50,795 nt of DNA from Pseudomonadota bacterium (GCA_043809315.1 JAZDDX010000028.1:1-50795); one strand, 5' to 3'; shown: positions 1-50,795, counted from the first letter of the stretch. Translations and numbers: made by a program. Notes: generated from the letters alone by a model not told the origin.

Positions 1-469
1 CGCCCAACTTGCCTGCTGTAAGGAATTGTTCGACCTCGGCCTTGCTCACCTTGATCGCCTCCATGTGCTTGACCATCGCGTCCTGGGCCGGGCCGATCGA
101 AGCGCGCCCGGCAGATTTCTCGGAGGTCGGACTCAAGCCGCGTAGGGACGAAGCGGTCGATCCTTCGCGGGCCGAGGCGCCCCCGCCGCCGAGACCGGCC
201 AACAGCGTCCCGCCGTCGGACGGTTTGGAAGTGGCGAGCTTAAATTTGTAGACCCAGCCGGTTTTCCCCGCGGCGCTCCCCTGGACCCAGTTCCCCTGCT
301 TGGAGACGACATTGACCGCCGTCCCTTTCGAGAGTTGGGCGAGAATTTGAGCGTTGGCGGCGGTCGAACTCTTGAGCTCGGCGGTCGCTTTCACGAACAG
401 CGTCTCGGCGCGGGCGCTTGTCGCAAACAAGACGAAACCGGCGACGAGGAAAAGGGATCGGTTCCTCAT
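1..469 (-). CDS. Secreted SH3b-domain protein, runs off the window's left edge
   Basis: Manual translation from ATG at 469: MRNRSLFLVAGFVLFATSARA|ETLFVKATAELKSSTAANAQILAQLSKGTAVNVVSKQGNWVQGSAAGKTGWVYKFKL... Signal peptide plus SH3b-type 'GNWV...GKTGWV' pattern. No stop before the edge, so absent from the ORF track. Confidence 0.75.
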   Translation of the reverse strand, partial: MRNRSLFLVAGFVLFATSARAETLFVKATAELKSSTAANAQILAQLSKGTAVNVVSKQGNWVQGSAAGKTGWVYKFKLATSKPSDGGTLLAGLGGGGASAREGSTASSLRGLSPTSEKSAGRASIGPAQDAMVKHMEAIKVSKAEVEQFLTAGKLG

Positions 470-476
470 GGGGCGT

Positions 477-505
477 AGCCTAGTCGAACCGCGGTGGGGT
501 GGCAA
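477..505 (-). promoter_or_regulatory. Sigma70-like promoter, probably giving a leaderless SH3b transcript
   Basis: TTGCCA (505-500), 17 nt, TAGGCT (482-477), then 7 nt to the ATG at 469; no Shine-Dalgarno. Confidence 0.45.
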
Positions 506-627
506 TCGCGAGGTTCTTCGGAACACCGATGTCTCACCGGGGCCGGCGACACACGTCAGGAGACACGCAAGTGTTTGATATGTTGGGGCCAACTCTGGCA
601 TGGGGATTGCTGTCTAATGAGGTTGGA

Positions 628-1701
628 ATGTGGCGGAACCGTTCATTCTGGATCGCCTCGATGTTCGCCCCTGCGCTCGTCTGCTCGAGTCTGGCGAATG
701 CTCGCGCAGGGGATCTTTCCAAATTCAGGAAGATACAGGAATCGGTCGTCGAGTTGATCAACCGGGGTTCGAATCACACAGACACGGAAACATTGTGCGC
801 TGCCGTCTTTATCGGTGAGCAGGAAATCCTGACGGCGAAACATTGCCTGAACCGCGACGGGACGCATATCATCCGAACAGCCCAGGGGAGGCAATATCCG
901 GTTATCGGGGTTGTCCGCGGGTCCGGACCCAACGATCTCGCCAGCCTTCGAGTAGACGTGCCGGCGAATCTGTTTCGGCCGTTGCGACTCTCGGCAATGC
1001 CGCCCCAGCACGGGCAGATTCTTACGCGCGTGTCCCCGACCACGTTTGGTTCCGATGCCATCTCTCAGGGGGCGCTGATCAGTTTCTTTGGGGATCCGCT
1101 CAACGCAGGAACGAACTACCAGGTTCGGATCTCGGTCACGGAGGGAATGAGCGGGAGTCCGGTCGTGGACGAAAAGGGAGAGATTGTCGGCATTGTTTTG
1201 AACCAATGGCCGTTCTTTTCGAAACTTGAGATATCCGAACTTCCCCGGACCGACATCGGGGTCGTTGAACATTTTCGAGATCAACGAGAGATCGCCCCCC
1301 CCCTTTCCGTCTCGGTGTGGTGGGAACAGACCTGGAAATCAATCGAGGGAAAGTACCTCGAGCTGCTCGGAGTCATCATGGAAAGAAACTCATGTGAGCG
1401 CGTAGAGACAAGAATTCAAAAGTTGACCGAGGGAGCGGGGGATTTCGCCGAACCGTGGGTCCTGCTGGCGTTCTGTCAGGCGAAAGCGGGAAGGACCGAC
1501 GACGCGATCAGGAGTTTCGAAAAAAGCACGACCCTCAAAGAAAACCCGCTTCTCCTAACGGAACTCGCCTATCTCTACTTTAGCCGTGAGGGGGGAAGAT
1601 CGCAGTCGGATCGAAACATGGCGATAAGATACCTAAATCAAGCAATCGATCTTTCGCCCGACGATAAAGCCATCCAATCGCTTCGCGAGAATTATCGCTG
1701 A
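628..1701 (+). CDS. Secreted trypsin-like (S1) serine protease with C-terminal TPR repeats
   Basis: Triad motifs TAKHC, NDLASL and GMSGSP; TPR-like helices (AEPWVLLAFCQAKAGRTDDAIRSFEKS). Start moved from 499 to ATG 628, which has GAGG upstream and begins a signal-like N-terminus. Confidence 0.8.
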   Translation: MWRNRSFWIASMFAPALVCSSLANARAGDLSKFRKIQESVVELINRGSNHTDTETLCAAVFIGEQEILTAKHCLNRDGTHIIRTAQGRQYPVIGVVRGSGPNDLASLRVDVPANLFRPLRLSAMPPQHGQILTRVSPTTFGSDAISQGALISFFGDPLNAGTNYQVRISVTEGMSGSPVVDEKGEIVGIVLNQWPFFSKLEISELPRTDIGVVEHFRDQREIAPPLSVSVWWEQTWKSIEGKYLELLGVIMERNSCERVETRIQKLTEGAGDFAEPWVLLAFCQAKAGRTDDAIRSFEKSTTLKENPLLLTELAYLYFSREGGRSQSDRNMAIRYLNQAIDLSPDDKAIQSLRENYR

Positions 1702-1704
1702 GGT

Positions 1705-2928
1705 TCAAAGACACCCGTTGATCCGCACGTAATCCTTCTTCGGGGGAGGGGTGACTACGACCTCCGGCACCACGTATCCCCCCTTCTTTTTGAATTCTTC
1801 GACGGGATCCGGCTTCGGGCCTTTACCCGATGTGCGAGGTGAGTAGGGGATTCCTTTGGTGGAAGTTTTTTGAACCCCGCCAAAGGAAGAAGGCAATTCC
1901 GGGGTGGGCTCGTAAGATCTCATATATTTCTTCATATCCATTCGGCCCCCCCATGTAGGGGCCTTGTCGGAGACTTCTACAGGTTTGTTGAGTTCTTGTT
2001 TTGCCAGTTTCCATGCCGCATATACCATTCCGAGCGAAATCAGCGATTCCGTCGCTTTCGCGATGGCCGGACTTCCTGTCACCCAACCAGCAAAATTACC
2101 CATTTCAACAGGAATTGCCATGAGCGATCGTACCCCCTGTTGTTCGTAGGACCACGAAGGTGAATAAACATTCTCGGGCATCGAGATGGACCCGGGATCT
2201 TCCGCATGAAATCCGACCGGCGGTTGCGGAAACCCAAACTGATATGCAAGGTCCGCCTCAACGACCTTGTTGAAGTCGATCGGACCGGAAGCCGTGCCGT
2301 CGCTCTGCATTCCCGTCACATCGATCTTATTGATCGGATCGTTGTCGGCATACGCATAACGGTTCAGATGGACGACCGACTTGCCGGGCGTGAGGGGGTC
2401 GGGAGAGATGAATCGACCGAGAACGGGATCGTAGTACCGGGCGTGGAGATACAGAAGACTTGTCGAAGAATCTCTCCTCTGCCCCGTATACCCGAGCGAT
2501 TCATTATGCATCGGCTGTGTCAACCAGTCGCCGTAAGGTTTGTATGAGGCCGTCGAACCGGGGACCGGCGTCGCGTTCTTGTCGGTCTCGACGCTGACCG
2601 ATCCCTGGTAATCGGTGTGGAGCCAGATCGTCTCGTATGTCGTGTTGTTCGTCGTCGTGCAGCTCTGACAGGTTCCTCCGACTCCCGCCCGGGTTTTGTT
2701 TCGCTGGAGCGCGTTCGGCCCCGATCCACCGCCCGGACAGGTGACCGGAACGCAGGTCTCGGTTGACGTGGTCGTCGCGATCACCTTCTGCACGGGCCCG
2801 AACGGTCCGGGGATGTAGGTCGTAGCGACGATTTGAATGGCTGAGGAAGATTGAGAGAAGAAGAGAACAGCGAAAACAAGACCGATCTGTAAAGAGATGG
2901 GGGTTTGTTTTGACGTCACACGATTCAT
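1705..2928 (-). CDS. Rhs core + variable C-terminal domain cassette 2, with own signal peptide
   Basis: MNRVTSKQTPISLQIGLVFAVLFFSQSSSA signal; Rhs core (LHTDYQGS, GYTGQRRD, ARYYDPVLGRFISPDP, YAYADNDPINKIDVTG); about 200-aa C-terminal domain of unknown type from 2310. Confidence 0.85.
   Translation of the reverse strand: MNRVTSKQTPISLQIGLVFAVLFFSQSSSAIQIVATTYIPGPFGPVQKVIATTTSTETCVPVTCPGGGSGPNALQRNKTRAGVGGTCQSCTTTNNTTYETIWLHTDYQGSVSVETDKNATPVPGSTASYKPYGDWLTQPMHNESLGYTGQRRDSSTSLLYLHARYYDPVLGRFISPDPLTPGKSVVHLNRYAYADNDPINKIDVTGMQSDGTASGPIDFNKVVEADLAYQFGFPQPPVGFHAEDPGSISMPENVYSPSWSYEQQGVRSLMAIPVEMGNFAGWVTGSPAIAKATESLISLGMVYAAWKLAKQELNKPVEVSDKAPTWGGRMDMKKYMRSYEPTPELPSSFGGVQKTSTKGIPYSPRTSGKGPKPDPVEEFKKKGGYVVPEVVVTPPPKKDYVRINGCL
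2311..2826 (-). repeat. Rhs-core homology block, copy 2 (paralogous to about 3715-4233)
   Basis: Near-identical protein and DNA from VATTY(I/V)PGP to DVTG in both cassettes; similarity ends right after DVTG-MQ. Confidence 0.9.
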
Positions 2929-3077
2929 GGCTTGCGTGGTGGCACAACGACTGGACCAATCCTCCATTCGAAATGAATCTCTCGGACAGGCTTCGCATAC
3001 TCGGGGCTCCGACCTACTACGCTGGGTGGGCAGCGAAATGCGTATGGTGTCATCCGACTCCCACAACTAGTAGTCAC
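2925..3077 (-). CDS. Candidate 50-aa ORF between the two Rhs cassettes (possible immunity or coupling peptide)
   Basis: GTG at 3077 preceded by GGGGA, overlapping the end of cassette 1; its TGA overlaps the cassette-2 ATG (ATGA). No recognisable domain. Confidence 0.3.
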   Translation of the reverse strand: MTTSCGSRMTPYAFRCPPSVVGRSPEYAKPVREIHFEWRIGPVVVPPRKP

Positions 3078-4308
3078 GATATTCCCCGCGTACGAATTCC
3101 TTAATCTTTCGGACGCTAGTGAAATCGGGTTGGGCATTGATTGATCTCTGGAACTTCATCTCTGCTTTATAAGCTGAGTTTTCAAATTCGTGTCCACCAA
3201 GTTTATCAAACCTTCTTAGCGCATGATCACCTTCATGCACCGCGGTAGAGAGCATTACATCATCCCCAGTATTTCGAAGATATAGTTGCCCATTCTTCTG
3301 GAACCCGGCCACCCTTTCTACGTTTCCAAACAAGCCATTTTCATCTGCGGCTTTTGCAAACATTTCCTTGCCGAGCAAATTTACTTTAACTTCACCGCGA
3401 CCAATGGCCACACCGACACGGAAAGCGTCCTTGCTTCCCGCTGTAATTAGCTCCGTTACCAACCGTTTAACTGAAGGGAGGCTACCCGTTGCTCCCGCAA
3501 CCAAAGACATCATTTGGTCCTGAAGCTTCGGATCTTGTTTTATGAGCTCAAACCTAGCTTCGGCAACATCCTTTCTTGAGGTCGGTGCCTTGGCGCTCAC
3601 CGTCACGCCATTCATTACATAGGGATTCTCAAACGTCCCATGAAGATTGAGTTTCTTTCGTAGGATATCTGACTGGGACGCCGTTCCGGTTGCATCTGAG
3701 CTCATCGCCTGCATCCCTGTCACGTCGGTCTTGTTGATCGGATCGTCGTCGGAGTACGCGTAATGGTTGAGCTTCACGATCTCCTTCCCCGGTGTGATCG
3801 GATCGGGGGAGATGAATCTTCCTAGCGCCGGATCATAGTAGCGAGCATGTAAATACAGGAGATCCGTCGATGAATCCCTCCGCTGCCCCGTGTATCCGAG
3901 CGATTCCTGGTTCGTCGGCTTCGCCAACCAATCGCCGTACGGCTTGTACGATGCGCTCGATCCGGGGACCGGCGTCGCGTCTTTGTTTGTCTCGAGGCTC
4001 ACCGACCCCTGGTAGTCGGTGTGGAGCCAAATTGTCTCGTACGTCGTGTTGTTCGTCGTCGAACAACTCAAGCAGGTGCCGCCGATTCCTGCGCGTGTCT
4101 TGTTTCGCTGGAGCGCGTTCGTTCCCGATCCGTCTCCAGGACAGGTGACCGGAACGCAGGTCTCGGTTGACGTGGTGGTCGCGATCACTTTCTGAAGAGG
4201 GCCCCCAGGACCCGGAACATACGTCGTCGCAACCGACGTCGCTCCGAACGCCAAATGCGGCGCAAGCGACACCGCGAACCAAGCGAACTCTGTTCGAAGA
4301 ACCTTCAT
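3067..4308 (-). CDS. Rhs core + HExxH metallopeptidase-like C-terminal domain, cassette 1, with own signal peptide
   Basis: ATG 4308 (or GTG 4311) overlaps the upstream stop (GTGATG). Signal-like MKVLRTEFAWFAVSLAPHLAFG; Rhs core ending PINKTDVTG; C-terminal STAVHEGDH...HEFENSAY. Confidence 0.85.
   Translation of the reverse strand: MKVLRTEFAWFAVSLAPHLAFGATSVATTYVPGPGGPLQKVIATTTSTETCVPVTCPGDGSGTNALQRNKTRAGIGGTCLSCSTTNNTTYETIWLHTDYQGSVSLETNKDATPVPGSSASYKPYGDWLAKPTNQESLGYTGQRRDSSTDLLYLHARYYDPALGRFISPDPITPGKEIVKLNHYAYSDDDPINKTDVTGMQAMSSDATGTASQSDILRKKLNLHGTFENPYVMNGVTVSAKAPTSRKDVAEARFELIKQDPKLQDQMMSLVAGATGSLPSVKRLVTELITAGSKDAFRVGVAIGRGEVKVNLLGKEMFAKAADENGLFGNVERVAGFQKNGQLYLRNTGDDVMLSTAVHEGDHALRRFDKLGGHEFENSAYKAEMKFQRSINAQPDFTSVRKIKEFVRGEYRDY
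3715..4233 (-). repeat. Rhs-core homology block, copy 1
   Basis: Paralogous to 2311-2826. Confidence 0.9.
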
Positions 4309-7300
4309 CACGGCGCCGGCGAAATCTCCTCGGCCCCCCCGTCCAAGTAGAGCGTCGATCGATCCGGGGTGATCAGCCTCAGACGCTGGTTGTTCCCGTC
4401 ATACACGAACTTCGTTTCCGTCCCGCCGTTCGGCTTAAAGCTCGTCGGGAAATTCTCGACGCTCCAGGTGATGTCAGCGGTGATCCCCGTCGTGACGTTC
4501 CGGTGTTTCGTCATGTTTCCGTTCGGATCGTAAAGGTACTGGGGGTTCGCCTCCGCCGCCGCGCACCCTCCGGAGGACGTCACCGCGAAGACCGCATGCG
4601 GCCTTGCACTCTCCGGCTCGGGATAGCAATACTCTTTCAAGGAAGAGGCCCCCGCCAGCTTCGTCTTCAGGTTCCCGATCGCGTCGTAGGTGAACGTTTC
4701 GGTGTTGGGCGAGCTGCCGTTCCCCTGATACGTCGCCTTCTTCAGCCGGTGCATCGAATCGTAGATGAACGCCCAGGGTCCCCAACCGTCCAGCATCCCC
4801 TCTTTGTTCCTTTGGGAATAATTCAGGTTCTGGAGTTCCGCTCCGGTCGTCGCGTTGACCGTTCGGATCGATGTCAGCCAGCCGCGGGCCGGGCTGTAGT
4901 CGTAGGTCGTTTTCGTCCCGTTCCCGTTCCACAGCTCGAGCGGCTGTCCGGCGGCGTTGTAGGTCGCCGACTTGAGGACCGGACTTGTCGTCGAACCGGT
5001 CGTCAAAGAGACCGAGGTGAGTTGTCCCAGCGAGTTGTACGAGTTCGTGTACGCCACGCCGAACGGGTAGACCTTGTTCCGGACCCGCCCGCTCGGATCG
5101 TACGTCTGCGAATAGACGTGAACCGCGCTGTTCGTCCTTCGGACCGTCTGCAGGAGACGCCCGGACGCGTCGTAGTTGTACTGTTCGGCGTTCGTGGTCG
5201 AATTGCCCGGCAGCTCTCGCATCGTCGTCAGATGTCCGATGTTGCAGTACCCACCCGAGGCGCAGCTCGATCCCTGCGGCTGGTCGTAGTCCCACTGCAC
5301 GTCCGGCGTTTCCGTGTTCGGACGGTTCACCCACTTTTTTCGCATCCGTCCAAGGGCGTCGTAGGCGTAGATGATCGACTGCGATTTGGCGGTCTGGACA
5401 CCCAACAACTGCCCGAGGGCGTCGTACCCGAACGTTGTCGTCCCCCGATCCGGGTCGACCTCTCGGCGTATCAGGCCGCGGGAGTCGAAGACCGTTTCCG
5501 TCGGGTTGTTCTGAAAATCCGTGATCCTTTTCAGGTTCCCCCGGACGTCGTACTCGTACTTCGCCCAAACCGCCGTTCCGTCCAGGTACTCCTCGTGCCG
5601 GGCGAGCTTCCCGATCGAGTTGTAGATGTCCGCGCTCTTGTGCCCCTCTTCGTCCGTGTAGGTGACCTTCCAGGTCGAATAAGGGTTGGAGAGATCGCCC
5701 AGAGCGGTGTACTCCGCGAAGACCGTCGGTCCGCCGTTGTCGAAATCGTACTGGAGCGACAGCGGCCGGTTCAGCGGGTCGTACAGGGTCCTCGTCCGAT
5801 AGACGTCGTCCCCCCTCTTCGCCGGTGCCGTTTTGGTCTGCACCTGCCCGCGGCCGTTGAACGTGGTCTTCGTGTAGATATAGTCGGAGGGAAGGTTTCC
5901 GGCATCGGCGACACAAACCGTCGTGCCGCTCTGGGACTCCGCCGAGAAGATCCGACTTTTCCAAGTTCGCCCGAGCCCGTCGATGAAATTCCAGGTGCAG
6001 ATCTCCGGCTTTTGGTTTCCGTCCGGACCGATCGGCCCCGGAACCGCCGTCTGAAGAAAACGATTCGAAGCCGTGAGCGCCGAATTGTCCAGACTTCGAT
6101 AGCTGGTCTTCTCGTACTCTCCCGTCGGCATCGTCTTCTTCGTGACACGACAGAACACATCGTACTCCGTCTTCGTGAGCTTCCCGTTCGGATCTTTGAC
6201 CGAAAGCGGCGCACCGCAGACGTTGTTCCATGAAGTGACTTCCGTCACCTGCCCGAGCGGATTCGTCGTTTTGCTCCGGTAGAGGTGAAACGTCCCATCG
6301 TAATCGTAGGCCATCGCGGCACCGAGTTCGTTCGTCTCCTGTTTGAGGTTTCCCGGATAGTCCGTGAAGTAATCGAATGACTTCATGTACGAATCCGGCG
6401 TGGAAGGATGCTCCCCGAGAGGATCGTAGACCTTGAGCGTCCGGGTCTTGGGATTCCCGAAACGAAGATCGGTGCGATCGAAATAAGTCATCGCGCTCTC
6501 GGAGAGCGGGGTCCCCGAAGCGGAGGTCCCGGAATAGACCGCGACGGAAACCGGCCGGTCGACCATGTAATAACTCAGGTTCGTGTATTCCGGATGGGCC
6601 GCGTCCGAATAATTGAACGTCTGGTACGTCGTCCGCGTGACCTGGTTGTCGTTCGGCAAGGTGTCGTTGATCGTTTCCCCCCCTCCCGGATCGATGCCGC
6701 GGAAGATCCGCGAGCTGGTTCCCGACGCCTTTTTGTAGTTCCCGTAGTTCTTCTCGAAAACGAGGTTTCCAAACGTGGCGTAGTTCGGGTCGGGGGTGGG
6801 AAGGCTCAGATCGTAGACCTCTTCCTTGAGGGTCGAAAACCCGAGCGCCCCGCCTGTGTCGTACGTATCGGTTTGCGTTGTTTTCGGAAGGGTTACGTAC
6901 CAGTAAGGCATGACCAGGTCCTCTTGCCAGGGGATGTCCGCATTGGTCAGCCGGAAATAAGTGAACTTCGTTTCCGACAGGAGGATTCCGTCGCCGGCCG
7001 GGTCACCCAGGTAGTATTTCGACGAGAGCGGCAGACCGGCGGTCTCGAAGGTCTGGTTGTACGTCGTCCGGACGTACGGGTTCTCCGACTCGTCCGCTTC
7101 GGCCTTCGGAAGTTTGATCGTGACGGTCTTGAATCCGAGCGGCTTCTTCCACCGCCGGTCATAAGCCCCGCCGGAATAGGAGTACTCGGTCTTCGACGTC
7201 GTTGGGGAAACCCCGTCGGAAACCTCCAGCGTCTGCACCGTCTGCGTAATCGGGAAGGCCGAATTGTTCTCCGGCCAGAACGAGGAAGGTTTGTACGTGA

Positions 7301-9881
7301 CGGTATACGTCCCTCCCGTAGGAAGGGTGATCTTCTTGACCAGATCGGGAGAACCCCCGTCCACCACCCGCGTGCCCCTCATCATTCCGGTCACAGGGAG
7401 CCACCCCTCTTGAACCTGCCGGAACAGAAGGTCGGTCTTTCCGTACCCGCTGAAATCGGCCGTCGTGAGGCGCCAGTTCTCGGAGGTGAGGCCGGACGAG
7501 ATCTGCGCGGGGTAAAACCCGTTCCCGGTCGCCTGCAGCCAGTAGATGTTGTTGTCCCCCTCCATCCGGCCCTGGCTCACGAGATCCATCTTCCCGTCGC
7601 CGTTTAAGTCGACCGGCGAGAGCGCGGAACTCGAAATCGAGGGGAAGCTCGTGAAAGAAACTCCTTGTTGGGTGAATGGAACCGACGCGGTGTATCCGGA
7701 TGCCAGCTTGGCCAACGCAGCGGAACCATTGTTGATCCAGAGGGACATAAACGGGGTTAACGGGGAAGGGGGCTCGATCGAAACCACATTGCCCTGGACA
7801 AAGAGATCGGGAAGGCCGTCACCGTTAAAATCAGCGGGAATCACGATGGCATGCTGCCAAGAGTCGAGCGCAGAGGAGATCGTCACGAGACCGTATTTGG
7901 ATTGTCCGGAGCCGTACGGATCGGTTCGCCGACTCACCAACAGGACGAGGTTCGTGGGGGCTCCCGGATAGTACCGCGGTTTGAAGATCAGGTCGGTCTT
8001 CCCGTCGCCGTTGAAATCGGTCGGAAGGATGTCGGTATAGTCTCTCTCCAAGTTCCCCATCGGGGTCGTGCCCCCCCCTCCGAGAACGTCACCGATCTCC
8101 TGCCGAAGGAAACGACCCGACCCGCCGCTCGCCTGCGCCATCAGGAAGAACGGGGCGCCGACACCGCGAACGAAGATGTCGGTCTGCCGGTCGCCGTTGA
8201 AATCCCCCGGGATCATTTCCGCCGCCGAAGAATCCCAGCATTGGAAGGAATTCCGGGAGTCCTGTCGTTGGCACCAAGATGCCGGGATCCATTCGTATTG
8301 GCTCACGTCGACGGCAGTCGAGAAGAGGCGGGGCAGATCCGAATTCTCGGTCGCCATCAAGAGCCACGGTTTCCAGGCGGGAAGCTTGGTGTCCCCCGTC
8401 GACAATCCGGAGTGACTGCACATGTTGCAGTTCAATACGTTGTAATCGGCGCACGCTTCCGGACAAGGGTAGGTTCGGCCCAGGGACCGGACCGGCTGGA
8501 CCAGAAGATCGGTCCGTCCGTCCCCGTCGAAGTCGCCGCTCAGGATCTTCGCGGAGTACTCCTGACTTCCTCCGCCGGTGAACCACCGTGCCGGCTTCAT
8601 CCCCCAGGAATTGCTGACATTCGTCGGGTCGGCACCGCTCTTGGCGAACCAGGTTTCCCCCGTGAGCCCGATCCCTTTCAAGAGAAGATCGCTGACGCCG
8701 TCGCCGTCGAAATCCCCCGTGACCGCCTGGCGACGATCCCCGCGCCAGGTCTCCTCATCCCCCGATACCGGGGCGAACGGTTCCAGGAGCGCGGTCGCTT
8801 TGTACCATTCGATCTTCGTCGGGGGGAGCTGGCTTATCCCGTCCGATCCGTATTGCGTCACACTCGTGAGAAGAGACCGGCCGCTGGCCGAGGTGTCGTC
8901 GTAGGCGAGGCCATAGCTTCGCACCTTAGTTCCGTTCGCTTTGACGGCGATCGACTGGATCCGCTGATCGATCGTGAGGGTCTGGGCGCCGTCGTTGAAG
9001 GTCGGCCGATCGGTGGAGGGCCGAGGGGTGGTCGATACGTCGACGCTGAAACGTTCGGCGCCATACCGGACGCTTTTCAGCCCTTCCGTGCAAGTCGCCT
9101 CGTAGGCCGCGTACGACCCGTTCGCGTTCGTAACCATACTCAATCCCCAACGGAAGGTTCCGAATTCGCTATTGCAGATCCGACTGTAGACCGCTACCGA
9201 CCCGTCTTTTCTCCAAACCGTCCACTGGTTTGAGTCCCGGTAGATCCGCTGGAACGAATCGCTGCGTGTGGTGTAGAACCCGTTCAGTTTATTGGGAGGG
9301 TTGGCCCAGCGGGTTGTGCCGGTAATGGCAAGTGAGGCGTTCTGACAGCTTGGACTGTAGGCACGCGTGTCGAACCCGCTGCGGGGATCACCCGGAGTGT
9401 ACAGAAACGCCTGTGAAGTGCAGGGAATCAACTCCTGTCCGTCGAGATAGAAGCCATCCAGGTTGTCGTACCCGGTCCCGTTGTAGTTGTAAGTCGGCTG
9501 GCTGTAGGCCGGCCCCTTCCGTTCGATCGTGCTGTATCCCGAAAGAGACCAACCGACCCCCGCCATCCCGTTTCCGGCGTTTGAATTGTAGGTCAGCGCC
9601 AGATGCGGCTCGAGACCGTAATAGGCTGGAACTTCGATCGGGATCGACCAGCTGAAGCTGCCGCTCGACCCTTCGACATTCTTCGAAACCTCCGGCAGTT
9701 TGTTCGGCGCGTCTTTCGGAAAGGTGTCGGACGGAGCGGATGCCGCACCTTCAGCGACCGGAGGACGGTCGGAATCGATCCCGGTCGGGACCGACGCGGC
9801 GAACGAAACCGCCGTCAGAAAAATGGGGGAAAGAACCGCGCACAAGAGCGACAACGAAGCGAGGCGTAGCGGGCGACGCAT
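4308..9881 (-). CDS. Secreted TcB/TcC-like Rhs (YD-repeat) shell protein: SpvB-like N-terminus, FG-GAP/VCBS repeats, TcdB-midN-like region, YD repeats; no Rhs core or toxin tail
   Basis: Signal peptide; GSFSWSIPIEVP...LALTYNSNAGNGMAGVGW; seven D(F/L)(D/N/S)G(D/Y)xxxD repeats; YSYSGGAYD...LGF; many YD-x-xG repeats; ends RLITPDRSTLYLDGGAEEISPAP*. GGAGG ribosome-binding site. Confidence 0.92.
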   Translation of the reverse strand: MRRPLRLASLSLLCAVLSPIFLTAVSFAASVPTGIDSDRPPVAEGAASAPSDTFPKDAPNKLPEVSKNVEGSSGSFSWSIPIEVPAYYGLEPHLALTYNSNAGNGMAGVGWSLSGYSTIERKGPAYSQPTYNYNGTGYDNLDGFYLDGQELIPCTSQAFLYTPGDPRSGFDTRAYSPSCQNASLAITGTTRWANPPNKLNGFYTTRSDSFQRIYRDSNQWTVWRKDGSVAVYSRICNSEFGTFRWGLSMVTNANGSYAAYEATCTEGLKSVRYGAERFSVDVSTTPRPSTDRPTFNDGAQTLTIDQRIQSIAVKANGTKVRSYGLAYDDTSASGRSLLTSVTQYGSDGISQLPPTKIEWYKATALLEPFAPVSGDEETWRGDRRQAVTGDFDGDGVSDLLLKGIGLTGETWFAKSGADPTNVSNSWGMKPARWFTGGGSQEYSAKILSGDFDGDGRTDLLVQPVRSLGRTYPCPEACADYNVLNCNMCSHSGLSTGDTKLPAWKPWLLMATENSDLPRLFSTAVDVSQYEWIPASWCQRQDSRNSFQCWDSSAAEMIPGDFNGDRQTDIFVRGVGAPFFLMAQASGGSGRFLRQEIGDVLGGGGTTPMGNLERDYTDILPTDFNGDGKTDLIFKPRYYPGAPTNLVLLVSRRTDPYGSGQSKYGLVTISSALDSWQHAIVIPADFNGDGLPDLFVQGNVVSIEPPSPLTPFMSLWINNGSAALAKLASGYTASVPFTQQGVSFTSFPSISSSALSPVDLNGDGKMDLVSQGRMEGDNNIYWLQATGNGFYPAQISSGLTSENWRLTTADFSGYGKTDLLFRQVQEGWLPVTGMMRGTRVVDGGSPDLVKKITLPTGGTYTVTYKPSSFWPENNSAFPITQTVQTLEVSDGVSPTTSKTEYSYSGGAYDRRWKKPLGFKTVTIKLPKAEADESENPYVRTTYNQTFETAGLPLSSKYYLGDPAGDGILLSETKFTYFRLTNADIPWQEDLVMPYWYVTLPKTTQTDTYDTGGALGFSTLKEEVYDLSLPTPDPNYATFGNLVFEKNYGNYKKASGTSSRIFRGIDPGGGETINDTLPNDNQVTRTTYQTFNYSDAAHPEYTNLSYYMVDRPVSVAVYSGTSASGTPLSESAMTYFDRTDLRFGNPKTRTLKVYDPLGEHPSTPDSYMKSFDYFTDYPGNLKQETNELGAAMAYDYDGTFHLYRSKTTNPLGQVTEVTSWNNVCGAPLSVKDPNGKLTKTEYDVFCRVTKKTMPTGEYEKTSYRSLDNSALTASNRFLQTAVPGPIGPDGNQKPEICTWNFIDGLGRTWKSRIFSAESQSGTTVCVADAGNLPSDYIYTKTTFNGRGQVQTKTAPAKRGDDVYRTRTLYDPLNRPLSLQYDFDNGGPTVFAEYTALGDLSNPYSTWKVTYTDEEGHKSADIYNSIGKLARHEEYLDGTAVWAKYEYDVRGNLKRITDFQNNPTETVFDSRGLIRREVDPDRGTTTFGYDALGQLLGVQTAKSQSIIYAYDALGRMRKKWVNRPNTETPDVQWDYDQPQGSSCASGGYCNIGHLTTMRELPGNSTTNAEQYNYDASGRLLQTVRRTNSAVHVYSQTYDPSGRVRNKVYPFGVAYTNSYNSLGQLTSVSLTTGSTTSPVLKSATYNAAGQPLELWNGNGTKTTYDYSPARGWLTSIRTVNATTGAELQNLNYSQRNKEGMLDGWGPWAFIYDSMHRLKKATYQGNGSSPNTETFTYDAIGNLKTKLAGASSLKEYCYPEPESARPHAVFAVTSSGGCAAAEANPQYLYDPNGNMTKHRNVTTGITADITWSVENFPTSFKPNGGTETKFVYDGNNQRLRLITPDRSTLYLDGGAEEISPAP
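7426..8718 (-). repeat. Seven FG-GAP/VCBS-like repeats (likely beta-propeller) within the Rhs shell
   Basis: GDFDGDGVSDLL, GDFDGDGRTDLL, GDFNGDRQTDIF, TDFNGDGKTDLI, ADFNGDGLPDLF, VDLNGDGKMDLV, ADFSGYGKTDLL. Confidence 0.85.
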
Positions 9882-9917
9882 TGGAACCTCCGTCCGAAAG
9901 GGAGCGACTAACTGAAA

Positions 9918-9923
9918 ATTATA
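9918..9923 (-). promoter_or_regulatory. Possible -10 box upstream of the Rhs shell gene
   Basis: Perfect TATAAT about 37 nt before ATG 9881; no convincing -35. Confidence 0.3.
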
Positions 9924-9968
9924 ACGCGGACGGTCGATGGATGATAGGGAAATTGAGTTGTCGGTTGA

Positions 9969-10259
9969 CTACAGCCGGGTACCCTTTAAGCAGTTCGTAA
10001 CGCACTCGTTGTTGCAGAATTCAAAAGAAACGCTTGCCACCGCAAAACGGCCACCACAAGTATCGCGACAGCCGCTGCAGCCAGCCAGCGTCACGGTGTT
10101 TTCCGGCACGTCGGAAGGGAGGACCACTGAATCGCTTGTCGAAGCCGGGTCTGAAATCCCGGGAATCGCCCAGTTGGACGAATCACCCACCTTGCTGTTT
10201 CCGCACGCAGTAAGCATCGTCAGCATCACCACCGCCCAGCATGTTGCGACCCTTTTCAT
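9969..10259 (-). CDS. Small Cys-rich lipoprotein
   Basis: Lipobox MLTA-C; C-terminal half has six Cys (CSGCRDTC...CNNECVTNC); GAAGGAAG ribosome-binding site. Confidence 0.7.
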   Translation of the reverse strand: MKRVATCWAVVMLTMLTACGNSKVGDSSNWAIPGISDPASTSDSVVLPSDVPENTVTLAGCSGCRDTCGGRFAVASVSFEFCNNECVTNCLKGTRL

Positions 10260-10283
10260 ATCTTCCTTCAGGAAGATCTAATG

Positions 10284-10299
10284 GCAGGAACCATGCCAA
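10284..10299 (-). promoter_or_regulatory. Putative sigma54 -24/-12 promoter
   Basis: TTGGCATGGTTCCTGC, GG-N10-GC spacing, just upstream of the lipoprotein ribosome-binding site. Confidence 0.5.
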
Positions 10300-10626
10300 G
10301 AACCAATCTGAGGAATATCAACGTGTTGCGGGCAAGTTCGCGAAAATTCAGACGGGGGTGGTGCCAACTAAAGTTTACAGTTTGAGCAGGGTTTGGGCAG
10401 GGGAAGTCTGCTCCTCTCAAACATTCGCTACACCTTGGTTGGAGAAGAGGGGGAGGGCCAGGGGCCCCCAAGATGGCCAGCTGGCCCTCCCGTCCAAGGG
10501 TAGCTTGGAGCTTCGTAAGTTCGGGCGCGACTCGAGATTTTCCCGTCTCGAGCTCCGCTACACGCCCTATGCCTGGAATCCAAATGAGTTGGGAGAGAAC
10601 GAAAACGTCGGTAGCAGGGGAAGTGG

Positions 10627-13600
10627 CTACCGATAGTCCCCCGTCAGCGAGAAGGCAGCCCAGTAGCCGGGGTGCGAATAGTAGTCTTTCACGAGAAGCT
10701 GCGCTTTTCGGAGCGCCTCCGCCTTCGTCTGCGTCAGGTAGTTCCGGTAGAAATGTTTGACGAGGATCGCCGTCGAGACGTCGCTCACGCGCCAGAGACT
10801 TGAGAGGATCGAATGCGTGCCGGCGTAGAGAAACGCGCGATTCAAACCGATCAGCTCCCCGCCCCCCTCGATCTTCGCAAGGCCGGTCTGACAGGCGGAC
10901 AACGTCACGAGATCCGCGTTCGCCCGGAGATTGAAGATCTCCTCGACCGCAAGATCGCCGGTCGAACTTTCCGTGGGGGCGAGCTTGATCGCCGAGAAGA
11001 GCGGATTGATCGGGTCGAACTCCCCGTGCGCGGCCATATGAATGATGTCGAACCTTCCGAGGTTGGAAGCGACCCACCGTTCCGTCGCCTTCTCGCGCGT
11101 CAGCGTTTCGATCTTCGGGAAGTCGAGAGAGATCGCCCCGACCTCCTTCTCCGCGAACGGGAGATCAAGCGCCGGGTTCCCGAGGTTTGGGTTTCCGATT
11201 GCGAGAACGCGGGCGCTTCCCTTGTCAATCCTCCGTGGGACCGTCGTGTATTTCAGAACACTGGCGCTCGGGGAATAGAACAAGGCGTATCGGTCGACGG
11301 CGAACCTCTTTCCATCGAATAGAGAGGCGTACGAAAGATAGTGAAGCGTCTCGTGCGGAGAGATCCCGACAAACCGTTTCCCTTCGATCCACGGTTCGAC
11401 CGGTTTCAGGATCCAGCGATTCAGCTCTTCCGATTCTTTCAAGAGAGGTTGTTGTTCCTGCATCAGCCTGGAGTAAGCGACCAGCTTCGCTTCGAGCAAT
11501 TTCTTCCCGACCTGGACGCGGGAGACGCGGATCCCCTGGTCGGTCACGACGAACGCGATCAGCTCCGACGGCGTCAGGAAGTACTCCACGAACGCGGTGT
11601 CATTCCCAAGGATCTTCTGAAACTCCGGCAACGTAAGGACATCGACGGAGACGAACGCGGAGAGTTCCGGTCGGCTGGCGCGGATTTCGATCAGGAGATC
11701 CTCGCGCACCTTCCGTGCGTCGCGCAATTGGCTCTGAACCTTGGCACGTTCCGTGTCGTCCGACGCGGCGCCGAGGCGACTTTCCAGATCGGTCAGAAGA
11801 CGGCGACTCGCACGGTCCTTTTCGAGCAACACCCGGTCCTCCGGGGCGGTCGCACGAACGTCGCGGTTTCCGAGGAGGTCGATGAAGCTCCGGGAGCGCG
11901 CCCGCTCGACGTACCTCCAAGCCTCCTCCGTCTGGGCCGGCTGTTGCCGCAACAACAGAAGGACGATCTCCTGGTAGAGGGAGAGTTTGTTCGTGACGAA
12001 GCTGTTCCGGAACTCCTCGATCTTGATCGACGCCCCCATCTTTTCGACGACGTCGATCGCCTCCTTGAGATAGAGCAGGGTGCCGGGAATGTTCTTTCGG
12101 CGCGAGGTCACGCGTGCGAGCCCCTGAAGGGCGCGCCACTCCACCTCCTTGAGGCCGAGTTCGCGCGCCCGCGAAAGAGCCTGCTTGTAGGAATCGAATG
12201 CGGGATCGCTCGCGCTCTGGGCCCAGTAAAGATCGCCGAGACTCTGAAGCGACTTCGTCTCGTTCTCCCGGGCGCCGATTGAATGGGAGAGACGAACCGC
12301 CTCTTTGAGATTCTTCTCGGCATCGGCGAAGCGGCTCAGCCGCGTCTGGCTGATCCCGAGATTCCTCCGGTCGTACGCCTCCCCCCAAACGGTATGGAGC
12401 TTCTGATCGATCGTGAGCGCCTGCTCGAAAAGGGCGATCGATTTCTCGAGTTCCCCGCGGTCGCGGTAGACCAGCCCGGCATTGTTGTAGGCGGCCGCCT
12501 CGTCGATCGGAGAGACGAGCTTCCGGGAAAGTTTGAGGGCGACCTCCTGCTCCTCGATCGCCTTGTCATGCTGGTTCAGCGTCCAGTAGATCAAGCCGAC
12601 GGTCGAGTGGCAGAGAAGGCGCATCCGATCGTCGTTCGCTTGTTCCGCGGCGGCGAGTGCGATTCGTTGCCAGCGGAACGCGTCGAAGTAATTCCCCTCC
12701 GCCCAATAGGTGTTGGCGACATAGAGCGCCGATTTCGAGGAGAGGGGGACGGCATTGTAGATTTCCCGTGCTTTCGGGAAGTCGGCGCGGCGTTCGAAGA
12801 CCAATCCGATCTCGAGCGTCGCCTCGTCGGCGAGGAGTGGTTTCTTTGCACCCCTAAACGCCTCGACCGCTTTCCGAAACGCATCTTCGGCGCGGGGGTA
12901 GTCGTTCAGGCGCAGGTAGTAGATCCGCCCGATCCGCCGCCATTGTTCGCCGGCCCCCGCTGTTCCTGTCTTCCCGTAGATGCCGAGCGAGCGGTCGAAC
13001 TCCGTCAAAGCCTCGCGGTACCGGTTCGCGTTTTCGTAGACGACCCCCAATGTCGAGAAGGTGTCAGCCACCTTTTCTCTGGGACTTCCGAGTTTCTGGT
13101 AGAGGGAAGCCGCCTCAGTCAAAGCCGCGAGAGATTCGGGGAACTGTTCCGCCCGGGATTGGAGAACACCCAAGAACTGAAGGGCCTTCGCCAACCCGAC
13201 GCTTCCGTCGGGGGCGGAGTTCTTACGGCGGATTTCAACGAGACGCTGCGTGTAGGAGATCGCCGTCGGAAGATCGTCGGATCGGTACGCGGCGGTTCCG
13301 GCGACGTCGAGAAGTTGCTCTCTCGTTACCCCCGCACCGCTGTCCACTTTTTGGGCGTCGAGAAGGCGCAACGCTTGATCGAACCGTCGGACCGACTCCC
13401 CCCACCGTTCCGTGCGGTAGAGAGAGGCCGCCTGTGTCACTGTTTCCGCAAGCGCCGTCTCGGCGGCCGCCTGACGCTCCTCCGGCGTAAGCCCGAGAGT
13501 TCCGAAAACGGAACCGGCGCTGAAGTCGTTTGCCCGAGCCCCTTCGTCGGCAGCGAGCGCCCGTGGGATCGCGGAGGCCGGCAGCGAAACGACCGACGCG

Positions 13601-16600
13601 ACCCCGCCGCGCGCCCACCACTCTCCGAGCAGGGCGAGTAGACCGTCCGACATCGGCGGATTCGATATGGGGAGGAAAACGGTGGTGACGCCGGACCCCA
13701 GGAGAATCGAAGCGGGCACCTCACGCTCGAAACGGGGCGCATCCGGAATCGGGAGATCGAACCATCTCCGAAGCGGTGAGACAGCGAAGGTCAGGGGGGC
13801 CGGAGAAACGAACCAGTCGGCGAGGCCGAGACGGTCCGCGAGATCGGTCCTGTTCTTCCACGAGACCGCCGTGCGGGATGTGGGGGGGCGGTTTTCGTTT
13901 CCGAACGAGTAGAACGACCGGGCGAAGAGGTTTTGAGCGCGGAAGGCGTAAAAAAGATGAGCGGCGCTCGCCACACGCGAACAGGGATGTCCGGTCGGGC
14001 AGGGGATCGTTCCGGCGATATAGAGATCGCGCGGAAGATCGGAGAGCGGGGCGTCGGCTCGCTCGAGCGTCAAACGATCCGAACGGAGAAAAAGGCGGAA
14101 GAGTCCCTTCGGAGTTTCAACGCCGCGCAAAAACCCGCGATTCGGACCGAGAGCCTCCTGGAGTTCCGCCGCCTCGATCGTTCCGAGGCGGAACAGGGAT
14201 CCGAGTCCTCGCTCCCTTTCGTCGAGCGCCGCCTGTGCCGCCTCGATCCGTTCTTTTTTCCCCTCCCGCAACGCCGCCTTGAGTTCGTCGAGAGCGGCCA
14301 TGCCGTCCGCGGTTGCGGCATGTTCCGGCAAGACACCTCCCATCGCGACTTGAAGGGCGATCCGCGATCGCCACTCGGCCGCGTTGTACGCCGCCTCGGC
14401 GTCCCCCTCGGAAACCGCGAAGGCAAGCCATCGGTCGAAAAGCGGGAGAACGGCATCCAACCCATCCGTCAATGGGATGGCGGGGGTCGAGGTGAGGAAC
14501 GAGAGAACCGGCTCGAGAGCCGACGAAATCTCGGCAAAATTCGCGGGGATTTTCGAGAGAGCGACGGCGGAACGAAGACGGAGGAGGAGGTCGTTTCGTT
14601 TCAAGCCGACCGCCCATTGCTCGAGCGCGGCGAGATCGAGGGAACGACGAGCGGCATGCCCCGTCCAACGGAAGTGGGCGATGTCGAGTTCGAGAAGGAG
14701 AGGTTCGTCGTCGGTAAGTAAGTTCGAGACAATCCGAAGTCGTTGAAGGGTAGATGTGAGAAGATTCTCCTCGAGCGACAATTCGGCCAAACGGAGCCGT
14801 TCAAGTGAAATTCGGGCCGCAAATGCGGCCGCGTCCGAATCGGTTCTCTTGGTGAGACGATCGAACGCCGTGTCGAGCGTTTCCATCGTCTGCTTCTCCG
14901 TGACGACGGTCGGAGCGATCGAGTGAAGTCGAGCGAGGGAGAGAGCATTTTGTCCCATCCCGATTTCGTGCGGCAGGGCGCTCGCGAGCGCGAACGAAGA
15001 CTGAAACTCCTTGGCCGCCTCCTCGAAACGGTTGAGGCGGGTCAAGAGAACCCCGCGGCGGTTCGCGAGAATCGATTCCTTGAGATGGAGTGGCGGACGT
15101 TTGGTCACGTCGACCGACGATTCTTTCGGAAGGGCCGAACGTTTTTTGTCGAGGGCCGCCAATGCCTCGGCATCGTGACCGCGGGTTCTCTCCAGGCGCT
15201 CGATGAAGGTGTAGAGAAGCTCCCGCTCCGCCGGTTTGGAGAACCCCTTGGAGGCCTCGGACGAATCCTCCCCGAGCGCGACATCCTGGTGAATGTTGAC
15301 CAACGATCCGATACTCTTCCCCCGGGTCGTCGCGACACCGTGACGGCCGAGAAGCTCGAAGCTTTCTTCAAAAGCATCCCGGGCGTCGGCCAAACGTTTC
15401 TCCTCGGCGCTCCCCTGCCTCGGGGGGGCGTCGAAGAGGTTCAGAGCGAGGTTGCGAAACGCTTTCGCTTCGTTCGCCCCGCGCCCGAGCCGTTGGTTCA
15501 GTTCGGCGACCTTCGTGAACCCGATGGCCGCCTCCTCTCGCCTTCCCCGCGATTGAAGGGAGAGCGCCCGGGCGTCGTTGGTCTCGGCCCGATGGGAGAG
15601 AATTTCTTTGGGGGGGAGGGATTTGTCCCGCGCGACGCGATCAAGCGAGGTGAGCGCCTCGTCCGCCAGCGCGACGCTCTCATCATACCGTTCGAGATGG
15701 AACGCCGAGCGGGAGAACCGCTCGAGATAGACGAGCCGCTGCGTTTCGGTGTCGAACGAGAGGTCGTACGACCGACGCAGCGAATAGTGTTCGTACGCCT
15801 TGGCGTAATCGCCGAGGAGGAAATACCCGTTCCCGACATTGAGGGTCAGGTCGCCGTAATTCTGGAAATCTTCCTGCGGATCCGAGAGGGAACGCGCGAT
15901 CGTGTACTGATCGATCGCCCGCTCAACCGAACCGGATTCATTTAAGAGTTCCTGCCGCTTCTCATAGACGAAACCGAGGGTCTGATGCGGGAAGACCGCC
16001 TGACCGTTCTGGGAGATCGCCTCGAGGAGGTCCGGCTCCGCCCGGTCGAAGGCGGTCGCCGGCGGTTCTTCATAGGTATGGGCGAGGCCGATGGCGTAGC
16101 GGGGAAGATAATGATTCGGGAGGCGCCGCTGTTCGTCCTCGTAAATGGAGAGAGCCTTCGACGTCTCGCCGAGAGCGGCATACGCGGCAACCAGGCCTCG
16201 GTGCGCCTGGGGGATCTCGTAATCGAACGAGATCAGGTCGCGGAACGTCCGGATCGCCAGACGGAAATCTTTCCCTTTGAGTTCGTCCTTCCCCTTGGCC
16301 AGCAATCCACCGACGAAACGTCGCCGGGCTTCTTTGCGCCATGGATCGTTCTTGGAAACCTGCCGCTCCGCTTCGCGGAAGAGGGCGAGGGCCTGATCGT
16401 AATCCCCCCGGTCAGTCAGGAGACGGGCGAGGGCGAGTTGGGCGCGAGCCTTCTGTTTCTTTTCTTGCGGGTACTGAGCGATCACCGAGCGGTAGGCCGC
16501 CTCGGCGGCGGGGCGTTCGTTCCGTCCGAGCGCCCGGTCCCCGAGCGTATTGATGGCGAGGGCCGGGAGAATCGGAACCGAGGAGTACGAGCCGGGGATC

Positions 16601-18264
16601 TCCCGCAACTTCGCCTCCTTGAGCGCCTCGGTGGGGCTGGCAGCCATCCAAAGATCGAGCATTTTCTGTGCGGCGGTCGACGAATACGGCTCGGCGTTCG
16701 GATATCTCCGGATCAGGTCGAGGTGGTTCGAAAGGAGTTTCGGCGTGTCGCCGAACTTTTCGTAGAGTGCCGTCTTCTCGAGGAGCGCCTGTGCGGCGAG
16801 ACCCTCTTCCTTCGGACACCTCGTGACGACGCGGTCGTACGTTACGGCGGCGCGATCGTCCGATCCGAGGGCATGCTCCGCGCGGGCGGTCTCCAGAAGA
16901 GCGGTCCCGGCGATCCGCGGGTCGTTTGATCCGGCGATCGCGGAGAGGAGTTGAATCACGGAAGGGGAGCGGCTCCGCGCGAACTCCTGGCGGAGAAGCT
17001 CGATCTTCGCGAGCGAAGACCAGGGTGTTTCTTTGGAGGCTTCCGCCCGTTCCCAGGCGGAACGTGCGCGGGACGGTTGGGAGAGATGCCGGTCGGTGAC
17101 GAGGCCGAGGTGGTAGAGCGCTTCCGCGGTGGCGATCTCTTCATAGGCGAGCGCCGCCGTGGCCGGCTCTCCCTCCTCGAGTTCGGCCGCGGCAGCAAAG
17201 AGATCGCGACCGCTCTTGTAGGCGGAAAAAAGGCCGTCGGCAGGAATCGATAAAAGATTCGATGCACGAGCGCCGCGTTCTTCGCGGGAGGAGTACAGAA
17301 TTCTGCCGGCCCGTGCGGCCGGGAAGAGATCGTACGTTGCGCCGGAGGTGAGGCGGTGGAGGCGGGGGGTTGAAAGATCGGCCGAAAAGATCGACGGACG
17401 ATCGGCAACCGTGATCGTGCCATCTCCGTTCGTGTCATCGGCATAACGGGAGAAGAAAACTCGGTCGCTCGTGTTCGACCAGGAGGGGTGAAGATCGAAC
17501 GGCCCGTCGGTCAGAGATTTCTCTTCGTGATTCCGCAAATCGAGAAGATGGATTGCACCCCCCAGGCTGAAAGCGAGCCACCTTCCGTCGGGGGAGGGGG
17601 CGGGCATGCTTCCCCCTCCGTGCGTGACCGGTTCGATTTCTTTCCCGGGAAGCGTGATCGAGAAGATCTCGGGACGATCGTTCGCCGCGCGGGTGAAGTA
17701 GATCCGGTCACCGGATGGCCCCCAGGCCGGCTCGGTCTCCGCTGCTTTCTCATCGGTCAAGCGGACGAGAGAACCCTGGGAGAGGAGATACTTCGTCACG
17801 CGGGCAGCCAACCCCCCGCTCTTCTGGATTGCGTCGTCCGATTTCGAGAGAACGGTTCCGAACCGTTGGTACAGGCGCGCACGGATCTTCTCCGGAATCG
17901 GATCGGCAAGGCGGAGATTCAGGATGTAGAGATCCCCCTTGGCATCTGCCCGGTACGAGACGAACGCAACCTGTTCGCCGGTCGGCGAAACGGAGGGCCA
18001 GGTGTCGCGCGCCGTGTGGAAGGTCAGGGGGAAATCTCCGACGGCGCCGCTCCCGGGGAGATACCGCAGGAAGATGTCGGGGTTCCCCTTCCGGTCGGAA
18101 ACGTAGAGGACCGAACGGCCGTCAGGTGTAAGAGAAGGCAGATAATCGTCCGCTGTCGTCGTGGTGATCCGCTCGGGGTGACGGACGCGGTCGGCCGGCG
18201 AAGAGGAAACCTGAAGGTTCGCGGCAAGGGCCAAGCCGGCGAACGAAGAGGAGAGTCGTCTCAC
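10627..18264 (-). CDS. Giant PD40/TolB-propeller, TPR and CHAT (caspase-like) domain protein
   Basis: PD40 repeats (PSLTPDGRSVLYVSDR, PSVSPTGEQVAFVSYR, PAPSPDGRWLAF); long TPR arrays; C-terminal CHAT with HMAAHGEF, VTLSACQTG and HPGYWAAFSLTG. GTGA overlap with the upstream gene. Confidence 0.9.
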   Translation of the reverse strand: MRRLSSSFAGLALAANLQVSSSPADRVRHPERITTTTADDYLPSLTPDGRSVLYVSDRKGNPDIFLRYLPGSGAVGDFPLTFHTARDTWPSVSPTGEQVAFVSYRADAKGDLYILNLRLADPIPEKIRARLYQRFGTVLSKSDDAIQKSGGLAARVTKYLLSQGSLVRLTDEKAAETEPAWGPSGDRIYFTRAANDRPEIFSITLPGKEIEPVTHGGGSMPAPSPDGRWLAFSLGGAIHLLDLRNHEEKSLTDGPFDLHPSWSNTSDRVFFSRYADDTNGDGTITVADRPSIFSADLSTPRLHRLTSGATYDLFPAARAGRILYSSREERGARASNLLSIPADGLFSAYKSGRDLFAAAAELEEGEPATAALAYEEIATAEALYHLGLVTDRHLSQPSRARSAWERAEASKETPWSSLAKIELLRQEFARSRSPSVIQLLSAIAGSNDPRIAGTALLETARAEHALGSDDRAAVTYDRVVTRCPKEEGLAAQALLEKTALYEKFGDTPKLLSNHLDLIRRYPNAEPYSSTAAQKMLDLWMAASPTEALKEAKLREIPGSYSSVPILPALAINTLGDRALGRNERPAAEAAYRSVIAQYPQEKKQKARAQLALARLLTDRGDYDQALALFREAERQVSKNDPWRKEARRRFVGGLLAKGKDELKGKDFRLAIRTFRDLISFDYEIPQAHRGLVAAYAALGETSKALSIYEDEQRRLPNHYLPRYAIGLAHTYEEPPATAFDRAEPDLLEAISQNGQAVFPHQTLGFVYEKRQELLNESGSVERAIDQYTIARSLSDPQEDFQNYGDLTLNVGNGYFLLGDYAKAYEHYSLRRSYDLSFDTETQRLVYLERFSRSAFHLERYDESVALADEALTSLDRVARDKSLPPKEILSHRAETNDARALSLQSRGRREEAAIGFTKVAELNQRLGRGANEAKAFRNLALNLFDAPPRQGSAEEKRLADARDAFEESFELLGRHGVATTRGKSIGSLVNIHQDVALGEDSSEASKGFSKPAERELLYTFIERLERTRGHDAEALAALDKKRSALPKESSVDVTKRPPLHLKESILANRRGVLLTRLNRFEEAAKEFQSSFALASALPHEIGMGQNALSLARLHSIAPTVVTEKQTMETLDTAFDRLTKRTDSDAAAFAARISLERLRLAELSLEENLLTSTLQRLRIVSNLLTDDEPLLLELDIAHFRWTGHAARRSLDLAALEQWAVGLKRNDLLLRLRSAVALSKIPANFAEISSALEPVLSFLTSTPAIPLTDGLDAVLPLFDRWLAFAVSEGDAEAAYNAAEWRSRIALQVAMGGVLPEHAATADGMAALDELKAALREGKKERIEAAQAALDERERGLGSLFRLGTIEAAELQEALGPNRGFLRGVETPKGLFRLFLRSDRLTLERADAPLSDLPRDLYIAGTIPCPTGHPCSRVASAAHLFYAFRAQNLFARSFYSFGNENRPPTSRTAVSWKNRTDLADRLGLADWFVSPAPLTFAVSPLRRWFDLPIPDAPRFEREVPASILLGSGVTTVFLPISNPPMSDGLLALLGEWWARGGVASVVSLPASAIPRALAADEGARANDFSAGSVFGTLGLTPEERQAAAETALAETVTQAASLYRTERWGESVRRFDQALRLLDAQKVDSGAGVTREQLLDVAGTAAYRSDDLPTAISYTQRLVEIRRKNSAPDGSVGLAKALQFLGVLQSRAEQFPESLAALTEAASLYQKLGSPREKVADTFSTLGVVYENANRYREALTEFDRSLGIYGKTGTAGAGEQWRRIGRIYYLRLNDYPRAEDAFRKAVEAFRGAKKPLLADEATLEIGLVFERRADFPKAREIYNAVPLSSKSALYVANTYWAEGNYFDAFRWQRIALAAAEQANDDRMRLLCHSTVGLIYWTLNQHDKAIEEQEVALKLSRKLVSPIDEAAAYNNAGLVYRDRGELEKSIALFEQALTIDQKLHTVWGEAYDRRNLGISQTRLSRFADAEKNLKEAVRLSHSIGARENETKSLQSLGDLYWAQSASDPAFDSYKQALSRARELGLKEVEWRALQGLARVTSRRKNIPGTLLYLKEAIDVVEKMGASIKIEEFRNSFVTNKLSLYQEIVLLLLRQQPAQTEEAWRYVERARSRSFIDLLGNRDVRATAPEDRVLLEKDRASRRLLTDLESRLGAASDDTERAKVQSQLRDARKVREDLLIEIRASRPELSAFVSVDVLTLPEFQKILGNDTAFVEYFLTPSELIAFVVTDQGIRVSRVQVGKKLLEAKLVAYSRLMQEQQPLLKESEELNRWILKPVEPWIEGKRFVGISPHETLHYLSYASLFDGKRFAVDRYALFYSPSASVLKYTTVPRRIDKGSARVLAIGNPNLGNPALDLPFAEKEVGAISLDFPKIETLTREKATERWVASNLGRFDIIHMAAHGEFDPINPLFSAIKLAPTESSTGDLAVEEIFNLRANADLVTLSACQTGLAKIEGGGELIGLNRAFLYAGTHSILSSLWRVSDVSTAILVKHFYRNYLTQTKAEALRKAQLLVKDYYSHPGYWAAFSLTGDYR

Positions 18265-18830
18265 GGTTTCACCGTCCAGCTGCCGTTGTCAAGCTGAACG
18301 CTTTCCCCTTTCTTGGCGCTGTCCCGGTTCATCTGTGCGAACACTTTCCGGAGTTTCGGAAGATCGGCTGGGGTCAGGTTCTCGCTGGACTCGATCGTGC
18401 GGGAAAGGATCACCAGGCGGTCGCGGTTCTCCTCCTCCGCCACGGTCCGCAGGAGCTGGGCGTATTTCTTGTCCGCCTTCGCTTTCCCGCAGGGAAGAGC
18501 GGCAAGCGTTCCGTCCTTCGCCTCACCCGCACAGGCGTCTTTCTTGAATTGTTCGATATCGTCGCGGTTGAACTCGCGCGACTGCGCCGCACGGAGCGCC
18601 CTCTCCTTCCCCGGAGGGAGGTAAGGGGCCGGCTTGATCTTCCCGGCGTCGTCGACTCCGCGTACCGAGGCGATCATCACCAGATCTTTCGAGAGTTCAT
18701 CGTAACTCCCGAGGATCTGCCGTTCGAGAAGCGTTTTTTCGTCGACCACCTCGACGTTTACGCCGATCAAAGGTCCGTGGCATGCGGCAAGCAATGGAAC
18801 GAAGACAAACAGAGAAGAGAGTTTTTTCAT
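18261..18830 (-). CDS. DUF1318/YdbL-like lipoprotein
   Basis: Lipobox LLAA-C; GEAKDGTL, EENRDR and GESVQLDNGSW motifs; ATGA overlap with the upstream gene. Confidence 0.75.
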   Translation of the reverse strand: MKKLSSLFVFVPLLAACHGPLIGVNVEVVDEKTLLERQILGSYDELSKDLVMIASVRGVDDAGKIKPAPYLPPGKERALRAAQSREFNRDDIEQFKKDACAGEAKDGTLAALPCGKAKADKKYAQLLRTVAEEENRDRLVILSRTIESSENLTPADLPKLRKVFAQMNRDSAKKGESVQLDNGSWTVKP

Positions 18831-21355
18831 GGCGCACCTTTCGAAAATACGAGTTTTCCATCGTCGTCCATCCCCCGGAAGCTTAAGAATTTCGTAGCCT
18901 CGAGGGCGGGGGCAAGGGCGGATAAGGATTTCCGGAACTCGGCGAATTTGAGGAGGTTCTTGACGGAGATCCCGCGAATCGGGATCGAGAGATCGACCAC
19001 CTTGACCCCCGGGAGGACGATGTCGGCCTCGAGGATCCCGTGCGCGACGGAGAACGAGACGCGCGGGTTCCGGATCGCCGAGCGGACCGTCGAACTCTGA
19101 AGGAGACCGCGCGCCTGCGCGAGCGACGGATTCTCCCCCTTTGGATCGAGGAACGTGATCAGGCGATCGAGGGTCTGATCGCCGATCTTCGTCAAGTGGA
19201 ACTGAACCGCCAGGTCGTCGAGAAGTCCCTCCGGGGAGATCGCGCGCCCGGGAACGATCGTGAGCGTCGTTTGCGCGTCGAACCCTACACGGGCGTCCCC
19301 CCCCGTTTGTGGAGCGGTCAGCCTGGAGATGTCGAGTTCGACCGCCTCGAGCGAGGCGGTCAATTTAAGTGTATCTCCGGCCGGAAGGAGCGTCATCTTC
19401 GACCAGATCGATCCGCCGAGCAGCCCGAGCGCGAAACGGTCGACCACGAGGTTCGACCCGTCGAACCCGGCGTCGAGTTCCATCGGTCCTGTGGTCGTCT
19501 GTTTCGTCACGATCTTCGCGATCCGCAGAGAGGCGGAATCGGAAGAGAGGGGATAGAGATGCGCGGAATACCCCTTCGCCCAGACCGAGGCATCGGCAAT
19601 CTTTCCCCAGCGAGCCGCGGCCGGACCCAGGTAGACGGTCTTGGCGAGAGGAAAATGAAAGTTCACGTTTTGAACCGACTCCCCTGTTGGCAACGAAATG
19701 GAAAAAGCTTTTCCGTCGGTCGCGAGCTCGATCGTCGCCCGGTCGCTCCCCGGTTTCGAAAGTTTCATGCCGGCCGTCAGCTCTCCCGTGAGCGAGAGCC
19801 CCTTGAGTCGATCGGGGACTTTTTGCGCGTCGATCGCGATCATCCCCTCGAACCCTCCCGTCACGGCCTCCCGGATCCGCGCAACCCGGCCCTTCGGCTC
19901 TTTCCACGCCGCCGCAAGCTCCGGGAATGGAACCGTCGACGAAACGCTTCCCTTCGCTTCGGCTTTGAGGCCCATCGTCGGGATCTCGAGAAAGGCGCGG
20001 GAGAGCCTGAACGTGTGAAGCCCTTCAATTCGAAGATCCACCCCCGACCCCAGATCGAAACTACCAACTTCAATGCCACCCGTTCGCGTTGATGGAAGGC
20101 GGAGCCGGGAGATTCGCAGCGCGCCACCCAGGGCGATCAAATCCCCGGCCGAATGAATCGAAAGATCGCCTTCGACGGACCGAAGGGATGCGCCGGACGC
20201 CAGGTTGATGACCCCAGGGTTGCCCATGGCGAATTTACCGTTGAGGTTTACGAGGACGGGGAGATCGAACGCAGCGAGGCGGCGTTCAACGTCCGAGAGG
20301 GTGGGAGCGAGAAGTTTGCCGGAGAAATCGAGTTGAGCCGAGATCTCCGGCAGGTTGTGAAGCGATCGATCCTTCGAAAGGAACGACTCCCAGGCCGGGG
20401 CGAACCGTTTCGAAGTCGTCTTGAGTTCGCCTGCCGCCGAGAACCGTTCGAGACCGAACCGCACCAAATCGAAGTTGCCGTGCGCAGAGAGGTGTCCGGG
20501 GATCGAGAGGTCGTTCAGCCGGGCGTCGATCTTCCCGGCACCGAGGTCGGCGGAGATCTCGCTGTCGAGCGTGAGAAGAGGGGTGGCGCGTGGGTCGGAA
20601 AGGTGGATCGCCGCGCGCGCGGTTCCGGTTCGGTCTCCCGGCCAGAGGGCGCGGAGTTCCAGATCGATCGGATAAGATTCGCGGTTGAGCGTGAGAAGAG
20701 ATCCTTGGGCGATCGTCAGGGAAAAATCCGAGCGACGTTCGGAGGATGTCAGAACAAAGCTGCCGGCGAGGTCGATCGGGGGGAGGGCGAGGAGGTTCCC
20801 CTCGCCGTCGTCGGCGACGACGCGGAGCCGCTCGATCGACATACGGGGAAACTTGAACCCTGGGAATCCGGCCATTGTTTCCGCAAGCGCCTTTTCGATC
20901 GCGGCGCCGAGCTTATCGAGTGGAGTCTGGAAGTAATCGACTTTCAAAATCGGTCCGGGCGGTGGCGGAGTCGGTACGAACGCTTTATGGAGGCGGTCGA
21001 AATTCCATTCCCCCTTCTCCTTGCGAAGATAGATCTCGATGTCTCGCGCGACGACTTCGTCGACGGAGACGGTCCAGGTGAGGAGCGGCAGGATCCGGTA
21101 CCGGACGTTCAACCGTCCGATCCGGGCGAACAGTTTCCCGTTCGGCTCGGTGAGCGTCGTCTCCCCGAGCGAGAACGATCCGATCGGGAATGGAGAGATC
21201 GGGGGAAGGGAAAGCTTGTAGTGGTATGTCTGCTCGAATTGTCTCGAGATCCGGGCGGAAAGCCAGGCGGCCGGGAAAAAGAAATAAAAACAGACGATTC
21301 CCACCCCGATAACGGCCAAACTCCAACGAATCCAATGCCTTCGTCCCGCCGACAC
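18827..21355 (-). CDS. AsmA/YdbH-like membrane-anchored periplasmic beta-taco protein
   Basis: Single N-terminal TM helix, AsmA-like 'RLNVRYRILPLL', long beta-rich body, 'LLGGSI' YdbH-like motif; followed by the DUF1318 lipoprotein. Confidence 0.7.
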   Translation of the reverse strand: MSAGRRHWIRWSLAVIGVGIVCFYFFFPAAWLSARISRQFEQTYHYKLSLPPISPFPIGSFSLGETTLTEPNGKLFARIGRLNVRYRILPLLTWTVSVDEVVARDIEIYLRKEKGEWNFDRLHKAFVPTPPPPGPILKVDYFQTPLDKLGAAIEKALAETMAGFPGFKFPRMSIERLRVVADDGEGNLLALPPIDLAGSFVLTSSERRSDFSLTIAQGSLLTLNRESYPIDLELRALWPGDRTGTARAAIHLSDPRATPLLTLDSEISADLGAGKIDARLNDLSIPGHLSAHGNFDLVRFGLERFSAAGELKTTSKRFAPAWESFLSKDRSLHNLPEISAQLDFSGKLLAPTLSDVERRLAAFDLPVLVNLNGKFAMGNPGVINLASGASLRSVEGDLSIHSAGDLIALGGALRISRLRLPSTRTGGIEVGSFDLGSGVDLRIEGLHTFRLSRAFLEIPTMGLKAEAKGSVSSTVPFPELAAAWKEPKGRVARIREAVTGGFEGMIAIDAQKVPDRLKGLSLTGELTAGMKLSKPGSDRATIELATDGKAFSISLPTGESVQNVNFHFPLAKTVYLGPAAARWGKIADASVWAKGYSAHLYPLSSDSASLRIAKIVTKQTTTGPMELDAGFDGSNLVVDRFALGLLGGSIWSKMTLLPAGDTLKLTASLEAVELDISRLTAPQTGGDARVGFDAQTTLTIVPGRAISPEGLLDDLAVQFHLTKIGDQTLDRLITFLDPKGENPSLAQARGLLQSSTVRSAIRNPRVSFSVAHGILEADIVLPGVKVVDLSIPIRGISVKNLLKFAEFRKSLSALAPALEATKFLSFRGMDDDGKLVFSKGAP

Positions 21356-21390
21356 GACCGGCCTCTTCTATAATAGATACGGACGTTTCG

Positions 21391-23166
21391 CTATTCGGAA
21401 ATGCCCTTTAAGGCGATCATCTCCCGCAGCAGCTTCGTCCCCCACGCCAGGAGGCAGTCATCCTGTTCGCGGAAGCCGGGTTGAGTGGGATTCTTGCGGC
21501 AGCTCGGAGGGGTCGCCATCTGCTGCTTGGCCTTTTTCAGTTGGGCGACCAACGTATCGGAAACCCGCTCTTCCTCGGGGACCGGTTCAAGCCGTTCCGA
21601 GACCTTGAGATCCTCCGGCTTCGGGACGATGGTTTCTTTCCCTCCATCCGCGTTGAGGTGCTCCCCCATCCGGTACGGTTTCTTTTCTTTTTGGTACTGA
21701 AACTCCGTGACCGGATCGACGATCTCGATATCCGGAACGATCCCCTGAATCTGGTGAGAGATCCCCTTGGGAGAGAAAGAGAGCTGGTTCGATACGAACA
21801 TGATTCCGGTCAACGGCCATCGAACCAGCACGCCCCCTTGGCCGATCCCCTTCCCGTATGTCCGCTCCCCGACGACGACGGCCCGTCGATAGTCGCGCAA
21901 TGCCGCGGCCACCACCTCGGAGGCACTCGCGGTTCCGCGATCGACCAGCACCAGCAGCGTTTCGAGGCCGACCCAACTCTTCTCCTGATCGCTCTTGTTC
22001 GTGGTCATCTGCGTCGGTTTCTCACCGAAGGTTCCGTCCGCATCTCCCGGATTGGCGACAATCTCCTGACTCCGGAAGAGGACCGAGTCCCGGGGGAGGA
22101 GGAGTTCCAGCAGACGTTCGGCCTGCAGGACGTATCCGCCGCCGTTCGATCGAAGATCGAGAATCAGACCACGGAGAGGGCCGCTCCGCTTTTTCAGGAG
22201 ATCCTGAATCGCACTGATCCACTCGTTCTGAATGTCATTGAAACTCTGCGAGCTGAAGTCGGAAAGGCGGAGCCGCCCAATTCCCGAGGCTTCATCTTCC
22301 CATGAGAACCGGGCGACGATCGGTTCGTACCTGTCGATCTTGAGCTTGAAGGAACGTCGGGGTCCGGATCCGCTGCACGGCGGGTCCTCGACCTCGACCG
22401 CAATCTCTTTCGGGCTCTTCCGGCCGTTGGGGTTGAGCTGAGTGAGGGCGTCGTCGTATCCGAGCGTGGAGACCCCCTTCCCCCCGATCGAGTGGATGCA
22501 GCTGCCGGGACGGAGAGACCGATCCTTCTCGAGACCGAGGTTCGGCGAGCTGGGCAAGATTCGGTCCACTACGAGGTACTTGGGGGAACGCCCGAGGTCG
22601 TAGTCGGTCCGTGTCAGGAACTGGATCCCGACTCCCCGAATCCATTCTCCGCCGCTGGCCGCGTAATGAGAAAACGGGTCCATCGCCCGAAGCGTCGCAT
22701 TCAGAGAGACGGAGAGAAACTGGAGCAGAATAACGGCTTGGGCCGCCTCGTCGGTCTGGAGCGCTGCCGCGACCGCGAGGTACGGAGAACAGTCAGCGAT
22801 CGACTCGAATGACTCGTTGAGCTTCTCCCGGGCGGAAGCTCGGGCCAGTTCGTCGGAGACGTATTCTTCGAGGAACAGCTCGAATGCGACGGAATACCCC
22901 TCCGCCAGGAGCCCCCCTCGCTCCGAGGGGGTGCGCGTCAGATGAAGCTGGAGGGCGTCGTCGACGGCGCCGAGGAAGACGCGACAGGCGCGGTCCCGGA
23001 GCGCGCTGAGCTGCTCGGCCGACTGGGGTTTCGTCGTTTTGGTTTCGGGCTTCGCGGCATCGGTTTCGGCAGCCGCCCCCTTTTTCTTCCCGCACGCGAC
23101 AAGGCCGGTGACGAGCCAGAGGCTCAACACGAACGAGAGCAGTTTATGGCGCCGGACGGAGAACAT
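21391..23166 (-). CDS. S41 C-terminal processing protease (CtpA/Prc family), lipoprotein, with PDZ-like region
   Basis: LILDLRSNGGG, TASASE and GERTYGKG motifs; start set to ATG 23166, giving lipobox LVA-C. Confidence 0.88.
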   Translation of the reverse strand: MFSVRRHKLLSFVLSLWLVTGLVACGKKKGAAAETDAAKPETKTTKPQSAEQLSALRDRACRVFLGAVDDALQLHLTRTPSERGGLLAEGYSVAFELFLEEYVSDELARASAREKLNESFESIADCSPYLAVAAALQTDEAAQAVILLQFLSVSLNATLRAMDPFSHYAASGGEWIRGVGIQFLTRTDYDLGRSPKYLVVDRILPSSPNLGLEKDRSLRPGSCIHSIGGKGVSTLGYDDALTQLNPNGRKSPKEIAVEVEDPPCSGSGPRRSFKLKIDRYEPIVARFSWEDEASGIGRLRLSDFSSQSFNDIQNEWISAIQDLLKKRSGPLRGLILDLRSNGGGYVLQAERLLELLLPRDSVLFRSQEIVANPGDADGTFGEKPTQMTTNKSDQEKSWVGLETLLVLVDRGTASASEVVAAALRDYRRAVVVGERTYGKGIGQGGVLVRWPLTGIMFVSNQLSFSPKGISHQIQGIVPDIEIVDPVTEFQYQKEKKPYRMGEHLNADGGKETIVPKPEDLKVSERLEPVPEEERVSDTLVAQLKKAKQQMATPPSCRKNPTQPGFREQDDCLLAWGTKLLREMIALKGISE

Positions 23167-23581
23167 CGGTGCTTCCCAGGTGTAATTGCAAGGGGGATAC
23201 CACAACAACGCTTCGCGGCACAGTGAAAAAACAGGCCAGATCAGCCCCTTAGGAACCTTGGCGACGCACGGCATGGCGTCTGGGCGATGTTTGCCCCTCC
23301 GAAGCCGCGGCATAAGCTCCCCAACACCCTCCGCGCCATTCGTGCGACAGGAAGAAAACGCTGGCAAACCAGCGGTGGCAGGCGGTTTCCGAAGGACCTG
23401 GCGCGTACAACATAATAATGATCCGCGACGCCCATTGACGCGTCGCGCGTGGGTTTCCGGAAAATTGACAGGCTAACCCATTAGATTGCTTTACAAATTG
23501 AAAAATGGTTGGAATGATGCTCTCAACAAGTCAGGGGGATTACCCCCGCTAAACGACACACAAAGAACTTATCTGGAGGTT

Positions 23582-24112
23582 ATGATGAAGAAGTTTTTAA
23601 TGGTTGCTTGTGCAGTAGCAGTGGCGGGGGCCATCAATTCAGCTTCCGCAATGGATCGGTCGGGCAAAATCGGCTTCGGCTATCAAGAGAACATCATGAG
23701 CATCACCAGCCCGGGCAACACGCTTGGCACATGGTCACTGAAATACGGCGTGACCTCGCTGATCGCGGCCGAGTTCCTGGTTGGTTTTGACATGGCGAAC
23801 AAGAGCGGAAACAAGGACATGGCGTTCGGCGCTCGCATTCTCTACAACCTGGTTCAAAAGGAAAATTCTGACTTCTATACCGGTCTCGGCTTGGTATGGA
23901 ACCAGGATAAGTCCCCGGCAGATAATCGTTGCCTCCGCACACAGATCCCCCTGGGATTTGAGTGGAGCTTCGCAGGTCTTCCGGAAATCGGGTTCAACGC
24001 TGAAGCAGGCGTGATCATCGACTACATCAAGGCGACTAAGCAGCTTCAGTTCCACACGGCCGGCGGCAACATCGGCGGCGCGTTGGGCCTTGGCGTTCAC
24101 TACTACTTCTAA
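23582..24112 (+). CDS. Small outer-membrane beta-barrel protein
   Basis: GGAGG site, signal peptide MMKKFL...ASA, amphipathic strands, C-terminal GVHYYF. Confidence 0.82.
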   Translation: MMKKFLMVACAVAVAGAINSASAMDRSGKIGFGYQENIMSITSPGNTLGTWSLKYGVTSLIAAEFLVGFDMANKSGNKDMAFGARILYNLVQKENSDFYTGLGLVWNQDKSPADNRCLRTQIPLGFEWSFAGLPEIGFNAEAGVIIDYIKATKQLQFHTAGGNIGGALGLGVHYYF

Positions 24113-24141
24113 GTCTTAAGTAAGTAGGAACGAGCAGTTCG

Positions 24142-24180
24142 AAGGGGGGAGCGCTTTCACGCTCCCCCTTTTGTTTTTTT
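24142..24180 (+). terminator. Rho-independent terminator
   Basis: GGGGGAGCG / CGCTCCCCC stem followed by a T-tract. Confidence 0.85.
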
Positions 24181-24181
24181 C

Positions 24182-25642
24182 TTACCATCCGTTCGAGGCA
24201 AGGTACGGCGAGGCCTGCCCGTATTCTAGCGCCCGGACTACATTGACGACGCCATATCCGGCGTCGTTATTCGGCAGGATCGCCATGGAAGCGGTGTTTC
24301 GTAGCGCTTCCTTGAGCCTCTCAACGGTCCAATCGGGGTGGGCCTGCCAAATCAACGCGGCGGCGCCGGCGACCAGCGGCGCTGCGAACGAAGTCCCCTC
24401 ACCGGTCTGGTACGTGTCGGTCCCCGCGCTGATCGCCCCGTAAACGTTCTTCCCTTGCGCCATGACATCCGGTTTGATTCGGCCGTCCGCCGTCGGTCCG
24501 CGGGAGCTGAACGGCGCGATGTTTCCGTACTCATCGACGGCGCCCACCGCCAGAACACCGAACGCATCGGCCGGGGAGCTGAGCGATCTCGGCACGAGCT
24601 CTCCCGTCGTGCGGTTCTGGCCGGTGTTTCCGACGGCATTCACGACCAGGATCCCGAGCTGGGCGGCCGCATTGGCGGCGATCGCGGTCACGATCGTCTG
24701 CCCGTCCAGGGAGGAATAGGGGTGGTTCATCGTCTCGTCGTCGAACTTCATGTACCCGAGGGAGCTGGAAACGATCTTCGCCCCGCGCGATGCCGCCCAT
24801 TCCAGAGCCGCCACCCAATTGTCCTCTTCCGTCCGATTCTCGTGCTTAACGTCCTCGGTCTTGGCGAGGAGATACGTGGCGCCATACGCCGGCCCGATGA
24901 TATGCCCGGGAGCGTATCCGCCGATGATCGACCAGACGGAGGTGCCGTGGTCGTCGTCGTAGTCGTTCCGATTGTTCGGATCTTGCGAAACGTCGTCATC
25001 CTTGAAGACGAAATCTCTCTCAGCAAGGAGCTTCACCTTTCGGAACGCCTCATGACCCTTGAAAAACCCGACGTCGAGAAGGCAAATCGTTAATCCACGC
25101 CCGGAGAGGCCGATTCGGTGAAGCTCCGGGATCCCGAGAGTGGCGACCTGTTGATAGGCCGGGCCGTACGCTGTCTCTGACGTCGGCGCCGGCTCCTCCG
25201 ATTCGGGCGAATCTACCGATCGTTGGGTCGGTGTCGGTTGCGCTTTGATCGATCGGACTTTCTCGACACGAGAGACGAACGAAAGGGCTCCGAGCGTCGA
25301 AAGCACCTCGGGAGAGGCCTCGATACTCACAGCGTTCAGCCAGCGCGACTTTTCCCGGATCTTTGCCCCTTGCCGTTCAAGCTCCACCAGATACAGATCA
25401 TGGACCGGTTGATCGAGCCGTTCGAGATAAGAGACGTCTCGGTCTCCGGCGGGGGAGTCCGGTTTGTCGGTCAGGTAGACCCAGGCCTTCTGGTTTTCTG
25501 AAGGAGTCTGCTTCATCGATTGAAGCAGTTCCTTGGAGTATTTCTCGGACGATTGAGGTGTGGGAGTGACCCTCAACGCTGACATCGAACAAGCGACCAG
25601 CAAGGCTGAGAGTGCCAGTACCGGAGATCCTACCTTTTTCAC
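24182..25642 (-). CDS. S8 subtilisin-like serine protease, lipoprotein
   Basis: LLDVGF, DDHGT, AVGN and GTSFAAPLVAG motifs; lipobox LLVA-C. Confidence 0.92.
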   Translation of the reverse strand: MKKVGSPVLALSALLVACSMSALRVTPTPQSSEKYSKELLQSMKQTPSENQKAWVYLTDKPDSPAGDRDVSYLERLDQPVHDLYLVELERQGAKIREKSRWLNAVSIEASPEVLSTLGALSFVSRVEKVRSIKAQPTPTQRSVDSPESEEPAPTSETAYGPAYQQVATLGIPELHRIGLSGRGLTICLLDVGFFKGHEAFRKVKLLAERDFVFKDDDVSQDPNNRNDYDDDHGTSVWSIIGGYAPGHIIGPAYGATYLLAKTEDVKHENRTEEDNWVAALEWAASRGAKIVSSSLGYMKFDDETMNHPYSSLDGQTIVTAIAANAAAQLGILVVNAVGNTGQNRTTGELVPRSLSSPADAFGVLAVGAVDEYGNIAPFSSRGPTADGRIKPDVMAQGKNVYGAISAGTDTYQTGEGTSFAAPLVAGAAALIWQAHPDWTVERLKEALRNTASMAILPNNDAGYGVVNVVRALEYGQASPYLASNGW

Positions 25643-25739
25643 GATTCCCCCCCTTCGTGAACCGAAACCACCTACCTATGGGGGGGACCCAACGACAGCC
25701 ACAGCATACCAACCCCGAGAGAATTTTCCAGTGTAATTT

Positions 25740-26450
25740 TTACGTGACTTCTTGGTACCGAAATGCCCCCGGGGATTCGACGATCTCCCGGGCCCGCCGA
25801 AAGACGGAATCCAGCATCTCCTCGGTCAGGCGGCCGGTGAACGTGTTCTGTTGGCTCGGATGGTAGGAGGCAAGGAGAAGATAAGTAGATACAGCCACTT
25901 CGGCCCCGTGGGCAAATTTGGTTGGGCCCAGTTTTGGAAGCCCAGGGTTGCGAGTGATGAACCTACCCTTGATGACGTTCCAGGCGAAGGCCCCCAGACA
26001 TACGACGACACGAAGGTTCATCAGGAGCCGAAGCTCGCTTTCCAAATAGGGCATACAAGAGTCTCGTTCCGTAATGGTGGGCTTATTGTCGGGCGGAGCA
26101 CACCGAACGACGGCGGTTACGTAGGCATCGCGCAGTTCGAGGCCGTCGTTGCGATGTTTTGAAGTCGGTTGGTTCGCGAACCCGGATCGGTACATGGCCC
26201 GGAAGAGCCAAGCGCCGGAACGGTCGCCGGTAAAGAGTCTGCCGGTTCGATTTGCTCCGTGCGCGCCGGGGGCAAGGCCGACGACCAGCAATCGCGCGGA
26301 GGGATCGCCAAAAGAGGGGACGGGGCGGCCCCAATACATCTCGTCCCTGAACTCACGCCGTTTTTCGGCCGTGATTTTTTCACGCCAAGCAAACAGACGT
26401 GGACAGGTCCGGCAGGAGACGACCCGTTTCTGGAGCGAAGCGAGAGTTAT
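25740..26450 (-). CDS. udgB: Uracil-DNA glycosylase family 5 (UdgB-like, Fe-S)
   Basis: GLAPGAHGANRTGRLFTGDRSG, RCAPPDNKP and YHPSQQN motifs. The conserved CRTCPRL lies upstream of ATG 26339, so the start is placed at ATA 26450. Confidence 0.85.
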   Translation of the reverse strand: MTLASLQKRVVSCRTCPRLFAWREKITAEKRREFRDEMYWGRPVPSFGDPSARLLVVGLAPGAHGANRTGRLFTGDRSGAWLFRAMYRSGFANQPTSKHRNDGLELRDAYVTAVVRCAPPDNKPTITERDSCMPYLESELRLLMNLRVVVCLGAFAWNVIKGRFITRNPGLPKLGPTKFAHGAEVAVSTYLLLASYHPSQQNTFTGRLTEEMLDSVFRRAREIVESPGAFRYQEVT

Positions 26451-27190
26451 CGGATCCCCAGAAGGCGCAGCAGACCGAAGAGGGGATCATAATGGCGGTC
26501 GACCACCCGCTCCTTGAGCGGGATGATCGCGTTGTCGGTGATCTGGATCTCCTCGGGGCAGACCTTGGTGCAACACTTGGTGATGTTGCAGTACCCGATC
26601 CCGAACGGCCTCCGAAGTTCCGACAGCCGGTTCCCGGTATCGAGTGGATTCATCTCCTGGTTCGCCGAATAAACGAACAGCCTCGGTCCGATGAATTCAT
26701 CGAACAACTTGTGCTCCCGCAGAACGTGGCAGACATCCTGGCAGAGGAAGCACTCGATGCATTTCCGGAACTCCTGGGCGCGGTTGATGTCCTGTTGTTG
26801 CATCCGCCACGTTCCATCCGGCGCATCCGGTGTTCTCGGCAAGAACTTCTGAATTTTCTTCTTCGTCTCGAAGTTCCACGCCACGTCGGTCACGAGATCG
26901 CGGATCGACGGGAAGGTTCGGAGCGGTTCGATCGTGACCGGTTCGCTCAAGTCGAGGGAATTCATGCGGGTCATGCACATCAGGCGCGGATAGCCGTTCA
27001 CTTCCGCCGAGCAGGAACCGCACTTCCCCGCCTTGCAATTCCAGCGGACGGCGAGATCGTTTGCCTGTTCCGCCTGAATCTTGTGAACCGCGTCGAGGAC
27101 CACCATCCCCTCGGTGACCTCGATCTCATACTTCTCGAACTTCCCTTCGTGGACGGAGCCGCGCCAGATCAGGAACGTCGCCTTGGCCAT
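26447..27190 (-). CDS. sdhB: Succinate dehydrogenase/fumarate reductase Fe-S subunit
   Basis: CKAGKCGSC...C, CIECFLCQDVC and CNITKCCTKVCP motifs. Confidence 0.95.
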   Translation of the reverse strand: MAKATFLIWRGSVHEGKFEKYEIEVTEGMVVLDAVHKIQAEQANDLAVRWNCKAGKCGSCSAEVNGYPRLMCMTRMNSLDLSEPVTIEPLRTFPSIRDLVTDVAWNFETKKKIQKFLPRTPDAPDGTWRMQQQDINRAQEFRKCIECFLCQDVCHVLREHKLFDEFIGPRLFVYSANQEMNPLDTGNRLSELRRPFGIGYCNITKCCTKVCPEEIQITDNAIIPLKERVVDRHYDPLFGLLRLLGIR

Positions 27191-29016
27191 TATTTCATCT
27201 CCTCGATGATCTGCCTTAAGTCAGGGCGCATCTCGGGAATCGGGACCCGCTCCAGCTGCATCGTTCCATCTTTCCCCTTCCGCACGACGAGATTGCATTT
27301 CCCCCACGCAGCGTCTTTGCCGGGGTAATCCTCCCGGAAATGCCCCCCCCGGCTCTCTTTTCGCTCCACGCCGGCCCGGGCGATTGCCTCGGAAACGAGG
27401 AGGAGGTTCGGGAGGTCCATCGCCGTGTGCCAGCCGGGGTTGAACTCGCGGTTCCCGGCGACCCGCACGGCGGCAGCCTTCTTTTTGAGATCTTCGATCC
27501 GTTCGATCGCCTTCTTCATGTCGGCTTCGTTCCGGACAATCCCGGCCAACGCCTGCATCATCTCCTGGAGTTCGCTTTGGATCTTGAAAGGACCGTCCGC
27601 GTCGTGGTTCGAGGCGGTCGAGGGTTCGAACGGGGTCAACGCTCCCGTAAGAATATCGGAGACCGCGCTGTCCCGGATCGTTCCCTGCGCATGGTCTTTG
27701 GCGAATTTTGCCGCGTACTCTCCGGCCCGTTTTCCGAACACGAGGAGGTCCGACAGGGAGTTTCCTCCCAAGCGATTCGCCCCGTGCAATCCCGCCGCGC
27801 ATTCACCGGCGGCGAAGAGGCCGGGAACGGTCGACATCTGCGTGTCGCCGTCGACCCGAACCCCCCCCATGATGTAATGCGTGGTCGGGCCGATCTCCAT
27901 CGGCTCCTTCGTGATGTCGAGGTCGGCCAGTTTCTTGAACTGGTGGTACATGCTCGGGAGCTTTTTAATGATGTGTTCTTCCGAGTTCTTGACGTGCTTC
28001 TTGATCCAGGCGATGTCGAGGAAGACACCACCGTGCGGAGAGCCGCGCCCTTCCTTCACTTCCCGCATGATGCAACGGGCGACATGGTCGCGCGTCAACA
28101 GTTCCGCCGGCCGGCGCGCGTTCTTGTCTCCCGTGACATACCGCCATCCCTCCTCCTCGTTGTCGGCGGTCGAGGAGCGGTAATTCTCCGGGATGTCGTC
28201 GAACATGAACCGCTTCCCCTTGTTGTTGAGGAGAATCCCCCCTTCACCGCGGACCGCTTCGGTGACGAGGATCCCCTTGACGCTCGGAGGCCAGATCATC
28301 CCGGTCGGGTGGAACTGGATGAACTCCATGTCGATCAGATCGGCTCCTGCACGGTACGCGAGCGCCTGACCGTCGCCGGTATACTCCCAGCTATTCGAGG
28401 TGATCGAATACGCTTTCCCGATTCCTCCGGTCGCGAGGATCACTGTCTTTGCCTTGAAGAGATGGAAGAAACCCCGTTCTCGGTGGTAGCCGAACGCGCC
28501 CGCGACCCGATCGCCGTCTTTGAGAAGCGCGGTGACCGTGTATTCCATGAAGACGTCGACTCCGAGGTGGATCCCGTGATCCTGCAGAGTCCGGATGATC
28601 TCAAGACCGGTCCGGTCGCCGACGTGAGCAAGGCGCGGGTACTTGTGCCCGCCGAAATTCCTCTGGAGGATCTTGCCGTCCGGTGTCCGATCGAGGAGTG
28701 CACCCCACGCCTCGAGTTCTTTCACGCGATCGGGGGCTTCCTTGGCGTGCAGCTCCGCCATCCTCCAGTTGTTGACGTACTGTCCTCCGCGCATGGTGTC
28801 GGAGAAGTGAACCTTCCAGTTGTCGCGGTCGTCGGTGTTCGAGAGGGCGGCCGCGATTCCCCCTTCCGCCATGACGGTGTGCGCTTTTCCGAGAAGTGAT
28901 TTGCAGACCAGGGCGACACGACACCCCATCGCGGAGGCTTCGATCGCGGCCCGCAGCCCGGCTCCGCCGGCGCCGATCACCAGGACGTCATGTTCGTGCG
29001 CTTCGTACGCAATCAT
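27190..29016 (-). CDS. sdhA: Succinate dehydrogenase/fumarate reductase flavoprotein subunit
   Basis: VIGAGGAG, AHTVMAEGG, QFHPT, HGANRLGGNSL and RKESRGGH motifs; start ATG 29016 overlaps the upstream stop (TGATG). Confidence 0.95.
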   Translation of the reverse strand: MIAYEAHEHDVLVIGAGGAGLRAAIEASAMGCRVALVCKSLLGKAHTVMAEGGIAAALSNTDDRDNWKVHFSDTMRGGQYVNNWRMAELHAKEAPDRVKELEAWGALLDRTPDGKILQRNFGGHKYPRLAHVGDRTGLEIIRTLQDHGIHLGVDVFMEYTVTALLKDGDRVAGAFGYHRERGFFHLFKAKTVILATGGIGKAYSITSNSWEYTGDGQALAYRAGADLIDMEFIQFHPTGMIWPPSVKGILVTEAVRGEGGILLNNKGKRFMFDDIPENYRSSTADNEEEGWRYVTGDKNARRPAELLTRDHVARCIMREVKEGRGSPHGGVFLDIAWIKKHVKNSEEHIIKKLPSMYHQFKKLADLDITKEPMEIGPTTHYIMGGVRVDGDTQMSTVPGLFAAGECAAGLHGANRLGGNSLSDLLVFGKRAGEYAAKFAKDHAQGTIRDSAVSDILTGALTPFEPSTASNHDADGPFKIQSELQEMMQALAGIVRNEADMKKAIERIEDLKKKAAAVRVAGNREFNPGWHTAMDLPNLLLVSEAIARAGVERKESRGGHFREDYPGKDAAWGKCNLVVRKGKDGTMQLERVPIPEMRPDLRQIIEEMK

Positions 29017-29783
29017 CAGAAGATCCTCCAGTCGGTCCAGACGCCCGAGGCGCAGAGACGGATGTAGACGTCGGAGAAGCCGACCCACACCAGCGAAATC
29101 CAGGCCCAAAAAGCGTGCAGCCGGTTCAAGCAACTCGAGCATTCGTACGCTTTCGCGCGGGCCGGCGATTTCGAGAAGATGTCGAGAACGCCGCCGATCA
29201 AGTGCCGGAGCGAATGGCATCCGAAGACGTAGCAGGAGAGAAGGACGACATCGACCACGAGGACGAGGGTTCCGATGCCGACGCCGAACTCCTTCGCATC
29301 GGTGGACGGGTTCACGAACGAAAAAGCGTGGAAGGTATCGTAACAATGGAAGCCGATGAAGATCACCGCCAAATACATGAAGTAGCGATGGCTGTTCTGC
29401 AGGATCAGCGGGAGGGAGTTTTCCCCCAGGAACTTCTTGCGCGGCTCGGTGACGGCGCAGGAGATCGGATCGGCCCAGAACGCCTTATAGTAGGCGCCGC
29501 GGAAATAGTAACAGGTGAACCGGAACAATCCCGGCACCCAGACGATGAAGAGGCCCGGCGAGAAGCGGAGCCAGCTCGGCCACCAGGTCGGTTGCGGCCC
29601 GAAGAGCGCGTGATGTGAAGCCCCGAAGATCTCCGGGGCATAGAACGGCGATATGTACGGGCCGAACGTGTAGTTCGCGTTCTGAAAGACCGCCCAGGTG
29701 GAATAGATGATGAAGGCGACCAGGCCGGCGAAAACTGCCGCCGGTTCGAGCCACCAGAGATCACGACGCAGGGTCTGGAACAT
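29016..29783 (-). CDS. Succinate dehydrogenase membrane subunit, mycobacterial Sdh1 (Rv0249c) type
   Basis: RRDLWW, YISPFY, FRFTCYYFRGAYYKAFW, QNSHRYF and GCHSLRHLIGG motifs; several TM helices. Confidence 0.85.
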   Translation of the reverse strand: MFQTLRRDLWWLEPAAVFAGLVAFIIYSTWAVFQNANYTFGPYISPFYAPEIFGASHHALFGPQPTWWPSWLRFSPGLFIVWVPGLFRFTCYYFRGAYYKAFWADPISCAVTEPRKKFLGENSLPLILQNSHRYFMYLAVIFIGFHCYDTFHAFSFVNPSTDAKEFGVGIGTLVLVVDVVLLSCYVFGCHSLRHLIGGVLDIFSKSPARAKAYECSSCLNRLHAFWAWISLVWVGFSDVYIRLCASGVWTDWRIF

Positions 29784-29934
29784 GGGGAGTTCTTTCAACC
29801 TTTGCAATGGGTTACATAAACCGCGGAAGTATACCGGCCAAGTTGGAAGTTGCCAGTTTGAGGCATGACCGCAATTTTTGCGTAGAAAAGGAGGGACAAT
29901 CGGAACAATTTCCCTGCGATTTCAAACACTTTCC

Positions 29935-29951
29935 TTGGCATGTCCCGTGCT
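29935..29951 (+). promoter_or_regulatory. Putative sigma54 promoter with upstream IHF-like site
   Basis: TTGGCATGTCCCGTGCT (GG-N10-GC), preceded by ATTTCAAACACTT. Confidence 0.5.
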
Positions 29952-29974
29952 TCGTAGGGGTGTGGGCTACTAAT

Positions 29975-30982
29975 ATGATGAAAAAGACGCTTGGAATCGT
30001 CTCACTCGTGATCTCGATCTTCGCTTGCGGCGGGCCGGAAGTTGACACGTCCTCCTCCGACCAGCTTTCCGGCGATCAACCAACTCCGACCCCACAAGAA
30101 TCCGTTTTGCCGACCGCTACCCCGGCTCCGGGATCGACCGCCACGGCGACCCCCCGACCTTCAAACGGTGCGATCATCGCGGACCACGGTGCGGCCGACC
30201 GCTTCAGCTGTATCTCGAGCTATTGGCTGGAGCAGGCGAGAAAGCTCACGCTCCATTACGCCCACACGTCGCACGGAGGGCAGCTCATTGAGGGGGCGCG
30301 GAAGCTCGACACAACGACCGGGCTTGCCCACCCCCACGCGACCAACCCGTACGCCTTCATCGCGCAGATCAGCTCGACCGTGTACGACCCGATCATCTCG
30401 GGATCTCTGACACTGACGAACGTCGTAGATCACGTCCGAGTCCTCGACGGAAACCCGCCGGGGAGCGACTACGTCACGCCCGAGTTGTACTGGGCCACCG
30501 AAGCCGGGAAATCCACGACTCGAGGGGTCGCCGATACCCACAAATACAACTTCTCGATGTTCTCCTGGTGCGGTCAGCAATCGACCAACACGACGACGCA
30601 AGTACAGACCTATCTCGACACGATGGACGTCTTCGAGCAGTCGTATCCGTCGATGCGGTTCATCTTCATGACCGGGCACCTGGACGGCGGGGGTGCGACG
30701 CTGGCCCGGAACAACAAGGCGGTGCGGGACTACGTGATCGCGCACAACAAGGTGTTGTACGATTTTGCCGATATCGAGAGCTACGACCCGGCGGGGACGT
30801 ATTATGCGACCGAATCGGACGCCTGCACGTGGTGTACATCGTGGTGCAGCGCCCATCCGGCCGATTGCACGAACCTTCCCGCGACCTGCGCGCACAGCCA
30901 CCCGTTCAACTGCAAACGCAAAGCCCAGGCGTTCTGGTGGTTGATGGCACGCCTCGCCGGCTGGGACGGGATCTGCCCCTGA
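29975..30982 (+). CDS. Lipoprotein with Pro/Thr linker and uncharacterised hydrolase-like (possibly SGNH-like) domain, Cys-rich tail
   Basis: Lipobox IFA-C; motifs HTSHG, FSWCGQ, MTGHLD, YDFADIES and CAHSHPFNC. Confidence 0.7.
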   Translation: MMKKTLGIVSLVISIFACGGPEVDTSSSDQLSGDQPTPTPQESVLPTATPAPGSTATATPRPSNGAIIADHGAADRFSCISSYWLEQARKLTLHYAHTSHGGQLIEGARKLDTTTGLAHPHATNPYAFIAQISSTVYDPIISGSLTLTNVVDHVRVLDGNPPGSDYVTPELYWATEAGKSTTRGVADTHKYNFSMFSWCGQQSTNTTTQVQTYLDTMDVFEQSYPSMRFIFMTGHLDGGGATLARNNKAVRDYVIAHNKVLYDFADIESYDPAGTYYATESDACTWCTSWCSAHPADCTNLPATCAHSHPFNCKRKAQAFWWLMARLAGWDGICP

Positions 30983-31000
30983 AGGGGTCTCCCGAGCAAG

Positions 31001-31678
31001 TTACGCGAAGAGCGCCCAGGCAAGAACCAAGAGCATAGCCGGCAGGAAATCGCCGATCGGGATTTTCGAGATCCGGGCGAGATTCACTCCGATCATGAGG
31101 ACCAGGACCCCTCCGACTCCGGAAATCTCGGCCAGGATGTGGGGTTGGTTCAAGAACGTGGCCTTGGAGGCGCATAGGGCGATCGCCCCCTGGTAAAGAA
31201 AAACCGGAACGGCGGAAAACAGAACCCCGAATCCATACACGCCGGCGAGCGCGGTCGCGGTGACGCCGTCGAGGAGCGACTTCGCGTAAAGGACCTCGTG
31301 ATCCCCCGTGACTCCGGAGTTGATCGCCCCGACGATCGCCATCCCTCCGGCGCAGAAGAGGATCGAGCTGATCGTGAGCCCCGTCGCGAACGAACTTTCT
31401 TTCTCCCGCGTGATCCGATCCTGAAGTTTCTTGGCTCCCCGTTCGATCCGCGCTTCGAGGTCGAAGACGAGGCCGGTCAATCCGCCGAGGGCCAGGCAGG
31501 AGATGAAGACGATAGGGTCGTTGAACTTGAGCGCCATCCGGAGTCCGATCACGATCGTGACGAAACCGAAGGCAAGTTGAATTCTCTTGGCGATCGCGTC
31601 GGTGATCAGGCGTCGGAACAGGAGCCCGACGAGCGTACCGGCGACGATTGCGAGCGTATTGGCGAGAACCCCGATCAC
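31001..31678 (-). CDS. DUF554 family membrane protein
   Basis: MIGVLANTLAIVAG, LFCAGGMAIVGAI, KSLLDG and YQG motifs; GTGA overlap with the transketolase stop. Confidence 0.88.
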   Translation of the reverse strand: MIGVLANTLAIVAGTLVGLLFRRLITDAIAKRIQLAFGFVTIVIGLRMALKFNDPIVFISCLALGGLTGLVFDLEARIERGAKKLQDRITREKESSFATGLTISSILFCAGGMAIVGAINSGVTGDHEVLYAKSLLDGVTATALAGVYGFGVLFSAVPVFLYQGAIALCASKATFLNQPHILAEISGVGGVLVLMIGVNLARISKIPIGDFLPAMLLVLAWALFA

Positions 31679-34002
31679 GATCGCACGAAGCGGGAGATCG
31701 CGTCGATCTGTGTCGGCGCATCGAGCCCCGCCTCCTCGATGCACTTCTCCCCGATCCCGCTTCCCAGGTAGTGACGGTTCCGGAACGGGAAGAGCGTGGC
31801 ATCCCGTCCGAGCCGAGAGGTGATCCAACGATAGGTCGTGGGACGCGTGAATCCGGAGATCATCATCGCCCGGCCGGCCGCTTCGTAGGGATAGATTGAT
31901 TCCCGTTCCTCGGGGGAAAGGAGCTCGAACAGCTCGCTGCTCGCGATGTAATAGACATCGAGATTCATGCCGTTCTTCCGGAGGTGCGGGAGAACGCCTT
32001 CGACGAAGACGTTCACGACATCGCTTCCCTGGTAGACGACCACCCCCTCGGGTTTTCCGTTGGCCGCCAGGAGTTTGTAAACCCCCTTCACCGACGCCTC
32101 CGGAAGTGCCAATCCGAGGGCGCCACGGTCGAAGATCTTCTCCCCCGGCCGAGTCACGAACGGAACGAGGACCGGCGGCTTTTGTTGAAGCGCGGCGACG
32201 AACAACGGCCAGAGGTCGTGCGGGTCCCACGGGGTCAATGTGATCAGAGAACCGAGAGGATAGTTGTTCTGGAGGATCGCGAGCGTTTGCGGGTCAGCGT
32301 GCGTCGGCCCGTCCTCGCCGGTCTTGATTCCGGTGTGCCCGCAGAGCATGACGAACGTCCGGTTCGCGGCCTCCGGGATCCGGTGTTTTCGCGCCTGCTG
32401 CCCGATCGCGTGCGTTCGGGCGCTGATCACGTTGAGCGGGGCAAGGAACGCACCATACGAGGCGCCGACGGAAATGTGCCCGCCGATCGCCGCGATCCCG
32501 GAGCAGATTCCCCCGATCGCATCCTCCGTGATCCCCCCCGCGGCGAAGATCCTCGACGTCGGATTCCGCTTCGAATGCCAGAAACCGGAGCCGAACCCGG
32601 CCCCGATCTCGAACGTGTTCGTCGAGCCGTAGACGTCGGCGGAGGTGGCGAGAATGCCGCCACCGGTTTCCCGGTTCAGGAAGTTCAACGTGTCGGTCAG
32701 CGCTCCCCGCAGCGTTTGAGTCGATCCGAACGGGTACCGGCAGGAAGGGGGACGGCGATCCGGAGAGACTCGGTCGTTGGAATCAAGGAGTTCAAGCCTC
32801 GGCGGGTTGGGACGGACGGGGCGCGGGGTTTTCCCGAGCACCTGCTCCCGCTCGGAGAGCATCTCCCCGAGGCGTCGCGTAAGCGTTGGTTTGGTTTCGA
32901 ACGCTTTCCGGATCAGGAGAAGAGAGTCGAAGTACGTTTGTTCGATCCGGTCAGGACTTTTCTCCCCCTCGAAACGGGGGAAGGTCAACGCCAGCTCTTT
33001 TTCGAACGGCTCCAGAGCCTTGTCGTATTTGGGGCTTCCGAACTGGTGCCCGGCGCCGTGCGATTTTCTCCCCTCGATCCCGTATCTCCACCCCTTGATC
33101 GTCCGGTAGACGATCGCCGTCGGTTGGGTTCCGGTCAGTTCCAGGCCCCGGCGTTGCGCCGTATCGATCTGGGAGAAATCGAATCCGTCTTCGACATGAA
33201 TCACGTTAAAACCGTGAACGAGAAAATACTCGACGGGGTTCCACTGGACGTAATCCCCCGGGTTGGACCCTTCCCGTGTCACGGAGTCGGAATCGATCGA
33301 CGATTCGTTCCAATCTAGGTGGACGAGGAAGTTGTTCAGCCCGGCGGAAGCGGCCGCGGAGGAACCTTCGCTCACCCGACCGGGGGTCATCCCCCCTTCC
33401 CCCTCGAGCGTGTGAACGATCGGAGAAGAATCGCCATGGAGGTCTTTGAGGGCGAGGGCGAGTCCGACGCTCGCGGTGAAACCGACGCCGCTCGGTCCGG
33501 TCGAAAGCCAAACGAACGGGGTCTGCGGTGTCGGGTGGCCGTCGAGTGCCTTGGCCGAATATTTCCGGAAGAGAGGAGTGCGGGTGATCGGGTTCCGGCG
33601 GAACCCCAGGAGATCTTCGAGACGCATCTGTTGGAGAACGCCAGGGAGAACGGCGGGTTGGGTGATCCGGACGATCTCGTTCCGGCAGGCGTACATGGCA
33701 TACATTCCGAGAGCCTTGTGCCCGGCGGCGTACGAGAGGATGTCGGCGGTCCGCTCGTCCGGATCGGACATCTTGTAGAGCATCTGCCGGAAGAGGAGCG
33801 ATTGGACGATCCGGCCGCTCGAAATGCTTCCCCCTGGGTGCCCGGAGCTCGAGAAGTTGAACATGACGGCGCAGAGGGTCCGGTAGACCAGGTCGAAAAA
33901 CGTCAGCGCTTCGAGGTCGGCCGCCGGGATCGGGCGGCTCTCTTTCGGGCCGATTTCGAGATAAGTGGTTCCGCGCTCGTCGAGGTTCAGGTCGTAGTTC
34001 AT
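31675..34002 (-). CDS. Divergent transketolase-like ThDP enzyme
   Basis: SGHPGGS, GHK, GHP, STGPSGVG, GITED and GEDGPTH motifs; start ATG 34002 with GGAGA site. Confidence 0.85.
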   Translation of the reverse strand: MNYDLNLDERGTTYLEIGPKESRPIPAADLEALTFFDLVYRTLCAVMFNFSSSGHPGGSISSGRIVQSLLFRQMLYKMSDPDERTADILSYAAGHKALGMYAMYACRNEIVRITQPAVLPGVLQQMRLEDLLGFRRNPITRTPLFRKYSAKALDGHPTPQTPFVWLSTGPSGVGFTASVGLALALKDLHGDSSPIVHTLEGEGGMTPGRVSEGSSAAASAGLNNFLVHLDWNESSIDSDSVTREGSNPGDYVQWNPVEYFLVHGFNVIHVEDGFDFSQIDTAQRRGLELTGTQPTAIVYRTIKGWRYGIEGRKSHGAGHQFGSPKYDKALEPFEKELALTFPRFEGEKSPDRIEQTYFDSLLLIRKAFETKPTLTRRLGEMLSEREQVLGKTPRPVRPNPPRLELLDSNDRVSPDRRPPSCRYPFGSTQTLRGALTDTLNFLNRETGGGILATSADVYGSTNTFEIGAGFGSGFWHSKRNPTSRIFAAGGITEDAIGGICSGIAAIGGHISVGASYGAFLAPLNVISARTHAIGQQARKHRIPEAANRTFVMLCGHTGIKTGEDGPTHADPQTLAILQNNYPLGSLITLTPWDPHDLWPLFVAALQQKPPVLVPFVTRPGEKIFDRGALGLALPEASVKGVYKLLAANGKPEGVVVYQGSDVVNVFVEGVLPHLRKNGMNLDVYYIASSELFELLSPEERESIYPYEAAGRAMMISGFTRPTTYRWITSRLGRDATLFPFRNRHYLGSGIGEKCIEEAGLDAPTQIDAISRFVRS

Positions 34003-34024
34003 GTGGGATTCTCCGGCGGCGGCA

Positions 34025-34357
34025 TCATAACGGTGAGTAGGTGCAGAGGCCAGCGGTACAAGAGACCGTCCCGCTCCCGCACGGGGGAATCCGGGCCATA
34101 AGCGTGCAAGAGGTTCCGGTGCAATCGAAAGAGCGATCGAACGAGCTTTTTTGGCTGCCGTTGATCGCAGTCTCTTTCCCTCCGTTGGCGCAATCACAGC
34201 AACCGTTGTTGACGAAGACGCAATCGGAGGTCTGCGTGCAGTCCTGAAATCCCTTCAGCTCCGGGTCGGTCATCGGGGCGGTTCGTTTCTGGCTGTCGCA
34301 GCCGACAAGTGAGAAAGTTATGGCCATGAACAAAGGAATCAATCTGCTGGGACTCAT
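34025..34357 (-). CDS. Small Cys-rich lipoprotein
   Basis: Lipobox LVG-C; CTQTSDC...GCCDC...C...C...C...C..G.C pattern. Start uncertain (34357 or 34327). Confidence 0.65.
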   Translation of the reverse strand: MSPSRLIPLFMAITFSLVGCDSQKRTAPMTDPELKGFQDCTQTSDCVFVNNGCCDCANGGKETAINGSQKSSFDRSFDCTGTSCTLMARIPPCGSGTVSCTAGLCTYSPL

Positions 34358-35075
34358 TCTGTTGACCAGTATCGCGCAAGCCGCGCCCCCGGACAATTTT
34401 GTTTCGATCCGGGAGGTCGATCCGACGATCGTGCTGGAGATCCGGTACGCGGGAGCGCACAACTTTCTTGGACGCCCGGTGAACGGGTACGGGGCCCCCG
34501 CCTGTTGGTTGACGAAAAAGGCGGCAGCCGCTCTCCAGTCGGTCCAGGCGGAGCTTCAAAAGTTCGGTCTGTCGTTGAAAGTGTACGACTGCTATCGACC
34601 CCAGCGTGCGGTTGCCGATTTCGTCGCGTGGGCGAAGGATCTCAACGACACGAAGATGAAGAAAGAGTTCTACCCGCGGGTGGAGAAGATCAATCTATTC
34701 CGGGACGGGTATATCGCGGAAAAATCGGGACATACTCGGGGGAGCGCAGTCGATCTCACGATCGTTCCGATTCCTCCGCCACGCCAACGCGAATTCCGGG
34801 AAAAGGAAAAGCTGATCGACTGTGCAGTACCGAGGAACAAAAGGTTTCCCGACAACACCCTGGACATGGGAACGGGGTACGATTGTTTCGACCCCCTCGC
34901 CCACCCGGCGAATCAAACCGTAGGGATCGAACAACGGAAGAACCGTCTTCTTCTGAAATCGATCATGGAAAAAAACGGGTTCGTGGGGATCGCGGAAGAG
35001 TGGTGGCACTTCAAGCTGAAAGAAGAGCCGTATCCCGACACCTATTTCGACTTTAAAGTGGAGGAGGGGAGATGA
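34326..35075 (+). CDS. ddpX: D-Ala-D-Ala dipeptidase (M15D, VanX/DdpX family), with signal peptide
   Basis: YDCYRPQRA, SGHTRGSAVD and EEWWHF motifs. Confidence 0.9.
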   Translation: MNKGINLLGLILLTSIAQAAPPDNFVSIREVDPTIVLEIRYAGAHNFLGRPVNGYGAPACWLTKKAAAALQSVQAELQKFGLSLKVYDCYRPQRAVADFVAWAKDLNDTKMKKEFYPRVEKINLFRDGYIAEKSGHTRGSAVDLTIVPIPPPRQREFREKEKLIDCAVPRNKRFPDNTLDMGTGYDCFDPLAHPANQTVGIEQRKNRLLLKSIMEKNGFVGIAEEWWHFKLKEEPYPDTYFDFKVEEGR

Positions 35076-35539
35076 ACGAGCAAAAACTGCTCGACGCGGC
35101 GTTGGAAGAGGCAGAAACCGGATTGCGGGAAGGGGGGATCCCGATCGGCTCGGTCTTGGCGGATGCGAAGGGAGAGATCGTCGCGCGAGGGCACAACCGA
35201 AGGGTGCAGCGAAACGACCCGACGGCGCACGGGGAGACGGAGTGCATCCGTGCCGCCGGCCGACGCCGCGACTGGCATCAGCTGACGTTGGTGTCGACCT
35301 TGAGCCCCTGTCCGATGTGTTCGGGGACAGCACTTCTGTTCAAGATCCCCACCATCATCATCGGCGAGAACCGAACCTTTCTCGGTGCGGAGGATTGGCT
35401 GGAGAAGAGCGGGGTCCGGCTGATCCGGCTCCAGGATCAACGCTGTATCGATCTGATGACACGATTCATCCGGGAAAAGCCGGATCTTTGGAACGAGGAT
35501 ATCGGCGTGCCGCCTACCTGTGGGTGTGGGTGCGGATGA
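35072..35539 (+). CDS. Zinc-dependent nucleobase/nucleoside deaminase (fungal-type cytosine deaminase-like)
   Basis: EGGIPIG, HGE and PCPMC motifs; ATGA overlap with ddpX. Confidence 0.9.
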   Translation: MNEQKLLDAALEEAETGLREGGIPIGSVLADAKGEIVARGHNRRVQRNDPTAHGETECIRAAGRRRDWHQLTLVSTLSPCPMCSGTALLFKIPTIIIGENRTFLGAEDWLEKSGVRLIRLQDQRCIDLMTRFIREKPDLWNEDIGVPPTCGCGCG

Positions 35540-36014
35540 TCTCTTTGTGTTGCGGAAAAAGCCGGGAAAGCCGGTCGTAAGATCCCCCCTCGAAATCGGC
35601 GAACTCGAACCCCGGAGCAACGGTACAAACCAGAAGAGCCCACGCACCTTCCGCAGTCAGCTTTGTCCCTTGCCAGACACCGGCGGGGACGACGACATGG
35701 GGAAGCAGACCGTGCGGCAGATCGAATCCGATCCGGATCCGGGTGAGCCGCCCGTTGTCAGCAATCTGAACCATCTCGACCGGATCGCCCCGCAAGAAAT
35801 GAAAAATCTCGTCCGAGCGGACCTTGTGCAACCCTGAGAACTCAGTCGGCGTTACGAGATAATAGATGATCGTGCAGTAGCTTCTTTCCCCCGAATGGTT
35901 CGGAAGCGTACCGCCGGGGATCTTCCCCTCCGCCCGAAAAATCTCCTTATAGTACCCCCCCTCCTCCGGAAGAGGTTTCAGATCCAGGAGCCTGATGATG
36001 TCCGGGGCGTTCAT
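35514..36014 (-). CDS. Cupin_5 (DUF985) protein
   Basis: LKPLPEEGGYY, IYYL, SDEIFHF, VVPAGVWQ and CTVAPGFEFADFE motifs; ATGA overlap with the permease. Confidence 0.88.
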   Translation of the reverse strand: MNAPDIIRLLDLKPLPEEGGYYKEIFRAEGKIPGGTLPNHSGERSYCTIIYYLVTPTEFSGLHKVRSDEIFHFLRGDPVEMVQIADNGRLTRIRIGFDLPHGLLPHVVVPAGVWQGTKLTAEGAWALLVCTVAPGFEFADFEGGSYDRLSRLFPQHKEIIRTHTHR

Positions 36015-37609
36015 TCGTGAGCGATCGCGGGACGGCGGCTCGCTTTCGTTTGGGAAAGCGCCAAGAACAGCGCTGCCAGCACCAGGTAGGCGAGGGCGCA
36101 CTGGTACGGCACCTGTCTCGCCACGCCGGTGAGCGTCCAGGGGAGATACATCAAGCCGTCCGGTGAGGAGGAGTGGATGATCCCGAAGAACGAGAGCAGC
36201 GCGAGGATGCCGAGGTAGGCGGCCGAGTGTTTCAGGCGCCGGTCGATCAGCTCGGCCAAGAATGCCCCCCAGAACATCGCCGTGACGATGAATCCGTTAC
36301 CCAGAGCGATCGTCATCAGAAGCTCCGGAAGAGGTTTTCCTTGAGCGTTCAGAAGATTTTGGAAGATCGCCGTAGGGACCACTTCGGGGTTGCTCAACTT
36401 GATCGCCAGCATCCGCGCGACCGAAGGGAAGAAGGCGAACGCCACCGCCCACGCATGTTTCGGCGGGCAGGCCCGGAACGACTGCACCATGATGTCCATC
36501 GCAACGAAGATCAGAATCGGTGCCAGGACGGCGCGCGGGATCAGTTCCACGATGAACGAGACGTACCCCAATATTCCGCCCAAGCCGATGAAGATGCCGG
36601 TCGCGAGCGTGTAGCCGCACCGGGCCCCCATCCGTTTGTACGCCGGCTGCCCGATGTAGGGAGTCGACTGGGCAACCCCTCCGCAGAGCCCGGCGACCAG
36701 GGTTGCCACCGCTTCCGTGAGCAGGATGTTCCTCGTGTTGTAATCGTCCCCCGCGACACGGGCACTCTCGGTCACGTTGACGCCCCCGACGACGGTCAGG
36801 ATTGCGAACGGAATCGCGACCGGAAGGTACTTGAGGGCCGGAGCCAGACCCCCCAGAAATTCGAACGTCGGCAACGGGAGGCCGAAATGAAACTGGGCCG
36901 CGGGAAATCCGGTGTAGCCACCCCCTACGAGCCCGGTCGGGCCGAGAAGGTAGTAGAGAAGGGTTCCGCCGCAAACCGAGGCGAAGACTCCGGGGATCCG
37001 GAACGGAAGCTCGATCCCCGCCACGAGCGTGTAGAGGATGATCCCGAGTGCCAGAACGCCGACCAGCGGCATCCCAAAGATGTCGAGGAGCGGGAGGAAC
37101 CCGATCAGAGCGAGGCCGATCCCCGCGAGGGAGCCGAGGAGACCGGCTTGGGGGATGATTCGTTGGGCCCACCGGCCGAAGAACGAGAGGATCAGCTTGA
37201 CGAACCCCATCAGGATCATCGTCGCCATCCCGAGACGCCAGGTCATCATCGCCGCTTCCCGTTCCTCCATCCCGGAAGCCTTGAATCCGAGGAAGGCGGG
37301 ACCGAGGACGACCAACGCGATCCCGATCGTCGAAGGGGTGTCAAGGCCGAGCGGCATCGCGGTTACGTCGCGACCGGTTTTTTTCGCCAGGCGCCGCGCC
37401 ATCCAGGTGTAGACGAGATCGCCGAACAGCACGCCGAACGCGGTTCCCGGGAACATCTTCCCGTAAACGATGTCGGCGGGGAACTTGAAGGCGAAGATCA
37501 GAATCCCGGCGAGGAACGAGAGGACGGTTAAATTGTCGAACATCAGGCCGAAGAACCCGTTCAGGTCCCCCAGCACGAACCACTTGTACGGCCTATTCTG
37601 TTTGGTCAT
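36011..37609 (-). CDS. NCS2/AzgA-related nucleobase permease
   Basis: About 13 TM segments; GDLNGFFGL, TAMPLGLDTPS, ESARVAGDDY and YIGQPAYKRMGAR motifs. Confidence 0.8.
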   Translation of the reverse strand: MTKQNRPYKWFVLGDLNGFFGLMFDNLTVLSFLAGILIFAFKFPADIVYGKMFPGTAFGVLFGDLVYTWMARRLAKKTGRDVTAMPLGLDTPSTIGIALVVLGPAFLGFKASGMEEREAAMMTWRLGMATMILMGFVKLILSFFGRWAQRIIPQAGLLGSLAGIGLALIGFLPLLDIFGMPLVGVLALGIILYTLVAGIELPFRIPGVFASVCGGTLLYYLLGPTGLVGGGYTGFPAAQFHFGLPLPTFEFLGGLAPALKYLPVAIPFAILTVVGGVNVTESARVAGDDYNTRNILLTEAVATLVAGLCGGVAQSTPYIGQPAYKRMGARCGYTLATGIFIGLGGILGYVSFIVELIPRAVLAPILIFVAMDIMVQSFRACPPKHAWAVAFAFFPSVARMLAIKLSNPEVVPTAIFQNLLNAQGKPLPELLMTIALGNGFIVTAMFWGAFLAELIDRRLKHSAAYLGILALLSFFGIIHSSSPDGLMYLPWTLTGVARQVPYQCALAYLVLAALFLALSQTKASRRPAIAHE

Positions 37610-37667
37610 GGCGCTCCTGAGCTATTTTCAGGAGCTTCCGCGAGGGAGTCAATTCAAAGATGGCGCC

Positions 37668-38549
37668 TCAGCCGCGTTCGGTGAGGTAGACCCCCCCTAA
37701 GACCAGGAGCGAACCCGCCAGGAGGTTCCAACCGATCGTCTCCCCGAGGTACGCCCAGGAAACGAGGTAGGTCATCGGGGGGATCAGGTAGAGGTAGACA
37801 CCGACCTTCTGCGACTCCATCTTTTCGAGGGCGCGGAAATAGAGAAGGGTCGCCAGGAACGAACAGCCGACCCCGAGAAACGCCAGTGCCCCCCAACCGG
37901 CGGCGGTGACGGCGGCGAGGGTAAAACCGTGTCGCTGAGCTTCGATCCATCCGACCGGAAGCATCGTGATCGCCCCGATTGCCGTGACGATCGTCACCAC
38001 CTCGAGAGCGTCGGCTTTCATGGAGAGGTGTTTGCCATAGACGGTGAAAATCCCCCACATGGCGATGCTTGCGATTACCAGCAGGTCCCCCTTGAGGTGG
38101 TTTCCGAACTTCGCCGCCGCCAGCGTCCCGATCCCCATGACGACCAGGACTCCGACCATCGCCGTCAGAATTCCGGCGGTCTTCTTGGGGGTCAACCGCT
38201 CCCCGAGAACGAGAAAACCGATCAGCGTGATCGAAAGGGGGCCGGTGATCGAGTAAAGGGAAGCGTTCGCCGCCTGTGTCCATTGCAGACCGACCGTCTG
38301 CGTCCCGTAATGAAGGCTGGTTCCAAAGAGACTCAAGAGAACCATCTCGCCGAACCAACGCCAGCCGCGGAAGGTGAAGCGACGGCGGCGGTACGCCATC
38401 CAGGCGAGAAAACAGGCCGTCGACATGATAAGGCGGATCGTCACGACCGCGAACGGCGGGGTGGAGCGAAGGCCGACCTTGCTGGCGATGAAGGAGAGGG
38501 CCCAAAGCGCGCAGGCGGCGACGAGGGCGAGTTGGGATCGGCCGAACAT
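37668..38549 (-). CDS. DMT/EamA family transporter
   Basis: Two EamA repeats (LGERLT, LGETI), about 10 TM segments. Confidence 0.9.
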   Translation of the reverse strand: MFGRSQLALVAACALWALSFIASKVGLRSTPPFAVVTIRLIMSTACFLAWMAYRRRRFTFRGWRWFGEMVLLSLFGTSLHYGTQTVGLQWTQAANASLYSITGPLSITLIGFLVLGERLTPKKTAGILTAMVGVLVVMGIGTLAAAKFGNHLKGDLLVIASIAMWGIFTVYGKHLSMKADALEVVTIVTAIGAITMLPVGWIEAQRHGFTLAAVTAAGWGALAFLGVGCSFLATLLYFRALEKMESQKVGVYLYLIPPMTYLVSWAYLGETIGWNLLAGSLLVLGGVYLTERG

Positions 38550-38637
38550 GGAGAGCGGTTTTTACCCCGATCCCGGCGATTAGGGAAATGCAGGGGTCGT
38601 TATTGAGCAACACCTTCAGCTCCTGTATGTCTTTGGA

Positions 38638-39657
38638 GTGCTCGAACGACTCTCCTTCCTGGATCGTTACCTCACCGTATGGATCTTCCTCGGCATGGGG
38701 GTCGGGGTCGGCGGGGGATATCTCTTTCCGCAAGTGGTTCCGTTTCTGAACCGATTCAACGTCGGCACGACGTCAATTCCGATCGCGATCGGTCTCATTC
38801 TGATGATGTACCCGCCTCTGGCGAAAGTTCGGTACGAGGAGATGGGCCCGGTTTTCCGAAACGTCAAAGTCCTGGGACTTTCTCTGATTCAGAACTGGGT
38901 CGTCGGTCCGATCTTGATGTTCGCCCTTGCGGTGATCTTCCTGCGGGACAAGCCGGAATACATGGTGGGGCTGATCATGATCGGGCTGGCCCGATGTATC
39001 GCCATGGTGATCGTCTGGAACGATCTGGCCAAGGGGGACAACGAATACTGTGCCGGACTCGTGGCGTTCAACTCCCTGTTTCAAGTCTTTTTCTATTCGA
39101 TCTACGCCTACATCTTCATCACGGTTCTTCCGACCTGGTTCGGCCTCGAAGGGGTGACCGTTCATGTCACGATCGGGGAGATCGCCAAGAGCGTTTTCGT
39201 CTATCTGGGGATCCCGTTCCTTGCCGGAATCATCAGCCGCTTCGCGCTCATCCGGATAAAAGGGAGGCGGTGGTTCGAGGAGAAATATATCCCGAAGATC
39301 AGCCCGATCGCGTTGATCGCGCTCCTCTTCACCATCGTCGTGATGTTTTCTCTGAAAGGAGAATACATCGTTGCACTTCCGTTTGATGTCGTTCGGATCG
39401 CCGTTCCGTTATTGATCTATTTCGTCGTGATGTTCTTTGTTTCATTCTTCATGAGCAAGAAAGTCAGGGCAACCTACGGCCAGGCGACGACGCTCAGTTT
39501 CACCGCGGCGTCCAACAACTTCGAGTTGGCGATCGCCGTCGCGATCGCGACGTTCGGAATCGGTCATGGAGCCGCATTTGCCGCGGTGATCGGTCCGCTC
39601 GTCGAAGTGCCGGCGCTCATCGCGCTGGTGAACGTCGCGCTCCGGATGCGATATTGA
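38638..39657 (+). CDS. acr3: Acr3 family arsenite efflux transporter
   Basis: [34 protein letters not shown] and GPLVEVP motifs. Confidence 0.95.
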
Positions 39658-39671
39658 GGGAGATCGCCGCT

Positions 39672-40160
39672 TTAGCTGGAACGGGTTGCCCTCTTCACGA
39701 GGGTCACCATCAACCAAGCGAGTGCGTAAACCCCCAGGAATACGAAGCCAGAATAGATGGGAACGTAGAAGAAACCAACACCCGCCGGTGCATTTTTGTC
39801 GAGACTCCAAACAACCCATCCGAACATGAAAACGTAAAACAAAAATGCGAGGCCGACGGAAAGGACGAGGGGAAGGGGTCCGGCGCTGAGATGGTTTACT
39901 CCCCGTTCGACCCATTGGCGTTGAGCTGTTTCAAGGAGTGTGGCGAAAACGGAAGAAGTCAGCGCGAACAAGAACGCGAACAGAACAAGTCCGACGATCA
40001 ACGCAAGAAACATGAGCGATTTCAAACCAATCCCGACGGGTTCGTTGCGGACCTCTTGGATCGGTCCCGGGATCGCCAAGAAGCCAATTACGACAATCTG
40101 TGGGATCCAGATCGCGAGGGCGATGATTGACTTGCGGGAGAGGCGGGCCACCCGAGCCAT
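39672..40160 (-). CDS. Hypothetical four-TM membrane protein
   Basis: Four hydrophobic segments; fills the gap between acr3 and the MFS gene. Confidence 0.6.
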   Translation of the reverse strand: MARVARLSRKSIIALAIWIPQIVVIGFLAIPGPIQEVRNEPVGIGLKSLMFLALIVGLVLFAFLFALTSSVFATLLETAQRQWVERGVNHLSAGPLPLVLSVGLAFLFYVFMFGWVVWSLDKNAPAGVGFFYVPIYSGFVFLGVYALAWLMVTLVKRATRSS

Positions 40161-40217
40161 GTTAAAAGAAATTGCCTAACTTGGGAATCTACGTCAGGGA
40201 TGGAAAAAGAGGGACCC

Positions 40218-41751
40218 ATGGACCAAACGACGAATCCCGAGAAAAAACCGTTTCTGCGCTCGTTCCCGAAGACCTTTTGGGTGGCCAACCTGATGGAGCT
40301 CTTCGAGCGCGGGGCTTACTACGGCCTGAACGCCCTTCTGGCTGTCTACCTGAGGGACAAGGTGGAGGCCGGAGGCCTCGGCTTTCAGGAGGACGAGGTC
40401 GGGCTTCTCCAGGGGGTGGTATATGCGGCGACCTACGTCGTGCCGATCCTGGGGGGCGCCTTAGCCGACCGATACGGCTACCGGCGGCTTCTCCTGGTGG
40501 CGTTCTCGTTCCTCTCGGCCGGCTACTTCCTCTCCGGAAATGTCACCAGTTACTGGGTGGTGTTTGCGACGTTGTTGCTGATGGCAACCGGCTCCGGCCT
40601 TTTCAAGCCGATCATCACCGGGACGGTGGCCAAGACCACGAACGAGTCGAACTCCGGTCTCGGCTTCGGCATTTACTACTGGATGATCAACCTGGGCGCC
40701 CTCATCGGGCCTCTCGTGGCCGGATATCTCAAAGGGTTCTCGTGGAGCTACGTTTTCTTCGCCAGCTCGCTCTACTGTGCGTTGATGTTCCTTCCGACGC
40801 TGTTCGTGTTCCGCGAGCCGGCGCGAATGGAAGGGGCCCGAAAGCTCAAAGACGTGTTGGGCGGGGCCGCCATGGTCCTCTCCAACTCACGTTTCATGCT
40901 CTTGATCTTCGTCTATTCCTGTTTCTGGATCCTTTATTTCCAGAATTTCGGCACCGTCCTTTGGTATTTGCGCGACTTCATCGACGGGGGACCGGTCAAC
41001 ACGTTCATGAACGGGGTTCTGGCCCTTCCGGGTCTCTCTTGGCTGGGGCTGGCGGGGGAAGTTCCGTTTGGATGCCGAGCACGTGACCGTCGTAAATGCC
41101 GGGACCATCGTGATTCTGCAAATCGCGGTCAGCCGGATCGTCAAGAACCGTGGGGCGCTCCCCACGATGATGGTCGGCATTTTTATCGGGGCGTTAGGGT
41201 TCATGCTGCTGGCTTCCTCGCAGTACGTCTGGGTTTTCTTAGCCGGCATCGTCGTCTTCTCCATCGGAGAGATGACCTGCCACCCGAAGTACTACAGCTA
41301 CATCGGACGGGTCGCCCCTGAGGAGCAGAAGGCGGTCTACATGGGGTACGCTTTTCTTTACGGGGTGATCGGATCTCTCGTGGGATCGAATGTGGGGGGG
41401 GAGATGTACAAGGCGTTTCTCTCTCCGCGGATCGGCCAAGGTGGCATAGAAGATGTTTTGCGTAATTTCTGGCTCGTCTTCGGCGTGCTCGGGGTGGTCA
41501 CCAGCGGACTTCTATTCGTCTACCACAAACTTTTCGGACAGGATTCCCCCGTCACCCAAGCGCGTGCTCGCAAGGTCATGTTCGCCGTTTATGTCCTCCT
41601 TCTGTTGGCCGCGGGGACGGTTCTTTATTTCGTAAATGCGAAGCAAGGGCATGTCCCGGTCAAGACTTGGATCCAGGCCGGCATCATGTCGATCGTCGGG
41701 ATGGGGGGGCTGATCGCTCTGCGGGCCGACGCGAGACGCAGAATGGCGTAA
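40218..41751 (+). pseudogene. POT/PTR-like MFS transporter, frameshifted near 41054-41058 (real lesion or assembly error)
   Basis: N-half (ELFERGAYYG, GGALADRYGYRR) in ORF 40200-41321 and C-half (AEHVTVVNAG, FSIGEM, YMGY) in ORF 41068-41751. Removing one G from the G5 run joins them. Confidence 0.85.
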
Positions 41752-41759
41752 GGAGTGTT

Positions 41760-41921
41760 TTGTTGAAGGGTGCGTTCGCGTGGCCGTTCGTGGCGGCCCT
41801 GCTCTTGGGGGCATGCTCGGAAGATGCCACCAACGAGGGCACTCCAACGGCTACCCCGACCTCTTCCGTAACCCCTTCGCCGACCCCCGGGTCGGTGAAC
41901 AGCACAAGGAGGAGCTTGTGA
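41760..41921 (+). CDS. 53-aa lipoprotein-like remnant (signal + Thr/Pro linker only)
   Basis: AAGGAG site, TTG start, LLLGA-C lipobox, TPTATPTSSVTPSPTP, then stop overlapping the next GTG. Confidence 0.45.
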   Translation: MLKGAFAWPFVAALLLGACSEDATNEGTPTATPTSSVTPSPTPGSVNSTRRSL

Positions 41922-42424
41922 GCAAGGCGCTGCTGGTGATTGATGTCCAAAACGATTATTTCTCGGAAGGGAAGTTCCCGCTCTGGAATGCGGATGTAAC
42001 ACTTCAAAACGTCGAGCGGGCCATTCAAAAAGCCAACGTTCGCAAGACTCCGGTCATTCTCGTTCAGCATATTAGCCGTGGACCCTCCCCATTTTTCAAC
42101 CAAGGTACGGCAGGGGTCGAGATCCATCCCCGAGTTCTTGCCGCCGCGCCGAAAGCGCCGATTGTCGTAAAAGACTTTGCCGATAGTTTTGCGGACACCA
42201 CGCTGGAAGATACGTTGACCAAGCTGGGCACAACAGAGCTTCTGGTCTGCGGCATGATGACCCAGAATTGCGTGACCCACACCGCGATCTCGAAGTCGGC
42301 CGAAAAATACAACGTATCGATCCTGGTCGACTGTTGCACGACGGTAAGTGAGATGCTGCACTTGATCGCTTTGAATGCCGTGTCCAGGCGCGTGCACCTC
42401 ATGTCGTCGGAACAGGCGCTGTAA
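41918..42424 (+). CDS. Isochorismatase-like cysteine hydrolase
   Basis: ALLVIDVQNDYF, VVK and GMMTQNCV motifs; GTG start with AGGAGG site. Confidence 0.9.
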   Translation: MSKALLVIDVQNDYFSEGKFPLWNADVTLQNVERAIQKANVRKTPVILVQHISRGPSPFFNQGTAGVEIHPRVLAAAPKAPIVVKDFADSFADTTLEDTLTKLGTTELLVCGMMTQNCVTHTAISKSAEKYNVSILVDCCTTVSEMLHLIALNAVSRRVHLMSSEQAL

Positions 42425-42483
42425 TGTCGCGGCTGGGGATCGCCCCCGAGGTGTCGGAGAAACTTAGGAAAGATTCGGGCTGC

Positions 42484-42508
42484 AAGAAGTAGCCCGCGGC
42501 TACTTCTT
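42484..42508 (+). terminator. Hairpin, probable terminator
   Basis: AAGAAGTAGCC-CGC-GGCTACTTCTT downstream of the hydrolase gene. Confidence 0.55.
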
Positions 42509-42583
42509 TCATAGTTCGGGGGGATGAAGCCGCCCCACCCGCGCGAAAACAGCAATAAAAACAGCCACTTTTAGGCATGGGAG

Positions 42584-42600
42584 TTGGCGTCTGGTTTGCA
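42584..42600 (+). promoter_or_regulatory. Putative sigma54 promoter
   Basis: TTGGCGTCTGGTTTGCA (GG-N10-GC, TTGCA at -12). Confidence 0.5.
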
Positions 42601-42614
42601 ACTCCCTTTGCTCT

Positions 42615-43061
42615 ATGGACCAGGAACTTGAGTTCGAGGTAACGGAACCGTTAGGAAGAGCCATCACCAACCGGATCGAGGGGAGTTTTTCAAAACTGAC
42701 TCACCACCTCTTTCCTTCCAAGGAGATGACCAAGCACTTGATCCGGATCAACGCTCTTCTGTTCGTCGTTGTCGCTGTCGTTGCCTTTGTAAAATGGAGG
42801 GGGAACTCAGAGCAAAAGCCTTTTGAAGTGACGGTGATGGCGCCCGTCTCTTCTGAGTCGAAAACACGAGTCGGCTTTCCGACGGAAGCGCAGCTCAAGC
42901 AAAACGGATTTCTGGAGGAAAAAACGGCACCTTCGAAAAAGGGCGTTTCTACAAAGATGAAAACGACCCCCCAATTGAAATCAAAGGCTCCTGTGAAGAA
43001 TCGATCGCAGGTAGAAAAAATTTCGAAAAAGAAACCGAAGTCAACGAATATTAGGTCGTAA
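42615..43061 (+). CDS. Hypothetical single-TM protein with Lys-rich tail; start uncertain, possibly 42726
   Basis: One TM segment (ALLFVVVAVVAFV) and a basic low-complexity C-terminus; downstream of the sigma54-like site. Confidence 0.45.
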   Translation: MDQELEFEVTEPLGRAITNRIEGSFSKLTHHLFPSKEMTKHLIRINALLFVVVAVVAFVKWRGNSEQKPFEVTVMAPVSSESKTRVGFPTEAQLKQNGFLEEKTAPSKKGVSTKMKTTPQLKSKAPVKNRSQVEKISKKKPKSTNIRS

Positions 43062-43719
43062 GTGCTTTCAGGATTCTCTCGGCTTCAACTTCGTCAATAA
43101 GAACAAAGCGTTTCAATCGATCTTCGTAGGCATATACGTTTGCCGTGGACAATTCGAACCACCAACCATGAAGCCGTAGCTTGCCTTCCTTCGTTCGGGC
43201 CTGAACCGAAGGGTAGGTTTTGAGATGGGCTATCTGTTGCAGGACGTTAAGCTGGGACACGAAGTTGTGGTGCTCCTTGGGGCCTTCGACCAAAAGGTTG
43301 TCGCCTTTCTTGGGAAGGCTTCGTTCCGCATGCCTCAGCCAAGCGCGTAAGTTCGGCGTGGTCACATGCTCCCTGCCTTGAATCAAGGCTTGAATCGCCC
43401 CGCACTCAGAATGTCCGCAAAGAATGATGTCCCGAACTTGTAGTGTCTGGACGGCAAATTCGATGGCCGCCGCCTCGGATTCATCGGCGGTCGAAACCCC
43501 GTTCGAATCACAGGGCGGAATCAGATTGCCGACGTTTCGGACGACAAAAAGATCCCCGGGATTCGTGGAGGCAAAGAGATTCGGGACCACACGACTATCC
43601 GAACATGCGATGAACAGAGAGTCGGGAGTTTGACCCGACGCGAGTTTCGTAAAGGTTTCCCGATAGTCAGGTAAGACTTTTTGACGAAACTCAATGATCC
43701 CCTGGAGAAGCTTCTTCAA
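43051..43719 (-). CDS. Beta-class carbonic anhydrase
   Basis: ACSDSRV, RNVGN and GHSECGA zinc-ligand motifs. Confidence 0.93.
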   Translation of the reverse strand: MKKLLQGIIEFRQKVLPDYRETFTKLASGQTPDSLFIACSDSRVVPNLFASTNPGDLFVVRNVGNLIPPCDSNGVSTADESEAAAIEFAVQTLQVRDIILCGHSECGAIQALIQGREHVTTPNLRAWLRHAERSLPKKGDNLLVEGPKEHHNFVSQLNVLQQIAHLKTYPSVQARTKEGKLRLHGWWFELSTANVYAYEDRLKRFVLIDEVEAERILKALTT

Positions 43720-43811
43720 TTCCCTGTCTTTCTAGCAGTGGAATCGAAAAGGGAGAAGAACTGAACGCTCAGGTCGATAATCGGTCTTGGGGTGTCGTGG
43801 AGTCTCTTGAA

Positions 43812-43836
43812 GTTCAACTGAAAAAATTGGCTCCCC
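43812..43836 (-). repeat. Degenerate copy of tRNA-Asn 3' end plus flank
   Basis: GTTCAACTGAAAAAATTGGCTCCCC versus GTTCAGAGTGAAAAAGTTGGCTCCCC at the tRNA. Confidence 0.6.
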
Positions 43837-43893
43837 AAATATATGCCAAAAGGAATGTCCTGCGTGTGGGGTGTCTACGGAACTTGAGCAGAG

Positions 43894-44025
43894 GTGAAGG
43901 GTCAGATCAGCGGAACCGAAGATGAAGTGATTAAGGTTGCTGTCAGACACGCTGTTTCGGACCATGGCTACCCCGACACGACGGACATGCGCCAACAAAT
44001 CCGAAAGATGATGAAAGACGCGTAA
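43894..44025 (+). pseudogene. DUF1059-like fragment lacking the N-terminal Cys pair
   Basis: Manual translation VKGQISGTEDEVIKVAVRHAVSDHGYPDTTDMRQQIRKMMKDA*; in-frame TGA at 43885. Confidence 0.5.
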
Positions 44026-44052
44026 GAGCGAATTCCTGGCCCAAAACAGACA

Positions 44053-44087
44053 GGAGGGCAACGGCTTCGGCCGAGGCGTTGCCCTCC
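44053..44087. terminator. Strong hairpin between convergent genes
   Basis: GGAGGGCAACG ... CGTTGCCCTCC, an 11-bp perfect stem. Confidence 0.65.
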
Positions 44088-44106
44088 CGATCGAACTACC
44101 TCAAAG

Positions 44107-44898
44107 TTAGCAGCGACCGCCGGTCCATTGGCCGGAGCCCAACCCTGTCGCGGACCAGGTTCCGTTAGCGCTGGAGCTGTCGATGGTCCCCCGGGCTGAA
44201 CCGAGCTGGTACGTAATGTTTAAGGTATTGCTCGTAAATCGATCGCCAGCGAGAAAGTCCGCGTTAGGTCCATCATTCGTGGGATCCGTGCATGACGTTA
44301 CAGCGCCCGCATAAGCACCCACGAGATTGGCGCCGGCGTCCGGCCCGACCGTAAAGTTCCAGATCCCACTAACGTTGCATCCCAAGTTTGCCGTATCGTG
44401 ACCGTGGAACTCACCGCAGTAAAGCAGCGGCGCTCCTCCCGCCCCGGATATCGCGGCGAACGCGCCGACTCGCGCTGCGCCGACATCGACGGTTCCGGTA
44501 AATGTATCCGTGTTCGGATCATACGCGCCGTCCAGTCTGACGGTGTCTCCTGAGGGGAGTGTTCCCTGCACTCGGACGGTGATGTGGGTGGCATCAACAA
44601 CGGTAGCAACTCCTGTGACGGGCGTGTTTTGTCCGTTGTCTGTATACGTTCCCGTAACGTTGTATGTGCCCGCAGGCAATGTCGCAATCTGGGCTCGCGG
44701 TCCCAACTTCGGATTTTTTGTTTCAGAGACCGTGAGGGTCACGACTCCGGACAGGTTCGCGCCGCTCACAACGCCGCTGAACTCATTGGGTCCTGCCAAA
44801 GTTGTGGTTGGGTTGGCGCCGCTGCTGCATGCGGTAAGAAGCAAGAGTGCCGCTAATGTGGCGAATCTTCGCAGACCGAAACCTTTTAGAACATGCAT
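44107..44898 (-). CDS. Gly/Thr-rich beta-strand lipoprotein, function unknown
   Basis: GGGAGG site, lipobox LLTA-C, four further Cys. Confidence 0.75.
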   Translation of the reverse strand: MHVLKGFGLRRFATLAALLLLTACSSGANPTTTLAGPNEFSGVVSGANLSGVVTLTVSETKNPKLGPRAQIATLPAGTYNVTGTYTDNGQNTPVTGVATVVDATHITVRVQGTLPSGDTVRLDGAYDPNTDTFTGTVDVGAARVGAFAAISGAGGAPLLYCGEFHGHDTANLGCNVSGIWNFTVGPDAGANLVGAYAGAVTSCTDPTNDGPNADFLAGDRFTSNTLNITYQLGSARGTIDSSSANGTWSATGLGSGQWTGGRC

Positions 44899-45057
44899 GG
44901 TTCCTCCCTTGAAGGACTAAACTGTAAAAACAGCACAATTCCGTGAAAACTTCATGCTTTTCGTGTGTTGCTATGATGAGGCTCGATCCTACGAACCTTC
45001 GAGGGCTCATTTTCGAACTGAGTGTATGGCACCGGCGGTCTGATGGCGGCGTCGGTC

Positions 45058-45447
45058 TTACGGCTCGGTTACCCCCGCGAACACCATTCCGACCATGACC
45101 CCGTCATCGGGAACCGGGCGCTCGTAAACATTAGACAATCGATACGGATGTTGAGCCAAATAATCAGGTACAGCCTCCAGAGGCACAAGCTGCGGTGTCA
45201 CCGTGGCTACGTATTCTGTGACGGAAGGGGGGAGAAATCTCCCCTTCGTAACAGCATGGCCGATCTTCAGGTTGCCTTGTTCGATCAGATAGATTCGTGA
45301 CGGTTTCAAACCGAGGATGGTGTCGAGACCCTTCTTCCAGTCAATGTGTTGGAGGACCAGCACTGCCGCCACGCCGTCGTATGGATCTGGCAGGCGGGTT
45401 TTCTCAATATCATCCACAACACTATTTCGGGACCAACCAGGAGCCAT
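45058..45447 (-). pseudogene. Probable C-terminal fragment of a class I SAM methyltransferase
   Basis: DDIE...YDGVAAVLVLQHIDW resembles the motif III/IV region; no Gly-rich SAM loop; begins right after the att-like repeat. Confidence 0.45.
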
Positions 45448-45464
45448 TTAAGTGTTTGGAATTA

Positions 45465-45486
45465 TTGGCTCCCCGGCACGGACTCG
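45465..45486 (-). repeat. 22-bp exact copy of tRNA-Asn 3' end (att-like)
   Basis: TTGGCTCCCCGGCACGGACTCG is identical to 45843-45864. Confidence 0.9.
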
Positions 45487-45498
45487 CGCCGCAGTCGC

Positions 45499-45792
45499 CT
45501 AGGCCGCAGGCTTCTTCTCTTTGGGCGGCTTCGGAGCCTTGGGGGCCGCAGCCTCCTTGGCGGGCTTCTCAGCTTTTGCCTCGGCCGGCGCCTCCTTGGG
45601 CGGTTGCCACTGGAGGGTTTCGATGGTGTGTTTGATCTTCTGGGCGTCGGCCAGGAAGTGACGCATCATCGGGTCGTTCGCGATGCGTTTTTCGTCCAGC
45701 CCCTTTGCCGCGAGGGCTTTTTTGTGGGACTCGACCCTTACCTGCACCCGACTCAGGCGGTCCTGTTTCATCTCAATTTTCCTGGTATTCAT
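45499..45792 (-). CDS. Small basic helical protein with Ala/Lys/Pro-rich tail
   Basis: 97-aa ORF exactly filling the interval between the tRNA and its 3' copy; host-like codon usage. Confidence 0.7.
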   Translation of the reverse strand: MNTRKIEMKQDRLSRVQVRVESHKKALAAKGLDEKRIANDPMMRHFLADAQKIKHTIETLQWQPPKEAPAEAKAEKPAKEAAAPKAPKPPKEKKPAA

Positions 45793-45843
45793 GGTCGGCC
45801 TTTCTCGCGCGAGGGTCGTAAAATTCGTTCAGAGTGAAAAAGT

Positions 45844-45919
45844 TGGCTCCCCGGCACGGACTCGAACCGCGGACCCGCTGGTTAACAGCCAGCTGCTCTA
45901 CCGACTGAGCTACCGGGGA
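45844..45919 (-). tRNA. tRNA-Asn (GTT)
   Basis: TCCCCGG-TAGCTCAGTCGGTAGAGC-A-GCTGG-CTGTTAA-CCAGC...GGTTCGAGTCC...CCGGGGA-G-CCA; 76 nt with encoded CCA. Confidence 0.97.
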
Positions 45920-45956
45920 GTGATGGGAAGATAACCGCTGACATCGGACTCGTCAA

Positions 45957-46814
45957 CTAGGGATTGGAGGCGAGTTTCCCGATGATCGGGGCGAGAGACG
46001 CCCGGATTTGCTGGGCAATGGTTTCATCCACCTTCCCGCTCGTCTCGTCCATGAAGACCTTCTTGATGTCCAGCGGCACGATCAGGGCGGCCGGGTATTT
46101 GGGGGCCAGAGCCGATATGATCGCGCCGTCCCCCTTGAAGACGTCGTTCTCCGCCACCGTTACGGCGGCGCCGTTGAGTTGAACCCCCTTGAGATCGGCC
46201 AGAAGCTGGTCGATGGCTTTTGTGTGACTCTTCCGGTCTAGTTTCGTCGTTCCGACGTTGAAGACGGGGAGGGTGCTGGTTCGGGCGCCGTAGAGCGGCC
46301 GCTTGTGACTGTACGTGTGAACGTCGAGAACCGTGGCCTTGCCGAACTTCATGATCGACTCGTTCACGAAAAAATCGATCAGCTCGTGCGCCTCGTCGTA
46401 CTTCTGGTACGAGATCTCCATCTCCTCCTTCGTCGGAGGGGTCTGCCAGACCTTTCGTCCCCAGCATTGGAACGGCTTGAGATAGATCGCCTGCTCCCGT
46501 TTTCGGTCGACGTCGTATTCATATCGTGAGTCGAGGCCGATCAGTTGAACCGGGAAGTCGGCGATGAAGTAATCAGAGTACGTGTCCTCGTCGTATTTTC
46601 TCTCCTCCGCCTCGATCCCCATCTTTGACTGCAGCTCCTCCCGGATCCGGCTTCCGGCATGAACGGCGAGGCCGATCAACGGCTTGAACTCCTTCACGCG
46701 CAGAAGCATCGTCCCCATCGGGGAGAGCGCTTCAAACGGCGCACTTTCGTCCAACTTCTTCTTCAGGTCGGCCCAGGTGAACCGGGGCAGACGTTCTAAG
46801 AGTTTTTCATCCAT
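45957..46814 (-). CDS. N-formylglutamate amidohydrolase-like protein
   Basis: AVHAG, SRYEYDVDR, DVHTY, PVFNVGT and ENDVFKG motifs. Confidence 0.8.
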   Translation of the reverse strand: MDEKLLERLPRFTWADLKKKLDESAPFEALSPMGTMLLRVKEFKPLIGLAVHAGSRIREELQSKMGIEAEERKYDEDTYSDYFIADFPVQLIGLDSRYEYDVDRKREQAIYLKPFQCWGRKVWQTPPTKEEMEISYQKYDEAHELIDFFVNESIMKFGKATVLDVHTYSHKRPLYGARTSTLPVFNVGTTKLDRKSHTKAIDQLLADLKGVQLNGAAVTVAENDVFKGDGAIISALAPKYPAALIVPLDIKKVFMDETSGKVDETIAQQIRASLAPIIGKLASNP

Positions 46815-47901
46815 GGAGTATGGCCGGCAGGAATGCCGGGTCTACGAGTTTCTTGTTTTTCATCAGCTCTTTCACGAGGGGTAGGTGGTGTACGGCGATT
46901 CGTCCGGTGTAGAGAAGGTGGATCTCGTCGGCCGTGAGATCTTTTATTTTTTTCGTACCGCTGGAATAAATGTGGTCCCGGACATACCCGCCCGGCTCAT
47001 GGGTTTCGCGGAGGCCCCGTTTGCTTAATACCGTGATGGTGTAGGCCTCCTCGGGTGAGAAGAATTTAACCAGACGGCGGAACATGTCAAAGAACGAATG
47101 TTTCGGGGCGAGGGCGGCGGCGAGCATCCGGCCTGCCAAGCGCCGTTGAATCGGCGGGATCAGGAGGCCGAGACGCTCCTCGAGAACGAGCGCGAGCCCC
47201 TCCTCGGTTTCGATGTACCCGTCCAAACCGAGAGAGAACGCGCGAAGCGGCTGTCGTTCCCCGTTCGCGGCCCGGTAGACATGCACTTCGACGACGTGAT
47301 GGAGGAGGCGGTCGAGCATCTTCCCGCTGATCACGATCCCCGGCAGAAGACGTACCTTGTGGTGGGCCGAATCGGCCTCGGCGAACGTGATGGTGAGCGG
47401 ATCCTCGACGACATCCCACCCTTCAATCCGGTCGGCCCGAAGCTTCTCCCGGATCTCGGTTGCCAGCGCCTTGACCCCGACCGTAGTGGTCGGCTCATCG
47501 GCAGCCGGAACGGAGTCGAGCAGGCGGATCGCCTCCTTGACGACGGCGTCATTCGGGGTCCCGTAGAGCTGCATCGCCTTCAGCGTGATCGCGGGGGTGC
47601 CGCGGCTTTCCGCCAGTTCGAGGCGAAGGAGATATTCCGCGCGAACCCGATCGAAACAGACCTCTAGAGCGGTCGTTCCGAACGTCAGATCGGCAAGGCG
47701 TTTCTTAGATCCCGGAAGGGTGGCGGGGAGAGGGTTGTATTCGAAGACCGGTTGGTACGTCTTCCCATCCTCCCAGGCAGCCAGAAATTTTTCCCGTTCC
47801 TCCCGGGAGTTCACCGGGTTGAGGTAGTGGAACAGTCTGAAATCATGGAGGATTTCAAAGAAGGTATGGTCGGCTTTTTGGATCGTATCTTCGGGGGTCA
47901 C
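46807..47901 (-). CDS. DUF1704 / QEGLA-motif (MATCAP-related) metallopeptidase-like protein
   Basis: LNPVN, LYG.P, H.xxxH...NG..QP, TEEGLA and KRG motifs; paired with the FGase-like gene. Confidence 0.82.
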   Translation of the reverse strand: MTPEDTIQKADHTFFEILHDFRLFHYLNPVNSREEREKFLAAWEDGKTYQPVFEYNPLPATLPGSKKRLADLTFGTTALEVCFDRVRAEYLLRLELAESRGTPAITLKAMQLYGTPNDAVVKEAIRLLDSVPAADEPTTTVGVKALATEIREKLRADRIEGWDVVEDPLTITFAEADSAHHKVRLLPGIVISGKMLDRLLHHVVEVHVYRAANGERQPLRAFSLGLDGYIETEEGLALVLEERLGLLIPPIQRRLAGRMLAAALAPKHSFFDMFRRLVKFFSPEEAYTITVLSKRGLRETHEPGGYVRDHIYSSGTKKIKDLTADEIHLLYTGRIAVHHLPLVKELMKNKKLVDPAFLPAILHG

Positions 47902-47911
47902 TGGGTTGGTC

Positions 47912-47939
47912 TTGACTGTGGTTGGTTATCACCTAAACT
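47912..47939 (+). promoter_or_regulatory. Sigma70-like promoter for guaBA
   Basis: TTGACT, 16 nt, TAAACT. Confidence 0.55.
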
Positions 47940-47971
47940 CCGCCGCACGCGCGGGCGCGGTGGGGGCGTAA

Positions 47972-50795
<2,824 letters not shown>

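Follow-up and report, generated by a model that had tools for sequence, protein, structure and literature searches.

The closest described relatives of the locus analysed here are the cocoon-forming proteins of the Rhs and Tc families. In the BC component of Tc toxins (TcdB2-TccC3, YenB-YenC) two polypeptides together make up the cocoon: one, B-like, contains SpvB, propeller and TcdB_toxin_midN domains; the other, C-like, consists of the core plug and a hypervariable toxin; several C-type genes are available for each B; and immunity genes are absent. The split falls in mid-cocoon, and TcC supplies about 650 aa of Rhs wall. As reported in PMC7861908, 97.2% of TcC proteins are 851-1050 aa long. 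Y. entomophaga is described as packaging three different cargos from distinct loci (PMC11067744), and its Tc toxin as being released by T10SS-dependent lysis (PMC10847048).

A second group does everything in one chain. Table 1 of Zhang et al. 2012 (PMC3482391) lists ‘TcdB/TcaC-type’ toxins in which a signal peptide is followed by SpvB, beta-propeller, RHS, core and toxin. The Rhs proteins of Type VI secretion (Rhs1 of P. laumondii, RhsA of P. protegens) are single cytoplasmic chains that are cut later; their N-termini are PAAR/VgrG-linked and they have no Sec signals. In the solved structures, as reported, the ordered shell ends, over its final ~95 residues, in an aspartyl-protease plug buried in the barrel, and the pieces remain associated after self-cleavage (PMC8636562, PMC8765631). 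The plug of Rhs1 is given as residues 1263-1357, cut after L1342 (PMC8636562); a catalytic Asp dyad and a PxxxxDPxG[W/L/F] cleavage motif are described in PMC8765631.

Classical rhs orphans, finally, are tandem modules of conserved core and variable tip downstream of a large rhs gene; they carry no translation or export signals of their own, are homologous to the core region of a full-length main gene, and recombine with that core-bearing gene. To our knowledge, the cargo in all studied cases belongs either to the wall-forming chain itself, as in single-chain Rhs, or to a large half-shell produced in that same cytoplasm, as in TcC; we know of no instance in which the Rhs core folds by itself.

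Two-chain cocoons with alternative cargos, Sec-exported single-chain SpvB-propeller-RHS toxins and orphan modules are therefore already known. A core-less shell accompanied by signal-bearing core-toxin genes was not found described in a full-text search of the literature, the supplementary locus tables of PMC7861908 and PMC3482391 lying outside its scope. Such an arrangement bears on how the C-terminal toxin enters the Rhs/Tc cocoon: as shell and plug-cargo are here separate signal-bearing genes, loading would, if they assemble, take place after export and in trans.

Shell, cassettes and lipoprotein

The window, meaning the whole stretch of DNA that was analysed, is 50,795 nucleotides long and constitutes contig C28 of a 2.42-Mb genome that is 96% complete. 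For taxonomy an SdhA-like protein was compared; it is about 75% identical to proteins of many phyla and so carries no information on the point. The features of the locus are these:

9969..10259, minus strand: gene for a small Cys-rich lipoprotein of 96 aa, lying 87 nt upstream of the shell; lipobox ..LTAC
4308..9881, minus strand: shell gene, 1857 aa, ORF from ATG; protein of ~200 kDa
4306..4310, minus strand: TGATG stop/start overlap from shell to cassette 1; TGA 4310-4308 shares its A with ATG 4308-4306
3067..4308, minus strand: cassette 1, 413 aa from ATG; open ORF 3067..4311
4240..4308, minus strand: predicted Sec signal peptide of cassette 1 (K/R in the n-region, hydrophobic core, ..AFGA), by a crude rule
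3712..3948, minus strand: Rhs-associated core (aspartyl-protease plug) of cassette 1, TIGR03696, E 6.4e-24
1705..2928, minus strand: cassette 2, 407 aa, from ATG 2928; open ORF 1705..3066
2308..2544, minus strand: Rhs-associated core of cassette 2, TIGR03696, E 1.9e-24

The shell has a signal-like N-terminus and the Pfam domains SpvB (PF03534), FG-GAP/FG-GAP_3 (PF13517/PF01839), TcdB_toxin_midN (PF12256) and RHS_repeat; that is, the N-terminal architecture of a TcB protein (SpvB, beta-propeller, TcdB_toxin_midN). YD/RHS repeats are present (PF05593, E 1e-30; TIGR01643, E 2.9e-21), a domain search of the 1857-aa chain returned no match to the Rhs-associated core TIGR03696, and the chain ends in ...TLYLDGGAEEISPAP, immediately before the stop codon, without a toxin tail. 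A first-pass annotation of this DNA had described an 1857-aa SpvB/FG-GAP/YD protein that stops about where the last YD strands and the Rhs core would be expected, and a next gene that starts at a TGATG overlap; both are as described, at the coordinates listed above.

Two paralogous shells, of 1837 aa (contig C24) and 1799 aa (contig C5), are 42% and 44% identical to that of the window. All three end at the same alignment column, within ..LYL[DE]GG..E[IL].., and in a search with the shell C-terminus these two in-genome paralogues were the closest matches, the next relatives reaching at most 34% identity. With an end column common to three paralogues at 42-44% identity, the stop is, by the evidence of the alignment, both real and old.

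Cassette 1 is laid out as a signal-like segment (residues 1-23), a conserved module (~24-200) and a variable tail (201-413). Among the seven cassettes of the genome, lengths run from 407 to 444 aa, with a conserved module of 169-173 residues that ends D-V-x-G-M-Q and tails of 199-231 residues; the leaders, made up of the 26-43 residues ahead of T-x-Y-V-x-G-P, have an early K/R, a hydrophobic segment free of charge and a site resembling A-x-A. Within a locus the module is 84-93% identical, the leader 19-65% and the tail ~20%; between loci the module is 54-62% identical. In the window pair the leaders are 22% identical, the adjoining module 84% and the tails ~21%. That the leaders have diverged to noise, yet keep the n-h-c pattern beside a module conserved at 84-93%, argues that they are functional.

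All seven cassettes have a signal-like N-terminus by a crude home-made rule (not SignalP; the seven, being paralogues, are not independent), in line with the earlier claim that the cassettes have signal-like N-termini of their own; of 36 short core ORFs taken from other phyla, only one passes. The baseline of the rule in this genome is 331 of 2265 ORFs of at least 300 aa when the first start is used, and 438 of the 2265 when any start in the first 60 codons is allowed. For cassette 2 the start is most likely the ATG at 2928, 138 nt past the stop of cassette 1, rather than the TTG at 3066. The first-pass annotation had this second gene repeating the design with a different signal peptide and tail; that description stands, with the start most likely at ATG 2928.

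The putative autoproteolysis motif of the cassettes reads P-x4-D-V-x-G-M, with Val in place of the Pro of PxxxxDPxG[W/L/F]; the plug is shared with the Rhs proteins of Type VI secretion, and the motif resembles theirs. P-x4-D-x-x-G is invariant in 7/7 cassettes, as are D169 and D195, whose spacing is 26, compared with 22 in the dyad described in PMC8765631. Cassette 1 is expected, from its motif P-x4-D-V-T-G-M, to cleave itself after M199.

The tails are variable. Tail 1 contains an HExxH motif, and its atlas leads are metallopeptidase families at sub-threshold scores (0.80-0.85); tail 2 gave no usable atlas lead, and Pfam assigned no family to either window tail. Elsewhere, the tail of the first C24 cassette matches Peptidase_M50B-like (E 5e-7), one tail in a related genome (G004) is TseH-like (E 2.6e-14), and two tail types recur across loci, at 38% and 30% identity. 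The gaps between cassettes are 23-138 nt and so leave no space for immunity genes. Of the Rhs hallmark of a variable toxin with its cognate immunity gene, the variable tail is found here, and the immunity gene is absent from the gaps.

Each of the split shells is immediately preceded, on its own strand, by a homologue of the lipoprotein gene (3/3 loci; 94-99 aa, 34-35% identity), which the first-pass annotation had missed. The trio have in common a lipobox, L-x-[AG]-C, and besides it six invariant Cys. Searched with a profile built from them, the genome yields exactly these three proteins, none of them at the C38 Rhs described below; in 20 other genomes the profile found a single marginal match (G001, E 0.0017), and Pfam offers no family. 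No other neighbour is common to the three loci. The lipoprotein is a candidate fourth component, as anchor or assembly factor.

Recurrence of the split design

Of the eight TIGR03696 matches in the genome, all but one fall in short open frames (416-694 aa); the exception has a frame of 2092 aa. The seven short frames lie in tandem behind the three core-less shells, giving three loci of one design:

C28 (the window): 1857-aa shell and 2 cassettes
C24: 1837-aa shell and 3 cassettes
C5: 1799-aa shell and 2 cassettes

The genome’s one ‘conventional’ Rhs, on contig C38, is also divided. Its SpvB part, 296 aa long and equipped with a leader, meets the second frame at a GTGA overlap; this second frame starts with a lipoprotein-type signal and goes on through propeller, repeats, core and tail. 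Taken with the alignments, the three split loci establish the cassettes as separate genes, under selection and by their junctions translationally coupled, each with a signal-like leader, in a design that is repeated three times.

Cores occur in 14 of 41 genomes, a count that includes this one, and in all four other genomes of the same family. In one of these relatives (G001) all six cores are fused, in frames of 2080-2595 aa. In G002, five complete cassettes (343-568 aa) stand in tandem, together with a further one cut by the contig end. G003 has a core-less shell, a 1682-aa open frame identical in Pfam architecture, and behind it two cassettes in open frames of 740 and 741 aa. G004, a single 2.9-Mb contig, has a core-less shell in a 1976-aa open frame and only three cores, in ORFs of 488-565 aa beside the shell, one of which (cassette cA) is on the opposite strand. 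No long core-bearing ORF was found in G003 or G004, and the short core ORFs of G002, G003 and G004 pass the signal rule in 10/10 cases. The combination that the first-pass annotation proposed, a core-less shell with signal-bearing core genes, has thus been found at three loci here and again in G003 and G004.

The Rhs part of the cassettes in G002-G004 begins at a ..PHA.. motif, ~100 residues upstream of the window split. Natural split points are therefore seen, as read from the sequences, at three places: between SpvB and propeller (C38), at the PHA motif (G002-G004) and in the last hairpins (window-type loci). In this lineage the export of Rhs proteins as separate pieces seems to be customary, and the split points number at least three.

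A scan of 1.84 billion cluster representatives with residues 1-205 of cassette 1 gave 94,983 hits at E<=1e-3. At E<=1e-30 it gave seven, all of them this genome’s own cassettes (the two from the window as shortened public calls), so that no close relative outside the genome was found at that threshold. A scan of genome contigs with the cassette alignment, own and near genomes excluded, found only generic Rhs cores from other phyla, at 76 loci (29 fused, 11 cut by a contig end, 36 short). A metagenome scan turned up 29 loci but no near relative: identity reached at most 49%, and this just across the core, while L094 and L108 are ordinary Rhs.

Where the chain is divided

In the nearest fused homologues (P0015, P0136, P0021 and P0049, about 1950-2063 aa) the chain passes the split point without interruption. 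The shell C-termini align to ..FxYDxxGxRLKK..TxYLGDDYE.. of these proteins, ~30 residues before WLHTD; the cassettes carry WLHTD and the whole plug. A mature cassette has ~70 residues before WLHTD, Thr-rich and with 2-4 Cys, where the fused homologues have ~30 past the point at which the shells end. By phmmer, residues 22-93 of cassette 1 are laid over the 59 residues of P0015 that precede WLHTD, and that stretch of P0015 is the same one matched by the shell C-terminus; the pieces may, since both fall on one stretch, overlap rather than abut. Two registers fit: either the cassettes have an insert of ~40 residues, rich in Thr and Cys, or shell and cassette would overlap by about one YD hairpin. 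The annotation’s statement that the cassette resumes with the missing part holds with one qualification: WLHTD onward is supplied, but ahead of it stand ~70 residues against ~30.

A PDB sequence search aligns TccC2 208-317 and YenC2 234-334 to shell residues ~1580-1690. The TcB/TcC boundary would then correspond to about shell residue 1380 (the position of TcC residue 1 in these alignments), ~480 residues upstream of the present split, in agreement with the earlier remark that the TcB/TcC split falls much earlier. The present cassettes, at 407-444 aa, are correspondingly shorter than TcC, at 851-1050 aa (PMC7861908). A second difference from Tc BC is that both parts, and the lipoprotein, have predicted Sec-type signals. 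TcA (PF18276) has no match in the 96%-complete genome, in a search that was also silent in 14/14 control genomes.

Read in succession, shell and cassette have the same domain order as single-chain Rhs of ‘TcdB/TcaC-type’; here, by contrast, a stop, a new start and another signal peptide interrupt the chain, and its C-terminal part comes in two or three alternative versions. The tandem arrangement of core-and-tip modules behind a large gene recalls the rhs orphans; the main gene here is core-less, however, and the modules are complete genes for predicted secreted proteins.

A proposed assembly and its alternatives

One way to understand the locus, and in our judgement probably the right one, is as a multi-part cocoon of Rhs/Tc type, resembling TcB/TcC, in which the shell and its alternative plug-cargo subunits would be exported through Sec and put together later, the lipoprotein serving as an anchor or a helper. 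The operon would make the small lipoprotein, a Sec-exported shell devoid of plug and cargo, and two alternative Sec-exported plug-cargo subunits. The shell would supply SpvB, the beta-propeller and nearly the whole YD-repeat wall; each plug-cargo subunit would consist of a signal peptide, a stretch of ~70 residues by which the last YD hairpins are continued or overlapped, the core and the toxin tail. The chains would be exported unfolded; a cassette would then attach at the shell’s open end through the addition of beta-strands, with its tail placed inside and its core closing the cocoon, and the core would subsequently free the tail by a cut after P-x4-D-x-x-G-M. Either cargo could be loaded into one population of shells, with no rearrangement of DNA, and the lipoprotein may tether the complex at the membrane or help in its assembly. 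It is from sequence comparison that we infer shell-cassette binding, closure, self-cleavage, interchangeability of the cargos and the role of the lipoprotein.

Several lines of evidence lead to this proposal. Seven of the eight cores sit in tandem behind core-less shells, two of the three junctions are overlaps of the kind typical of coupled genes, and what the shells leave off, some 30 residues before WLHTD, the cassettes supply from WLHTD onward. Diverged shells keep one end column, and the cassette module is under purifying selection. The signal rule is passed by 7/7 cassettes here and 10/10 in the relatives; the lipoprotein gene is present at 3/3 split loci and absent at the C38 Rhs. The catalytic Asp positions and the cleavage motif are invariant, and immunity genes are lacking, as in Tc toxins.

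If the proposal is true, toxins could be diversified without recombination. Loading in trans is directly testable with two defined proteins, mixed or co-expressed. A wider version holds that the Rhs cocoons of this lineage are modular and assembled outside the cytoplasm, with lipoprotein, shell and plug-cargo exported separately by Sec and the cargo enclosed in trans as the plug subunit completes the barrel; with its three split points, it would make a YD cocoon generally completable from fragments and provide a natural system for the study of cargo entry. This we advance tentatively, as something that may or may not be so.

A second perspective makes the cassettes autonomous, secreted mini-Rhs toxins, in which strands and core serve as a self-cleaving pro-domain or carrier and the shell is a separate matter (an adhesin, or an empty teneurin-like scaffold). 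The linkage of shell and cassette would then reflect common descent, not assembly. We consider this reading unlikely. Among the 143 non-own matches listed from the cluster scan, 47 are at least 1000 aa long, 35 of them with signal-like N-termini; the other 96 are shorter than 1000 aa, and 69 of these have the plug in the first 230 residues. About 10 of these best 143 representatives listed (10 of the 69 short ones with an early plug) are flagged signal-like; in several, the leader runs directly into the last YD repeats and, in P0121, directly into WLHTD. There are, besides, two short core proteins that bear a signal and have no core-less shell next to them: L081, which comes after a complete Rhs of 2414 aa, and L082, which stands alone. 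Because these two are apart from any core-less shell, and cA of G004 is on the strand opposite its shell, cassettes may act alone. At 3/3 loci here, however, the shell stops just ahead of the part that the cassettes bear, and the start of cassette 1 is coupled to the shell stop codon. The core, moreover, is a buried barrel plug in the Rhs structures reported as solved (PMC8636562, PMC8765631), and the module is locus-specific in step with the shell (84-93% identity within loci, 54-62% between them).

A third account appeals to classical rhs biology: the shell would be a truncated or decaying main gene, and the cassettes a silent store of orphan core-plus-tip modules for recombination. The tandem arrangement of core with variable tail suits it, as do the G+C content of the cassettes (0.49-0.57, against 0.60-0.62 for the shells) and the sharing of related tails across loci at 30-38% identity. 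Recombination onto the shell is itself improbable, since the shell lacks the core region that an orphan would need as its partner. Each cassette, furthermore, has its own start and signal-like leader, as against 1 of 36 orphan-like ORFs elsewhere. The module has dN/dS of 0.09-0.15 at dS of 0.23-1.08, indicating strong purifying selection and hence that each cassette has long been kept as a coding gene; the two modules of the window are 79% identical in DNA and therefore a poor substrate for recombination. An end kept by three diverged shells also does not fit decay. We give this account very little credence.

The junctions themselves bear on a last possibility, that shell and first cassette are really one protein. 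The first cassettes of all three loci, cassette 1 of the window included, are in the -1 frame relative to their own shell, so that the first cassette is out of frame at 3/3 loci; the junction sequences are unrelated. At C5 the junction is an ATGA overlap; at C24 it is TGA, 8 nt and ATG, the spacer including a purine-rich site of GGGAG type (AGAGGGAG-type). A run of seven G lies at 4334-4340, 24 nt before the shell stop; past this run, ..GGxxE(I/L).., the conserved ending that the paralogues share, and ..DDYE(I/V).., found in the fused homologues, are matched in the shell frame and not in that of the cassette. Promoter and terminator scans returned sites no commoner than in shuffled sequence.

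A frameshift of sequencing or assembly, stop readthrough or programmed -1 frameshifting, any of which would yield one fused protein and for which the homopolymer and the uniform -1 frame might speak, is scarcely credible, as the first-pass annotation had also held in calling a frameshift artefact unlikely: the three junctions differ and none is in frame, which excludes the artefact, the conserved shell end is kept beyond the G run, leaders are found on second and third cassettes too, and a fused product would place a hydrophobic leader within the barrel wall.

Public gene calls for the two window cassettes begin downstream of the leaders (P0004, 362 aa; P0010, 286 aa); annotation pipelines can therefore hide the split design.

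Gene calls and composition at the shell-cassette boundary

The public gene calls matching the window cassettes, P0004 (362 aa) and P0010 (286 aa; together within window 1705..4311), begin downstream of the cassette leaders, and the signal peptides are therefore masked by automated annotation; for cassette 1, the entire pre-core part is left out as well.

G+C is 0.49-0.57 across the cassettes (window 1501..4000) as against 0.60-0.62 in the shell (4001..6000), a drop reminiscent of classical rhs elements, whose tips are low in G+C. Near the shell's end lies a possible site of length variation; the reading frame past it is the one kept by the shell paralogues:
4334..4340, minus strand, run of seven G, 24 nt before the shell stop codon

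Variation in cassette layout and in the split

In the relative G003, of the same family, the cassette leader is lipobox-like (..AAC), and a Ser/Thr-rich extension of about 230 residues, to which Pfam gave no match, precedes the Rhs part. The two cassettes are separated by 1.6 kb, an interval that could accommodate other genes:
L010 10632..12854, first G003 cassette
L010 14457..16682, second G003 cassette

At two loci of the window's own genome (G000), the second cassette is preceded by a short spacer, and the two spacers have in common a motif of about 20 nt (CGGGGGACAC.AT.CGTAATT), located just upstream of 53057 on contig C24 and of 29125 on C5; the 138-nt spacer before window cassette 2 is without it.

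The single long Rhs in this genome that bears a core, locus L092 on contig C38, is also split in two, with a GTGA stop/start overlap at the junction:
C38 28157..29047, minus strand, SpvB part with leader, 296 aa
C38 22083..28160, minus strand, frame with a lipoprotein-type signal (..LLFAC), then FG-GAP, RHS repeats, core and tail

Neighbours of the operon

Genes near the shell/cassette operon in the window include:
499..1701, plus strand, trypsin-like peptidase with TPR
10627..18264, minus strand, giant protein of 2545 aa: PD40 repeats, numerous TPR units, and at the C-terminus a CHAT (caspase-like) domain
21391..23367, minus strand, S41 peptidase
24182..25642, minus strand, S8 subtilase

A short distance upstream of the lipoprotein gene that precedes the shell, and in the same orientation, is the gene for the CHAT protein, which has no conserved counterpart at the other two split loci (C24 and C5). 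The trypsin-like gene converges with cassette 2, ending 3 nt from its stop.
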